Below, piece after piece: positions 1-64,000 of a stretch of 64,000 nt of DNA. The stretch spans positions 100,256,001 through 100,320,000 of the forward strand of contig NC_086097.1 of NCBI RefSeq assembly GCF_963921235.1, read 5' to 3'. The notes under the pieces were generated by a model. It worked only from the letters and a program-made list of their open reading frames with translations. It was not told where the DNA came from and searched no databases. Position 1 is the stretch's first letter. Every line of letters starts with the position of its first letter. This DNA comes from Mobula hypostoma (Eukaryota). Made by a program: the position numbers and the translations under genes.

Positions 1-272
1 GCTTCCCTTGCAGTGAGAGCTCACAAAAATCTTTAACAATGTTGAGATGTGCAAGCTGACAATCTAAACCTTAAATCTAATGTTTTCCAGATTTTTGTTG
101 GAGCATTGTTCAGTCAGTCTTTGACAATTATTAAAACTAAACTTCGTTCAATAGTGAGAGCATGACTTGTATCAAAATGTGTTCATTTTTTTGGTGGCAT
201 GGCGAAGGAGCAGGTAAGCTTGGGCTGAAAAGTGAACTGCTTATTCTCCCCCATTGACACTACCTTTCCCCA

Positions 273-521
273 AACAAGAAAAAATCTGCAGATGCTGGAA
301 ATCAGAGCAACACACACAAAATGCTGGAGGAGCTCAGTAGGTCAGGCAGCATCTACGCAAAAGAGTATTGTAGACGTTTCAGGGCAAAACCTGCCAAAGG
401 GTTTCAGCCCGAAACATCAACTGTACTCCTTTCTGTAGATGCTGCCTGGCCTGCTGAGTTTATCCAGCACTTAGTGTGTATTGCTCTGGATTTCCAGCAT
501 CTGCAGAATTTCTTGTGTTTA
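273..521. mobile_element. Palindromic Penelope-pLTR-derived element, older subfamily; hammerhead cores decayed
   Basis: Arms of about 110 bp are inverted repeats (aaatctgcagatgctggaaatc...ggcagcatcta / tagatgctgcc...tttccagcatctgcagaattt). The centre keeps gggtttcagcccgaaac but has no CTGAnGA. Confidence 0.75.
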
Positions 522-1939
522 TGGTGTGCAATAGGTTTTCCCAGAACGATGAGTGATTGGATTTTAGTTTTCTTTTGCACTTTCTGACCACCGATCAACC
601 AAGCACGAAAATCAAGGCTGGAAATTTGGAATGAAAGGTGAAAAGGAAGGAAATATTCAGTGGGTGGGGTAGGATCTGTGGAGGTGGAAATGGGAGATGT
701 CATTGGAAGCTGAATATCCTTGGTCAGAATTGGGATGAACACCATTGGTGACAGGCTTCAGGGAGGCTGAGGGTGGGGTGCAAAGTGAGGAAAGGAAAAT
801 TTACCTCAAAAAAATGGGTGGAACCAGGGTGGCCATGGGAATAAGCTGTAAATGAGGTCAACTATTAATGGGCTAGTGGGGGCATTTGGAAGAAGGGGAC
901 TCTCAGCAGATGAGGGAGCTTCTGTTTTATTTGAAACATCTAAGCTCTCTCATCCAAAGTATCATGATAATCAAAATATGCTGAGAGACTTTGTGGTGAG
1001 CAGGCTCGAAGGGCCAAATGGCCCTCTCCTGCTCCTGTTTCTGAAATGACATTGACAAATGGCATTGAGAGGGTCTCTGTATGAGCCGTTCTTCTGCCCA
1101 TCCCTTTAGCTGAACTGACAGTGCTGGGTGCCAGCTGTTTGTTGCATCGTGTGACTACTGATCTGCTCCTTTTGGCTGGGATCTTGCTTGGTTTCTGGTC
1201 AGTTGCCTGGAGCTGAAAGGAATGGGAAACTCTTGGTTCAAGCCAACCTCTCACACAAATGGACTCCTCCTGTATAACCTGTCACCAACTTAAGTTGCCA
1301 ACACGTGGTGTTAAATGCAGTGCTTTTGCAAATCAAGTAATCTTGATCAGAATAGGGTCACCTTCTATTTCCTATTTAGAGTATTGCAGAGGAATGCTGA
1401 TGTAGGTACATTTAAGATTGTAAAGGGCCACATCAGGGTAGATGTTGAAGTGACCACGAGTGGGAGGGTCTCAAATGAACGGGCATTGTTTCAGCATTAG
1501 AGCTTGGTTATTTAGAACAAGATCTTTCTCACCTAGTTTCTGAAGTTCTCAATCCTGAGATTCATGAGGCTGGCCTTCGAGGTATTTAAAATGAAGGTAG
1601 AAACTTTTTTGAAAGTTTGGGGAATTGAAGGCTGTAGGATCTTAGTAACAGTAAAGACTATCCTTTCTGACCACATTGAAAAGCAGGCAGAGCAGGTTTG
1701 AAAGACCAGTAGCTGACTACTGTGATTTTGCTCTCTTGTCTTGTTCTTGAAGCTCTGTTTCCATTTGTTCTGTGCAGAGAGGGAAGAAGAAAAGAAATAT
1801 CAGCAAAAAAAAACCAACAATATTTTAAGGGCTACAATAAAACCAGAAAAGGTCGAAACAAGTAACAGGTCGGGCAGCATCTACGGACATGGAAAGAGTT
1901 GTAGGACCCTCTCATTTAACTTTTTTTTTCATTCCTTCA

Positions 1940-4900
1940 AGCAAAGTAATCTCGGGATTGCTACCTGTATAATGTGCTAGCGAGGGCAAGAATAGTAGGA
2001 TCAGGCAGATGAATGCGTGGCTGAGAGACTGGTGCAGGGGGCAGGGCTTCAGATTCTTGGATAATTGGGATCTCTTCTGGGGGAAGTATGACCTGTTCAA
2101 AAAGGACAGGTTACACCTGAACCCGAAGGGGACCAATATCCTGGCAGGAAAGTTTAATAGAGCTGTTAGGGAGAGTTTAAACTAATTTGGCAGGGGGATG
2201 GGAACCAGAATGACAGAGTGGAGGAAGGGGAAAACAGAAAAAAATCTAAGATAGTGAGCAGTAAAGATGTCAGCAAAGACAGGCAGGTGATGGGGCAAAT
2301 TTGTAGCCATTGGGATGAGTTGCAATGCAATAAAGTTGCAGTGATATCAAAGCAAAAAGTACCAAATACTGGTCTTAAGGTGTTATACTTAAATGCACAC
2401 AGCATAAGGAATAAGGTGGATGATCTTGTCGTACAGCTACAGATTGGCAGGTATGATTTTTTGGCCATCACTGAGACCTGTCTCTGGGAGCTGAATGTCC
2501 AAGGATACATGGTGTATCGGAAGGATAGGAAGGTAGGCAGAGGGGGAGGCGTGGCTTTATTGGTAAGAAGTGATATTAAATCACTAGGAAGAGGTGATAT
2601 AGGATCGGAAGGTGCAGAATCTTTATGGGTTGAGCTAAGAAATCGCAGGGGTAAAAGGACCCTGATGGCAGTGATTTATAGGCCTCCAAACAGCTGCAGT
2701 GATGTGGACTACAAATTACAACAGGAAACAGAAAAGGCTTGTCAGAAGGGCAGTGTTATGATAATTGTGGGGGATTTTAACATGCAAGTGGATTGGGAAA
2801 ATCAGGTCGGCACTGGATCTCAAGAGAGAGAATTTGTAGAATGTCTGCGAGATGGCCTTTTAGAACAGCTTGTTGTTGAGCCCACCAGGGGATCGGCTGT
2901 ACTGGATTGCGTATTGTGTAATGAACTGGAGGTGATTAGAGAGATTAAGGTGAAGGAACCCTTAGGAGGCAGTGATCATAACATGATTGAATTCACGTGA
3001 AATTTGAAAAAGAGAAGCCGAAATCTGATGTGTCGGTGTTTCAGTGGAGTAAAGGAAATTACAGTGGCATGAGAGAGGAACTGGCCAAAGTTGACTGGAA
3101 AGGGACACTGGCGGGAAAGACGGCAGAGCAGCAGTGGCTGGAGTTTATGCGAGAAGTGAGGAAGGTGCAAGACAGGTATATTCCAAAAATGAAGAAGTTT
3201 TCGAATGGAAAAAGGATGCAACCGTGGTTGACACGAGAAGTCAAAGCCAAAGTTAAAGCATAGGAGAGGGCATACAAGGAAGCAAAATTAGTGGGAAGAC
3301 AGAGGATTGGGAAGTTTTTAAAACTTTACAAAAAGAAACTAAGAAGGTCATTAAGAGGGAAAAGATTAACTATGAAAGGAAGCTAGCAAATAATATCGAA
3401 GAGGATACTAAAAGCTTTTTCAAGTATATAAAAAGTAAAAGATAGGTGAGAGTAGATATAGGACTGATAGAAAATGATGCTGGAGAAATTGTAATGGGAG
3501 ATAAGGAGATGGCGGAGGAACTGAACGAGTATTTTGCATCAGTCTTCACTGAGGAAGACATCAGCAGTATACCGGACACTCACGGGTGGCAGGGAAGAGA
3601 AGTGTGCACAGTCACAATTATGACAGCGAAAGTACTCAGGAAGCTGAATAGGCTAAAGGTAGATAAATCTCCGGGACCAGATGGAATGCACCCTCGTGTT
3701 CTGAAGGAAGTAGCTGTGGAGATTGCGGAGGAATTAGCGATGATATTTTAAAAGTCAATAGATTCTGGCATGGTTCCGGAGGACTGGAAGATTGTAAATA
3801 TCACTCCGCTATTTAAGAAGGGGGCAAGGAAGCAAAAAGGAAATTATAGACCTGTTAGCTTGACATTGGTGGTTGGGAAGTTGTTGGAGTCGATCGTCAA
3901 GGATGAGGTTACAGAGTAGCTGGAGGCATATGACAAGATAGGCAGAACTCAGCATGGATTCCTTAAAGGAAAATCCTGCCTGACAAACCTATGACAATTT
4001 TTTGAGGAAATTACCAGCAGGCTAGACAAGGGAGATGTAGTGGATGTTGTATATTTGGATTTTCAGAAGGCCTTTGACAAGGTGCCACACATGAGGCTAC
4101 TTAACAAGATAAGAGCCCATGGAATTACGGGAAAGTTACATACGTGGATAGAGTATTGGTTGATTGTCAGGAAACAGAGAGTGGGAATAAAGGGATCCTA
4201 TTCTGGTTGGCTGCCAGTTACCAGTGGTGTTCCACAGGGGTCCGTGTTGGGGCCACTTCTTTTTACGTTGTACATCAATGATTTGGATTATGGAATAGAT
4301 GGCTTTGTGGCTAAGTTTGCTGATGATACGAAGGTAGGTGGAGGGGCTGGTAGTGCTGAGGAAATGGAGAGTCTGCAGAGAGACTTGGATAGATTGGAAG
4401 AATGGGCAAAGAAGTGGAAAATGAAATACAATGTTGGAAAGTGTATGGTTATGCACTTTGGCAGAAGAAGTAAACAGGCAGACTATTATTTAAATGGGGA
4501 AAGAATTCAAAGTTCTGAGATGCAACGGGATTTGGGAGTCCTGGTACAGGATACCCTTAAGGTTAACCTCCAGGTTGAGTCAGTAGTGAAGAAGGCGAAT
4601 GCAATGTTGGCATTCATTTCGAGAGGAATAGAGTATAGGAGCAGGGATGTGATGTTGAGGCTCTATAAGGCGCTGGTGAGACCTCACTTGGAGTACTGTG
4701 GGCAGTTTTGGTCTCCTTATTTAAGAAAGGATGTGCTGACGTTGGAGAGGGTACAGAGAAGGTTCACTAGAATGATTCCGGGAATGAGAGGGTTAACATA
4801 TGAGGAACGTTTGTCCGCTCTTGGACTGTATTCCTTGGAGTTTAGAAGAATGAGGGGAGACCTGATAGAAACATTTCGAATGTTGAAAGGCATGGACAGA

Positions 4901-5250
4901 GTGGATGTGGCAAAGTTGTTTCCCATGATGGGGGAGTCTAGTACGAGAGGGCATGACTTAAGGATTGAAGGGCGCCCATTCAGAACAGAAATGTGAAGTA
5001 ATTTTTTTAGTCAGAGGGTGGTGAATCTATGGAATTTGTTGCCACTGACAGCAGTGGAGGCTAAGTTGTTGGGTGTATTTAAGGCAGAGATTGATAGGTA
5101 TCTGAGTAGCCAGGGCATCAAAGGTTATGGTGAGAAGGCGGGGGAGTGGGACTAAATGGGAGAATGGATCAGCTCATGATAAAATGGTGGAGCAGACTCG
5201 ATGGGCCGAATGGCCAACTTCTGCTCCTTTGTATTATGGTCTTATGGTCT
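1940..5250 (+). mobile_element. CR1-clade LINE, near full ORF2 (APE endonuclease + RT) plus ORF1 esterase C-terminus; inactivated
   Basis: ORF1 end ...NAWLRDWCRGQGFRFLDNWDLFWGK...LHLNPKG. EN motifs LYLNAHSIRNK, IYRPPNS, VGDFN, GSDHN. RT motifs YLDFQKAFDKV, SGVPQGSVLGP, KFADD. Several stops and frameshifts. Tail tatggtcttatggtct. Confidence 0.95.
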
Positions 5251-5279
5251 TAAATTGTTTTAACAATGCTGACAGTGAC

Positions 5280-7520
5280 TCCATCCTTTATAAAGAGAGG
5301 ATCTAGACAAGGCAACCTAAAATTCTGAACTTAGTTTGGGGGAATGAAGCTGGACAGGTGGGAGAACATTGTAGTAGGCGATTATATTTCAGTTAGATTT
5401 ACCATTGATGTGGAAGAGGCCATAGGTGACAGGATAGTGAAGAAGGTAATTGGTAAACTAGTTTTTATAGGCATTGAGTATAAGATTTGAGACATCATGC
5501 TGCAGCTGTACAAAGCATTGGCTAGACCACATTTTGAGCAGTGTGTATAGTTCTGGCCACCACACTTCAGGAAGGATGTGATAACAATAGAGAGAGAGTG
5601 TGGAAGAGATTTATCAGGTTGTTGTTTGGAAAGGAGAGATTAGATAGGCTGGGTTTATTCTCTTTGGAACATAGGAGCCCGAGGGACAACTTATGGAGAT
5701 GTATACACAGATAAATAAAATAGAATTTACTTCCAAGTAAAGGGAATTACAAAGGCATGAGAGGGGAGCTGGCCAAAGATTTAGTGTGAAGTTAGAGGAT
5801 TGGGAAGTTTTTAAAAACCAAAAAAAGGCAACTAAAAAAGCCATAAGGAGCGAAAAGATGAAATAAGCTGATAAATAATGTCAAAGAGAATATCAAAAGT
5901 GTTTTCAGATATATAAAAGAGTAAAACAGGTGAGAGTCGATATGGGATTGCTGGATAATGACACTGGAGAGGGAGTAATAAGGGAACGAAGAAATGGCAG
6001 ATGAATTTAATAAATCTTCACTGTGGAAAACACTAGCAGTATGTCAGCAGTCCGAGAGTGCCAGGGGTAGGACTGAGTGTAAATGCTATTACTAAGGAGA
6101 AGGTGCTTATGAAGCTGAAAGGACTGAAGGTAGATACGTCACCTGGATCAAGTGGACTACACCCCGGGGTTCTGGAGGAGGAAGCTGAAGAGATTGTGGA
6201 GGCACTTGTAGAGATCTTTCAAGAATCACTAGATTCTGGAATGGTTCCAGAAGACTGGAAAATTGCAAATTTCACTCTACTCTTTAAGAAGGGAGTGAGG
6301 CAGAAAAAATGTAATTATCGGCTATTAGCTTGACTTCAGTTCTTGGGAAGCTGTTGGAGTCCATTATTAAGGATGAGGTTTTAGGGTACTGGGAAGCGCT
6401 TGATAAAATAGGCCAAAGTTAGCATAGTTTCCTTAAGGGAAAATATTGCCTGACAAATCTGTTGGAATTCTTTGAGGAAATAACAAGCAGTATAGATGAA
6501 GGAGAGTCAGTCGATATTGTTTACTTGGATTTTCAGAAGGCCTTTGACAAGATACCACACATGAGGCTGCTTAACAAGATAAGAGCCCATGGTATTACAG
6601 GAAAGATACTAGCATGGATAGAGCATTGGCTGATTAGCTGGAGGGAAAGAGTGGGAATAAAGGGAGCCTTTTCTGGTTGGCTGCTGGTGACTAGTGGTGT
6701 TCCGCAGGAATCTGTGTTGAAACCAATTCTTTTTACGTTATATGTCAGTGACTAGGATGATAGAATTGGTGGCTTTTTGGCCGAGTTTGCAAACAATACA
6801 GAAATTGGTGGAGGGGCAGGTAGTGCTGAGGAAGCAGGGAGTCTGCAGAAAGACAGACAGATTGGGAGAATGGGCAGAAGAATATAGTATAGGGAGGTGT
6901 ATGGTCATGCAGTTTGGTAGAAAGAATAAAGGCATAGACTACTTTCTAAATGGGGAGAGAATTCAGAGGTGCAAGGGAACTTAGGAGTCCTTGTGCAGGA
7001 TTCCCTAAAGGTTAACTTGCAAATTGAGCTGGTAGTGAGGAAGGCAAATGCAATATGAGCACTTGTTTTTGGAGGACTGAATAAAAGGGCAGGGATGTAA
7101 GGTTGAAGCTTTATAAGGTATTGCTCAGACCTCTCTTGGAGTATTGTGAGCAGTTTTGGACCTGATATTTAAGATATGATGTGCTGGCATTAGTGAGGGT
7201 CCAGAGGAAGTTCATGACATTCATTCCAGGAATGAAAGGTTAATGTGTGAGGAGCTTTGATGGCTCTGTGCCTGTATCCACTGGAGTTTAGAAGAATGAG
7301 GGGAGATCTCATTGAAATGTATTGAATATTGAAAGGCCTAGATAGAGTGGATGTGGAAAGGATATTTCATGTAGTGGGTGGGTCTAGGACCAGAGTATCA
7401 GCCTCAGAATAGAGGAGCGTCCCTTTAGAGCAGAAATGAGGAGGGGTTTCTTTACCCAGGGGAAAGTAAACCTGTGGAATTTATTGCCATAGACATCTGT
7501 GGATGCCAAGTCATTGATTA
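5280..7520 (+). mobile_element. Older degraded CR1 ORF2 fragments; the 3' end resumes at about 10306-10456
   Basis: ORFs 6058-6333 and 6462-6755 contain PEDWKIAN, YLDFQKAFDK and SGVPQES. The CR1 3' sequence gccaagtcattg...|tatttaaag is split by the 7521-10305 insertion. Confidence 0.85.
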
Positions 7521-10305
7521 TATCCATCATTAAGGACCCCCACCACCCAGCCATGCTTTTCTCATTGCTGTCATCAGGAAGGAGGTACAGAAGCCGTCAG
7601 GACCCAGAGCCACAGGTTCAGGAACAGTTATTGTCCCCTCCCGCCTCAGGACCCACACCCCCAGGTTCAGGAACGGTTATTACCCCCTCTGGCCTCAGGA
7701 CTCATGGCCCCAGGTTCAGGAACAGTTATTGCCCCCTCTGGTCTCAGGACCCACACCCCCAGGTTCAGGAACAGTTATTGCCCCTCTGGCCTCAGGACGC
7801 ACGGCCCCAGGTTCAGGAACAGTTATTGCCCCCTCTGGCCTCAGGACCCACACCCCCAGGTTCAGTAACAGTTATTGCCCCCTCTGGCCTCAGGACCCAC
7901 ACCCCCAGGTTCAGGAACAGTTATTACCCCCTCTGGTCTCAGGACCCACAAACCCAGGTTCAGGAAGTTATTACCCCCTCTGGTCTCAGGACCCACACCC
8001 CCAGGTTCAGGAACAGTTATTGCCCCCTCTGGCCTCAGGACCCACAAACCCAGGTTCAGGAACAGTTATTACCCCCTTTGGTCACAGGACCCACACCCCC
8101 AGTTTCAGGAACAGTTATTACCCCCTCTGGTCTCAGGACCCACACCCCCATTTCAGGAACAGTTATTACCCCCTCTGGTCTCAGGACCCACAAACCCAGG
8201 TTCAGGAACAGTTATTACCACCTATAGGCTCAGGACCCACAAACCCAGGTTCAAGAACAGTTATTACCCCCTCTGGCCTCAGGACTCACGGCCCCAGGTT
8301 CAAGAACAGTTATTACCCCCTCTGGCCTCAGGACTCACAGCACAAGATTCAGGAACAGTTATTGCCCCCTCTGGCCTCAGGACCCTCACCCCCAGGTTCA
8401 AGAACAGTTATTAGCCCCTCTGGCCTCAGGACCCACACCCCCAGGTTCAGGAACAGTTATCACCCCCTCTGGCCTCAGGACCCACACCCCCAGTTTCAGG
8501 AACAGTTATTACCCCCTCTGGCCTCAGGACCCACAAACCCAGGTTCAGGAAGTTATTTCTCCCTCTGGTCTCAGGACCCACAAACCCAGGTTCAGGAAGT
8601 TATTACCCCCTCTGGTCTCAGGACCCACAAACCCAGGTTCAAGAACAGTTATTACCCCCTCTGGCCTCAGGACTCACGGCCCCAGGTTCAAGAACAGTTA
8701 TTACCCCCTCTGGCCTCAGGACTCACAGCACAAGATTCAGGAACAGTTATTGCCCCCTCTGGCCTCAGGACCCTCACCCCCAGGTTCAAGAACAGTTATT
8801 ACCCCCTCTGGCCTCAGGACCCACACCCCCAGGTTCAGGAACAGTTATCACCCCCTCTGGCCTCAGGACCCACACCCCCAGTTTCAGGAACAGTTATTAC
8901 CCCCTCTGGCCTCAGGACCCACAAACCCAGGTTCAGGAAGTTATTTCTCCCTCTGGTCTCAGGACCCACAAACCCAGGTTCAGGAAGTTATTACCCCCTC
9001 TGGTCTCAGGACCCACACCCCCAGGTTCAGGAACAGTTATTACCCCCTCTGGTCTCAGGACCCACACCCCCAGGTTCAGGAACAGTTATTACCCCCTCTG
9101 GTCTCAGGACCCACACCCCCAGGTTCAGGAACAGTTATTACCCCCTCTGGTCTCAGGACCCACACCTCCATTTTCAGGAACAGTTATTGCCCCCTCTGGC
9201 CTCAGGACGCACAAACCCAGGTTCAGGAACAGTTATTGCCCCCTCTGGCCTCAGGACCCACACCCCCAGTTTCAGGAAGTTATTTCTCCCTCTGGTCTCA
9301 GGACCCACAAACCCAGGTTCAAGAACAGTAATTACCCCCTCTGGCCTCAGGACCCACACCCCCAGTTTCAGGAACAGTTATTACCCCCTCTGGCCTCAGG
9401 ACCCACAAACCCAGGTTCAGGAAGTTATTTCTCCCTCTGGTCTCAGGACCCACAAACCCAGGTTCAGGAAGTTATTACCCCCTCTGGTCTCAGGACCCAC
9501 ACCCCCAGGTTCAGGAACAGTTATTACCCCCTCTGGTCTCAGGACCCACACCCCCAGGTTCAGGAACAGTTATTACCCCCTCTGGTCTCAGGACCCACAC
9601 CCCCAGGTTCAGGAACAGTTATTACCCCCTCTGGTCTCAGGACCCACACCTCCATTTTCAGGAACAGTTATTGCCCCCTCTGGCCTCAGGATGCACAAAC
9701 CCAGGTTCAGGAACAGTTATTGCCCCCTCTGGCCTCAGGACCCACACCCCCAGTTTCAGGAAGTTATTTCTCCCTCTGGTCTCAGGACCCACAAACCCAG
9801 GTTCAGGAAGTTATTACCCCCTCTGGTCTCAGGACCCACACCCCCAGGTTCAGGAACAGTTATTACCCCCTCTGGTCTCAGGACCCACACCCCCAGGTTC
9901 AGGAACAGTTATTACCCCCTCTGGTCTCAGGACCCACACCCCCAGCTTCAGGAACAGTTATTGCACCCTCTGGCCTCAGGACCCACAAACCCAGGTTCAG
10001 GAATAGTTATTACCCCCTCTGGCTCTTGGTTCAGTGGGGAAAGCTTCACTCAATTTCACCTGTCCCATCACTGAACTGTTTTTCACAACCTATGGATTCA
10101 CTTTCAAGGACTCTTCATCTCATATTCTCGATGATTATAGCTTGTTTATTTTCTTATTTGTTTATCTTTTGCATTTGCACAGTCTGTTGTTTGGATATTG
10201 CTTGTTTGTCCGTCCTGTAAGATGTGGTTTTAGTTACTGCCAGAAAATGAATCTCAGGGTTGTAAATGGTGATGTATGTTAGTCTGCTAGTACATGAACT
10301 TTGAT
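7521..10305 (+). mobile_element. 3' fragment of a Rex1/Babar-like LINE nested in CR1 and containing a large minisatellite
   Basis: Translation SIIKDPHHPAMLFSLLSSGRRYRS...RFRNSYYP resembles the Rex1-type ORF C-terminus. An AT-rich 3' UTR follows, ending tgaactttga. Confidence 0.7.
7598..10022 (+). repeat. 49-bp minisatellite (47-bp variant), about 50 units, with higher-order blocks
   Basis: Unit ggcctcaggacccacacccccaggttcaggaacagttattaccccctct. The long ORFs listed here are artefacts of the repeat. Confidence 0.97.
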
Positions 10306-12294
10306 ATTTAAAGTGGGGGCTGATAGGTTATTAATTAGTCAGGGTGTCAAAGATTACAGGGAGAAGGCAGGAGAATGCAGTTGAGAGGGCTGTGGTGGAA
10401 TACTAGAGCAGACTCGATGGACCGAATGGACACAAGACCATATGTGTTGTGGTCTTCAAGCTTTATAATTTAGAATTAGAGAGTGCAGGTTTGAGCAAGA
10501 AGGGAGAAATTTAGTGGACATCTGAGCGCTAACTGTTCCACACAGATGGAGGTACTTACCTGGAGAAAGATGCTAGAGGAAGATACAAGATCCCCGGACA
10601 GGATAAGTATGGAGGGATACAGGCCTCAGGTAGGTAAATAGCATCAGCGTAGGAAGGCAGGGTCAGGGTTGGCTGAAGGAGCTCATACAGTTCCATGTTT
10701 CTGTGACAAAGACTCCTAGTTTGGGTGGATCAACATTACAAGCCTGAGGAGTGTGAGGGAAAGCGGATAGGAACCAGCAGCATGGTGGTCAGTCACAGAG
10801 CAAGGGGAGGTGTCTCAGATGCAGATTCAGGATGTTCAGGGTTAAAAATAAAGAGAGGGACTGACAAGTATAGAGCCTCTGATGATGAGGATAGCCTGTC
10901 ACAACAATCAAGCTCACATCAGGCACCATAAACTTGCTACAGTGTGGACAGCTTAGAAGGAGAAATTCGGAAAGGAAGGTGAAGATGCAAAAACATACTG
11001 GCTTCTGACATTGAAGAAAATAGGAAGGTAAAGAGCAAACTAAGGGAAACAACTGGGGTCATTAGGGTCCAGAGAAGTCACTTGTGTATGTGGAGGGGGA
11101 GAGTGTGCTTAAGGTTTTAATAATAACTATCAGTTATCTTCTCAGTAGAAGGGACGATGTTGTGTTGTGGTTAAGGGAGGTTGTGTGTATAGTACTGAAT
11201 GAGGAAGGCAGCAGGGAGCTGGTATATTCAAAAATGGATAAATTGCCAGGCCTGGATAAAATATATCTCAGGATGTTAAAAGAAGCACACGAGGGAAATT
11301 ACAGAGGCAACGGCTGCAGGAGTGGAGTCAGAGGACAGGAGCAGGGCTGGTGTTGTGGGAGGAGGGGATATCAATGCAAGTACACTCCTGTGTTGGGTCA
11401 GTACTTGGTCTCTGCTCAGAGGGACAGTGTGAACCTTCACTGTACAGGTTACAGGTTAACCTGAGAGGTACAGGTTACTCAACAACAACAGATTTGTTTA
11501 TCAGACCGATGGGATGACCTTGTTACCGCCTCAGGGAGTTTAGTGAGGCAGTGTTTGCTGCAGTCTGTGGGTTTTCCCAAAGCCCTGCACGTCAGATCAA
11601 AAAGGTAAACTGGTAGGGGATCCCGGGGGTAGGAGATGGGGTGACACGTTGGACCCAAAGCTGTTTTGGTGGCAGGAGTAGAGTGATGGGTGCTGGGTGT
11701 TTTTATGACCGGTGAGGTCTCACAGGGTTCAGTATCTGGTCTGTTGGATTGATGATGAATGTTAATGATTTAGACCAAATGCAGGGGGAATGATTGCAGT
11801 GTTCATAGAATTGATGGAAGATCCGGTGTAGCTGACAGTGGGGAGGAATCTTTTAAAGGCTGCAGGCAGGCTGAAAATGGAAAGTGGAATTTAAAGTGTG
11901 GTTTGGTACCCGGTCCTGCGGGTTTGATGGTGAATATTAATGAGTTAGACCAAATGTATGTGTTATGTGTGAGTTGTATGTACTGTATTGTGCACCTTGG
12001 AGGTGTACGTGCATACAGTTGAATGACAATAAACTTGAACTTGAATTTGGGGGTAAATGATTAAAATAGATGTTAATTGCCATGTAGCTGACAGTGGAAG
12101 TGAAAGGTTTATGGACTACAGGCAGGTGTAGATGGAAGATGGAATTTAATCCAGAGGAGCGTGTGGAACAACGTGTGGAGATGTGCTTTAAGGAGAGCTA
12201 AGAAATTGAAAGAAGGTTGGTGTACTTCTTCCCACATCCTTCGGGTGGCAGACTGGATCAATCTGGTAGATGGAGCAATTGCCTTCATTTGCCA

Positions 12295-12560
12295 AAGGCC
12301 AGCACAGTAGCAGAGCAGGTAAAGGCACTGCTGCACAGCTCCAGAGGCCTGGCATCAATCCTGACTTGGTGGGCAGTTTGCTTGCTCCTGCTGCGATTGT
12401 GAGGGTTTCTGCTCCGTGCTCTGGTTGCCTCCCAGATCCCCAGAATGTGAAGGTTGGAAGATGTGTAGGTAGTGGTAGAATCTGAGGAAAATTGGGGGGA
12501 TTGTGGGAAGAACAGGCCATGGAAAATTAGTGTGGAGATCAGATTACTCTGAGCCAGTAG
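12295..12560 (+). mobile_element. Degenerate tRNA-derived SINE (HE1/V-SINE-like)
   Basis: gcacagtagcagagcaggt...ctgcacagctccaga...caatcctgac head, then an ...gggtttc...tgctctggtt..cctccca body shared with other copies in the window. Confidence 0.55.
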
Positions 12561-13489
12561 GACTCAGCGATCCAAATGACCTCCTATGCCATACAGCACA
12601 GAAACTTGTCCATGCTGATCAAACTGGTCCCATTTGCCAATATCCCTCAATGCTCCTGTCCAAATGCCTTCTAAATGTTGCTGTTCTATTGAAAAAACAA
12701 AGAAACTGCAGGAGCTGGAAGTCCAAAGGAAAACCGAAGCTATGAAGTTATACTGGAACTGGAGGCACTGATTAAGCCATTGTCTGAGAACTGCATCCAT
12801 TTCTGATCACCACCTGCCTGGGAAGCTGTGATTGTACTGGAGAGGGTGCAGGGGGATGGGAAGTTCTCACACGTGCAGAGCCATGGGGAAATTATGACCC
12901 TTCTGATCAGTTTGCTCCACCTCTCGCCTCTGAGTCAGATACCATTGGTTTTCGTCCTTGTCCATGTCCTAGAGCACGGGCACTTCACCCTCAGGGTCCC
13001 CTCCTGGGCGAGTGTGCCTTCCTCCACTCCGAACCTGTGCGATCCACAGTGGTGGACAATCCCACTGATCTCGCCACAGGTGGGGCTGGGGGAGTGTGAC
13101 CTGTTCCTCCTGCTGGAGCTGAGGGGCTTCTCAAGCTGCAGCTAATATGGAGCGATGGTAGCCAGTGTCATCAGTCTTGCAATCACTTCGTTTAGTGCTG
13201 GGGTCCCTAACCTGGAGTCCACGGACCTCTCAGTTAATAACAAGGGTCCATGGCATAAAAATCTTGTTCTTGTGTACTGTTCATACGATTCATTACACAG
13301 TGCATCGAGCTAGTAACAGAGGTAGAATAGAGAGTAGAGTAGCAGCTATAGAGAACGTACTCTGCAGGTAAACGATGCTGGGACAGCTGCCCAGCAGGCC
13401 AAGAGTTTAGAGCTGGGTTTGGTTTTGTTGAATTTGGTGCTGAATCCTTGGGGCTGTAGGCCGACTAGGTGTTGTTGTTGACCTTTGTT

Positions 13490-13540
13490 GGAACCAATTT
13501 CCCCCGGGATCAATAAAGTATGACTATGACTATGACTATG
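13490..13540 (+). mobile_element. About 50-bp 3' tail-only insertion of the Rex1-like family
   Basis: aaccaatttcccccgggatcaataaagtatgactatgactatga matches the 3' end of the Rex1 copy at 48660-48697. Confidence 0.75.
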
Positions 13541-14534
13541 AACAGTGCAGGAGTCAGAGATCAGAGTCAAAGTGACTGACAAATGGGAGTTCAGAGTCAC
13601 TCTTACAACCAGGCACCCTGCCACCCTCAGAATCCAACACCTTAGCCTTGCTTGCGTTAGAGTTGGCTAGTAGTAATGAAAGGTCTGCCAACTGCATTAT
13701 GTATAGGTGCTGGGTATTTCTAGCATTCAGCTGGAATCCAGCAACTGCTCCGATCTGTGTCCACTGCTCCAGCACTGTCTTCCTCCCTCTTGTCTATTCT
13801 CCTTCATTGTCTTCTTATATCCAGTGGCTCTGCAGCTAACCAGCCTTCACGCTCTCAGTCAGCACTTGTGTCCCCAGCCTGTCTCAGTCTCCTTCCAGTC
13901 ACAGGCTGTTCTCTCTCTGGTCTCTCCACCTCCTGTGTCTCAGCTGCTTAAAACATGCTTCCCACTTCTGGTGAATGATCAGCACCCCAACACTTCTGTT
14001 CTGTTTTTCTCTCCACACTCTCTTCAGCCTTCTCTACTTTTAGGTTGGCAATGTCTGAAGTTTCATGATCTTCCTGTTCTTGTGACACAGAAGACTATGG
14101 AATAGTTTCATGTCTAACTGCCAACTTGCTTCAGCCCTGAGGCAATAACATCTGATGTTTTCAGTCCCAGTTATTCATAAGCTCACTGCCCTGTACACTT
14201 AGATAGGTTGTCTGGATTTTTAATCCTGTGCTTGTTGTTTGCCTGAGCAGCCAAGGTGTATACCAGATGATTGTGATGATTGTGAGAGTTTCATTTTTTG
14301 GGAGGTCTTGCCTGATGTCTGTGGAGAACTGTGAAGTGCTGTAGTATAGATCCTGCACAGGTCTGATAATGTCCTGCTGTAACCCATGGGTTCTGTTGGG
14401 ACTGGTGCTGACTTCCATAATCTGTATCAAAGACTGCCAAATGTATAATATCTAAGCCTGTTGATGGTGCAATAATTAGAGGCAGTATGAGCTGTGAGAA
14501 GTTGCAGAGAGATCTGTACACGAGGGGTGAATTG

Positions 14535-16620
14535 ACCATAAGACCATAAGACAAAGGAGCAGAAGTAGGCCATTTGGCCCATCGAGTCTGCTCCGCCATT
14601 TTATCACGAGCTGATCCATTCTCCTATTTAGTCCCACTCCCCCACCTTCTCACCATAACCTTTGATGCCCTGGCTACTCAGATACCTATCAATCTCTGCC
14701 TTAAATACACCCAATGACTTGGCCTCCACTGCTGCCCATGGCAACAAATTCCATAGATTCACCACCCTCTGACTAAAAAAATTTCTTCGCATTTCTGTTC
14801 TGAAAGGGCATCCTTCAATCCTTAAGTCATGCCCTCTTGTGCTGGACTCCCCCATCATGGGAAACAACTTTGCCACATCCACTCTGTCCATGCCTTTTAA
14901 CATTCGAAATGTTTCTATGAGGTCTCCCCTCATTCTTCTAAACTCCAAGGAATACAGTCCAACAGCGGACAAATGTTCCTCATATGTTAACCCTCTCATT
15001 CCCAGAATCATTCTAGTGAATCTTCTCTGTACCCTCTCCAACGTCAGCACATCCTTTCTTAAATAAGGAGACCAAAACTGCCCACAGTACTCCAAGTGAG
15101 GTCTCACCAGTGCCTTATAGAGCCTCAACATCACATCCCTGCTCCTATACTCTATTCCTCTTGAAATGAATGTCAACATTGCATTCGCCTTCTTCACTAC
15201 TGACTCAACCTGGAGGTTAACTTTAAGGGTATCCTGTACGAGTACTCCCAAGTCCCGTTGCATCTCAGAACTTTGAATTCTTTCCCCATTTAAATAATAG
15301 TCTGCCCGTTTATTTTTTCTGCCAAAGTGCATAACCATACACTTTCCAACATTGTACTTCATTTGCCACTTCTCTGCCCATTCTTCCAATCTATCCAAGT
15401 CTCTCTGCAGACTCTCCATTTCCTCAGCACTACCGGCCCCTCCACCTATCTTCGTATCGTCAGCAAACTTAGCCACAAAGCCATCTATTCCATAATCCAA
15501 ATCGTTGATGTACAATGTAAAAAGAAGTGGCCCCAACATGGACCCCTGTGGAACATTACTGGTAACCAGCAGCCAACCAGAATAGGATCCCTTTATTCCC
15601 ACTCTCTGTTACCTGACAATCAGCCAACACTCTATCCACGTATGTAACTTTCCTGTAATTCCATGGGCTCTTATCTTGTTAAGTAGCCTCATGTGTGGCA
15701 CCTTGTTAAAGGCCTTCTGAAAATCCAAATATACAACATCCACTACATCTCCCTTGTCTAGCCTACTGGTAATTTCCTCAAAAAATTGTAATAGGTTTGT
15801 CAGGCAGGATTTTCCTTTAAGGAATCCATGCTGAGTTCTGCCTATCTTGTCATATGCCTCCAGGTACTCTGTAATCTCATCCTTGACAATCGACTCCAAC
15901 AACTTCCCAACCACCGATGTCAAGCTAACAGGTCTATAATTTCCTTTTTGCTTCCTTGCCCCCTTCTTAAATAGCGGAGTGACATTTGCAATCTTCCAGT
16001 CTTCCGGAACCATGCCAGAATCTATCGACTTTTGAAAGATCATCGCTAATGCCTCCGCAATCTCCACAGCTACTTCCTTCAGAACACGAGGGTGCATTCC
16101 ATCTGGTCGAGGAGATTTATCTACCTTTAGCCTATTCAGCTTCCTGAGTACTTTCTCTGTTGTAATTGTGACTGCGCACACTTCTCTTCCCTGCCACCCT
16201 TGAGTGTCCGGTATACTGCTGATGTCTTCCTCAGTGAAGACTGATGCAAAATACTCGTTCAGTTCCTCTGCCATCTCCTTATCTCCCATTACAATTTCTC
16301 CAGCATCATATTCTATCGGTCCTATATCTATTCTCACCTGTCTTTTACTCTTTATATACTTGAAAAAGCTTTTAGTATCCTGTTTGATATAATTTGCTAG
16401 CTTCCTTTCATAGTTAATCTTTTCTCTCTTAATGACCTTCTTGGTTTTCTTTTGTAAGGTTTTAAAAACTTCCCAATCCTCTGTCTTCCCACTAATTTTT
16501 GCTTCCTTGTATGCCCTCTCTTTTGCTTTAACTTTGGCTTTGACTTCTCTTGTCAACCACGGTTGCATCCTTTTTCCACTCGAAAATTTCTTCTTTTTTG
16601 GAATATACCTGTCTTGCACA
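14535..16620 (-). mobile_element. 5'-truncated young CR1 LINE, same family as 1940-5250; RT frame broken by one nonsense codon at about 15609
   Basis: ORFs 15609-16673 and 14628-15602 are in frame, separated by TAA where the + copy has AAA (K). The tail is (gaccataa)n on +. Confidence 0.95.
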
Positions 16621-16924
16621 TTGGGGGGAGAGGGGGAGAGGGAGAGCAGAATATAGTGTGGAAAAATGTTCATTTGCTTTTGTAGATGCTACAAGACTGG
16701 CAAGTGTCAGTGTTAGGGACCGAATGATGAAGGAACAAGTCAGAAATAGGCCATTCGGCAAGGTCTCAACCATAATTGCAACAATACTTCTCTCCTAGTT
16801 CAATGTTCTGCCCTATCCCCTTTAATTCCCTTAATATTCAGATATCTACTGTCTTTTCAATGTAGTTATCACGGTCCCCTGAGTAAAGATTCCCTTCTAA
16901 TTTTAATCCTAAATGGGCTACCTA

Positions 16925-17342
16925 CTGTCCTGTGAATAAATCTTTGGCACCCTAGATTTTTTATGTAGTTTCAAACGGTTTGGCCTCCACAGAGCCCTGA
17001 TCTCAACATCATTGACACTGTCTGGGATCACCTGGAGAGACAGAGGCAGGCAAGACGGCCAAAGTCTGCAGATGAACTGTGGCAAATTCTCCAAAATGCT
17101 CAGACCAACCTACCAGCTGATTTTCTGATAAAACTGAATGACAGTGTATCCAAGAGAATTGATGCAGTTTTAAAGGCAAATGGTAGTCACACCAAATATT
17201 GACTTGATTTAGAATTTTTTACTGTTTATTGCTCTTTATAGTATTTTTTTGATATATAGAAACTTTACATTTCATTATTTTTGAAAGCATCTTCACTTTA
17301 CAGTTTTATGACCTGTACCTAAGACTTTTGCACAGTACTGTA
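16925..17342 (+). mobile_element. Internally deleted Tc1/mariner element
   Basis: Translation WPPQSPDLNIIDTVWDHLER...KSADELWQIL (Tc1 WPxxSPDLN motif). The right TIR ends cttttgcacagtactg-TA; the left TIR is degenerate. Confidence 0.85.
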
Positions 17343-18003
17343 TATTACCTTGATACAATGAAGGGGTCTATCCAGCCAGTACACCAGCTGTCAGACCAAT
17401 CCCATCAGTCTCTCTCATTCTCCCATTTACTTCCCTGTAAACCATCCTCCTCACATCCCCGCCAGCTCTCTTCCTCTGCCCCTGGATTCTAGCAGTCACC
17501 TCCACCCTGGGACAACCAAGAGTGGCCAGTTCACCCACCAGCCCACGTGTCCCTAGGATGTGGGAGGAAAATGGAGCACCCAGCACAATCACAGAGAGGA
17601 CGTCCAAACTCCACACAGACAACACTCCAGGTCAGCAGATCCCACTGACAGATAAAACATTCTCACAAGGCCAGGTGGATGCAGGGATCATGTTCCCCTG
17701 GCTGGGGAGTCTAGAATCAGGATAAGGGGTTGGACATTCAGGACTGAGGTTCAAAGAAATGCCTTCACCCAGAAGGTGGTAAATCATTGCGGCTTTCTAC
17801 AGGGGGCTGCGGAGGCTCGACCACAGGTCAATAGGTTATTGTATTTTGAGGGTGCTGCACTACACTAACCGTAGTTTGAACAACTGGCTTGCTAAATAGT
17901 ATATTGTGTTGATTTGTTGAAGACAGTTTTACTTTGAAGATGTACACAAGCTCCTTGGTGATATCTTGGTGCTTTTGTAAATGGAATTCTCTTTATTTTC
18001 TAG

Positions 18004-18085
18004 GACCAGTTGTTGTTTTGTGATGACTGTGACCGGGGTTACCATATGTACTGTTTAAACCCACCAATGATGCACCCTCCTGAAG
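18004..18085 (+). CDS. d4/DPF-family (DPF1/2/3-like BAF subunit) penultimate coding exon, PHD2: [27 protein letters not shown](G)
   Basis: Acceptor ctttattttctag and donor G|gtacag; 82 nt, phase 0 to 1. Peptide is nearly identical to the PHD2 of the d4 family. Paralog not assignable by eye. Confidence 0.95.
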
Positions 18086-18629
18086 GTACAGTATTCACTA
18101 GCAGATGTGCTGTTTTCTGAATCCCCAGGAACTTGCTGTCAACCCTTCATTTTTGTTTTGGTTCAACTTTGTGACCCCAGTCTGGATGGATTTTACTAAT
18201 GCACGTGAAAGAGCTCCTGTGAACCGTCGGTGTGCACCCTGTGCAATGTGCACATCTTCACAGTCGAGCATGGTAGTCTTAAGAATTAGAGTCTTATTGT
18301 GGCAATGGTGGGCTCACTCTTCCTGCTTGAGGTGGGTTACAATCTCCTGATGCATATTTCAACAACTACTGCACTCAGTTGTCATAGCTCAGCTAAGCAA
18401 AGGACTGCTACAAGGAGAGGGGAAACTCGAGGGACTGTAAGGGGCTGAACAGCTAGTAGAGCCGCAGTTCACAGGGTCAGTCCTGACCTGACCTCTGACA
18501 TTGTCCGTGTGGAGTTTACACCATCCCTCTATGACCCTCTGTGTTTTAACCAAATGCCCTGGATTCCGCACGGCCAAAAGGCATGCGGGGTTGTAATTGG
18601 CTGCTGTGAAGTTGTGTCGGTGAGTGGAA

Positions 18630-19520
18630 GAATAAAGTGGAATTGATGGGGATGCAGGGAGAATGGGATTAGTTTAAGTGGAATTAATGGGGATGCTGGG
18701 AGAACAGGATTAGTGTGGGATTAGTTTAAGTGGAAGTGATGGAGATGCAGGGAGAATGGGATTAGTGTGGAATTGATGGGTATGCAGGGAGAATGGGATT
18801 AGTGTGGAATTGATGGGGATGCAGGGAGAATGGAATTAGTGTGGGATTAGTTTAAATGGAATTGATGAGGATGCAGGGAGAACAGAATTAGTGTGGGATT
18901 AGTTTAAATGGAATTGATGGGGATGCAGGGAGAACGGAATTAGTGTGGGATTAGTTTAAGGGGAATTGATGGAGATGCAGGGAGAACGGGATTAGTGTAG
19001 GATTAGTTTAAATGGAATTGATGGGGATGCTGGGAGAACGGGATTAGTGTGGGATTAGTTTAAGGGGAATTGATGGGGATGCAGGGAGGACGGGATTAGT
19101 TTAAGGGGAATTGATGGGGATGCAGGGAGGACGGGATTAGTTTAAGGGGAATTGATGGGGATGCAGGGAGAATGGGATTAGTGTAGGATTAGTTTAAATG
19201 GAATTGATGGGGATGCTGGGAGAACGGGATTAGTTTAAGGGGAATTGATGGGGATGCAGGGAGAATGGGATTAGTTTAAGGGGAATTGATGGGGATGCAG
19301 GGAGAATGGGATTAGTTTAAGGGGAATTGATGGGGATGCAGGGAGAATGGGATTAGTGTAGGATTAGTTTAAATGGAATTGATGGGGATGCTGGGAGAAC
19401 AGGATTAGTGTGGGATTAGTTTAAGGGGAATTGATGGGGATGCAGGGAGGATGGGATTAGTTTAAGGGGAATTGATGGGGATGCAGGAAGAATGGGATTA
19501 GCGTGGGATTAGTTTAAGTG
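18630..19520 (+). repeat. G-rich minisatellite (about 36-52 bp variable unit) expanded from a SINE 3' region
   Basis: Unit ggaattgatggggatgcagggagaa(c/t)gggattag(tgtgggattag)tttaa. A SINE head and body lie at about 18440-18630 and a SINE/CR1-type tail (atggaccaaagggactgtt) follows. Confidence 0.9.
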
Positions 19521-19984
19521 GGCAATGGTTGACATGGAATCAATGGACCAAAGGGACTGTTGCCTTGGTTAACTTTCCACAGACTATTGTTGGTCAGGTG
19601 GACAGATGGACAGCTAAGGGTGTTGTGCTCCTAGTTAGAGCCCTCTCAGGCGAGGTGAAAGAGCTTCATTGGCACTCCTGGACAGCGGGCACAGAAGGCC
19701 AGCAGCTGTAAGGCAGGACAGGCTGCACCATTGACCTTTACTGCGGTGGGGGATCTGATCCCATCACTGCCTGGCTCCTCACCACAGTGGAAGGGAGGAG
19801 GCTGCAGTCAGATCAGCCCCAGTCTCATTGAGTGGCGAGGCAGAGTCAAAGGAACGAGTGGCCTTCTGCTCCGAATTCATTGGTCGGTGGCAGCGGGAAG
19901 AGTTGAGATGTTGGTCAATGCAGGCAGTCGCGGATCAAAAGCACGGACCACGCTGAATGACCTCACGAGGTCAGTAATCTTGGA

Positions 19985-20295
19985 GTCGGTACAGTCACTG
20001 CCTCACAGTGCCAGAGTCCCAGGTTCGATCCTGACCTCGGGTGCTGTCTGTGTGGGGTTTGCATGTTCTCCCTCTGACTGTGTGGGTCCACCCCACCCCC
20101 TCAACTGGGTACCCCGTTTCCTCATCCCAAAGATGCGGAACGGCAGGTTAATTGGTCACTATAAATTGCCCCTGGCGTGTAGGCGAGCGGTGGAAACTGG
20201 GGGGAGTTGGTGGGAACATGGGAAGAATAGCTAACAGGAAAAGTTAAGGGAGAAATGCCAATGTAGACTCAGTGAGCTGAATGTCAACCTACTTT
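19985..20295 (+). mobile_element. tRNA-derived SINE (HE1/V-SINE-like)
   Basis: ctgcctcacagtgccagagtcccaggttcgatcc (B-box-like), gtctgtgtggggtttgcatgttctccc, ggttaattggtcac. Confidence 0.75.
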
Positions 20296-21687
20296 GTAAA
20301 GGAACTTGGAAATATCTACACTCTGACCCACTGCACAGCCTTGCCACACTGTTGAGTGGTGTGTTGGGCTCCCAGCACAGAGACAGCACCGGTCTGCACC
20401 ACCCCCACACATTCAACTCAACAGGCAGGCTGCCAGCTCCCCAACCATGGCTACGAATCCCACTGCCACAGTGCATTTAGTTTGTGGTTGATTACAGTGT
20501 GGCTCTCTCCTCGCACTCCCATTGAAGATGACTGAAGATTGGTTTACTGTTGGGATGTCTACCAAGATACAGTGAAAAACATTTGGTTGTATACCATCCA
20601 GGCAGATCAAGCCATGCTTAAGTACTTAAAGATAGTAAAAAGGGTAAATGAATGCAGAATATAACTATGAATATAAAGAATAGCTTTATTTGCCACATGT
20701 ACATTGAAACCTGGAAACATTCAGTGAAATGCATCGTTTGCGTCGGATGAACTCAGTGAGGATTGAGTTGAGCAGCTGACAAGTGACGCTCTGTTTCTGG
20801 GGTTGACATAGCATGCCTGGATTCACTAACTCTAACTGTAAGTCTTTGGACTGTGGGAGGAAACCGGAGCACCCGGAGGAAACCCACGTGCTCCTGGGAG
20901 GAGCGTAGAAACTCCTTAAAGACAGTGGTGAGAATTGAACCTCCAGTGATAATCGCTGGCGCTGAAATAGCTTCTGTACCAGTGCAGTGCAGGCAGACAA
21001 CGTGCAAAGACCACAATGAAGTCGATCAAAAGTTCATCTTTGTCATATAAGGATGATATAACTACGGGACAGAAGCTGTCCACACCCAGCTCTATATCTC
21101 ACTTTCCACAATCCCTGTTCAAGCTGCAGCCAACATATGTAGCTCCCTCTTACCCCCCACACCCTCTCCAGACTGGGGCCGTCCTGTCTGACGGCCAACC
21201 ATCAGTGAAACCAACAGTGAAAGCACAGGACAATGGAGCCACTCTTAAGGGGTGGGAAAGGGGGAAAGTAACAAGCTCGGGAACAAGCTCGGGTTGTTGA
21301 CAACTGAGTTCTTCCAGAGCTCTGTGAGTTAATCTATTGTTTCTGCCTGCTCTTGTCCCACTGAATTTACCTCGACTCTACCTTATCAATGTGCCCAACC
21401 CCTCGTCCACTCCCCTCCTACCTACATACGTGATGCCTCGCATGCTTTCAGAAACATTCACTGGCTTGGTTGCCTCTTATCTGAAAAGCCTGATAAATCA
21501 TTTTCAGTGAGGTTAGGGACAATCCATAAGTATCGGTTTGCTGGGGAAAAAACACAGCGATATGCAAAATGGGATGGGTTGAAGGAGGAAATGTATGACC
21601 TGCAACGATTAGAAGAATTGCTGAATAGTCAGTACTTATGAAGACGTGCTGGGAATTTGTAAATATTATGTTCTTTCTCACCTACAG

Positions 21688-21758
21688 GAAGCTGGAGTTG
21701 CCACTTGTGCCTGGAGCAACTGAAGGAAAAGGCTTCTGCTTGTGTCAGCAAACCCTAG
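21688..21758 (+). CDS. d4/DPF-family last coding exon: (G)SWSCHLCLEQLKEKASACVSKP*
   Basis: Acceptor ttctttctcacctacag. Phase 1 joins the upstream exon to give PPEGSWSCHLC, the d4 signature. Stop TAG at 21756-21758. Confidence 0.95.
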
Positions 21759-22184
21759 TTCAGTGTCTTCAAGTTTTATATTTTTTTAAATCAGTTTAAT
21801 GTAGATGCCCGTGGTCAGTATTTGCACATTCAGGCTAAAATATGAACCTTTTACAAAGTGTGAAGATAAAGCAAAGTATTACTACGTTTAGCCTGTAGTT
21901 CAGTATCGCAGTCATCCCAAGTTTGATCATTGTCACCTCCCTGTGTATGACAGTGTTGTAGCAGTGTCATTAGAATCCTCACTGTTGGAGTTGGCTGTAG
22001 TTGACAGTTCAATTGCCTTTAACCACTCAGTTCACTTTGCAAAATTACACAAAGATTCCCGTCATTAATAACTGAAATTGCCTTTAAATTTCCTAATTAG
22101 TTACTGAAATATCCTGAGTTCCTATTTACCCGAAGGTTGTGCATTTACCAGATTTGATGAAAAAAAACAGTCAACTAAATGTTA

Positions 22185-22299
22185 ACAACAGGAATTCTGC
22201 AGATGCTGGAAATTCAAGCAACAGACATCAAAGTTGCTGGTGAACGCAGCAGGCTAGGCAGCATCTCTAGGAAGAGGTACAGGCAACTTTGATGTGTGA
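22185..22299. mobile_element. Internally collapsed Penelope-derived palindrome, probably within the DPF 3' UTR
   Basis: Left arm (acaggaattctgcagatgctgg...ggaagaggtaca) is joined directly to the end of the right arm (gcaactttgatgtgtg). Perfect 12-bp TSD aactaaatgtta at 22173-22184 and 22300-22311. Confidence 0.85.
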
Positions 22300-23829
22300 A
22301 ACTAAATGTTAGCTTGTTTGAAATTATAATGTCCAATTAAACAAAAGAATAATAGATAACTCGTGGGAGAGTGGGGCTGGGGTAATATTTCCAATCAGAG
22401 CACTGCTAGTCCCATTCCGTAGCTCTGTGAAACACTCGAGCCTCAGCTAACGTGGCTGTACGGAATGTAGTCAGAGTCTGAACAGTCAGTCGTCAATCCT
22501 GATCTTAATGTTGTACACTACAGAAACGGCCAGTGTTAACTTCAAACTTGAAAGCTTTACATTCAACAGCATTATTGGTTTTTTACATGCCTTCATGACC
22601 AACCTAAACAAGTTGGCAAGACTTTTTTTAGTCAGCTGTCTGTCAGTTTGTATTTTCCATTTAGACACTGCTGTAGAGAATAGTTGCTTCAGAGAAGGTC
22701 TAACACAAAACACCCGCTCGGCTCTGTTCTCGTACTTCACTGTCGCATTCCAACATCACTTCACTCCGTTCCAAAATAAGATGCCAGTATATTCTATGAT
22801 AAGGTGAAAGATAATTCCATTATATTAGACTTTGGTGAGAGTATCAATGTTTTTGTGGTTAATACGTGGTGTTAATAATCAAGAATATTAGCATATCTGT
22901 ATCAGTATTTTATAGAAATCATCAGATCTAATACCAGTGTAGAAATTGTGTGTGCTTGTCTGTTTACAGTTCAGATGCTCGAGGTAGTCTATAAGTGTAC
23001 TTTCTTGTCACTGTAACTAAGGAACTGGGAATTATTGTGGTATGTTGATGCTGCACTGTCAGAGATGTGCTATCTTTTGAGTGAAATGTTACACCAAACC
23101 CGTCGGCCTATTTGGGTAAAGACCCTGTGACACTATTTTGAGTAAGAAGGTGGGTTAACCTGGTTGACATCAAGCCTTTCACCAATCTCACTAAACATCT
23201 ATTACTTTTATATATTACTCTGCAGATTTCAAAGTTACAACTGTGGCTTCCAGTAGTTCACAAGCCAGGGGCACTGAGATTGTGAATGACACTACAGAGA
23301 AAAAAAACAGACTGGGTTTTGTTTTTAATTTATTTCTGAATATGCCCCACGAGAGCTCGTGGTATTTTGGAGTTAGCCCAACAATTAGGCTTCATGGTTC
23401 TCCCCAGCCAGCCACAGGCCTCTTCTTGTGTTGACAAAGTTAAATATCAATGCACACCTGTTACCGGGGTGTGTTCATTCAGGAACATCCCCATTGCCTT
23501 TTGTCTTTAATAGGAAGTCCCAATGAGAATTCACATTGTCTTATTTTGCAGGTAAGGGGAGGTTTTGTTTAACTGCTTGATGCATTTCCTTCCCTGTATT
23601 CGTGCATCCAAGCTGCCATTCCCAACACTAACCCCCTTTCTTTGCAGTCTAATCTCCAAAGGGCCCACTTCCTTTGTCTGCATGCAGTGGGTCCCAGTCC
23701 AGTGACCTTCAGGCAGGATATGAAGCCACAGAAAGAATCACAGCCAAGCTCACTACGTCCACTTTACCTTTTGAATAGAAGGAAATGAGCTGTCTGAACA
23801 AATCAACGACACCAGCGTTATCTCTTTAT

Positions 23830-24070
23830 GTATTTATTGAGATACAGTGCAGAATAGGCTCTTTCGTTACTTCGAGCCGTGCTGCCCAGTGATGCCCCTG
23901 TTTTAATCCTAGCCTAATCACAGGACAATTTACAAGGTCCAATTAACCAGTGACAGTGGGAAGAATTTGGAGCACCCAGAGGAAAATGTACAAACTCCTT
24001 ACAGGCAGTGGCAAGAAATGAACCCGGGTCACTGGTACTGTAAATCGTTGTGCTAACCACTACGCTACAA
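23830..24070 (-). mobile_element. SINE
   Basis: cctagcctaatcacaggacaatttaca...gaacccgggtcactggtactgtaa...gtgctaaccactacgcta; related copies at about 24610-24810 and 61695-61940. Confidence 0.7.
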
Positions 24071-26202
24071 TGTCCTGATGTTTTTCATGCAGCTTTGGAG
24101 ACCTGGTCACAGGTCATTTATTCATCAGTAATCATTGTCATTACAGCTCTTCTAGGGATTAATAACTGGGCAAAATTGACAGTGTAACTTACTCAGTATC
24201 CATTTACAGATTCAATGTGTACAGTAATTGGGATCATTTCACAGGTCCTATGATGGTCAAAGTTGAGTTTATTGTCACGTGCACAAGTGCATCTGAGCAA
24301 TAGACGTACCTGTATGGCATCACAGGTACGTAACGTCAGACAAAGTCATATAATACAGGGTAATGTCCCGACGAGCTTTACAAGTGAAATTAAAGGCAGA
24401 CCTACAGGATCAATGCCTCAAAGAAAGTGGCTGGACATGCTGACCTTCTGCCTGAGCTACCGGTGTGTAGACCCCTAACACTGTCTCCTCTGCAGGCAAT
24501 GTTCAACTGCACTGACCGTAAGCAGCTTAACTGGCTGAAACAACCACTGGTTGTCAGTCGATGGACCCAGCATCATTCTGTTCCATTCAATTTCCTTGTT
24601 TACTTCGCAATATAGTGCAGAGTACAGTGCCCAACAACCCCACAGCCCTGATTAGCCCTAACCTAATCACAGGACAATTTACAATGACCAGTTGACCTAC
24701 CCGGTGGGAGCAGACGAGCGCCCGGGGAAAACCCACACGTTCCACAGGGCGCTGGAGTTGAACTCTGAACTCAGGAGCGGCCAGAGCTGTAACAGCATCG
24801 TGCTGACCATTATCCTTACCCGGTGCTCGGCTTATCCCACCTGGAACATACAAGTGTGAAACTTCTCTCTGCTTATCAGGTCTGCTGCGTTCCCTGGGTC
24901 CCTCCTGCCTGCTGCCCCCTTGTAAGTGTATCTTGGTTGGAGCTGTTATACGTGGTAAACCGATTTCTGAATCTCCATTACCCAGCAAGTTAGCTTAGTG
25001 AGCAGGAATTTAAAATAGACTGCCTTTGGAGTGATTGGGTTCTCGGTGTACTCGAATGATTATCATACGTTTATCGTGTGGCCAGATCATCACATGCTCC
25101 CCACTGCCCCCTCCCCATACACTGCTGGGGTGCCAGAGAAGTTGGTAGTTCATTTCACGCTGGGAGGTGAGAGAGTCACTGCAGTACCACAGCTGAAAGG
25201 AGTTCTTCCTGCTTTAGATGGAAGGATGGTTGGTATATGGCAGGTGGTTATAGATTCACCTCTGCTGTGGAGTAGAGCAAACTTTCAGCTCGAAATTGTA
25301 TCACATAGGCTCTGCTTACCACTTTCTATAGTACTGAATATGCTACTTATCCAGCTATGTAATGGTAAAAGAAAACTTGTGTCTTATACTCAACGGACAG
25401 AACAATACTGTTAAACTGCACCTTGTAGAATTTAACTGCTCCTCCTGCAAAATTCTGCCTTTGGCAAAAACAATACAAACAAGAGTGAAAGGTTCAGGGA
25501 GTGTTTGTGGAATCGTATTCAGTCCATTAGTTATATTTACTTAAAGATATTTGTAGAGTCACTTGTTCGATAATCAATAGGTTTTGCAACACTTAGGCCA
25601 ATTTTTTGAGAGTTTGCTTTAGTTTTCTGGGGAGGGAAAGGAAAGAGAGAAGAAAGGACTGATTTAGAATGATCCATTACGTAATTAATCAAAGAAGTTT
25701 TGTGAATCACAAGGAAATATGAGATACTAACCCTGAATGGCTGAGGAATACACGTATTCTGATCGGATGGTGTTCTGAGAGGCAAAAGATGAGATGGAAT
25801 TTCCTAGTTTCTTGGGAGTTAAGTTTTGAAGTGTGGAAGTCTAAATTTCTCTGGGGGGGTGTAGGGTGGAGGGTGTAAGTTTTTAAGGTGAGTGAGCAGG
25901 CATGCAGACTGGGGGGGCTGACATCTCCCACCTCCTGTGCAGGTTACAAACATGGCAGCCTGCCTTTACACGGGGTCAGAACCAGCAGTTTGAAAGGGAG
26001 GATAACTGCCACTGATCTTGTGCTACATAGTTGCCACTTTCAATTTATTCTTGTCCAAGCTGCAACTCTCTCCCTTGGAATGAGGTTTGTAAACTTTTAC
26101 CATCACCCTAGTCACCAGTTCCCACTGAGGACCGGACTGCGCAGACAGTGGTAATCACTCCTCTGACCACGTTGGGCAGTATCAGATGTCCAGTACAACT
26201 GA

Positions 26203-27135
26203 AAGGCTTCCTGAGTACTCCAGGAGCAGACACAGACACAGAGGCTTCCTGAGTACACCAGGGGCAGACACAGACACAGAGGCTTCCTGAGTACACCAGG
26301 ACCAGACACAGACACAGAGGCTTCCTGAGTACACCAGGGGCAGACACAGAGGCTTCCTGAGTACACCAGGGGCAGACACAGAGGCTTCCTGAGTACACCA
26401 GGGGCAGACACAGACACAGAGGCTTCCTGAGTACACCAGGGGCAGACACAGACACAGAGGCTTCCTGAGTACACCAGGACCAGACACAGACACAGAGGCT
26501 TCCTGAGTACTCCAGGAGCAGACACAGACACAGAGGCTTCCTGAGTACACCAGGGGCAGACACAGACACAGAGGCTTCCTGAGTACACCAGGGGCAGACA
26601 CAGACACAGAGGCTTCCTGAGTACACCAGGGGCAGACACAGAGGCTTCCTGAGTACACCAGGGGCAGACACAGAGGCTTCCTGAGTACACCAGGGGCAGA
26701 CACAGAGGCTTCCTGAGTACTCCAGGAGCAGACACAGACACAGAGGCTTCCTGAGTACACCAGGACCAGACACAGACACAGAGGCTTCCTGAGTACACCA
26801 GGGGCAGACACAGACACAGAGGCTTCCTGAGTACTCCAGGAGCAGACACAGACACAGAGGCTTCCTGAGTACACCAGGACCAGACACAGACACAGAGGCT
26901 TCCTGAGTACACCAGGGGCAGACACAGACACAGAGGCTTCCTGAGTACACCAGGGGCAGACACAGAGGCTTCCTGAGTACTCCAGGAGCAGACACAGACA
27001 CAGAGGCTTCCTGAGTACACCAGGGGCAGACACAGAGGCTTCCTGAGTACACCAGGGGCAGACACAGAGGCTTCCTGAGTACTCCAGGAGCAGACACAGA
27101 CACAGAGGCCTCTGAGTACACCAGGGGCAGACACA
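26203..27135 (+). repeat. 38/32-bp minisatellite, about 26 units
   Basis: Unit gaggcttcctgagtacaccaggggcagacaca(gacaca), with variants tccaggag and ccaggacc. Confidence 0.97.
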
Positions 27136-28070
27136 ACCTTGGGGTCAGCCAGACCCCACTACTTCAGAGGCAAACACCCACCCACAGAGGGCTGACACAC
27201 CCTCCCCTGGAGTCGGACACTCAGTCCCGGGAAAATCACCCCGGAGCAGATAGATACCCTCTGCTGGTTCAGACACTCTTCCCAGAGCAGACACCCACCA
27301 CCAAGGCAGATAGATACTTCCCCTGGGCCAGATAGCCTCCCCATTCACAGATCCAGCCCCTTCTCTCAGCAGTGATTGACTGTGCTGGGGCCCGGTCCCA
27401 AAGCTTGGGAAGGGCCTGGTGCGGGACTGCTGAGTGAAGTGTGCATTGTGGCATCACTGCAGAGAGGGGAGATTAGAACATGGTAGCTGAGCTGGTGTGG
27501 GCATTTGGAGCCACAGGTTTACACAGCTGCAGAGTTGGTGATGTTGCTGCCTGCCCAGTGACCGACTAGACCTATCTCTGTACGTGGTTTGATGAGTCTG
27601 CGGTACATCACACTGCACTTTATCAAAGGTCTCGGTTGGCTTTACTAGCATATCATTTCCAAAATAAACATTAATGCTGCTATTCCTATGATTGCTGCTC
27701 ACAGACTCTGTAACTAAGGAGCCGGTTTGTCAATATAGAGCCTCAAACCATACTAAAAGCATAATTTAAGATGTTTTGTTTTTCTAAATTCTGTGACAAG
27801 TTTCCATTTGTATGTTTTTTTGTATGTTAACTATTTTTGTATAGCTTCACATTTGTAACCAACATATCCAATGGAATAAAAAGCGATGGAGTTGGTGACA
27901 TTGGACTTTGCATACTTGTAGTGTGCCTGTTGTTAGCCCAGGGGGCGCCATTTCAACATTTGTCTTCTGTTCCAGTAATCCCAGAAGCTAATTTAAAAAT
28001 TAACTTCATGCACCTCTTTCTTTTAACAGCATTGAGTCCATGATTTATAAATGATCAATTGTAATACAAA

Positions 28071-28320
28071 CAACAGGAATTCTGCAGATGCTGGAAATTC
28101 AAGCAACATACATCAAAGTTGCTGGTGAACGCAGCAGGCCAGGCAGCATCTATAGGAAGAGGTGCAGTCGACGTTTCAGGCCGAGACCCTTCGTCAAATC
28201 CCTTACTCACTCTTCCTTCAGTTAGTCCTGACGAAGGGTCTCGGCCTGAAACGTCGACTGCACCTCTTCCTATAGATGCTGCCTGGCCTGCTGCGTTCAC
28301 CAGCAACTTTGATGTATGGT
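28071..28320 (+). mobile_element. Young palindromic Penelope-derived retroposon with 14-bp TSD
   Basis: Near-perfect inverted arms; TSD aattgtaatacaaa at 28057-28070 and 28321-28334. Confidence 0.9.
28223..28260 (+). ncRNA. Minimal type I hammerhead ribozyme motif; predicted cleavage after 28255
   Basis: UAGUC-CUGACGA-A-GGGU(CUCG)GCCU-GAAA-CG-UC^GACUG: full catalytic core, stem I UAGUC/GACUG, 4-bp stem II, palindromic ACGU helix III. Confidence 0.8.
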
Positions 28321-30000
28321 AATTGTAATACAAATTGTGTTAAAACTGTAGAATACACAAGCTGCATTCACAGGAAAACATTAACATTTTTTACAAGGAC
28401 AAACACAATTATAAGAAATAAACAAAGTCCATTTTAATTCAGAGTAATCAAAGTAGTTATGATTAGAGATATGCAGTTGGTTCAAGAACTTGAATGGTTG
28501 ATGGGAAGTAGCTATTTTATGAACTGAAAACTGCCTGTCTCTGATAAAACCTTAAACTTCTGCCATTTCCGCAGGCTGAGAATGCCTAGCTTCCTTTCGA
28601 GGCCAATGGGTCCTAAGGCTGCAGGGGCAAAAATCTGGAGTGACAGAAAATCTGCTGGAAGAACTCAATGTGCTGAGCCGCATCTGTAAGGGGAAAGGAG
28701 TTGTTGATATTTTTGGGTCAAAACTCTGCCATCTCCCAGCTCAAGAGACCCAGGTCCAATCCTGGAGTTTCCATGCTCTCCCTGTGCCCAAATGAACTTC
28801 CTCCAGGTGCTCCGGGTTCCTCCTGTATCCCAGGATGTGTAGGTCAGTTGGTTACTGTGAATTACCCCTGGTGTAGGTGGGTGTCAGGAGAACTGGGGTT
28901 GATCGGAATGTGTGAGGTAAAAGGTGTGGAAGGGATATAACTGGGAATGGGACCAATGAGTTAGCTCACTAGTTGTCACTCACTATACTCCAAAATCTGA
29001 CGCCAACCTCTGGGGAGCTCATATTGTACAGTGTAGACAAGGATACTCGGCTTTAATACCATATCTTTTATCACAGGAGTCGTAGAGGTGTGCAGCCTAA
29101 AATCAGCTCACCGTCTCCATAACAACCTTTTTGCTCATTATCCTGCGGTAGGACCATAGCTTATTCCTTGCCTATTTTAGTATCTGTTTAAATACAGTGG
29201 TTGTATCTGACTTCACCACTTCCTGTGTTAGCACATTTACAGCTATCAGCCACTCCCTGTGTGCGTAAAAAAATAACTTGCCATCAGATATTCCTTTGTA
29301 ATTGAGAATGTAAGATGTCTTAGTGCAGATATATCAGGCCCTGGTGAGACTGAACCCAGAGTAATGCCTACTTCATATCACCTTATACCATTTGGGTGTC
29401 AAACTATATGCAGCCTCCTCACAATTTTCCCGAGCTCCCATTTACGATACCCTAAAATTTCACTCCAGGACTGTCACACTGTCCCCATGTACTGAACTTG
29501 AGGGTAACTGGAATCTGGTACAACCCTCTGCTAATCCCTGGTCCCTTGCATTGTCCTCTGCTGTTCTGTAGCATATCTTAGAGCCCTACAACTATCCTGG
29601 GGTCTATTGTTAGTCAGGTCCCACACCATATTCTGGGATTTCACAAGTGGACTTCAATAGCCTGCCAGTGGTCGGGTGGTCTGGAAGGTTAGATCACATG
29701 AGATCCAGGGTGATCTAGCATATTGGATGCAGAATTGGCTTGGTAGTAAGAACCAGGGGGTGACAGGGAAGTGTTATTTATCAGATTGGAGGCCTGTGAT
29801 CAGTTGTGTGCTGGGTCCATTGTTGTTTGTCATCTGCGTTAATGATTTAGATGAGAATGTAGCTGGCACGGTTAGTAAGTTTGGGATGGCACTGTAACTG
29901 GTGGTACCGTGGACAGTGAAGAAAGTTATCTTAGATTACAACGGGATCTTGATTAACTGGCCGAATGGGCTGAGGAATGACAGATGGAATTTAATTCAGA

Positions 30001-30222
30001 CAACGCACACAAAATGCTGGAGGAACTCAGCTGGCCAGGCAGCATCGATGGAAAAGAGTAAACAGTCGACATTTCAGGCCGAGACCCTTCATCAGGACTG
30101 ATCTTGGCCCAAAACGACAACTGTTTACTCTTTTCCATAGATGCTGCCTGGCCAGCTGAGTTCCTCCAGCATTTTGTGTGTGCTGCTTTGGATTTCCAGC
30201 GTCTGCAGAGTTTCTGGTGTTT
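30001..30222. mobile_element. Palindromic Penelope-derived element, older subfamily
   Basis: Inverted arms cacacaaaatgctggaggaactcagc...ggaaaagagtaaacag / ctgtttactcttttcc...gagttcctccagcattttgtgtg; degenerate TSD (ttaattcagacaa / tttactcggacaa). Confidence 0.85.
30063..30100 (-). ncRNA. Minimal type I hammerhead ribozyme motif
   Basis: Minus strand reads CAGUC-CUGAUGA-AGGGUCUCGGCCU-GAAA-UG-UC^GACUG, with a perfect 5-bp stem I. Confidence 0.72.
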
Positions 30223-30807
30223 TTTACTCGGACAAGTTGGGATGCCTACTCAGTTAGGTGTTTAATTGCTAGTCCATTGCAGCACAACATTGTAGGCTGA
30301 AGGGTCTATTTCTCTGCTGTCCTGTTCTATGATCCATGTTCTAAATACAAGGTATTTCATTTTGATAAGTTGAATCAGGGCAGGACTTGCACAGTGAATG
30401 GCAGGGCCTTGGGGAATGTTATAGAAAAGAGAAGCCTAGGGATCGAGCCATACGGTTCCCTGAAGTGGGATGCAGAGAGAAAGAGTGGTGAGTAAGGCAT
30501 TCAGCATGTTTGCCTTTATCAGTCAAGGCAATGAGTGCAGGACTCGGGAGCAGTTGTTACTGAGGTCACACTTGGAGTGGTGTGTAGTTCTGGTCGCCCA
30601 GCTATAGAAAGGATGTGATTAAGCTAGAGAGAGTGCAGAAAAGATTCACAAAGACGTTACTGGAACTGGAGGGCTTGAGTTATAAGGAGAAGCTAGATAG
30701 GCAGGACTGTTTCCTGGAGTGTTGGAGGCTGAGCAGTTCCTTACAGGTGTTTATAAAATCATAAGAGGCATGGCTAAGTTAAATAATCACTGTCTTTTTC
30801 CTAGTAC

Positions 30808-31190
30808 ATCATCACCATCATTCTGTGCCGTGTTGTAGGACGTGGTGATCTTAGTCTCCATGATCATCATTCTTTTGGGCAAATTCTTCTACAGAAGTGG
30901 TTTGCCATTGCCTTCTTCTGGGCAGTGTCTTTACAAAATGGGTGACCCCAGCCATTATCAATACATTTCAGAGACTGTCTACCTGGCCTCAGTGGTCACG
31001 TAACCAGGACTTGTGATGTGACCCAGATGCTCATACGACCATCCACCACCTGTTCCCATGGCTTCACGTGACCCTGATCGGGGGTGGGGGCACTAAGCAG
31101 ATGCTACACCTTGCCGAAGGGTGACCTGCAGGCTGGCAGAGGGAAGGAGTGCTTCCACCTCCTTTGGTAGAGACGTATCTCCACCCTGCC
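30808..31190 (-). mobile_element. Short interspersed repeat with (GAT)n tail, possibly RTE-associated; partial second copy at about 63270-63372
   Basis: Shared catcatcat...tgtgccgtg...tctacagaagtggtttgccattgcc segment; both copies interrupt CR1 remnants. Confidence 0.5.
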
Positions 31191-31711
31191 AGAGGTGTCT
31201 AAAACTAGAGGGTATAGAAGAGAGGGGAAAACATTTAAAAGAGAGTTGGGGGCACATTTTTCACACATATGCCTAGGTATATGGAACACACAGACAGAGG
31301 AGGTGATAGCGTGTTTCAAAGCCATTTAAACAAGTACGTGCATGGGAAGCCTTTAGGATGATATAGGCCAGTGGGACTAGTTCAGGTAGGCAGCTGGGTT
31401 GGTAAGAACAAATTGGGGTGAAAGGCCAGTTCCTGCAACGTAAAACACGATGACTCTATGACTAATATCTGGGAGCTTCCTGCCTTGCCGCACGAAGGGA
31501 GGACCTCCCATAAAGGCAGCTGGCCATCACCTTCTCTGGTGCAATAACGGATGGACAAGCTAGAGAAACTGATGACATTGCCAGCAATACCCCCATCAAG
31601 AAACATGTACCCTTGTCACTAACAGTACACCTCTAGTACACCACTGTACCGGGAGACATTCTTCAATGAGACATGCTGTGATTCTGTGCCCCAGCCCCAT
31701 ATCAAGTAGTA

Positions 31712-32326
31712 AATTTCGTTTATTGTCATTTAGAAATGCATGCATTAAAAAATGATACAACGTTCCTCCAGAATGATATCACAAGTAAACACAGGACAAA
31801 CCAAGACTACCTAAAGCTGACAAAACCACATAATTATAACATATAGTTACGACAGTGCAAAGCAATACCGTAATTTGATAAAGAGCAGACTATGGGCACG
31901 GTAAAAAAAGTCTCAAATCCCGATAGCCCCATCATCTCACGCAGACGGCAGAAGGGAAGAACTCTCCCCACTATGAACCTCTAAGCGCTGCCAACTTGCC
32001 GATGTATTGGAAGCACCTGACCGCAGCGGACTCTGAGTCCGTCCAAAAACTTCGAGCTTCCGACCAGCCCTTCGACACAGCCTCTCTGAGCGCCATCCTC
32101 TGCCGAGCGCTTCGACCCCGCCCTGGCCACCGAGCAACAAGCAAAGCCGAGGACTTGGGCCTTCTCTGGGGATTCTGGACCACACAGTAGCAGCAGCAGC
32201 GAAGCAGGCATTTCAGAAGTTTCTCCAGATGTTCCTCCATGCTCACATGTCCATCTCCATCAAATCAGGATTGTGCATGGCACCCACCGGAATGGCCACT
32301 GCAAGCTGCGTTGCGCCGCCATCTTT
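31712..32326 (-). mobile_element. Non-coding interspersed element: CpG-rich 5' part starting AAGATGGCG, AATAAA near the 3' end
   Basis: gcgccgccatcttt at about 32313-32326 and tttatt near 31718 on +. CpG-rich, so probably young. No TE protein motif. Confidence 0.5.
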
Positions 32327-33374
32327 CTTCAAGGCATCAAAGGGATGCCTTTGGAACTGTGTGTTTTTTTGGGCTCAAATCTTGAGTGATAGATCTGCTG
32401 AGCTATGGATTTGAAGATCGAGGTATTGATCACCCAAGCTGTAGGGGGTAAGAACATGTATCAAAAGCTGTCAAGTTCTGGGGCAGGAGCCTAACCTCAG
32501 GTGCAAGATTCACTGCTTACTGAAGTGCCACTGAGAGAAAGAACGAAAGGCTAAGGGGTTAATCCTATTGGCTGGAATTGAGTTATCGTAAAATTGTTGA
32601 AGGGAGTTGTGCTTGTTTCGGCCCATAAGCCCACTGCCAGCTCTTCATCCAATGGTCTTGATCATATCAACAGTTCACCAGCCTTTCAGACATTGGTGCC
32701 ATTTCTCCATTGGTTGATATTTTGGCCACTTACTTTAAAATCTTCCTCATTACTGACTTTTTCCATCAAGGAGCCCAGATCCTTATAATCCACTACTCTG
32801 AGCTCTTTGTAACTTGATGCATCATAATAAAGTCACGATTTCTCAGGGAACCGTGCATCCTTACTGCAGCCAACACCAGCCTTGTGTTCCTCCTGCTACT
32901 TGCCCAGAACAGTGCACTGTAGTTTACCAGCATAGTCGTTTTTTTACCCCCATTTTCTTGGCTATTAAATATCTTGCACTTTGTGCCTTAGTTAACAAAG
33001 TCGAACTTCCCAAAAAAAACTTGCCTACCAGCCCTGCAGCTTGTAGGTTTCTGCAGCGAACCCCAAGGCCCCTCTGTTTTTCAATACATCTAATTTATTT
33101 ACAATTCTCTTGCCTTGTTTGCCCCACTAACTGGACCTCATCACACTCTGCAGTCTACATGCTCACCGGCAACCACATGGTCATATTTTGTCTCGCTTGT
33201 AAACTTACTAATCATGACCTGTTCACAGCAAGGTTGTGCACTGCCCGTTGCTATCAACTTCCATCAACGCTAACCCTTGCTTTTGACCACAGATCCGAAT
33301 TGGCATTCTATGGTTTTGTCTTTACTTGCTCATGGGTACATGTGACATTCTCAAACATTTTCTGAAAACTTTAG

Positions 33375-34880
33375 CAGTCATTTTGAGAGAACTAGAATAT
33401 AAATGCAAGAAAGTAATGCCGAGGCTCTATAAGGCACTGGTCCGACCACACTTGGTGTATTGTGAGCAGTTTTAGTCCCCTTATTGAAGAATAGATGTGC
33501 TGGCACTGGAGGGAGTCCACAGGAGGTTCACGAGAATGAGCCTGGAAATGAAAGGGTTAAAATATGAGGAGCATTTGATGGCTCTGGGCTCTGGCCCCTT
33601 CCAATCAAGATGGCACCTGCACACAATGCTCCTTCGGTCAACAACTTCTGGATAGATCATGAAACAATATATTTCACTTCCTCTATGTCTTTTACATTTG
33701 ATTTTCATTTTACATTTGTAAATGTGTTTCTGGAACTGTTAGGGTTTGTGATTTGCAGTTTGGGTATTTCAGTGCTCTGCACTCTCAGAGAGGATTCTGT
33801 AAGGCAGAGGCAGCATGCAGGAACCTCGTGGCGAGAAGGATGCGGGACAGGGTGTGGGCCGACGTTTGACTCCATTTTGCCAATTAAAGCTTCCATTGTT
33901 CATCAATTAAAGCGAGGAGGGAGATTGAAATATCGAGGTGAACACGGAAGGTGAGCACTGGTTGACTGCCTTTTGATCGCTGGTGGGATCACTCTGTTAT
34001 GAAGAGAGAGACTGCCTTTAGACCACTGGTGAGATTGCTCTGCTGTGGGAGGGGAGACTGCCTTTAGATCACTGGTGAGATTGCTCTGCTGTGGGAGGAG
34101 AGACTGCCTTTAGATCACTGGTGAGATTGCTCTGCTGTGGGAGGGGAGACTGCCTTTAGATCACTAGAGAATCACTCTGCTATTGGAGAGGGAAAAGCCT
34201 GCTTCTGTACCCAGAGAATGTTACCCAGGGTTTTCTGTGTTCTGGATATGGACCTGGACTAAAGACATTTTTTCGGTCTTATAGTTCTTTATATTCTGTG
34301 TTATCACCTGATCCTTCTCATTTTTTTCTGTGTGGGGGAGAGGGTGTTAGGGTTTGATGTGCCTGTTCCATTTTTGTGAGGGAAGGAGGGATTTGAGGGC
34401 TATGATTGTTCTGCCATTCTTTTCTTTCTTGGTTCTGTGGCTATCTAGAGAAGAAGAATTTCAGAGTTGTATACCTTGATAATAAATAAATGAACCTTTA
34501 AACCTTTGTATTTGTTGGAGTTTAGAAGAATGAAGGAGGATCTCATAGAAATCTACCAAATATTGAAAGATCTTGATTGAGTGGACTTGAGAGGATGTTT
34601 CCTACAGTGGGGGAGTCTAGGACCAGAAGATATAACCTCAGAAAGATGAGGAGGAATTTCTTTAGCCACAGAGTGGTGAATCTGTGGAATTCATTGCCAT
34701 AGACAGTTGTGGAGGCCAAGTCATTAGGTATATTTAAAGCAGAGTTTGATAGGTTCTTGTTTGCTAAGGGCATCAAAGGTTATGAGAAGAAGGTAGGAGA
34801 ATGGGGTTGAGGGGGAAAATAAATCAGCCATGATGGAATGTCAGAGCAGACTCGATGGGCTGAATGGTTTAATTATGTTC
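33375..34880 (+). mobile_element. CR1 3' end interrupted by a ~920-bp non-coding element (about 33590-34508) that contains a 46-bp tandem x4 (about 34005-34190)
   Basis: CR1 sequence gatggctctgggc|tgta...ggagtttagaag is split. The insert starts near caagatggc and ends aataaataaatgaacctttaaaccttt. Confidence 0.8.
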
Positions 34881-36269
34881 CTATGTCTGTCTTATTGTCT
34901 AAAATCAGTGTGAACTGCATTGTAATCCCAGTTGAGGGGAAAGCTAGAGGCAATATAGAGTTACAGTCAGAGAGGAAGTGCAGATCGGTGCAAGGCCATA
35001 ATGAGGTAGATTAAAAGATAAACTATATCGCTACAACAGGGGGATAGAAGCTGTCCTTAAACTTGGAGGTCCCGAGGGAAGGGGTAGAAGGGGGGATGAC
35101 TGGGTTGAGAGGCGTATTTGAGAGAGGGCTGCTTTCCCGGGGCAGTGAAGAGCGTAGGTGGAGAACTCAGAAAACTTAAAGAGAATACACAAGTGTGTTG
35201 CAGAACAAGTGTGTGTGTGGTGGGGGGAAGGGGAGGGGGAACACAAGGGGATATCTGTGACAGGCTGGAGATGGAATAATGTTATAGGTTACATTAATGT
35301 TACTCAGATCATTGCCTTAATCCCCATTACAGTACTTGTTTTGCTCTATGACCATGAAAAAGGATTATTGAGAGTTGTGATCTCTGATCAGTGGTGTTTA
35401 TTAGAAAGCAGACAATAAGGGCGGAAACAATGGGGTCTTTTAAGAGACTCCTGGATGGGTTCATGGAGTTTAGAAAAATAGAAGGCTATGGGTAAAGCCT
35501 AGGTAATTTCTAAGGTAAGGAGTTTCTATGAGTGTGAGTCGTGAAAGTGGAGGAGGCAGACGATAAGGGTTGAGAGTGTGGGCCGTGGAAGTGGAGGAGA
35601 GTGGCTGTGAATGAAGACCAAGTTAGTGGTAGGGCTGTTAATTCTGGAGGTGGTTCATTTGTTGAGTTAGAGGGAAAGGGTTAAGTTCTGGCAGGGATGC
35701 ATTTTCTTTTGTATTTTGTAGTTGATGCAAAGATGTAAATGTCTGAATACATGTACCAGCAGGCTCGAACAGCTTCTATCGTGCTCTTATCAAGCTATTG
35801 AACAGACCCCTATTACAAGAGGGTGAACTTCTGACCTCACAATCTACCTCATCATGGCCTTCAACTTATTGTCTGCCTGCATTGCATTTTCTGAGTATTC
35901 ATTCTGCATTCTGTTATTGTGTTCCCTGAATATACAGTTGTATAAAATATCTGTATTGATGGCATGCAAAACAAGCCTTTCCACAGTAATTCAGTACATA
36001 CGGTCATAATAAACCTGTCGGATCATTTGAAAACTTTTAGCTTGTATTTATTAGTGTATGAAACACAGCTCTACTTGCTTTATATTTATGACTGTGAGGC
36101 TAGGCTAAGCTCAGCTCCAATGCCATGTTCAAGTTTGCAGGCACCACCACTGCTGTAGGTCAAATCAAAAGTGGTGATGAATCAGCACATAGGAAGGAGA
36201 TCACTCAATGTCAGCAAGATCAAGGAGCCGATGATTGACTTCAGGGGGAGGAAACCACAGACCCATGAA

Positions 36270-37682
36270 CAAGTGAATGTTGCCCCCTTGTTCAAAAAAG
36301 GTAGTAGGGATAGTCCGGGTAATTATAGACCAGTGAGCCTTACGTCTGTGGTGGGAAAGCTGTTGGAAAAGATTCTTAGAGATAGGATCTATAGGCATTT
36401 AGAGAATCATGGTCTGATCAGGGACAGTCAGCATGGCTTTGTGAAGGGCAGATCGTGTCTAACAAGCCTGATAGAGTTCTTTGAGGAGGTGACTAGGCAT
36501 ATAGATGAGGGTAGTGCCGTGGATGTGATCGATATGGATTTTAGTAAGGCATTTGACAAGGTTCCACACGGTAGGCTTATTCAGAAAGTCAGAAGGCATG
36601 GGATCCAGGGAAGTTTGGCCAGGTGGATTCAGAATTGGCTTGCCTGCAGAAGGCAGAGGGTCGTGGTGGAGGGAGTACATTCGGACTGGAGGGTTGTGAC
36701 TAGTGGTGTCCCACAAGGATCTGTTCTGGGACCTCTACTTTTCGTGATTTTTACTAACGACCTGGATGTGGGGGTAGAAGGGTGGGTTGGCAAGTTTGCA
36801 GACGACACAAAGGTTGGTGGTGTAGATAGTGTAGAGGATTGTCAAAGATTGCAGAGAGACATTGATAGGATGCAGAAGTGGGCTGAGAAGTGGCAGATCG
36901 AGTTCAACCCGGAGAAGTGTGAGGTGGTACACTTTGGAAGGACAAACTCCAAGGCAGAGTACAAAGTAAATGGCAGGATACTTGGTAGTGTGGAGGAGCA
37001 GAGGGATCTGGGGGTACATGTTCACAGATCCCTGAAAGTTGCCTCACAGGTAGATAGGGTAGTTAAGAAAACTATGGGGTGTTAGCTTTCATAAGTCGAG
37101 GGATAGAGTTTAAGAGTCGCGATGTAATGATGCACCTGTATAAAACTCTGGTTAGGCTACACTTGGAGTTCTGTGTCCAGTTCTGGTCGCCTCAGTATAG
37201 GAAGGATATGGAAGCATTGGAAAGGGTACAGAGGAGATTTACCAGGATGCTGCCTGGTTTAGAGAGTATGCATTATGATCAAAGATTAAGGGAGCTAGGG
37301 CTTTACTCTTTGGAGAGAAGGAGGATGAGAGGAGACATGATAGAGGTGTACAAGATAATAAGAGGAATAGATAGAGTGGATAGCCAGCGCCTCTTCCCCA
37401 GGGCACCACTGATCAATACAAGAGGACATGGCTTTAAGGTAAGGGGTGGGAAGTTCAAGGGGGATATTGGAGGAAGGTTTTTTACTCAGAGAGTGGTTGG
37501 TGCGTGGAATGCACTGCCTGAGTCAGTGGTGGAGGCAGATACACTAGTGAAGTTTAAGAGATTACTAGATGGGTACATAGAGGAATTTAAGGTGGGGGGT
37601 TATATGGGAGGCAGGGTTTGAGGGTCAGCATAACATTGTGGGCTGAAGGGCCTGTAATGTGTTATAATATTCTATGTTCTAT
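36270..37682 (+). mobile_element. 5'-truncated CR1 (second family) RT nested in a Rex1-like remnant (about 36090-36270 and 37683-38030)
   Basis: ORFs 36171-37085 and 37079-37621 (one frameshift): MDFSKAFDKV, SGVPQGSVLGP, KFADD; tail tattctatgttctat. Flanks translate KIKEPMIDFR and FKFLGV...QRLYFLR. Confidence 0.92.
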
Positions 37683-38792
37683 ATTAATCAGAGGAGGAGA
37701 GGGTCGGCAACTTTAAATTCCTCGGTGTTCTCATTTCAGAGGACCTCTCTGGGGCACAGCACATAAGTACAATTATGAAGAAAGCACAGCAGCGCCTCTA
37801 CTTCCTGAGGAGTCTGTGAAAATTCAGCATGACATCTAAAACCTTGACAGACTTCTATAGATGGGTGGTGGAGATTATATTGACTGGCTGCATCGCAGCC
37901 TGATATGGAAACACCCATGCCCTTGAGCGGGAAATCCTACAAAGAGTAGTGGATTGTCTCAGTCCATCGCTGGTAAAACCCCCCTCACCACTGAGCACAT
38001 CCACATGGAGTGTTGTCACAGGGAAGTGCACGGTTGTCAGGATCAAGTGCCCAGTGCCCAGGAGCCAGTGCACATCACTCAGGATTGAATTCCTGATGCC
38101 CAATGCCCAGTGTTCAGTACTCAGTTCCCCGGGACACATTGCTTTAAACCTTTTATTTTCACCCTCTCTAACTTCTCTCTGTCGCTTTATGTCGAAACTA
38201 GTATTTTTAAAATCTTATCTTCAAACAGGAACTGGTTACCACGATACTGTGCTGATCTCTTTCCTGTGTGCACTTCACTAGAACTGAAACATTCACTATA
38301 TGTGTGAATCAGTATCAATGGCAGGATGTTGAGGTCATGGGTTCTGTTTTTTTACATTTTCTGAATAGAGCAAAAAGCCCAAGAAGCAGGAGGTAGAAGA
38401 AGCCATTCAGCATCCTGAGCCTGTCCCACAAGCCATTGGGATTATAGTGGATTTTTGATCTCAGTACCATTGGCTCTTCTTTCCTCATCCCCACATGCCC
38501 TGAATATCCAGAAGCCTGTTGATCTCTGTTTTGAATAGACCCAGTGGCAAAGTTCCACATCTCAAAGATTCACCATCACCAGAGGAGAGAAAGTCTTCAC
38601 CACCTCAGACCTGAATGGAGACCCCTTATTCAGAGACTGTGACCTGGATTCTAGGCATCCCAGCCAGGGAAACGCCCTTACTGTCCATCCACCTTGTTGA
38701 ATGTTGTAGGAAATTTGTAAGTTTCAACGAGAACTGTTCTCATTCTTCTAAACTGTGGAGAACTCAAGCCTAGTCTACTCAATCTCCTCATT

Positions 38793-39460
38793 AGAACATA
38801 AGAAATAGGAGCAGGAGTAGGCCACACGGCCCATCAAGCCTGCCCTGCCATTCAATAAGATCATGACTGATCTGTCCGTAAACTCAGCTCCATCTACCTG
38901 CCTTTTCCCCATGACCCTTAATTCCCCTACTATGTAAAAATCTATCTAACTGTATCTTAAATATATTTAGTGAAGAAGCCTCAACTGCTTCCCTGGGCAG
39001 AGAATTCCACAGATTCACCACTCTCTGGGAAAAACAATTACTCCTCATCTCCGTCCTAAACCTTCTCCCCTGAATCTTGAGGCAATGTCCCCTAGTTCTA
39101 GTCTCACCTACCAATGGAAACAACTTTCCTACTTCTATCTTATCCATCCCTTTCAAAATTTTGAATGTTTCTGTAAGATCCCCTCTCATTCTTCTGAACT
39201 CCAGAGAGAATAGTCCCAGGCAACTCAATCTCTCCTCATAAGTTAACCCCTTCATCTCTGGAATCAACCTGGTGAACCTCCTCTGCACTGCCTCCAAAGC
39301 CAGTATATCCTTCCTCAAGTGTGGAGACCAGAACTGCGCACAGTACTCCATGTGCGGCCTCATCAGTACCCTGTACAGTTGCAGCATGACCCCTCCTGCT
39401 CTTGAATTCAATCCCTCTAGCAATGAAGGACAACATTCCGTTTGCCGCCTTAATAACCCG
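38793..39460 (-). mobile_element. CR1 3' end
   Basis: ...LQLYRVLMRPHMEYCAQFWSPHLRKDI...GIKGHGEKAGRWS*; tail agaacataagaaatagg on +. Confidence 0.9.
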
Positions 39461-39589
39461 TTGCACCTACAACAGACCCAGTGCCTGGCCGAGACTAAAC
39501 ACAATACAGAGCAGGGGTTCCCAACCTTTTTATGCCATGGGCCAATACCATTAAGTAAGGGGTCCATGGACCCAGGTTGAGAAACCCTG

Positions 39590-40090
39590 AGCTGGAGGAA
39601 CAGACAACTGATAAGTCTAAACCCTATGCATGAACAATTCCAGTGAACTGCTCCCCCTCTGTCACATCTCTCTCTCTCCTTCTGATCTACCCAGTCCCAC
39701 CCTAGGCCATTCATCGTGTTTCTTTCCCCCCTCCATTCATTCCATCTGCTCATCACCCACGCACTGCTCCCACCGGATCCCCCTTTCCCTCTGTTCCTAT
39801 CGGCTCTCTCCAGCTGCCCATTTATTCTATGCTCCAATTTCCTCTCCTATCAGATTCCATCATCTTCAGCCTATGTCCCACCCAGCCTCTCTCACTATTC
39901 CCACTATTCCCCTTCCCTCTACCTACCAGCGCTCCTCCACCTATCACCTGCCACACCTCCCTCCCACCTCCTTGGCTGTCTCCCTTCTTATTTGAATCCA
40001 GATGAAAGGTTTTCACCCAGAACCTTTACTGCCCATTCCCTTTCACGGAAGCTGCCTGATCCATTGAGTTCCTCCAGTATTCCTGTATGT
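39590..40090 (+). mobile_element. Eroded Penelope-like 3' end: trace of the GIY-YIG C-terminus, pyrimidine-rich pLTR and decayed hammerhead
   Basis: gctggaggaacagacaactgata...ccctatgcatgaacaattccag (LEEQ...MN..F-like), a long C/T-rich tract, then ccagatgaaagg...cccagaac...gctgcctgatccattgagttcctccag, the same tail as the palindromic elements. Confidence 0.5.
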
Positions 40091-40289
40091 TAACCCATCA
40101 ACCCATTCTGGTGAATCTTTGCTGCACTGCCTTAGGGACATTCTTCCCTCCCTCCTGCGCTCAAATCCTCTCATTGTAAAAATGTACAGTACAAACACTT
40201 GGAAGGTGAACTGTAGGCATCCTTCTGTTCTGGGCTGCGGGATGCTTTGGTTAATGTCTTTGTAGGAGGCAGGAGGTGGGGTCCCTTCC

Positions 40290-41095
40290 CAGCTTCCACC
40301 TCCCTCTCCCCATCCCCCTCCCCGTCCTCCTCTCCTTCCCCCTCCCCCTCCTTGTCCTCCTCTTCTTCCCCTCCCCCTCCCCATCCTCCTCTCCTTCTCC
40401 CTCCCCCTCCCCGTCCTCCTCTCCTTCCCCCTCCCCCTTCCTGTCTTCCTCTCCTTCCCCTCCCCTCCCCTCCCTGTCCTCCTCTTCTCCCCCCCCTCCC
40501 CATCCTCCTCTCCTTCTCCCTCCCCCTCCCCGTCCTCCTCTCCTTCCCCCTCCCCCTTCCTGTCCTCCTCTCCTTCCCCTCCCCTCCCCCTCCCCTCCTC
40601 CTCTCCTCCCCCCGTCCCCCCCTGTCCTCTTCTTCTTCCACCTCCCCCTCCCCGTCCTCCTCTCCTTCCCCCTCCCCCTCCCCGTCCTCCTCTTCTTCCC
40701 CTCCCCCTCCCCGTCGTCCTCTCCTTCCCCCTCCCCCTCCCCGCCGTCCTCTCCTTCCCCCTCCCCGCCCCCCTCTCCTTCCCCCTCCCCCTCCCCGTCC
40801 TCCTCTCCTTCCCCCTCCCCCTCCCCGTCCTCCTCTTCTTCCCCTCCCCCTCCCCGTCGTCCTCTCCTTCCCCCTCCCCCTCCCCGTCGTCCTCTCCTTC
40901 CCCCTCTCCTTCCCCCTCCCCCTCCCCGTCCTCCTCTCCTTCCCCCTCCCCCTCCCTGTCCTCCTCTCCTTCCCGTCCCCTCCCCCTCCTCCCCTCCTTC
41001 TCCCCCCCTCCCCTTCCCTCTCCTTCCCCCTCCCCCTCCCCGTCCTCCTCTCCTTCTCCTCCCCGTCCCCGTCCTCCTCCCCATCCCCCTCCCCA
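40290..41095 (+). repeat. About 800-bp polypyrimidine/polypurine low-complexity tandem repeat (unit about 30 bp)
   Basis: (tccttccccctccccctccccgtcctcctc)n; the Pro-rich and Gly/Arg-rich ORFs here are artefacts. Confidence 0.97.
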
Positions 41096-41879
41096 CCACT
41101 GGCACAGAGTGTCGGCAGAGTGTGCCTGCAGCTACTCTCCCAGGGCGCTCCAAGCACCCCAGCCAAACCTGGGACCTCTGCAGCACGAAGGACAAGGAAG
41201 TGGTAACCACCAGCACCCTGACCTAGAAATATTTCATTGGTTCTTCATCATCACTGGGCCAAAATCCTGCAAACTCCCTCTCACCACCACCTCCTGAAGG
41301 ACAACATGGGATGGGCAATAAATGCTGACACCATCAGTGACCCCTGAAAAATGACTAATTTTAAAAGAATATCCCCAAACCTAATCCAACAGTGGGATTA
41401 TAATTGTAGATTTACAGACTGCCACAACCTTAATCCTCCCCATGCTTCCCACAGCACTTCCTGATGAGATGGGTGGAGCTGACAACTCTACAAAGGACCA
41501 TATAAACTGGATAGAGTGCAAAGAAGATTTACAAGAAGGGCCTGAATTATAGGGAGGGGTTAAGTGTGCTGAAACTTTATTCCTTAAAGCATAGAAGGAT
41601 TTTCGAATTGACAGAGAGGTGTGTAAAATTATGAGGGTGAACTTGCTAAGAAAAGAACTGAAATACAGAGAGCAGAGGTTCAGGGAGGGAAACATTCACA
41701 CAGAGGGTGGTGGGTGTATGGGGAAAACTGACAGAGGAAGTGGTTGAGGCAGGTAAAGTAATAGCATTTAAAAGATATTTAAACAGGTACATGGATAGGA
41801 AAGGCTTAGAGGGATATGGGCCAAATACTAGCAAATGGGACTGTAGGGCATGTTTCAGAGCTGTATTACTCTGCAACTA

Positions 41880-44800
41880 AAATTTTCAATATACTGAAAG
41901 ACTTCACGAAATGTGTTTGAACAGCATCTCAAAGATTCTGAACTGAAGCCTGTGGATATCCAACAAAGAACTTATAATGGAGAAAAGATGACTCCTGTGG
42001 AAATGACATTTGTAGCAGTCATGTACAATAACCAACAAACCACATTGGGCTTGTATGTGGTAAAAACAGGAGGGGCCAGCATTTTAGTGTTGTGACTGGC
42101 TGAGTCACTTACAACTTGATTGGAGATCCATCCACCATTTGTCTGCCACATCCCCTGCAACAGTGTCAACTGAAAGTGACTTGAGAAAGTACTGGATGGT
42201 GCCATGACTGTCTCATGCTGTACATCATGAACCCTTGTCCAACAGAGGGCAAAAGGGTGTTTGTGCCAACCTCTGCCGCAGGTTGGAAAGCATATCGGGC
42301 CAAGGAAGAATTGTTCTGCTCAGAGGAATCAGGAAAGTGATGAAAGCGATGGTCTGACTACAACATTTTTGTAGGCAGCACATCTGAGAAAGCCTCTGAT
42401 ATGTTAATCAGGCAGTTCCTTGCGAAATGCGGCTTGGTTTTGAGCTGAAAGAGAGGTCAAGGAGCTTCAGGAAAGTTACAACCATTCATCTATTGTGAGT
42501 AAAAGGAGCCAGAATCTACTCTGCGAGCTTTAAGGTTATTGCATGAACTTCTAGTAGGAGACAAAAAGCTGCTTGTAAAAGTAGACCAAAGCCCAGCTGG
42601 ATGAATGGAAGGCCAAAAATAAAGGAGTCAATGGAGATATGAAAACAGGGGATTTTTGAGATGATGTTGTGGATGAAGAAACCAGGAGTGATCAGATCGA
42701 AAGGGAGCAATAGAAGGATTAATAGGAAAATAGCAACACACACAAAAGCTGGAGGAACTCAGCTGGCCGTGCAGCATCTAGGGAAAAGAGTACAGTCGAC
42801 GTTTCAGGCTGAGACCCTTCTTCGGGACTGGCATTAGCAGCGGACCAATCAACTGGCAGAGAGACAGAGAGAGAGTTTTGCATAGGTCAGTGAGAAGAGT
42901 TTAAAAAAAGAACATTTCGGGGGGTCTTGGCGCATTAGCAACGAACCAATCGATTCGCAATTTATTAGCAGGTGCAAATAAAAGTAAAGCAGGGTCAAAG
43001 CAGAGCGGCGATTGTGTGAGGGGACCAGTGTAGGAGTGGCAACTTGAGGCTTTGGTGAGGAGGCGCAGGTAAGCAGCAAGCAAGGCTTTTGTAGTGGTGA
43101 ATAAAAAGTCACTAATTAAATAAAGTAGGGATGATGCAGGATCAGGTGATGTGCTGTAGCTGCATGATGTGGGAGATAGTGACCCTTTGTGCCTAATGAC
43201 CACATCTGCAGCAAGTGTTGGCTGCTCGAGGAGCTCAGGGTCAAAGTTAATGACCTGGAATCTGAGCTTCAGACACTGTGGCACAGCAGGGAGACTTATC
43301 CATGAGATAAGGATGTATAGAGTTGGGAGTGATGTATTAACATGGATAGAGGATTGGTTAACTAATAGAAAGCAGAGAGCTGGGATACATGGATTCTTTG
43401 GTTGGCAATCAGTGGTGAGTGGTGTGCCACAGGGGTCGGTGCTGGGCCTGCAACTGTTCATGATATACATTAATGATCTAGAAGAGGGGACCAAGTGTCC
43501 TGTATCTAAGTTTGCTAATGATGCTAAATTGTGTGGAAAAGCAAATTGTGTAGAAGATACGGAGAGACTGCAGAAGAGATATAGATAGGTTAAGTGAGTG
43601 CGCAAGGGTCTGGCAGATGGATTACAATGTTGGTAAATGCGAGGTCATCCACTTTGGAAGGAAAAATGGAAGATCAGATTATTATTTAAATAGTAAAAGA
43701 TCGCAGTGTGCTGCTGTGCAGAGGGACTTGGGAGTGCTTGTGCATGAATCACAAAAGGTTAGCTTGCAGGTGCCAGCAGGCCATCAAGAAGGCAAATGGA
43801 AGGTTAGCCTTCATTGCTAAAGGGATTGAATTTAAAAGCAGGGAGGTAATGCTGCAACTGTACAGGGTACTGGTGAGACCACAATTGGAGTACTAAGTGC
43901 AGTTCTGGTCTCCTTACTTGAGGAAGGATATACTGGCTTTGGAGGCAGTGCAGAGGAGGTTCACCAGGTTGATTCCAGAGACGAGGGGATTAGACTGTGA
44001 GGAGAGATTGAGTCGCCTGGGACTGTACTCGCTGGAATTCAGAAGAAAGAGAGGAGATCTTATAGAAACATATAAATTTATGAAAGGGATAGATAAGTTA
44101 GAGGCAGGAAAGTAGGTGAGACTAGAACTCAGGGACATAGCCTCAAGATTCAGGGAGTAGATTTAGGATGGAGATGTGGTTGAACTGCTTTTCCCAGAGA
44201 GTGGTGAATCTGTGGAATTCTCTACCCAATGAAGCAGTGAAGGCTATCTCAGTAAATATATTTAAGACAAGGTTGGACAGATTTCTGCATAGTTGGGGAA
44301 TTGAGGGTTATGGGGAAAAGGCAGGTAGGTGGAGATGAGTCCATGGTCAGATCAGCCATGATCTTATTGAATGGCAGAGCAGGCTCCTATTTCTTATGTT
44401 CTTATGCTGTGCCTGTTGAGTTCCTCCAGCTTTTTGTATATGTGGCTTGCATTTCCAATATCTGCAGATTTTCTTGTGTTTGTGTTAATAAGAGAATATT
44501 CCAGCAAACTAAATGCACCTTCCCAAGAACAAGATGCACATCCTAGACAGAAGAAAATGGAAAAGAAAGAGGAGGATGATGTAAGTGCTGTGGAATTGGA
44601 AGAGGATAAACAAGACCTAATTTCTTGAGAAATTAGCAAATTCAGGGATACTGACAAGAAACTAGAAGAATAAATAGGAAAGCGAGAAAGAGAAAGGCGT
44701 GAAAGAGGGAATTTATGTGAGAAAGAAAAAGAGCGGCAATGGGAGTGTGAGTGGGATTGGGACTGCGAGCGAGACCGTGATAGGGAACATGAGAGAACCA

Positions 44801-45471
44801 AGGATAAAGAAAGGGAGCGAGACTAAGAAAAGGATAAAGAGAGAGAAAGAAGCTGAGACTGGGGGAAAAGCAACGATTGAAGTAGATCCAGAGAGAAAAG
44901 CTGAGGAAAAGGTGTCCTGAGCTGTTAGAACCACTTCCTGCTGTCTCAGAGTCAACTCCTACAAGCTCCACAGAGGAGGCTCCAGAACCTGAGATTGTTT
45001 CACAGCCGCACGTCTCACCTGCCAAGCAGAGTGACCTTCCTAGCCAGGAAGGACATTAACCCACAAGAGTAAGAAAACCTCCACAGCAATTAAATCTCAA
45101 TGCTTGAATAGGTCGATTTATAGATTTCTATGTTGTGTGTGTCTGTATATAGTAGTTGTATTATATAGTATACTGTGTATATAGTTGAGATACATTCTAT
45201 ATTGAGTTAGATTTTATAGTTAAGCAGGGAGGAGTGTTGTGTAATTAATATTTGAGTAATATTGTAAATATATTGTTTGAGTAAGCATTCTTTAATGTTT
45301 ACATAATGTATTGTGGTTTATATGTAAAAGTATGTAAATGGCATACATTATTACACCACCATGTAATAAATATGCACCCTGCTTAAAATAAAAATGAAGT
45401 TAGCCTCACATTTCAGACTCTCTGTTTGTTCCTTTAAAATACTTTTTATGTTGCAGAATTGCAAAACAACA
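41880..45471 (+). mobile_element. Fragmented Gypsy remnant(s): protease-region piece (about 41880-42210) and 3' end with PPT + LTR (45235-45471); younger elements are nested between
   Basis: RTYNGEKMTPV...LGLYVVKTGG (Gypsy pol-like); PPT aagcagggaggag at 45222-45234; LTR TGTTGT...ACAACA with AATAAA. Confidence 0.65.
42830..44405 (+). mobile_element. Internally deleted CR1 (5' UTR and ORF1 start fused to RT/3' end) lying between the arms of a Penelope-derived palindrome (about 42733-42830 and 44405-44480)
   Basis: VMCCSCMMWE...HICSKCWLLEELRVKVNDLESELQTL (ORF1 zinc-finger/zipper-like), then SGVPQGSVLG, KFAND; tail ttcttatgttcttatg. Confidence 0.8.
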
Positions 45472-46107
45472 TTGACAAGGAAGAGATTCTGTTTTACTCT
45501 TGACTGGCTGGAAGAACCACAATTCCTTAGGTGCAGAGAGTGCAAGGATGAAACTGCTGATATCTCAACAGCTGCTTTCAGTTGAAATCAAGTCTGTCTT
45601 TCCAATCTCTCCACATAACTAATATCTTCCATTCCAGGCAACATCCAGGCGAATCTTCTCTGCATGACCACATCATTCCTCGAATATGGTGACCAGAACT
45701 GTATGCAATAGCCCCAGTGTGGTCTAGTTAACGTTTTGTAAAGTTGTGACAAAGCGTCCCAACTCTTATATTAATGCTCCTCCCTACCCCATGAAAGTAC
45801 ACATGATTGATGTTTCCTTCACCACTCTAATGACTTGTGTTGACAATTTCAGAGAACTATGGACTTGAACCCTCAGAGTCTCTCTGTTCATCACATTCCT
45901 CAATTACAATTTACTGTACACTTTTTTACTCTATTTTACATCCCAACATGCATCATCTTGGACCTGTCAGGAGTAAATTCCGTTTCCTTTGACTACCTTA
46001 TTCGCTCTCTACACCACCAGCTTTTGTGCCATCCACATACTTACTAATCACACCTCTTACATTCTCATCCAGTCCAATAGTAAATGTATCAAACTTCAGC
46101 AGTCCTA

Positions 46108-46330
46108 ACACCGATCCCTGGGTACAGCACGAGTCACTGACATCCAATCAGAAACACCGATCCCTGGGTACAGCACGAGTCACTGACATCCAATCAGAAA
46201 CACCGATCCCTGGGTACAGCACGAGTCACTGACATCCAATCAGAAACACCGATCCCTGGGTACAGCACGAGTCACTGACATCCAATCAGAAACACCGATC
46301 CCTGCGGTACACCACTGGTCACTGAACCTC
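46108..46330 (+). repeat. 46-bp tandem repeat (4 near-identical units plus a parental copy) inside an antisense CR1 RT remnant
   Basis: acaccgatccctgggtacagcacgagtcactgacatccaatcagaa; the final unit ccgatccctgcggtacaccactggtcac is the reverse complement of VTSGVPQGS. Confidence 0.9.
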
Positions 46331-47154
46331 AATCAGAGGATTATGCTCTCACCACTACCCTCTGTCAAGACAATTTTGGATCCAATTAGCTCAATTGCTA
46401 TGCAGGATATTGTCAAAACTTTTACTAGCCTACTCTCCCATCCTCACCTGCATCCACCTATCCCCTCCCAGCTCTTAGTTCACCTTTCAACCCTTTGTTC
46501 CAGCTATCTCCCCTCTTTCTTCAGTACAGATGAAGGGTGCCTACCTGACTGTCCCTTTCCTTCCACAGGTGCTGCCTGACATGCTGAGTTCCTCCAGCTC
46601 TTTGTCTGATGTCTCCTTCAGGAAACACTTGCATAAAATATCCTTTTAGATAGGGACATGACCATGTGTTGGGCTGAAGGGCCTATTCTAAAATCCATAC
46701 TGTGCCCAGGGTGTATATCTGTTGAGGACTAGTGGTCTCTGGTCAGGCAATGTTATATGCACTCTAAGGTAGATGGAAGAGAACCAAGTGGACTGTTTTA
46801 AATACAGACAGACAACGTAGAGCAGAGAACAAGTTTGTACATCTGGCAGGAGCAAAAGATGTTGGGAATGGTGCGGGTGCAGTGCTTGAGAGGGGTGTGG
46901 GACAGGATAGGAGGCAGAGAAGGAGTGCTGGGGTGGATATAGACACACCCAGCCCTGAGACCACAGGCAAGGTCATTTTATTCCAAACAATTGGTTTGTT
47001 GATCATTAAAGAATGTCTCTCTGGTGCTTCCTGCTCTCTCCCCCCTTTCCAACCACAATTCCCCTCTCCCTTTCCCCTTCCCCCTCTCAGTCCACAGCAA
47101 GATCCACAGCAGAATCAGGTTTATCATCACTCATCAGGTTTATCAATCACCACG

Positions 47155-48697
47155 GTGGGCTTCACAGGTGAGAAGACAGCTGAAACATCTCAACCCAAGC
47201 AAGGCTGCAGGACCGGATGGTGTCAGTACCAGGGTGCTCAAAGCCTGTGCCCCTCAGCTATGTGGAGGTCTTCGCCATGTCTTTAACCTGAGCCTGAGGC
47301 TCTGGAGGGTTCCTGTGCTGTGGAAGACGTCCTGCCTCATCCCAGTGCTGAAGACACCGCGCCCCAGCGGCCTCAATGACTACAGACCGGTGGCATTGAC
47401 CTCCCACATCATGAAGACCCTGGAGAGACTTGTTCCGGAGCTGCTCTGGCCTATGGTCAGGCCACACTTAGATCCCCTCCAGTTCACCTACCAGCCCCGA
47501 CTAAGAGTTGAGGATGCCATCGTCTACCTGCTGAACCGTGTCTACTCCAACCTGGACAAGCCAGCGAGCACTGTGAGGGTCATGTTTTTTGACTTCTCCA
47601 GTGCGTTCAACACCATCCACCCTGCTCTGCTGGGGGAGAAGCTGACAGCGATGCAGGTGGATGCTTTCCTGGTGTCATGGATTCTTGATTACCTGACCGG
47701 CAGACCACAGTACCTGTGCTTGCAACACTGTGTTTCCGACAGAGTGATCAGCAGCACTGGGGCTCCACAGGGGACTGTCTTGTCTCCCTTTCTCTTCACC
47801 ATTTACACCTCGGACTTCAACTACTGCACAGAGTCTTGTCATCTTCAGAAGTTTTCTGATGACTCTGCCATAGTTGGATGCATCAGCAAGGGAGATGAGG
47901 CTGAGTACAGGGCTACGGTAGGAAACTTTGTCACATGGTGTGAGCAGAATTATCTGCAGCTTAATGTGAAAAAGACTAAGGAGCTGGTGGTAGACCTGAG
48001 GAGAGCTAAGGTACTGGTGACCCCTGTTTCCATCCAGGGGGTCAGTGTGGACATGGTGGAGGATTACAAATACCTGGGGATACAAATTGACAATGAACTG
48101 GACTGGTCAAAGAACACTGAGGCTGTCTACAAGAAGGGTCAGAGCCATCTCTATTTCCTGAGGAGACTGAGGTCCTTTAACATCTGTCAGACAATGCTGA
48201 GGATGTTCTATGAGTCTGTCGTGGTCAGTGCAATCATGTTTGCTGTTGTGGGCTGGGGCAGCAGGCTGAGGGTAGCAGACACCAACAGAGTCAACAAACT
48301 CATTCGTAAGGCCAGTGATGTTGTGGGGATGGAACTGGACTCTCTGACAGTGGTGTCTGAAGAGAGGATGCTGTCCAAGTTGCATGCCATCTTGGACAAT
48401 GTCTCCCATCCACTACATAATGTACTGGTTGGGCACAGGAGCACATTCAGCCAGAGACTCATTCCACCGAGATGCAGCACAGAGCGTCATAGGAAGTCAT
48501 TCCTGCCTGTGGCCATCAAACTTTACAACTCCTCCCTTGGAGGGTCAGACACCCTGAGCCAATAGGCTGGTCCTGGACTTATTTCCTGGCATAATTTACA
48601 TATTACTATTTAACTATTTATGGTTTTATTACTATTTAATTATTTATGGTGCAACTAACGAAAACCAATTTCCCCCAGGATCATTAAAGTATGACTA
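47155..48697 (+). mobile_element. 5'-truncated Rex1/Babar LINE with uninterrupted RT ORF (stop at 48565)
   Basis: KAAGPDG, NDYRPVALTS, LDPLQFTY, FFDFSSAFNTI, GAPQGTVLSP, KFSDD, YKYLG; tail aaagtatgactat. Confidence 0.93.
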
Positions 48698-49054
48698 TTC
48701 CCTGTATGTCATAATTACTCCCTCACATTGTGGGATGGGTGCAAGATTTTAAATAAATTCTACAGTACTGTGCAAAAGTCTTAATCACCTTTGCTAACTA
48801 CATGTTCAAACTTTTGCACAACACCATAGTTCCCAAACACACTTCAAAACCATTTCCAAATACACTGAGGTTTTGTGAGGCACTGTAGAAACAGAAGTTA
48901 TTTTCTTTTGATAATCAGTCTGAAACTTTTGACATCTTTAGAAAACACCTTGCAGGTAAGCCCAAGGAATAGATGGCAGAAAGTAAACTGTACCTCTTAA
49001 AACTGCAGCCAGGTTAATAACATCAGAATCTGTTGAACAGAGGAATCACAGGAG

Positions 49055-49421
49055 TCCACCAGATTTAACCAAGAGTTTATTTTTAATTTGAAAGCAAAAT
49101 TACAGGAAGTTCATCAAAACAAGTGTTTTCAGCAGCTTCAAGCTTCCCAGTTAACTCTTGAAGGGGAAGTGCAGAGTTGGGGGAAGAGGGCCAATTTCCA
49201 CCAGGGTTCACTACAACTATGGCAAAATTAACCCTCCTCTCAGAAGCTCATGAAAATTTAAACTGAGATTCTTTGACTCCAACTGGTGTCCAATGGGGCT
49301 GGCGATTGTTGCGACAGTCACTTACTCATCGCCAGGCCGGGGACTGGGAAACACTCAAATCCGATTTATCCTTTGGAAACATACTTCCTGCCACATCCCG
49401 ATCTCAGCGTAAACCCAGAAC
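49055..49421 (-). other. crip1: crip1-like exon 5 (non-coding 3' UTR), predicted
   Basis: Minus-strand acceptor ctcctctccttcccag|G at 49421; AATAAA at 49076-49081 with an adjacent ATTAAA and a GU-rich tract downstream. It is the best non-repeat candidate after the exon 4 donor. Confidence 0.6.
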
Positions 49422-50240
49422 CTGGGAAGGAGAGGAGTTTGGTTAATCTTCATTGTTCTCACAGCAGAAGATTATGCAGAGGGTAAAGATCTCCTGAATC
49501 AGCACTGACTCAGCTAAACTGCCCGGAGAGTTTTCAAAATGGAGTGGGAGCCCTCATTTAATGTATCCCCAGAGATGAAGATTGTGGAAAGAGATTCACA
49601 GCTCACCCCACTCCTTCAACCTGCCACAGCTGTCTCACATCTCCCCAATTCATTCATAAACCCATTTAGCCCTCCCAAAAGCAAAATCTCACAGCTGTTA
49701 GAAATCAGAAAATGCTGGTGACCTGAAATGTTAACTGTCCCTCTCCCCACTAATACTGCCAGGCCTGCTGAGTGCTTCCTGCGTTTCCCACTTTAAGCTA
49801 TGATCTAACAGTTTGGTTTTAGAAGTGTTCTATTGAACCTCCTCACCCCCAAAGCCCACAGAGGGAGCTGTGTGAAGGTGATTTCCTGACATCGCACTGT
49901 ATGGCCTGGTCCATTTGCTCGGAATGATTGTGAATCCTCCATCTATGCTGACACTATGATCTTACAGAGTGGTTTTCCCCATCCACAACACGGGGGCATT
50001 TGCTGCTTGCCGCTGAATAACCATTGCAGCCCAAGCAGTGAAGGTACTGTCACCCTGCTGGGAGAGGGCAGAGGCATTATTCATCACTGGACAAAGCCTC
50101 TACCTCTGTCACTGCGCTGTTCTGTGTTGTGCACTGAAATCTGTTGATAGCAGCAACAAGTTATAGAGTTCCCTCCAGGAGTGTTAAAGAGTTAGACAGT
50201 ACAGAAACAGATTCAACTGGACAATGCTGACCAAGATTCC

Positions 50241-53200
50241 TGTGTTATTATGTGTGCACAACAAAGATTTTCAGTTCCCAGTGGGCAATGCGATGGCTTC
50301 ACCTGGTACTGGAAGTTAAATTGGTGACCTGGTTGTGTGCGCACAGGGATGAGAGCAGTTCAGTAATAAAATGTTCTAAAGAAAAACCCAGACCAAGTTT
50401 GTCTTCATTAAGAACATGCTGTCAGAAGGCAGCCTGGGGTCTAAACACGGACAGTAAGTGAATACCGTGCGTGACTGAGGAAGAGACCATGCGAGTACGA
50501 AAGGTGCTGGCCAGCAAGCGACAGAGAGAACCTGAGAGAGCAGTTGTTCCTCAAGTTCAGCAGTCACCAAATTCACCAAGAGATTCAGGCGAGAGGCCGA
50601 GACTTCCCGTCATGGAGAAGCTGTCTTCCCTCACCTATGCGGTTTACCGGCAACCTAACCGACAACTGGAAACACTTCAAACAGTCATTCAACATACAGT
50701 TAGCTGCCAGCCGAGGGGAGGGACTAATGAAAAATCAGAGTATTTTTCTGTATGTAATTGGCAAAGATGCTTTGCATGTCTACAACAGTTTTCAAATTGA
50801 TGAGACAGCTTTTATGTTGGACACTGATGACAACATTTGAGGAGTATTTTGTCCCAAGTAAAAACCACGTTTGAGAGATACAAGCTTTTTTACCCCCGCC
50901 CCCCGTGACTAGAAACAAGGAGTTAGCTTCAACTAATACTTAGCTGAGCTTCACACACTGAGAAAGTCCTGTGAATTTAGAAATTTGAGAAACTCACTAT
51001 TTGGAGACAGAATAGTTTATGGAACTCCAGATAACAGACTCACAGAAAGATTGTTTCACAAAAAGATTTGATGCTGGAAAAGGCTGTGGATATGGTATGT
51101 GTAGCAGGAGAGACTACATACACACAAGCTAAGGAACTGCACAGGGCTGAAACAACAGGGCATGCTGTGAAAACAGAGCGGATGAGCACAAGGCGTTTCC
51201 CAAATCAACAGCAAAGCAAAGAGTTAGGCTCAAACAGCAAATGTGGAGGTAGGCACATCCCAAAGATGTATCCTGCTTATGGAACGTCCTGCAGTCATTG
51301 TGGGAAGCGGAATCATTTCACTAAGTACTGCAAAGCTGGGGCTACCAAGAGAAAGATGCATACAGTTGCTAAGGAAGTGGAGGAAGTCTTTGTAGATTTT
51401 CCACAGACTGCTGGTGCTGGTAAAACAGGATGGGTCGTTCCAGTGACTGAATGAGACAGTAATTCCATTCAAGCTTGATACTGGAGCCCAGGTTAATTTG
51501 TTATCTATGGATGATTACAAGACTCTTAAAGTAAAGAGCATGAATTACACAGTTGTTAAAAATGACAGGCTATACTGGAGAGAACATTCCAGTAAAAGGG
51601 GGCTGTTTAGTAATCTTCAAGCACAAGAGGCAGCACCTAAAGGCACAGCTACTGATTGTTGAAAAGTGATTTCAGCCAATATTAGGTCTGAGTGCATGTA
51701 GAAGTCCCAACCTGGTGAAAAGAGTTTTTGTAGTGGCTTCACAGACCAAAGATGACCACACTTCATTCATGGAAGAGTACACAGATGTCTTTGAGGGGCT
51801 CAGATGCTTACCTGGTGTACACAAAATTCATGTAGATGAGACAGTATCTCCTGTTGTCTATGCATGCAGGGAAGTTGCAATTGCACTTAAAAACAACTGA
51901 AACAAGAACTAGCATGCATGAAATAGATAAATGTCATACAGAATATTGAGAACCAACAGATTGGGTGAGCACACTGGTCATTGTGCAAAAGAAAAGTGGA
52001 GTAAAGCGGATATGTCTAGACCCAAGAGATCTCAATGAAGCCATCAAGAGAGAGCATTTTAAATTGCCAATACGGGAGGAGATCATGTCCCAGTTTGCAA
52101 ACTTGACATGTCATCTGTGTTTTGGCAGATGAAGCTTGGTGAGGCAAGTTCAAGACTGTACTTTTAACACACCAGGAGAGATATTGCTTTCTTCGGCTAC
52201 TGTATGACCGTCTACAAAATGTAGATATCTTTGCTGGAAAGGATTACACTGGACAACAAAGATTTTACTTCTCAAATACTTTTGGGTGTATCATGGATTT
52301 TGGGCTGCTGATCATGAAATTCACCATGAAATTTCCCTATTATGCACCGTTTAAAAAAAAATCCATTTTTTAATCAATTCATAATTCAAGTCAATTAAAA
52401 TGTTGCCCACAATGCAAGCTGAAAAGTTTTCTATCTTGTCTAGGCATGCTAAGGCAGGGCAGATGCTGCATGGCAGGACAGGGTTTTAGAAAGGCTATGA
52501 ATTGCTATGAATTTTTGTGAAAGATTTTGATATTTGAGACAGATGTTTCCCAGGATAACTGATGCCAAGATTAACGAAAACATTTTTGTTGGTCCACAAA
52601 TCAAACAGGTCATCAATGACAGCCAATTCAATGAATTTCTAGCGATACTGAAGGAAATCACATGGAAGGCTTTCAAGGATGTTGTTGAAAGTTTTCTTGG
52701 CAACTCCAGAGCACCAAGCTATGTGCAGCTGGTTGACAACATGCTTCAAGTATACAAAACCATCAAGTGCAACATGTCACTAAAGATTCACTTTCTGCAT
52801 TCCCATTTAGACTTCTTCCCTGCAAATCTTGGCGCTGTCAGTGACGAGCACGGTGAAAGGTTTCACCAGGACATTGCAGTCATGGAGAAACATTATCAGG
52901 GCAACTGGAATCCATCAATGCTGGATGCTTAAGCAAGAAGCCTCAACCACCGAGTACAAATGAAAATCACCAACAAAACATTTTTAGCTTAGTTGAACTA
53001 TTGCAAAACATCAGCACCATTACGCAATTAAATGCATTATGTTCAATAGAAGTTAATTTCTTGTTTCTCCAAATTCCTAAGGTACAAAGGTCTGACATTA
53101 TATTTGTGCTCGACTTCAATCGTTCTACCAAAAACAAAAAAAAATTCTGAGGAAACAACACTTTCGAAAAAAACTTCTTCAGTGTTGTTGTTCTTTGCAG

Positions 53201-53425
53201 GTTTAAGAGGACATAGTGTTGTGTTTGTTTTTCTTTCAAGAGGGAAGATGTGTTACTGCGTGCATAATTATGAGCGTCAGTTGCCAGTGGGCAATGCGAG
53301 GGGTTCACCCGGAAGTGGAAGCTACAACAGTGACTCGGTTGTGTGCAAGGTTTGAGCTGCAGTTCAGTAATAAAATGCGTTAACATAAACCCACACCAAG
53401 TTTGTCTTTATGAAGAACAAACACA
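50241..53425 (+). mobile_element. Degraded Gypsy LTR retrotransposon (LTRs 50241-50416 and 53249-53425) with most of pol deleted
   Basis: TGTGTT...AACACA ends; 5-bp TSD ATTCC; PBS-like tgctgtcagaag; PPT aagagggaaga. gag NWKHFKQ and CSHCGKRNHFTKYC; protease FKLDTGA; RT start RICLDPRDLN. Confidence 0.9.
52247..53184 (+). mobile_element. Internally deleted CMC/Chapaev-like DNA transposon nested in the Gypsy element
   Basis: ORF 52534-52932: IFVGPQI...CNMSLKIHFLHSHLDFFPANLGAVSDEHGERFHQDI. Termini CACTGGACAACAAA...CAGTG; flanks tta / ttg. Confidence 0.7.
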
Positions 53426-53809
53426 ATTCCCATCTAAGCCCATATTCCTCTCAACCTATCCCATACAAAGCTGCCCGATGTACTGTAGATGCTGTAAACG
53501 TACCGACCTCAAACATTTCATCTGGCAGCTCGTTCCACGTGCTGAGCACTCTCAGTGGGAAAAGTTGCCTCTCAGCAGTCTTAAATCTCTCCTCTCACTT
53601 TAGACCTAAACCCTCTGGCTGTCGATTCCCCAACACTGGTGAAAAGACTGAGTATTCACAGCATCTATGCCCCTCGTGATTTTATACACCTCTATGAAAT
53701 CACCACTGTCTCCTACTCTCCACAGAATAAAGCCATACCTGTCCAAGCTCTGTACACAACACAACCCTGGCAGCACCCTGCATTCTTTCCAGCTTAATGA
53801 CCATATAAC

Positions 53810-54600
53810 GATTACAGCACGGAAACTGGTCATCTTGGCCCTTCTAGTCCGTGCCGAACTCTTACTCTCACCAAGTCCCACCAACCTGCACTGAGCCCAT
53901 AACCCTCCATTCCTTTCCTGTCCATATAGCTATCCAATTTAACTTGAAATGACAACATCAAACCTGCCTCAACCACTTCTGCTGGAAGCTCGTTCCACAC
54001 AGCTACCATTCTCTGAGTAAAGAGGTTCCCCCTCATGTTACCCCTAAACTTTTGCCCTCTAACTCTCAACTCATGTCCTCTTGTTTGAATCTCCCCCACT
54101 CTCAATGGAAAAAGCCTATCCACGTCAAGTCTATCTATCCCCCTCGTAATTTTAAATACCTCTATCAAGTCCCCCCTCAACCTTCTACGTTCCAAAGAAT
54201 AAAGATCCAACTTGTTCAACCTTTCTCTGTAACTTAAGTGATGAAACCCAGGTAACATTCTAGTAAATCTTCTCTGTACTCTCTCAATTTTGTTGACATC
54301 TTTCCTCTAATTCGGTGACCAAAACTGTACACAATATTCCAAATTTGGCCTCACCAATGCCTTGTACAATTTCAACATTACATCCCAACTCCTATACTCA
54401 ATGCTCAGATTAATAAAGGCCAGCATACCAAAAGCTTTCTTCACCACCCTATCCACATGAGATTCCACCTTCAGGGAACTATGCACCATTATTCCTAGAT
54501 CCCTCTGTTCTACTGCATTCTTCAATGCCCTACCATTTACCATGCATGTCCTATTTTGATTAGTCCTACCAAAATGTAGCACCTCACATTTATCAGCATT
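53810..54600 (-). mobile_element. CR1 3' end
   Basis: KCEVLHFGRTN...LYKALVRPNLEYCVQFWSP; LYSLERRRLRGDLIEVFKI. Confidence 0.9.
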
Positions 54601-54813
54601 TCTTTCTTTCTTATAACATGACATCTTTCCTCTAACAGTGTGCCCAATACTTTTCGCCGAGGTACAAAGTCAGGTACATCTCACTTGAGTGACACTCTAA
54701 TCGTCTGCTGGTGGCCAGAACAATGGGCCCACATGCTGCCCAGAGGGACAGTCTGTACATGATGAGGACCGAGGGCAAGATGCCGTGTTGTGGGAGGTTC
54801 CACATACCTGGCT

Positions 54814-54854
54814 TTAATTGTACTTGTGGCTCTCAGTACCACCGTGTCCGAACC
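54814..54854 (-). CDS. crip1: CRIP1-like coding exon 4: (G)FGHGGTESHKYN*; the exon extends to the donor at 54808
   Basis: Acceptor tcattctgtgttgcag; stop TAA at 54814-54816; CAG|gtatgt donor 6 nt after the stop. Confidence 0.93.
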
Positions 54855-55564
54855 CTGCAACACAGAATGAGCAATTCAGGATTTGGGGTGTCTGGGCTTG
54901 ATCAACCCTGGGGCACATCTACCCCCCACCCTCCAAACACAGGCAGAGCCAAGCACCCAATGACCAGGATCGGCAGACACTTTGGAAGGAGCAAGTTCAT
55001 GGTCCCTATGTCAAGACCAGGCCCGGGACACAGAACAGGCTTCTTGCTGCACCCACTGGGTGAGATTCCTTCCCAGGATCCTAGAGAATATTTGTGACTT
55101 TACAACCACCACCCCCCCCCCGCCCCCGCCAAATGTTGGTGCTTCCTGGATTTTGCTGTGCAGAGTACGGCCACTGTGCCTCCTGTACCTTTGACAGCCG
55201 ACCTCTGGTTGTGAGGCAACACGGGCACAGAAAGCACACGATACGAGGATATTGCTTCTTGTTCTTTCCTGACTCTCACTCGGAAGTTCCATGTGAGCCT
55301 GGGGGCTTGGGTGAGCGCTGAAATCCCTCTTTGGCCTGGGGAGGGAGCAATATTCAGTACCCATCCAGTCCTGGACCAAGGCACAGGCATACAGCCCCTC
55401 GGCCATGGCTGCAGCACAGCTCTGTACCCACTGCCATTTCAGGTCATGCAAGCCTCTCCCTCCCCACGTTAGAGGGGTCAGAACCTGCCCCACCCACTCC
55501 TGCAGTCTAGACCACAGCTGACCACCCATTCCTCCCCCAGATTAGGTTAGAATAGAGGGTTTAC

Positions 55565-55622
55565 CTTGGGGTCCGAAGAGAGCAGAATAGCAGGGCTTGG
55601 AGCAGTAGGGCATTCCATCGTG
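55565..55622 (-). CDS. crip1: CRIP1-like exon 3: HDGMPYCSKPCYSALFGPQ(G)
   Basis: Acceptor ctttcctcctcttcccacag and donor G|gtaaac; 58 nt; completes the LIM domain. Confidence 0.95.
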
Positions 55623-57285
55623 CTGTGGGAAGAGGAGGAAAGTCAGCTGTGAGGACAGCAAGTGTGGGGGACGCCAGGGTCCACACCTGCCACCGTCAAG
55701 GCTGGGGTGGTCTCACCTGCGCCCCACCCGCGCTTTACACTCAGGACTCACGCGTGATCGGTCCAAGTCAAACTCGGGAGGGAACGGGCAATTTCCCCAT
55801 GCACTCTCCTGGGGGCTGCTTCCCCAAGGGGTTGGAGGGGTCAGGCAGTATGGGGGAATACAGGTGACTTCAGCCCAGAGTCAACAGCAACAAAGACCAC
55901 CCGTTCATGCTCGCTGCACTCCTCCCTGTCCCCCAGTGGGAACAGGACAAGCCGGATCTGTCTTCCCCAGAGTGCAGGAGGCCCAGGAGGATGCGATAGA
56001 GGCTAAAACAATACAAGAGGCACAGATAGTGCCTGGTAGGGACCCTACCAGTCCAAGGTAAAGAGAGAGGGAAGAGTTGAAAAGAGATTGAAGAGGTACA
56101 TTTTCCCACGTAAAGCAGGGTCAGTAACTGGAAACAGCTGCCAGAGGAGGTGGAAGCACGAAGGGTAACACAAGAAGCATCTGAACGGGTGCTGGAATGA
56201 GCAGGAATAGTGGGATATGGGCCAATGAGGGCAAGTGCGATGAGTACAGACAGACATGAGAGTCAGCATGGGTAAACTGGGCCAAATGCCCGCTTTCTAT
56301 GATGTATAATTCTATGACATTCCCACCAACTCTCCCCAGTTCTCACCACTCAGATGGGGGGGGGTGCAATTTATAGTCACCCATTGAGTTGCTAACCCCC
56401 AGCAACCCACCACCTCCCCCCCCCGAAGTCAATGGGGAGGGGTTGCTGGTGAGAGGGATCTCGTGACAGGGAAAAGCATCAAACTGCTCCCCAAGGCATG
56501 AGCTCTGAGCCCTCAGGAGGGAGGCCGTCTGCCCTTGGCCGGGTCCTGCCGGTTCTAAGCCCACGCTCCCCGCTGTAATGTCCTGAATCCTGCCAGCTCC
56601 AGGGCAGTGGGTCTCACCGACAGGCCTGGCGCCCGGGTGTAGGTGACTGAGCCGCCAGCCCATCACCTCGGATTGTGGGGCAGAAAACAGAGCGAGTACA
56701 CGAGGCCCGAATGGTGAAACAGCTGGGAGAGCTGCTGGAGTTCAGTCCAGAGCGGTGTGTGTGGAGTTCACATCATCCCACCACCCCGCCCCCCCCCCCG
56801 TTTCCCCAGAAGCTCCAGCGTCCTCCCACACCCAAACGTGCACACCTTTTGTAACGTCTGATGTCTGCAATGGAATCCAGAAGGATGATGTGGGTGGAGG
56901 GGGTGGGGTGGGGGGTTGAAGATCTAACTGAAATCCAGTGGGTACTAAAAGGCCTGAATAGAGCGTGACAGAGAGAGAATGCTTCCATTAGTAGGAGAGT
57001 CTGGGACTAGAGAGCATAACCTCGAAAAAGGGCATTCCTTTGGAACAGAGAAGAGCAGAAATTTCTCTAGTCAGAGGCTGGCGAATCTGTGGAAATTCTT
57101 GCCACACACAGCTGTGGAAGCAAAGTCTTTGGGTGTATTTAAGGCAGAGATTGATAGGGTCTTAATTGTTGAAGGGATTAAGGGTTACAGGGAGAAGGCA
57201 GGAGAGTGAGGTTGGAAAAATAAATAATTCCCCCATGCTGGAGGAGTTTCAATGGGACAAATAGCCTAACCTTACCCCTACACCT

Positions 57286-57323
57286 TAGTCCTGACGAAGG
57301 GTCTCGGCCTGAAACGTCGACTG
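57286..57323 (+). ncRNA. Minimal type I hammerhead motif at the 5' end of a 96-bp insertion (57288-57383)
   Basis: UAGUC-CUGACGA-AGGGUCUCGGCCU-GAAA-CG-UC^GACUG; perfect 12-bp TSD ccctacacctta at 57276-57287 and 57384-57395. Confidence 0.8.
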
Positions 57324-57611
57324 CGCCTCTTCCTATAGATGCTGCTTGGCCTGCTGCGTTCACCAGCAACTTTGATGCGTGTTCCCTACACCTTATAGTC
57401 TATTTTATGGGTTGGTCGGTTAATTGCCCCCGTGTGTGGCTGAGGGGAAGAATCGGAGGACGGTTGATGGGATTGCAGGAAGAAAATTAGTAGGGAAATG
57501 GGACTGATGGGCTGGATGCCACAGCAGAATATGGAGAGAGAGAAAATATAAAATATGGAGAGAGAGAGAAAATATAAAATATGGAGAGAGAGATAAAAGA
57601 AAGCATCTGAC

Positions 57612-57706
57612 CTGAGACATCATTCCGGATTGCAATACTTTGTTGCATTTGGTACACTTCAGACAGGGTCTGTGCCAGTCCTTGCCCAGGGCTGTGACCC
57701 TCTCGG
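57612..57706 (-). CDS. crip1: CRIP1-like exon 2: (A)[31 protein letters not shown]
   Basis: Acceptor ttatttcttgcag and donor CAG|gtcaga; 95 nt, phase 1 to 0. Confidence 0.95.
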
Positions 57707-59091
57707 CTGCAAGAAATAACAGCAATGCTTATGAAACACTCTACCCACCAGCCCAGCCCAGCACAATCCATATGGAATTACACCTCTCACCCAGAGTGTC
57801 TGGTGCTTCTGACACCTCCCCCAGCACCAGTCTCCACGAGAGAGTTCTGGGGCCCCCCAACACTGATGGTCCAGGGGTCACTCCCACCTCCCACTGCAGG
57901 GAAACAAACAGGCATTTTGCCCATTGCCACCAGGGAGGGTTACATCAATTCCGCCCCCCCCCCCGCCTTTCCACTCGCCTTACACATTAGCCGTCCAGTC
58001 TGCTCTACTGCATGGAGGAGGCTGCCCTTGGTGCACTGGTATGGGGGTGACCGCACACAGTAACTAATGGAAAATCCAGGTCTGGTGGGCAGCCAGCTAA
58101 CAGAGGGGACAGGGCAGCTGAAGGTGAAAGCTCTCACAAAGTCACTACTTAATGAAGTTACAGGAGAGTGGGCACTATCAGCAAGCATGCTGGGACTGTA
58201 CCAGACAGCACCTAGAATGGTGCCGAGAGACTGACCAACACAAAACATAGAGCAGCCTTTACACAGGGAGACGGACTGAGTGGTGACACGCAGCCCACCT
58301 ACCCTCACCAGCTTCCCCATCCTCTCTCACCACAGAGCAGGAGCCTCTGCTCTATCACTTGATATTCCTACACTTGACTGACCAGTTGAGGGGTTTGTTT
58401 AATGTTTCCTTCTCTGCTAATCCTCAGTGGTCACAAGCCACTGTTTCCCCTCCCATTTCTGGACTCCCTAGAGCAGAACATGTGGAAGGAGTCACACCGT
58501 GCCCAGGCTAGTTCTCAGCAAGTTCAGGACATTGCCCAAAAACTGCAAATCAGGAACTGGATTAGATTCTCCTCTGCTCCTCCTTCCCTGTCCACCTCCC
58601 AATCCCTCTTGCATCACATTTTCAGCATCGTCTTTCACAGAGCCTTACTGGACACGAGCAATTTAATGGGAGCCACGCAGAGATATTAGGGCAGATAAGC
58701 AAAAGTGGCAAAAATGAGGACAAACACAGGAAATGCCAGTACTTGGCAGGTCAGGGAGCTTTCAGTCGAGGCACAAACAACTTTGTTTTGCAGGTTGATC
58801 CACACTTCAATCTGAGTGAGGGGTGTCTGGTCAGATACAACAACTGTGTCTCCTCGGATGCTGTCCGAGGGGCGAGTCAGCAGAACAAATGGTCGGGGGG
58901 AGGGTAGAAGGGGCATCTTAAAGGAGACGGGCAGAGATGCATTACCGGAGCTCAGCACCCCAACTACTGAAGGCACGGTTGATGGTAGGGCAGTGAACAA
59001 AAATGGGGATACCTAGGAGAATGGGTAAGGAATGCTTCTGCCCTTACTGATCACTGTCTTACAGGCCAGACAGCATCCCTAGGAAGAGGTA

Positions 59092-59129
59092 CAGTCGACG
59101 TTTCGGGCCGAGGCCCTTCGTCAGGACTA
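59092..59129 (-). ncRNA. Minimal type I hammerhead motif, sense to the crip1-like pre-mRNA
   Basis: Minus strand reads UAGUC-CUGACGA-A-GGGC(CUCG)GCCC-GAAA-CG-UC^GACUG; stem II is fully Watson-Crick. Confidence 0.8.
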
Positions 59130-59199
59130 ACCGAAAGAAGAAGTAGTAAGAGATTCGATGGAAAGAGATTTCAAATCTCATACTATCTCTTCTTTCAGT

Positions 59200-59237
59200 C
59201 AGTCCTGACGAAGGGTCTCGGCCTGAAACGTCGACTG
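59200..59237 (+). ncRNA. Minimal type I hammerhead motif
   Basis: CAGUC-CUGACGA-AGGGUCUCGGCCU-GAAA-CG-UC^GACUG. Confidence 0.8.
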
Positions 59238-62200
59238 TACCTCTTCCTATAGATGCTGCCTGGCCTGCTGTGTTCACCAGCAATTTTTATCTGTGTTGGT
59301 TGCTTGAAATTCCAGCATCTGCAGATTTCCTCGTGTTTGAGTGTCTCACAAGGTTGATTTATTTTGCTGGAATTTATCCACACACATGTATACATGGAGG
59401 AACCAAGCATTGTCTGTACAAATACAGTCAACAGCTTCCAGACGGCTTTGATCAAGTGCCTTCCTGCACTAGGATGTCCCAATGGAGAGTGGTGTAATTT
59501 ACACAGCAGGACCCCGCGATTTCAAGACCCATCACTGGAACTAGTTTATTAAGTAGATCATTTAGTATTTAACATTTTAATTTCTGTCCTAATGTCTTTA
59601 GAACACTATAGTCTATATTTAAAGTTTTGTTGAGGATGCTTTGGGTATAAGTGAGAGGGCGTTAGTGCTTTGTTATTTACAGTAAGTCCCTGCCCCATCC
59701 CTTGCGGATAAGCAGGAGTCAGTGGCTGCAGGGCTAAAGAAGATTAGAGCGAAATGGGGCAGGGTGAGGAATCTGTAGACAATGATCGGAGCAGATTTCC
59801 TGGATGGTCCCCTTGAAATTCCCACATGGTAGAGCTCATGCAGTCATAGACCTGCACACAGACCATACCGCCCGCCAATCCAAACTTCTCTTAAACATTG
59901 AAATTGAGCTCAAATGCACCACTTGCACTGGCAGCTCATTCCACACTCTCACCACCCTCGGAGTGAAGAAGTTTCCCCTCATGTTCCTTTTAAACTTTTC
60001 ACCTTTCAACCTTAACCCATGACTTCCGGTTGTTGTCCCACCCAAGCTCAATGGGGGGGGGGGGGGAACCTGCTTACATTTATCCGATCTATTCCTCGCA
60101 TAATTTCGTATACCTCTATCAAATCTCTTCTCAGTCTTCTATGTTCTAAGGAATACAGCACTAACCTATTCAATCTTTCCTTATAACTCAGGTCCTCTAG
60201 AACCAGCAACATCCTTGTAAATTTTCTCTGTGCTCTTTCAATCTTACTTACATCTTTGACCTACTCCCGTCAGGGAGGAAGTAGAAACATCAGGACTAGG
60301 ACGGCCAGACTGGGTGACAGCTTCTACCCTCAGGCTGTGAGACTCATGAGTACCCTGCCACAGCCGAGGTCTCGTCCCTAGGTCAGTGAGCTGTTTCCCT
60401 GTGCTACAAGCATTTTGAATTATATTAGCTCATTTGCCATAATATTTTGTTTTGTGTGCCGTGTGTGATATGTTTGTGGGGGCACTGTGGTCCAGAGCAA
60501 CGTTGTTTTGTTTAGTTGTATGTAGGCACAGTCAGATAACAATAAATGAACTAATGAAGGAGTCCAGTACAGTACGGTACCACCAGAGGTCTGTGATAGT
60601 GCAGAACCCCACCTTTGTATTCAGTTCGCCCGAAACATACAACATTTTGCCAACTTCCTTAATTACTTGCTGCATCCACAGCCCACCCTTTGCAAATCAC
60701 ACGGCAAGCTACTCACATCTTACAACTCTGCAACTCCTGAACATTTTCCTGCCTAAATACACAATTACACACTTCCCACCTTACACTCCACTTGCCCACT
60801 CATTTCACCTATCCATATCCCTTTGAGACCTCCTTATCATCTCTTCACAAGTTTCCTTCCTATTATTCTGGAAAGCACAGTTACAGTGACTGCACCCCCA
60901 GAAAAACAATTCAGCTCATCTCTACTCCAACTCTGTTTTTAAACAATCTTGCCCCTCATCCTATTCTCCCACAAGAGAAACATCCTCGCCACTTGGTGCC
61001 TTCATCCATTTACACAGCTTGTCAAAAACGTAAAGGTCTCGGCACCGAGCCCTGTGGCATACTAATCAATACGTTACCAGCCAGAAAAAGACCCATTCAT
61101 GCCTGCTGTCTCCCCAAAAGCCACTGCATGATAGCGTATGTTATCTCCTACACTCCAGTAAACTTTGATGTGACAACTTTTCAACTGTCTTCTGGAAGTC
61201 TTAGTTCCCAAAGAACCAATAAATTGGTTAAACACAATTTCCTTTTCACAAACCCATATTCATTAAAAACTGCACTGCTAGAATGCCTTTCATTAATAGC
61301 TTCCAACACCTTCCCTATGACAGACATCCAGCTAACTGGCCTGTAGTGGTACGCTTTCTGTCTCCCTCCAATTCCGAGTAAAGGAGTTACATTCACTATT
61401 TTCCATTGTAATGGAATCTTTCCTGAATCTAGGGAATTCTCGGAAATTTAAACACATTATCCATGTCGCTAGCATTCACTTTTAAGATCCTCAGATGAAT
61501 TGGGTCAGGGCCTGGCGACTTGTCCACTGGTGCCTTTACTAGCTTGTTCAGTACTGCTGTCCCTGCGTTTGCAATTCCTTCAAACTTGCCCTTTTCAAAT
61601 TCAGAGCCCATACGTTACTTGTTAATTCATTGGTAGACTCATTTTCCGTTATTAATCCCCCAGACTAACTTCTCTACAACCAACATTGTCCTTAATTTAT
61701 CTCAGTGAGATGCCGCATAGAATAGGCGTTTCCGGCCCTTCGAGCTGCACCGCCTTCCAATGCCGATGTAATCCGAGCCGATTTACGGGGCAATTTACAA
61801 TGACCAGCTAACCTGCCTTTGGACTGTGCCTGTGGGAGAAACCCCCGCACGGTCACGGGGAGAACGTACACACTGCTCACGGACAGTGGCGGGAATTGAA
61901 CCCGCGTCTCTGGTACTGTAAAACGTTGTGCTAACGGCCACGCTTTTTTTCAAAATAAAACTACCCTTGCATTTCTTGCTGGTTGCGTTTTCACTGTCTA
62001 ATTTTCCGCCACCCCGTTTTGAGCTTTCCCGTGTCATTACATTTTCAGAATGTGCAGCACTAACTGAAAACAGCAGCAGTTCTCCCGTTCAATCCGAAAC
62101 CACCGGGACTTGATTCTAATCAGCGATAGTTGACCCAAAAACACGCCCCGCCGATTGAGAAACTAACCGTTCTCCAAACTAATGAATGCAGGAAATAAAA

Positions 62201-62440
62201 GGCAAGGCTCTGGAAGTAAAGATAAGACACGCAAGCTGGATAAATAAAACAATGAAGAGTGATTTTTTTTAAAAACACAAACAGAAATGATCGGACAACA
62301 AACCGGTACAGCCGGCGAGACTAGGTGATACCTGAGGCAGGCAGAGACTGTCGGAACGTCTGCCAACTATTTCAGTGAAGAGTTTGAATCTCATGCGCTG
62401 TGACCGTGGCAGAGTTCTACAGAAAACGCGGCTTGCTTAC

Positions 62441-62480
62441 CGAAATACACTTCTTTGTTGCACTTGGGGCACTTCGGCAT
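62441..62480 (-). CDS. crip1: CRIP1-like (cysteine-rich intestinal protein, single LIM) coding exon 1: MPKCPKCNKEVYF; the spliced CDS is 234 nt, 77 aa
   Basis: ATG at 62480; donor G|gtaagc. The N-terminus matches CRIP1 as recalled, exon phases are compatible, and all 8 zinc ligands are present. Confidence 0.95.
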
Positions 62481-62504
62481 ATTTGGTCCAGGCACAGCTC
62501 TGTC

Positions 62505-62660
62505 AAACAGCAGGAAATCTGACTCACCAAGACACTCGGTGGCTGGGCTCCCGCTTATATAGGAGCTCTGCACACGGTGAATAGGGCCAGTCCCAAGTGC
62601 ACAAGGAGAGCACAGCCCACACCCCACACCCATGAGGCGTTGTCCGCGGGAAGTGGCTTG
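62505..62660 (-). promoter_or_regulatory. crip1-like core promoter
   Basis: TATATAAG at 62554-62561 (minus strand), about 75 nt upstream of the ATG; AP-1 TGACTCA at 62520-62526; CACCC boxes at about 62615-62631; GGAAG(T) ETS-like sites; CpG-enriched neighbourhood. Confidence 0.75.
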
Positions 62661-63539
62661 TTGTTCTTTGACATGCACCTGAGTGTTGGGCTTCTTTCGT
62701 AAACAGGAGAGGGTGCGGTCTCTCTTTCACAGTTTGGTAGAGGGAGAGAGGTAAACTCACTTAGACTTCCATAAAGCCTACAGGGTTCCGGGATGGAGGT
62801 AGAGGAAGGCTGGGGGTCTCAGAATAAAGGGGTAGTTCTTTCAGACTGAGATGAGTGGAATCTCCTTCTTGCAGGGGTGAATGAAGCTGTGGTGTTCATG
62901 CTCACTGTAGCAGGCCTTGGTGAGACCTCACTTGTACCCACAGTTCTAGTCATCCAGCTACAGGAAGGGTGTCATTAACTGGAGGGGTGACCAGGATGTT
63001 ACAGGGACTGGAGAGTCTGAAGTTTAAGAAGCTGGATGGGCTGTGATCGTTTTCCTAGCGTGTAGGAGACTGTGTGGCAACCATTGAGAGGTGTAAATAA
63101 GGTGGGGGGGGGGAGGTCACAGTCTTTTTCCCAGGGCCAGGGAGCCTAAAACTAGAGGGTGTAGGTTTGGGGTGAGAGGGGAAAGGTTTAAAGGGGATCC
63201 AAGGGGCAACTTTTTATATTGAGGTGGAACAGACAGGTACAATACATGTAAAAGCCACTTGGACAGCTTAGCATCATCATCATGTGTCGTGTCACATGAC
63301 ATGGGCCATCATGGTCTTTGACAATGATTGTTCTTGGTAAAAATTTCTACAGAAGTAGTTTGCCATTGCCTTTTTGGACAGGTACACGGACAGAAAAGAT
63401 TTAGACTCTAAAGGTCCAAACTTCAGAAGTATATGGGTCAAGCAAATTGGAACTAGTTCAGGTGGGCACCTTGGGTAGCATTTGTGATTTGGGCCAAATG
63501 GCCTTCCATGCTTTGTAACTCTGACTCTATAACATAGAA

Positions 63540-63608
63540 CAGGGGTGCACAATGGGGTGCTCGTTTAATGTTAGGGATCTATGGCATAAAAAAGGTTGGG
63601 AAACCCTG
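63540..63608. mobile_element. hAT-type MITE (relatives at about 13197-13260 and 39512-39589)
   Basis: CAGGGGT...AACCCTG termini; 8-bp TSD acatagaa at 63532-63539 and 63609-63616. Confidence 0.75.
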
Positions 63609-63699
63609 ACATAGAATAATTGATAAAGCAATGTCTAATCTCTGACCTTGACAGTTACATTGCCCTGTGGTATTAACACAGGAAGGCCTGTCTTCACAA

Positions 63700-64000
63700 G
63701 GCCTGTGCTTGGAGTTCTCTCCTCTCATTGCCAGGCCAGTTCTGGTTTCAACATTGTGCTTTCCTCTATTCCGAGTAGTTTTTCCAATGGGGACACAATC
63801 CATCTGCTCCGACTTTGCTTCAAAAAACAGTCCGATATTCAGTAGTGATGAAGTGTGTTGAGAGGCTGGTGTTAAAGCATATCAGCTCCCGTCTGAATGG
63901 TGACTTGGATCCGCTCCAATTTACCTACCGAAGCAACTGGTCTACAGCAGATGCTATCTTGTTGGCTCTTCACACAACTCTGGAACATCTGCACAGATAA
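63700..64000 (+). mobile_element. Degraded Rex1/Babar RT, running off the window end
   Basis: VMKCVERLVLKHI...LDPLQFTYRSNWSTADAI. Confidence 0.8.

Follow-up and report, generated by a model that had tools for sequence, protein, structure and literature searches.

In the genome of Mobula hypostoma, a stretch of 64,000 nucleotides (hereafter the window) carries at positions 28057-28334 a small non-coding insertion with a hammerhead-like motif. The question raised by this locus is whether such tiny copies form a non-autonomous, retrozyme-like family of their own, as the initial annotation proposed, or are the remains of a larger element that encodes its own means of transposition. The evidence set out below argues for the second answer: the tiny copies are very probably the 5'-truncated 3' ends, often arranged as inverted pairs, of an autonomous Neptune-type Penelope-like element (PLE), each likely the product of its own aborted insertion.

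The insertion lies between two exact 14-bp target-site duplications (TSDs) at 28057-28070 and 28321-28334, and the last bases of the left one also match the end of the tail. Element positions are counted from C3 of the hammerhead, taken as 0 (window position 28228). An inverted arm on the minus strand (28067-28196) spans element positions +130 to +1, stops inside the hammerhead core and is 98% identical to L071, the natural long copy used for comparison; it includes the PLE tail, about 36-40 nt (28067-28106), which is the same sequence that opens the reading frame of L078, a long copy described below. The direct arm on the plus strand (28194-28318, element -34 to +90) is tailless and shares 3 nt with the inverted arm. 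Immediately before helix I, at 28204-28225 on the plus strand, a branch-point-like heptamer, a pyrimidine tract and an AG resemble a 3' splice site and also an initiator, either of which would be a putative function; these letters are retained in diverged sister subfamilies, and in the histogram of arm ends the 5' ends of the family pile up at 28220-28235. The predicted minimal type I hammerhead (28223-28260, plus strand) has the layout given in PMC4209133: helix I (28223-28227 with 28256-28260), CUGACGA (28228-28234) and a bulged A, helix II (28236-28247), GAAA (28248-28251), and then CG and UC, with the cut predicted after 28255, where the initial annotation had placed it.

Judged by its letters, the motif is likely the minimal hammerhead with an ACGU palindrome that had been recognized, since the core nucleotides and helices I and II all have the expected form. 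Pairing of the helices holds in 115 of 117 cells (98.3%) across 13 distinct intact copies, compared with at most 46% in slid controls, a figure partly built in because the rows were picked by the hammerhead descriptor. There are only two double changes, both from one copy (L087), and the remaining changes are between G-U and G-C; the L087 motif itself (L087:1995-2034) is a sister-subfamily hammerhead whose two compensatory changes in helix I are known from this single copy. When the commonest letter among 41 old arms is compared with the young copy, none of 12 core and none of eight helix I columns is changed, and helix II is changed at one of eight columns (G-U to G-C), so that 0/20 core and helix I columns stand against 18/63 downstream (Fisher p 0.005). 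The earlier expectation that the core is conserved beyond its flanks thus holds for the lineage consensus but fails copy by copy, agreement being 0.87 in the core and 0.88 in the flanks; this equal decay points to selection on master elements and not on inserted copies. Among 33 diverged ORF ends, from sister subfamilies of the same genome, the motif was found downstream in nine, some of which belong to neighbouring young copies. Folding predictions disfavour the active structure, both for the monomer (-7.7 vs -11.7) and for the dimer (-12.9 vs -31.7), which would accord with published minimal hammerheads, whose activity is low or depends on protein. The motif has unremarkable folding z-scores (-0.03 to -0.69), and an Rfam search returned no hammerhead family at E<=5.

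All seven related insertions previously listed for the window are present, together with an eighth family locus, a remnant. They comprise an old inverted pair at 271-520 (75-80% identity), with both arms tailed, damaged cores and no TSD found; a tailed inverted arm (+130 to about +22) with a short direct piece at 22173-22311, listed earlier at 22185, which has a TSD and lacks the hammerhead core; the 28057-28334 copy; an older inverted pair at 29993-30222, whose minus strand carries an intact core at 30095; a single tailless arm (-4 to +95) with a damaged core on the minus strand at 42732-42829; the additional old, tailed arm remnant (+52 to +130) on the plus strand at 44405-44482; a single tailless arm (-6 to +92) on the plus strand between 12-bp TSDs at 57276-57395, with an intact core at 57291; and an inverted pair at 59062-59340 with two intact cores (59124 minus, 59205 plus). 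The five intact motifs that had been reported are confirmed, their cores and flanking helices starting at 28228+, 30095-, 57291+, 59124- and 59205+, as are three exact TSDs, of 12 bp (22173/22300), 14 bp (28057/28321) and 12 bp (57276/57384); a search at the four other sites tried in the window found none. The sequence at 30005-30180 is a sub-threshold match to the Rfam family MIR8670, and fold-backs of this kind could mimic or give rise to small-RNA hairpins; identity with MIR8670 itself was rejected, as the score of 87.5 bits against a cut-off of 150 reflects the long hairpin only.

A loose CUGAnGA..GAAA pattern matches 17 times against 6.7 expected. The minimal-hammerhead descriptor has 23 matches in three sampled regions (864 kb in total), all of them in this PLE family, and 0-1 matches in each of five shuffles. 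The density of roughly one copy per 10 kb first suggested is borne out by 70 loci with a 3' end in the 864 kb, or about one per 12 kb, and the family occupies about 4% of the sampled DNA (37,384 of 864,000 bases). Exact counts over the 3.48 Gb of the genome (about 3.5 Gb) give 41,774 matches to a 35-nt motif and 81,439 to a CpG-tolerant 32-nt motif, with no match to reversed-motif controls; extrapolation from the 864 kb suggests some 280,000 loci with a 3' end genome-wide.

The source of these copies is found by following the direct arm, as copies matching this arm alone continue upstream into a reverse transcriptase (RT) plus GIY-YIG frame, behind which the arm sits at a distance of 300 nt, the RT being joined to GIY-YIG through a zinc linker. 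A Penelope origin had been claimed, and a search for an autonomous PLE linked to the arm did recover one: L078 is a complete unit of 3.5 kb, in which an unbroken frame of 1042 aa lies between two direct pLTRs with hammerheads 3512 bp apart, and a probable TSD of 12-13 bp has one mismatch. The frame runs in the order RT, CX4CXXC, GIY-YIG; Pfam scores for RVT_1 (22.3, cut-off 29.6) and GIY-YIG (18.2, cut-off 22.6) are in that order, both below the curated cut-offs. Among 8000 sequences scored, 794 are homologues at E<=1e-20, the best named one being a bamboo-shark protein (72%), and many of the homologues listed carry PF00078 and some also PF01541. The tail corresponds to the first codons of the ORF and in L078 is present only at the junction of the 5' pLTR with the ORF. 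A single ORF with RT and C-terminal GIY-YIG, pLTRs, 5' truncation and an optional tail are the features of an EN+ Penelope-like element, and the CX4CXXC motif, shared with Nematis, would make it of Neptune type; CX2-5CxxC between RT and EN is the Neptune/Nematis motif (PMC8557442), and only Neptune and Poseidon were found in the vertebrates sampled in a recent preprint (bioRxiv 10.64898/2026.07.22.740005). Of the 20 copies fetched, several other long ones have open frames of 750-1040 aa and are 98-99% alike, in keeping with the recent mobility that had been supposed.

Whether the tiny copies derive from this element one by one, or from short masters of their own, was assessed on a sample of arms taken from the 864 kb, from the 100 first-listed places of one anchor search and from 50 of the first 100 listed places of a second. 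All anchors lie at or after +28, so that longer 5' ends are not selected for. An arm was kept only if it had at least 84% identity, reached +75 and began no later than +60, which leaves 222 (17 of them running off their locus), with ends that are BLAST ends, accurate to a few bases. Pairs whose second arm is very short are scored as singles (at least six such cases were seen). Inverted pLTRs, part of the original description, are represented by 48 inverted pairs of 158 to 1416 bp. If short hammerhead-bearing masters, palindromic or single, were transcribed in a SINE- or retrozyme-like manner, with the PLE protein mobilizing them in trans, the copies should have come from a few fixed forms. Such a family is favoured by the 128 of 222 arms that begin within 60 nt of the core, by the clustering of 5' ends, and by published precedents: in a rotifer, other sequence was mobilized by pLTRs acting in cis (PMC3846280), and vertebrate retrozymes have been traced to pLTRs (bioRxiv 10.64898/2026.07.22.740005). 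However, arm-to-arm junctions differ in all 48 sampled pairs, and 34 nt across the junction of the 28057-28334 copy have one match in the whole genome, the copy itself; lengths form a continuum of about 130-1900 bp in 18 loci, a series that reaches the 3.5 kb unit, and 65 of the 222 arms reach the ORF; no head-to-tail arrays were seen among the 23 descriptor matches in 864 kb. The palindrome would moreover bury the core, as 11 of its 12 bases in the 28057-28334 copy are predicted to pair with the inverted arm in a 90-bp duplex, so that a read-through transcript would form an extended duplex. The sample did not contain the many copies of a single fixed short master that mark a SINE or MITE, and no tRNA gene was found in the window. 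The non-autonomous, retrozyme-like reading is thus not supported and a true short-master family is improbable, although 48 pairs are too few to exclude rare re-amplified short masters. One locus (L212:1475-2015) holds short head-to-tail units of a pLTR end and an ORF start, from which a retrozyme-like array could perhaps arise.

Reading the copies as truncated ends of the PLE leaves the arrangement of their ends to be explained. Of the 222 arms, 111 have a short 3' end and 109 a tailed one, the two classes being separated by about 36 nt, and two arms end in between. Exactly one tail is present in 46 of 48 pairs, none in two and two in no pair, an excess of one-tailed pairs that is far from the binomial expectation at 0.5 (p 4e-12; among single arms, 65 of 126 are tailed). 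The old pair at 271-520, with its two tails, is an exception and counts against a one-tail mechanism. Of 29 young pairs, 28 lie between exact TSDs of 12-17 bp, compared with 0/29 in swapped-flank controls, and these TSDs are 68% AT; an exact TSD of at least 10 bp was found in only 20 of 56 young single arms, which counts against priming from both ends. Within pairs, the ends of the two arms correlate (rho 0.59, n=46), lying within 15 nt of each other in 26 of 46 pairs as compared with 14 expected, and the arms overlap by 0-4 nt at 27 of 48 junctions. Subfamily agreement between the arms of a pair is 161 of 179 vs 60% after shuffling; the gap vanishes among the youngest pairs (93% vs 91%), and the agreement therefore does not demonstrate that both arms were copied from one shared RNA molecule.

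The positions of the 5' ends bear on the template. Of 190 arms at risk, 57 end at -8..+7 (16 nt, 1.9% per nt), the next two 16-nt bins hold 0.85 and 0.76%, and most bins beyond -57 hold 0.1-0.2%. Genome-wide end counts, for which mismatched upstream letters were required, give 353 at -8, 2,115 at -4 and 2,362 at -2 out of 81,439, and 206 at +24, 388 at the cut site (+28) and 119 at +31 out of 64,160; 233 at +3 and 220 at +11 were counted against estimated denominators of about 42,000-50,000. After correction for detection, these amount to about 3.5% at -8, 10% at -4 and 5% at -2, and to 0.8% at +24, 1.4% at +28 and 0.4% at +31, with about 1.3% at +3 and 1.1% at +11 on the rough denominators. 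Purine-rich inverted arms inflate the estimate for -4, probably by a factor of two, so that its range is 5-10%; in the sample, 10 of 222 arms end there. A peak at +3 in the sample (eight ends) was not borne out by the genome count. These figures largely refute hammerhead-cleaved RNA as the main template. Were the tiny copies reverse transcripts of such RNA, ends at +28 should dominate; there is a slight excess (4 of 210 arms, and 388 genome matches against the 119 and 206 of its neighbours), but ends at +28 are no commoner than those at +3 or +11, about half of the 100 listed +28 matches fit, by eye, upstream microhomology with the element, and 158 of 222 arms retain the entire hammerhead. This route is accordingly highly improbable.

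The pile-up at the hammerhead edge could have two causes, which seem about equally likely. The template RNA could begin at about -8 to -2, at a start site in the upstream pLTR or at a 3' splice-site cut, in which case RT that starts near the beginning of the ORF, at the tail signal, would run off the RNA end and give copies of 100-135 nt; the chance of this is put at somewhat below even. It would account for the peak at A-4 in an initiator-like context, for the excess of genome estimates at -8, -4 and -2 over those at +3 to +31, for upstream letters that differ at all 30 loci fetched that begin at -4, for the tendency of both arms to end together, for the retained pyrimidine tract and AG, and for the tail of L078 lying only at its 5' pLTR-ORF junction. 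The tract and AG before helix I recall the intron of D. virilis, which ends at helix I (PMC4209133; PMC2377424). On the other hand, no consistent extra, cap-copied G was present among the 21 single arms listed, no shared upstream exon or spliced copy was seen in the 30 loci, the 3' UTR has no clear GT donor, and the peak is broad. Alternatively, RT may stall, or cDNA may anneal or fold back, at a hairpin at -15..+10 in which the pyrimidine tract would pair with the core, and the first cDNA could then have primed its own copying to give the inverted arm; this too falls a little short of an even chance. Folded in context, the sequence is predicted to adopt this hairpin as its minimum-energy structure, arms in pairs show the pile-up more strongly (36/78) than single arms do (21/112), the 0-4 nt overlap at 27 junctions fits an annealing step, and self-priming has been proposed for PLE palindromes (PMC3846280). 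Nevertheless, single arms with clean TSDs start at the same place, and self-priming alone gives no fixed-site tailless end beside an intact TSD. A smaller second cluster of 5' ends at -126 to -131 (7 of 85 at risk; L178, L180, L182, L134 and others) could be a start some 120 nt upstream of the hammerhead, as in D. virilis, or could reflect an edge in the subfamily alignment. At six loci (L221, L225, L234, L238, L241 and L242), a few core-matching bases precede the -4 start, which suggests a short re-jump on the template.

Two-ended priming on uncleaved RNA would fit the one-tail rule, the correlation between arm ends and the scarcity of ends at the cut site. The protein of a Poseidon-clade PLE cuts and extends both strands in vitro and is a predicted dimer, two RT start sites bound the tail of the element, and hammerhead cleavage is dispensable in vitro (PMC11167929). 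In the proposed sequence of events, the endonuclease would cut both target strands about 14 bp apart, and both free ends would prime reverse transcription on uncleaved element RNA, one starting at the tail site and the other at the short site, one per strand. Both cDNAs would end prematurely, with the 5' edge of the hammerhead as the commonest stopping point, and would be joined head to head with an overlap of 0-4 nt. The hammerhead would be maintained by selection on master elements only and decay like its flanks in dead copies. In the most specific version, both strands would be primed on a single uncleaved RNA by a dimeric protein, with one subunit at each start site and hence exactly one tail per pair; this RNA would begin at the 5' edge of the hammerhead (through a start site or a splice-acceptor cut), and run-off from the 5' pLTR-ORF junction would mass-produce ribozyme-headed copies of 100-135 nt. 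This version is tentative and on balance rather unlikely; if true, the copies would be fossils of the PLE mechanism, and the hammerhead would stand at the head of the mRNA, gating its translation or processing, and would not serve to make the insertion template.

Much of this resembles what has been described for other elements. EN+ PLE units of the Neptune clade (PMC8557442) likewise have a single RT and GIY-YIG frame with a CX2-5CxxC linker, heavy 5' truncation, partial tandem pLTRs, an inverted 5'-truncated copy, and a tail of 30-40 bp that is often at one end only; unlike those units, the family here has very many copies below 300 bp, and its TSDs are mostly unique, AT-rich and 12-17 bp long, whereas microsatellite targets have been linked to Neptune. 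Metazoan PLE hammerheads (PMC4209133) share the CUGAnGA/GAAA/UH core, an unpaired nucleotide before helix II, a palindromic 15.2-16.2, a 5-bp helix I, and nearby motifs on opposite strands, but helix II here has 4 bp with G-U pairs, as compared with 7-8 bp in schistosome motifs, and the 41,774-81,439 near-exact motifs exceed the 4,000 of coelacanth and 9,000 of Xenopus. The Anolis Poseidon element PAc (PMC11167929), although of another clade, also has a tail that is ORF-start sequence, two classes of 3' end, AT-rich targets and no sign of cleaved RNA as template; its first ATG lies inside helix II, whereas the first in-frame ATG here lies 88 nt after C3. Non-LTR retrozymes (PMC7229834; bioRxiv 10.64898/2026.07.22.740005) are also short, non-coding, pLTR-related hammerhead sequences, but form head-to-tail arrays with at least two hammerheads, while the copies here are dispersed, head to head or single, each with its own TSD.

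Minimal hammerheads are already published for PLEs of fish, coelacanth, frog and reptile (PMC4209133), and inverted pLTRs, a tail often at one end and truncation have been described (PMC8557442, PMC3846280). The family is very abundant and recently active, and is otherwise ordinary PLE biology. No open-access description of it was found, and Repbase, Dfam or the supplements of PMC4209133 or the 2026 preprint may hold one; the open-access search likewise found no paper on a one-tail ratio or a 5' pile-up, neither of which is reported for PAc in the accessible text of PMC11167929, and a word search of 10.1101/2025.06.08.657570 gave no matches. Its copies would be mislabelled as a SINE, a MITE or a miRNA hairpin. 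The value of the family is statistical: being young, with frames still intact and near-identical ends in the tens of thousands, it makes it possible to test how PLEs form inverted pLTRs and tails and what their hammerhead does. What the 2024 work found in vitro has its in vivo counterparts here in the one-tail rule, in the correlation between arm ends and in the near-absence of ends at the cut site.

None of the records listed as holding the element is RNA. A near-identical element including the ORF (L071:2090-5660) occurs in contigs labelled organisms A and B (runs X1, X4, X5 and X8), and two such runs have contigs in which the end of the tail is connected with the start of the ORF, as a tandem or circular form would be. 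Four contig sets of uncertain kind, from two studies, cover all 30 bins of the element and show loose ends at the 3' sites +130 and +93..95, such sets being uninformative on expression, start sites or cleavage; a 306-nt skip ending at -4 in contig sets has no GT-AG ends. The window also holds other repeats. Two 2-kb copies of a LINE-type RT (3284-5249 and 14534-16499) lie 9.3 kb apart in inverted orientation and are 95% alike. Minisatellites are found at 7479-10220 (unit about 49 bp), 18612-19553 (41/52 bp), 26123-27144 (32/38 bp), 33964-34193 (about 46 bp), 40188-41300 (12-30 bp) and 46107-46336 (46 bp), and several of these arrays yield long stop-free frames. Finally, an open stretch of 520 aa at 47003-48565 matches RVT_1 and then ALKBH8_N, and belongs to a LINE family distinct from the others in the window.
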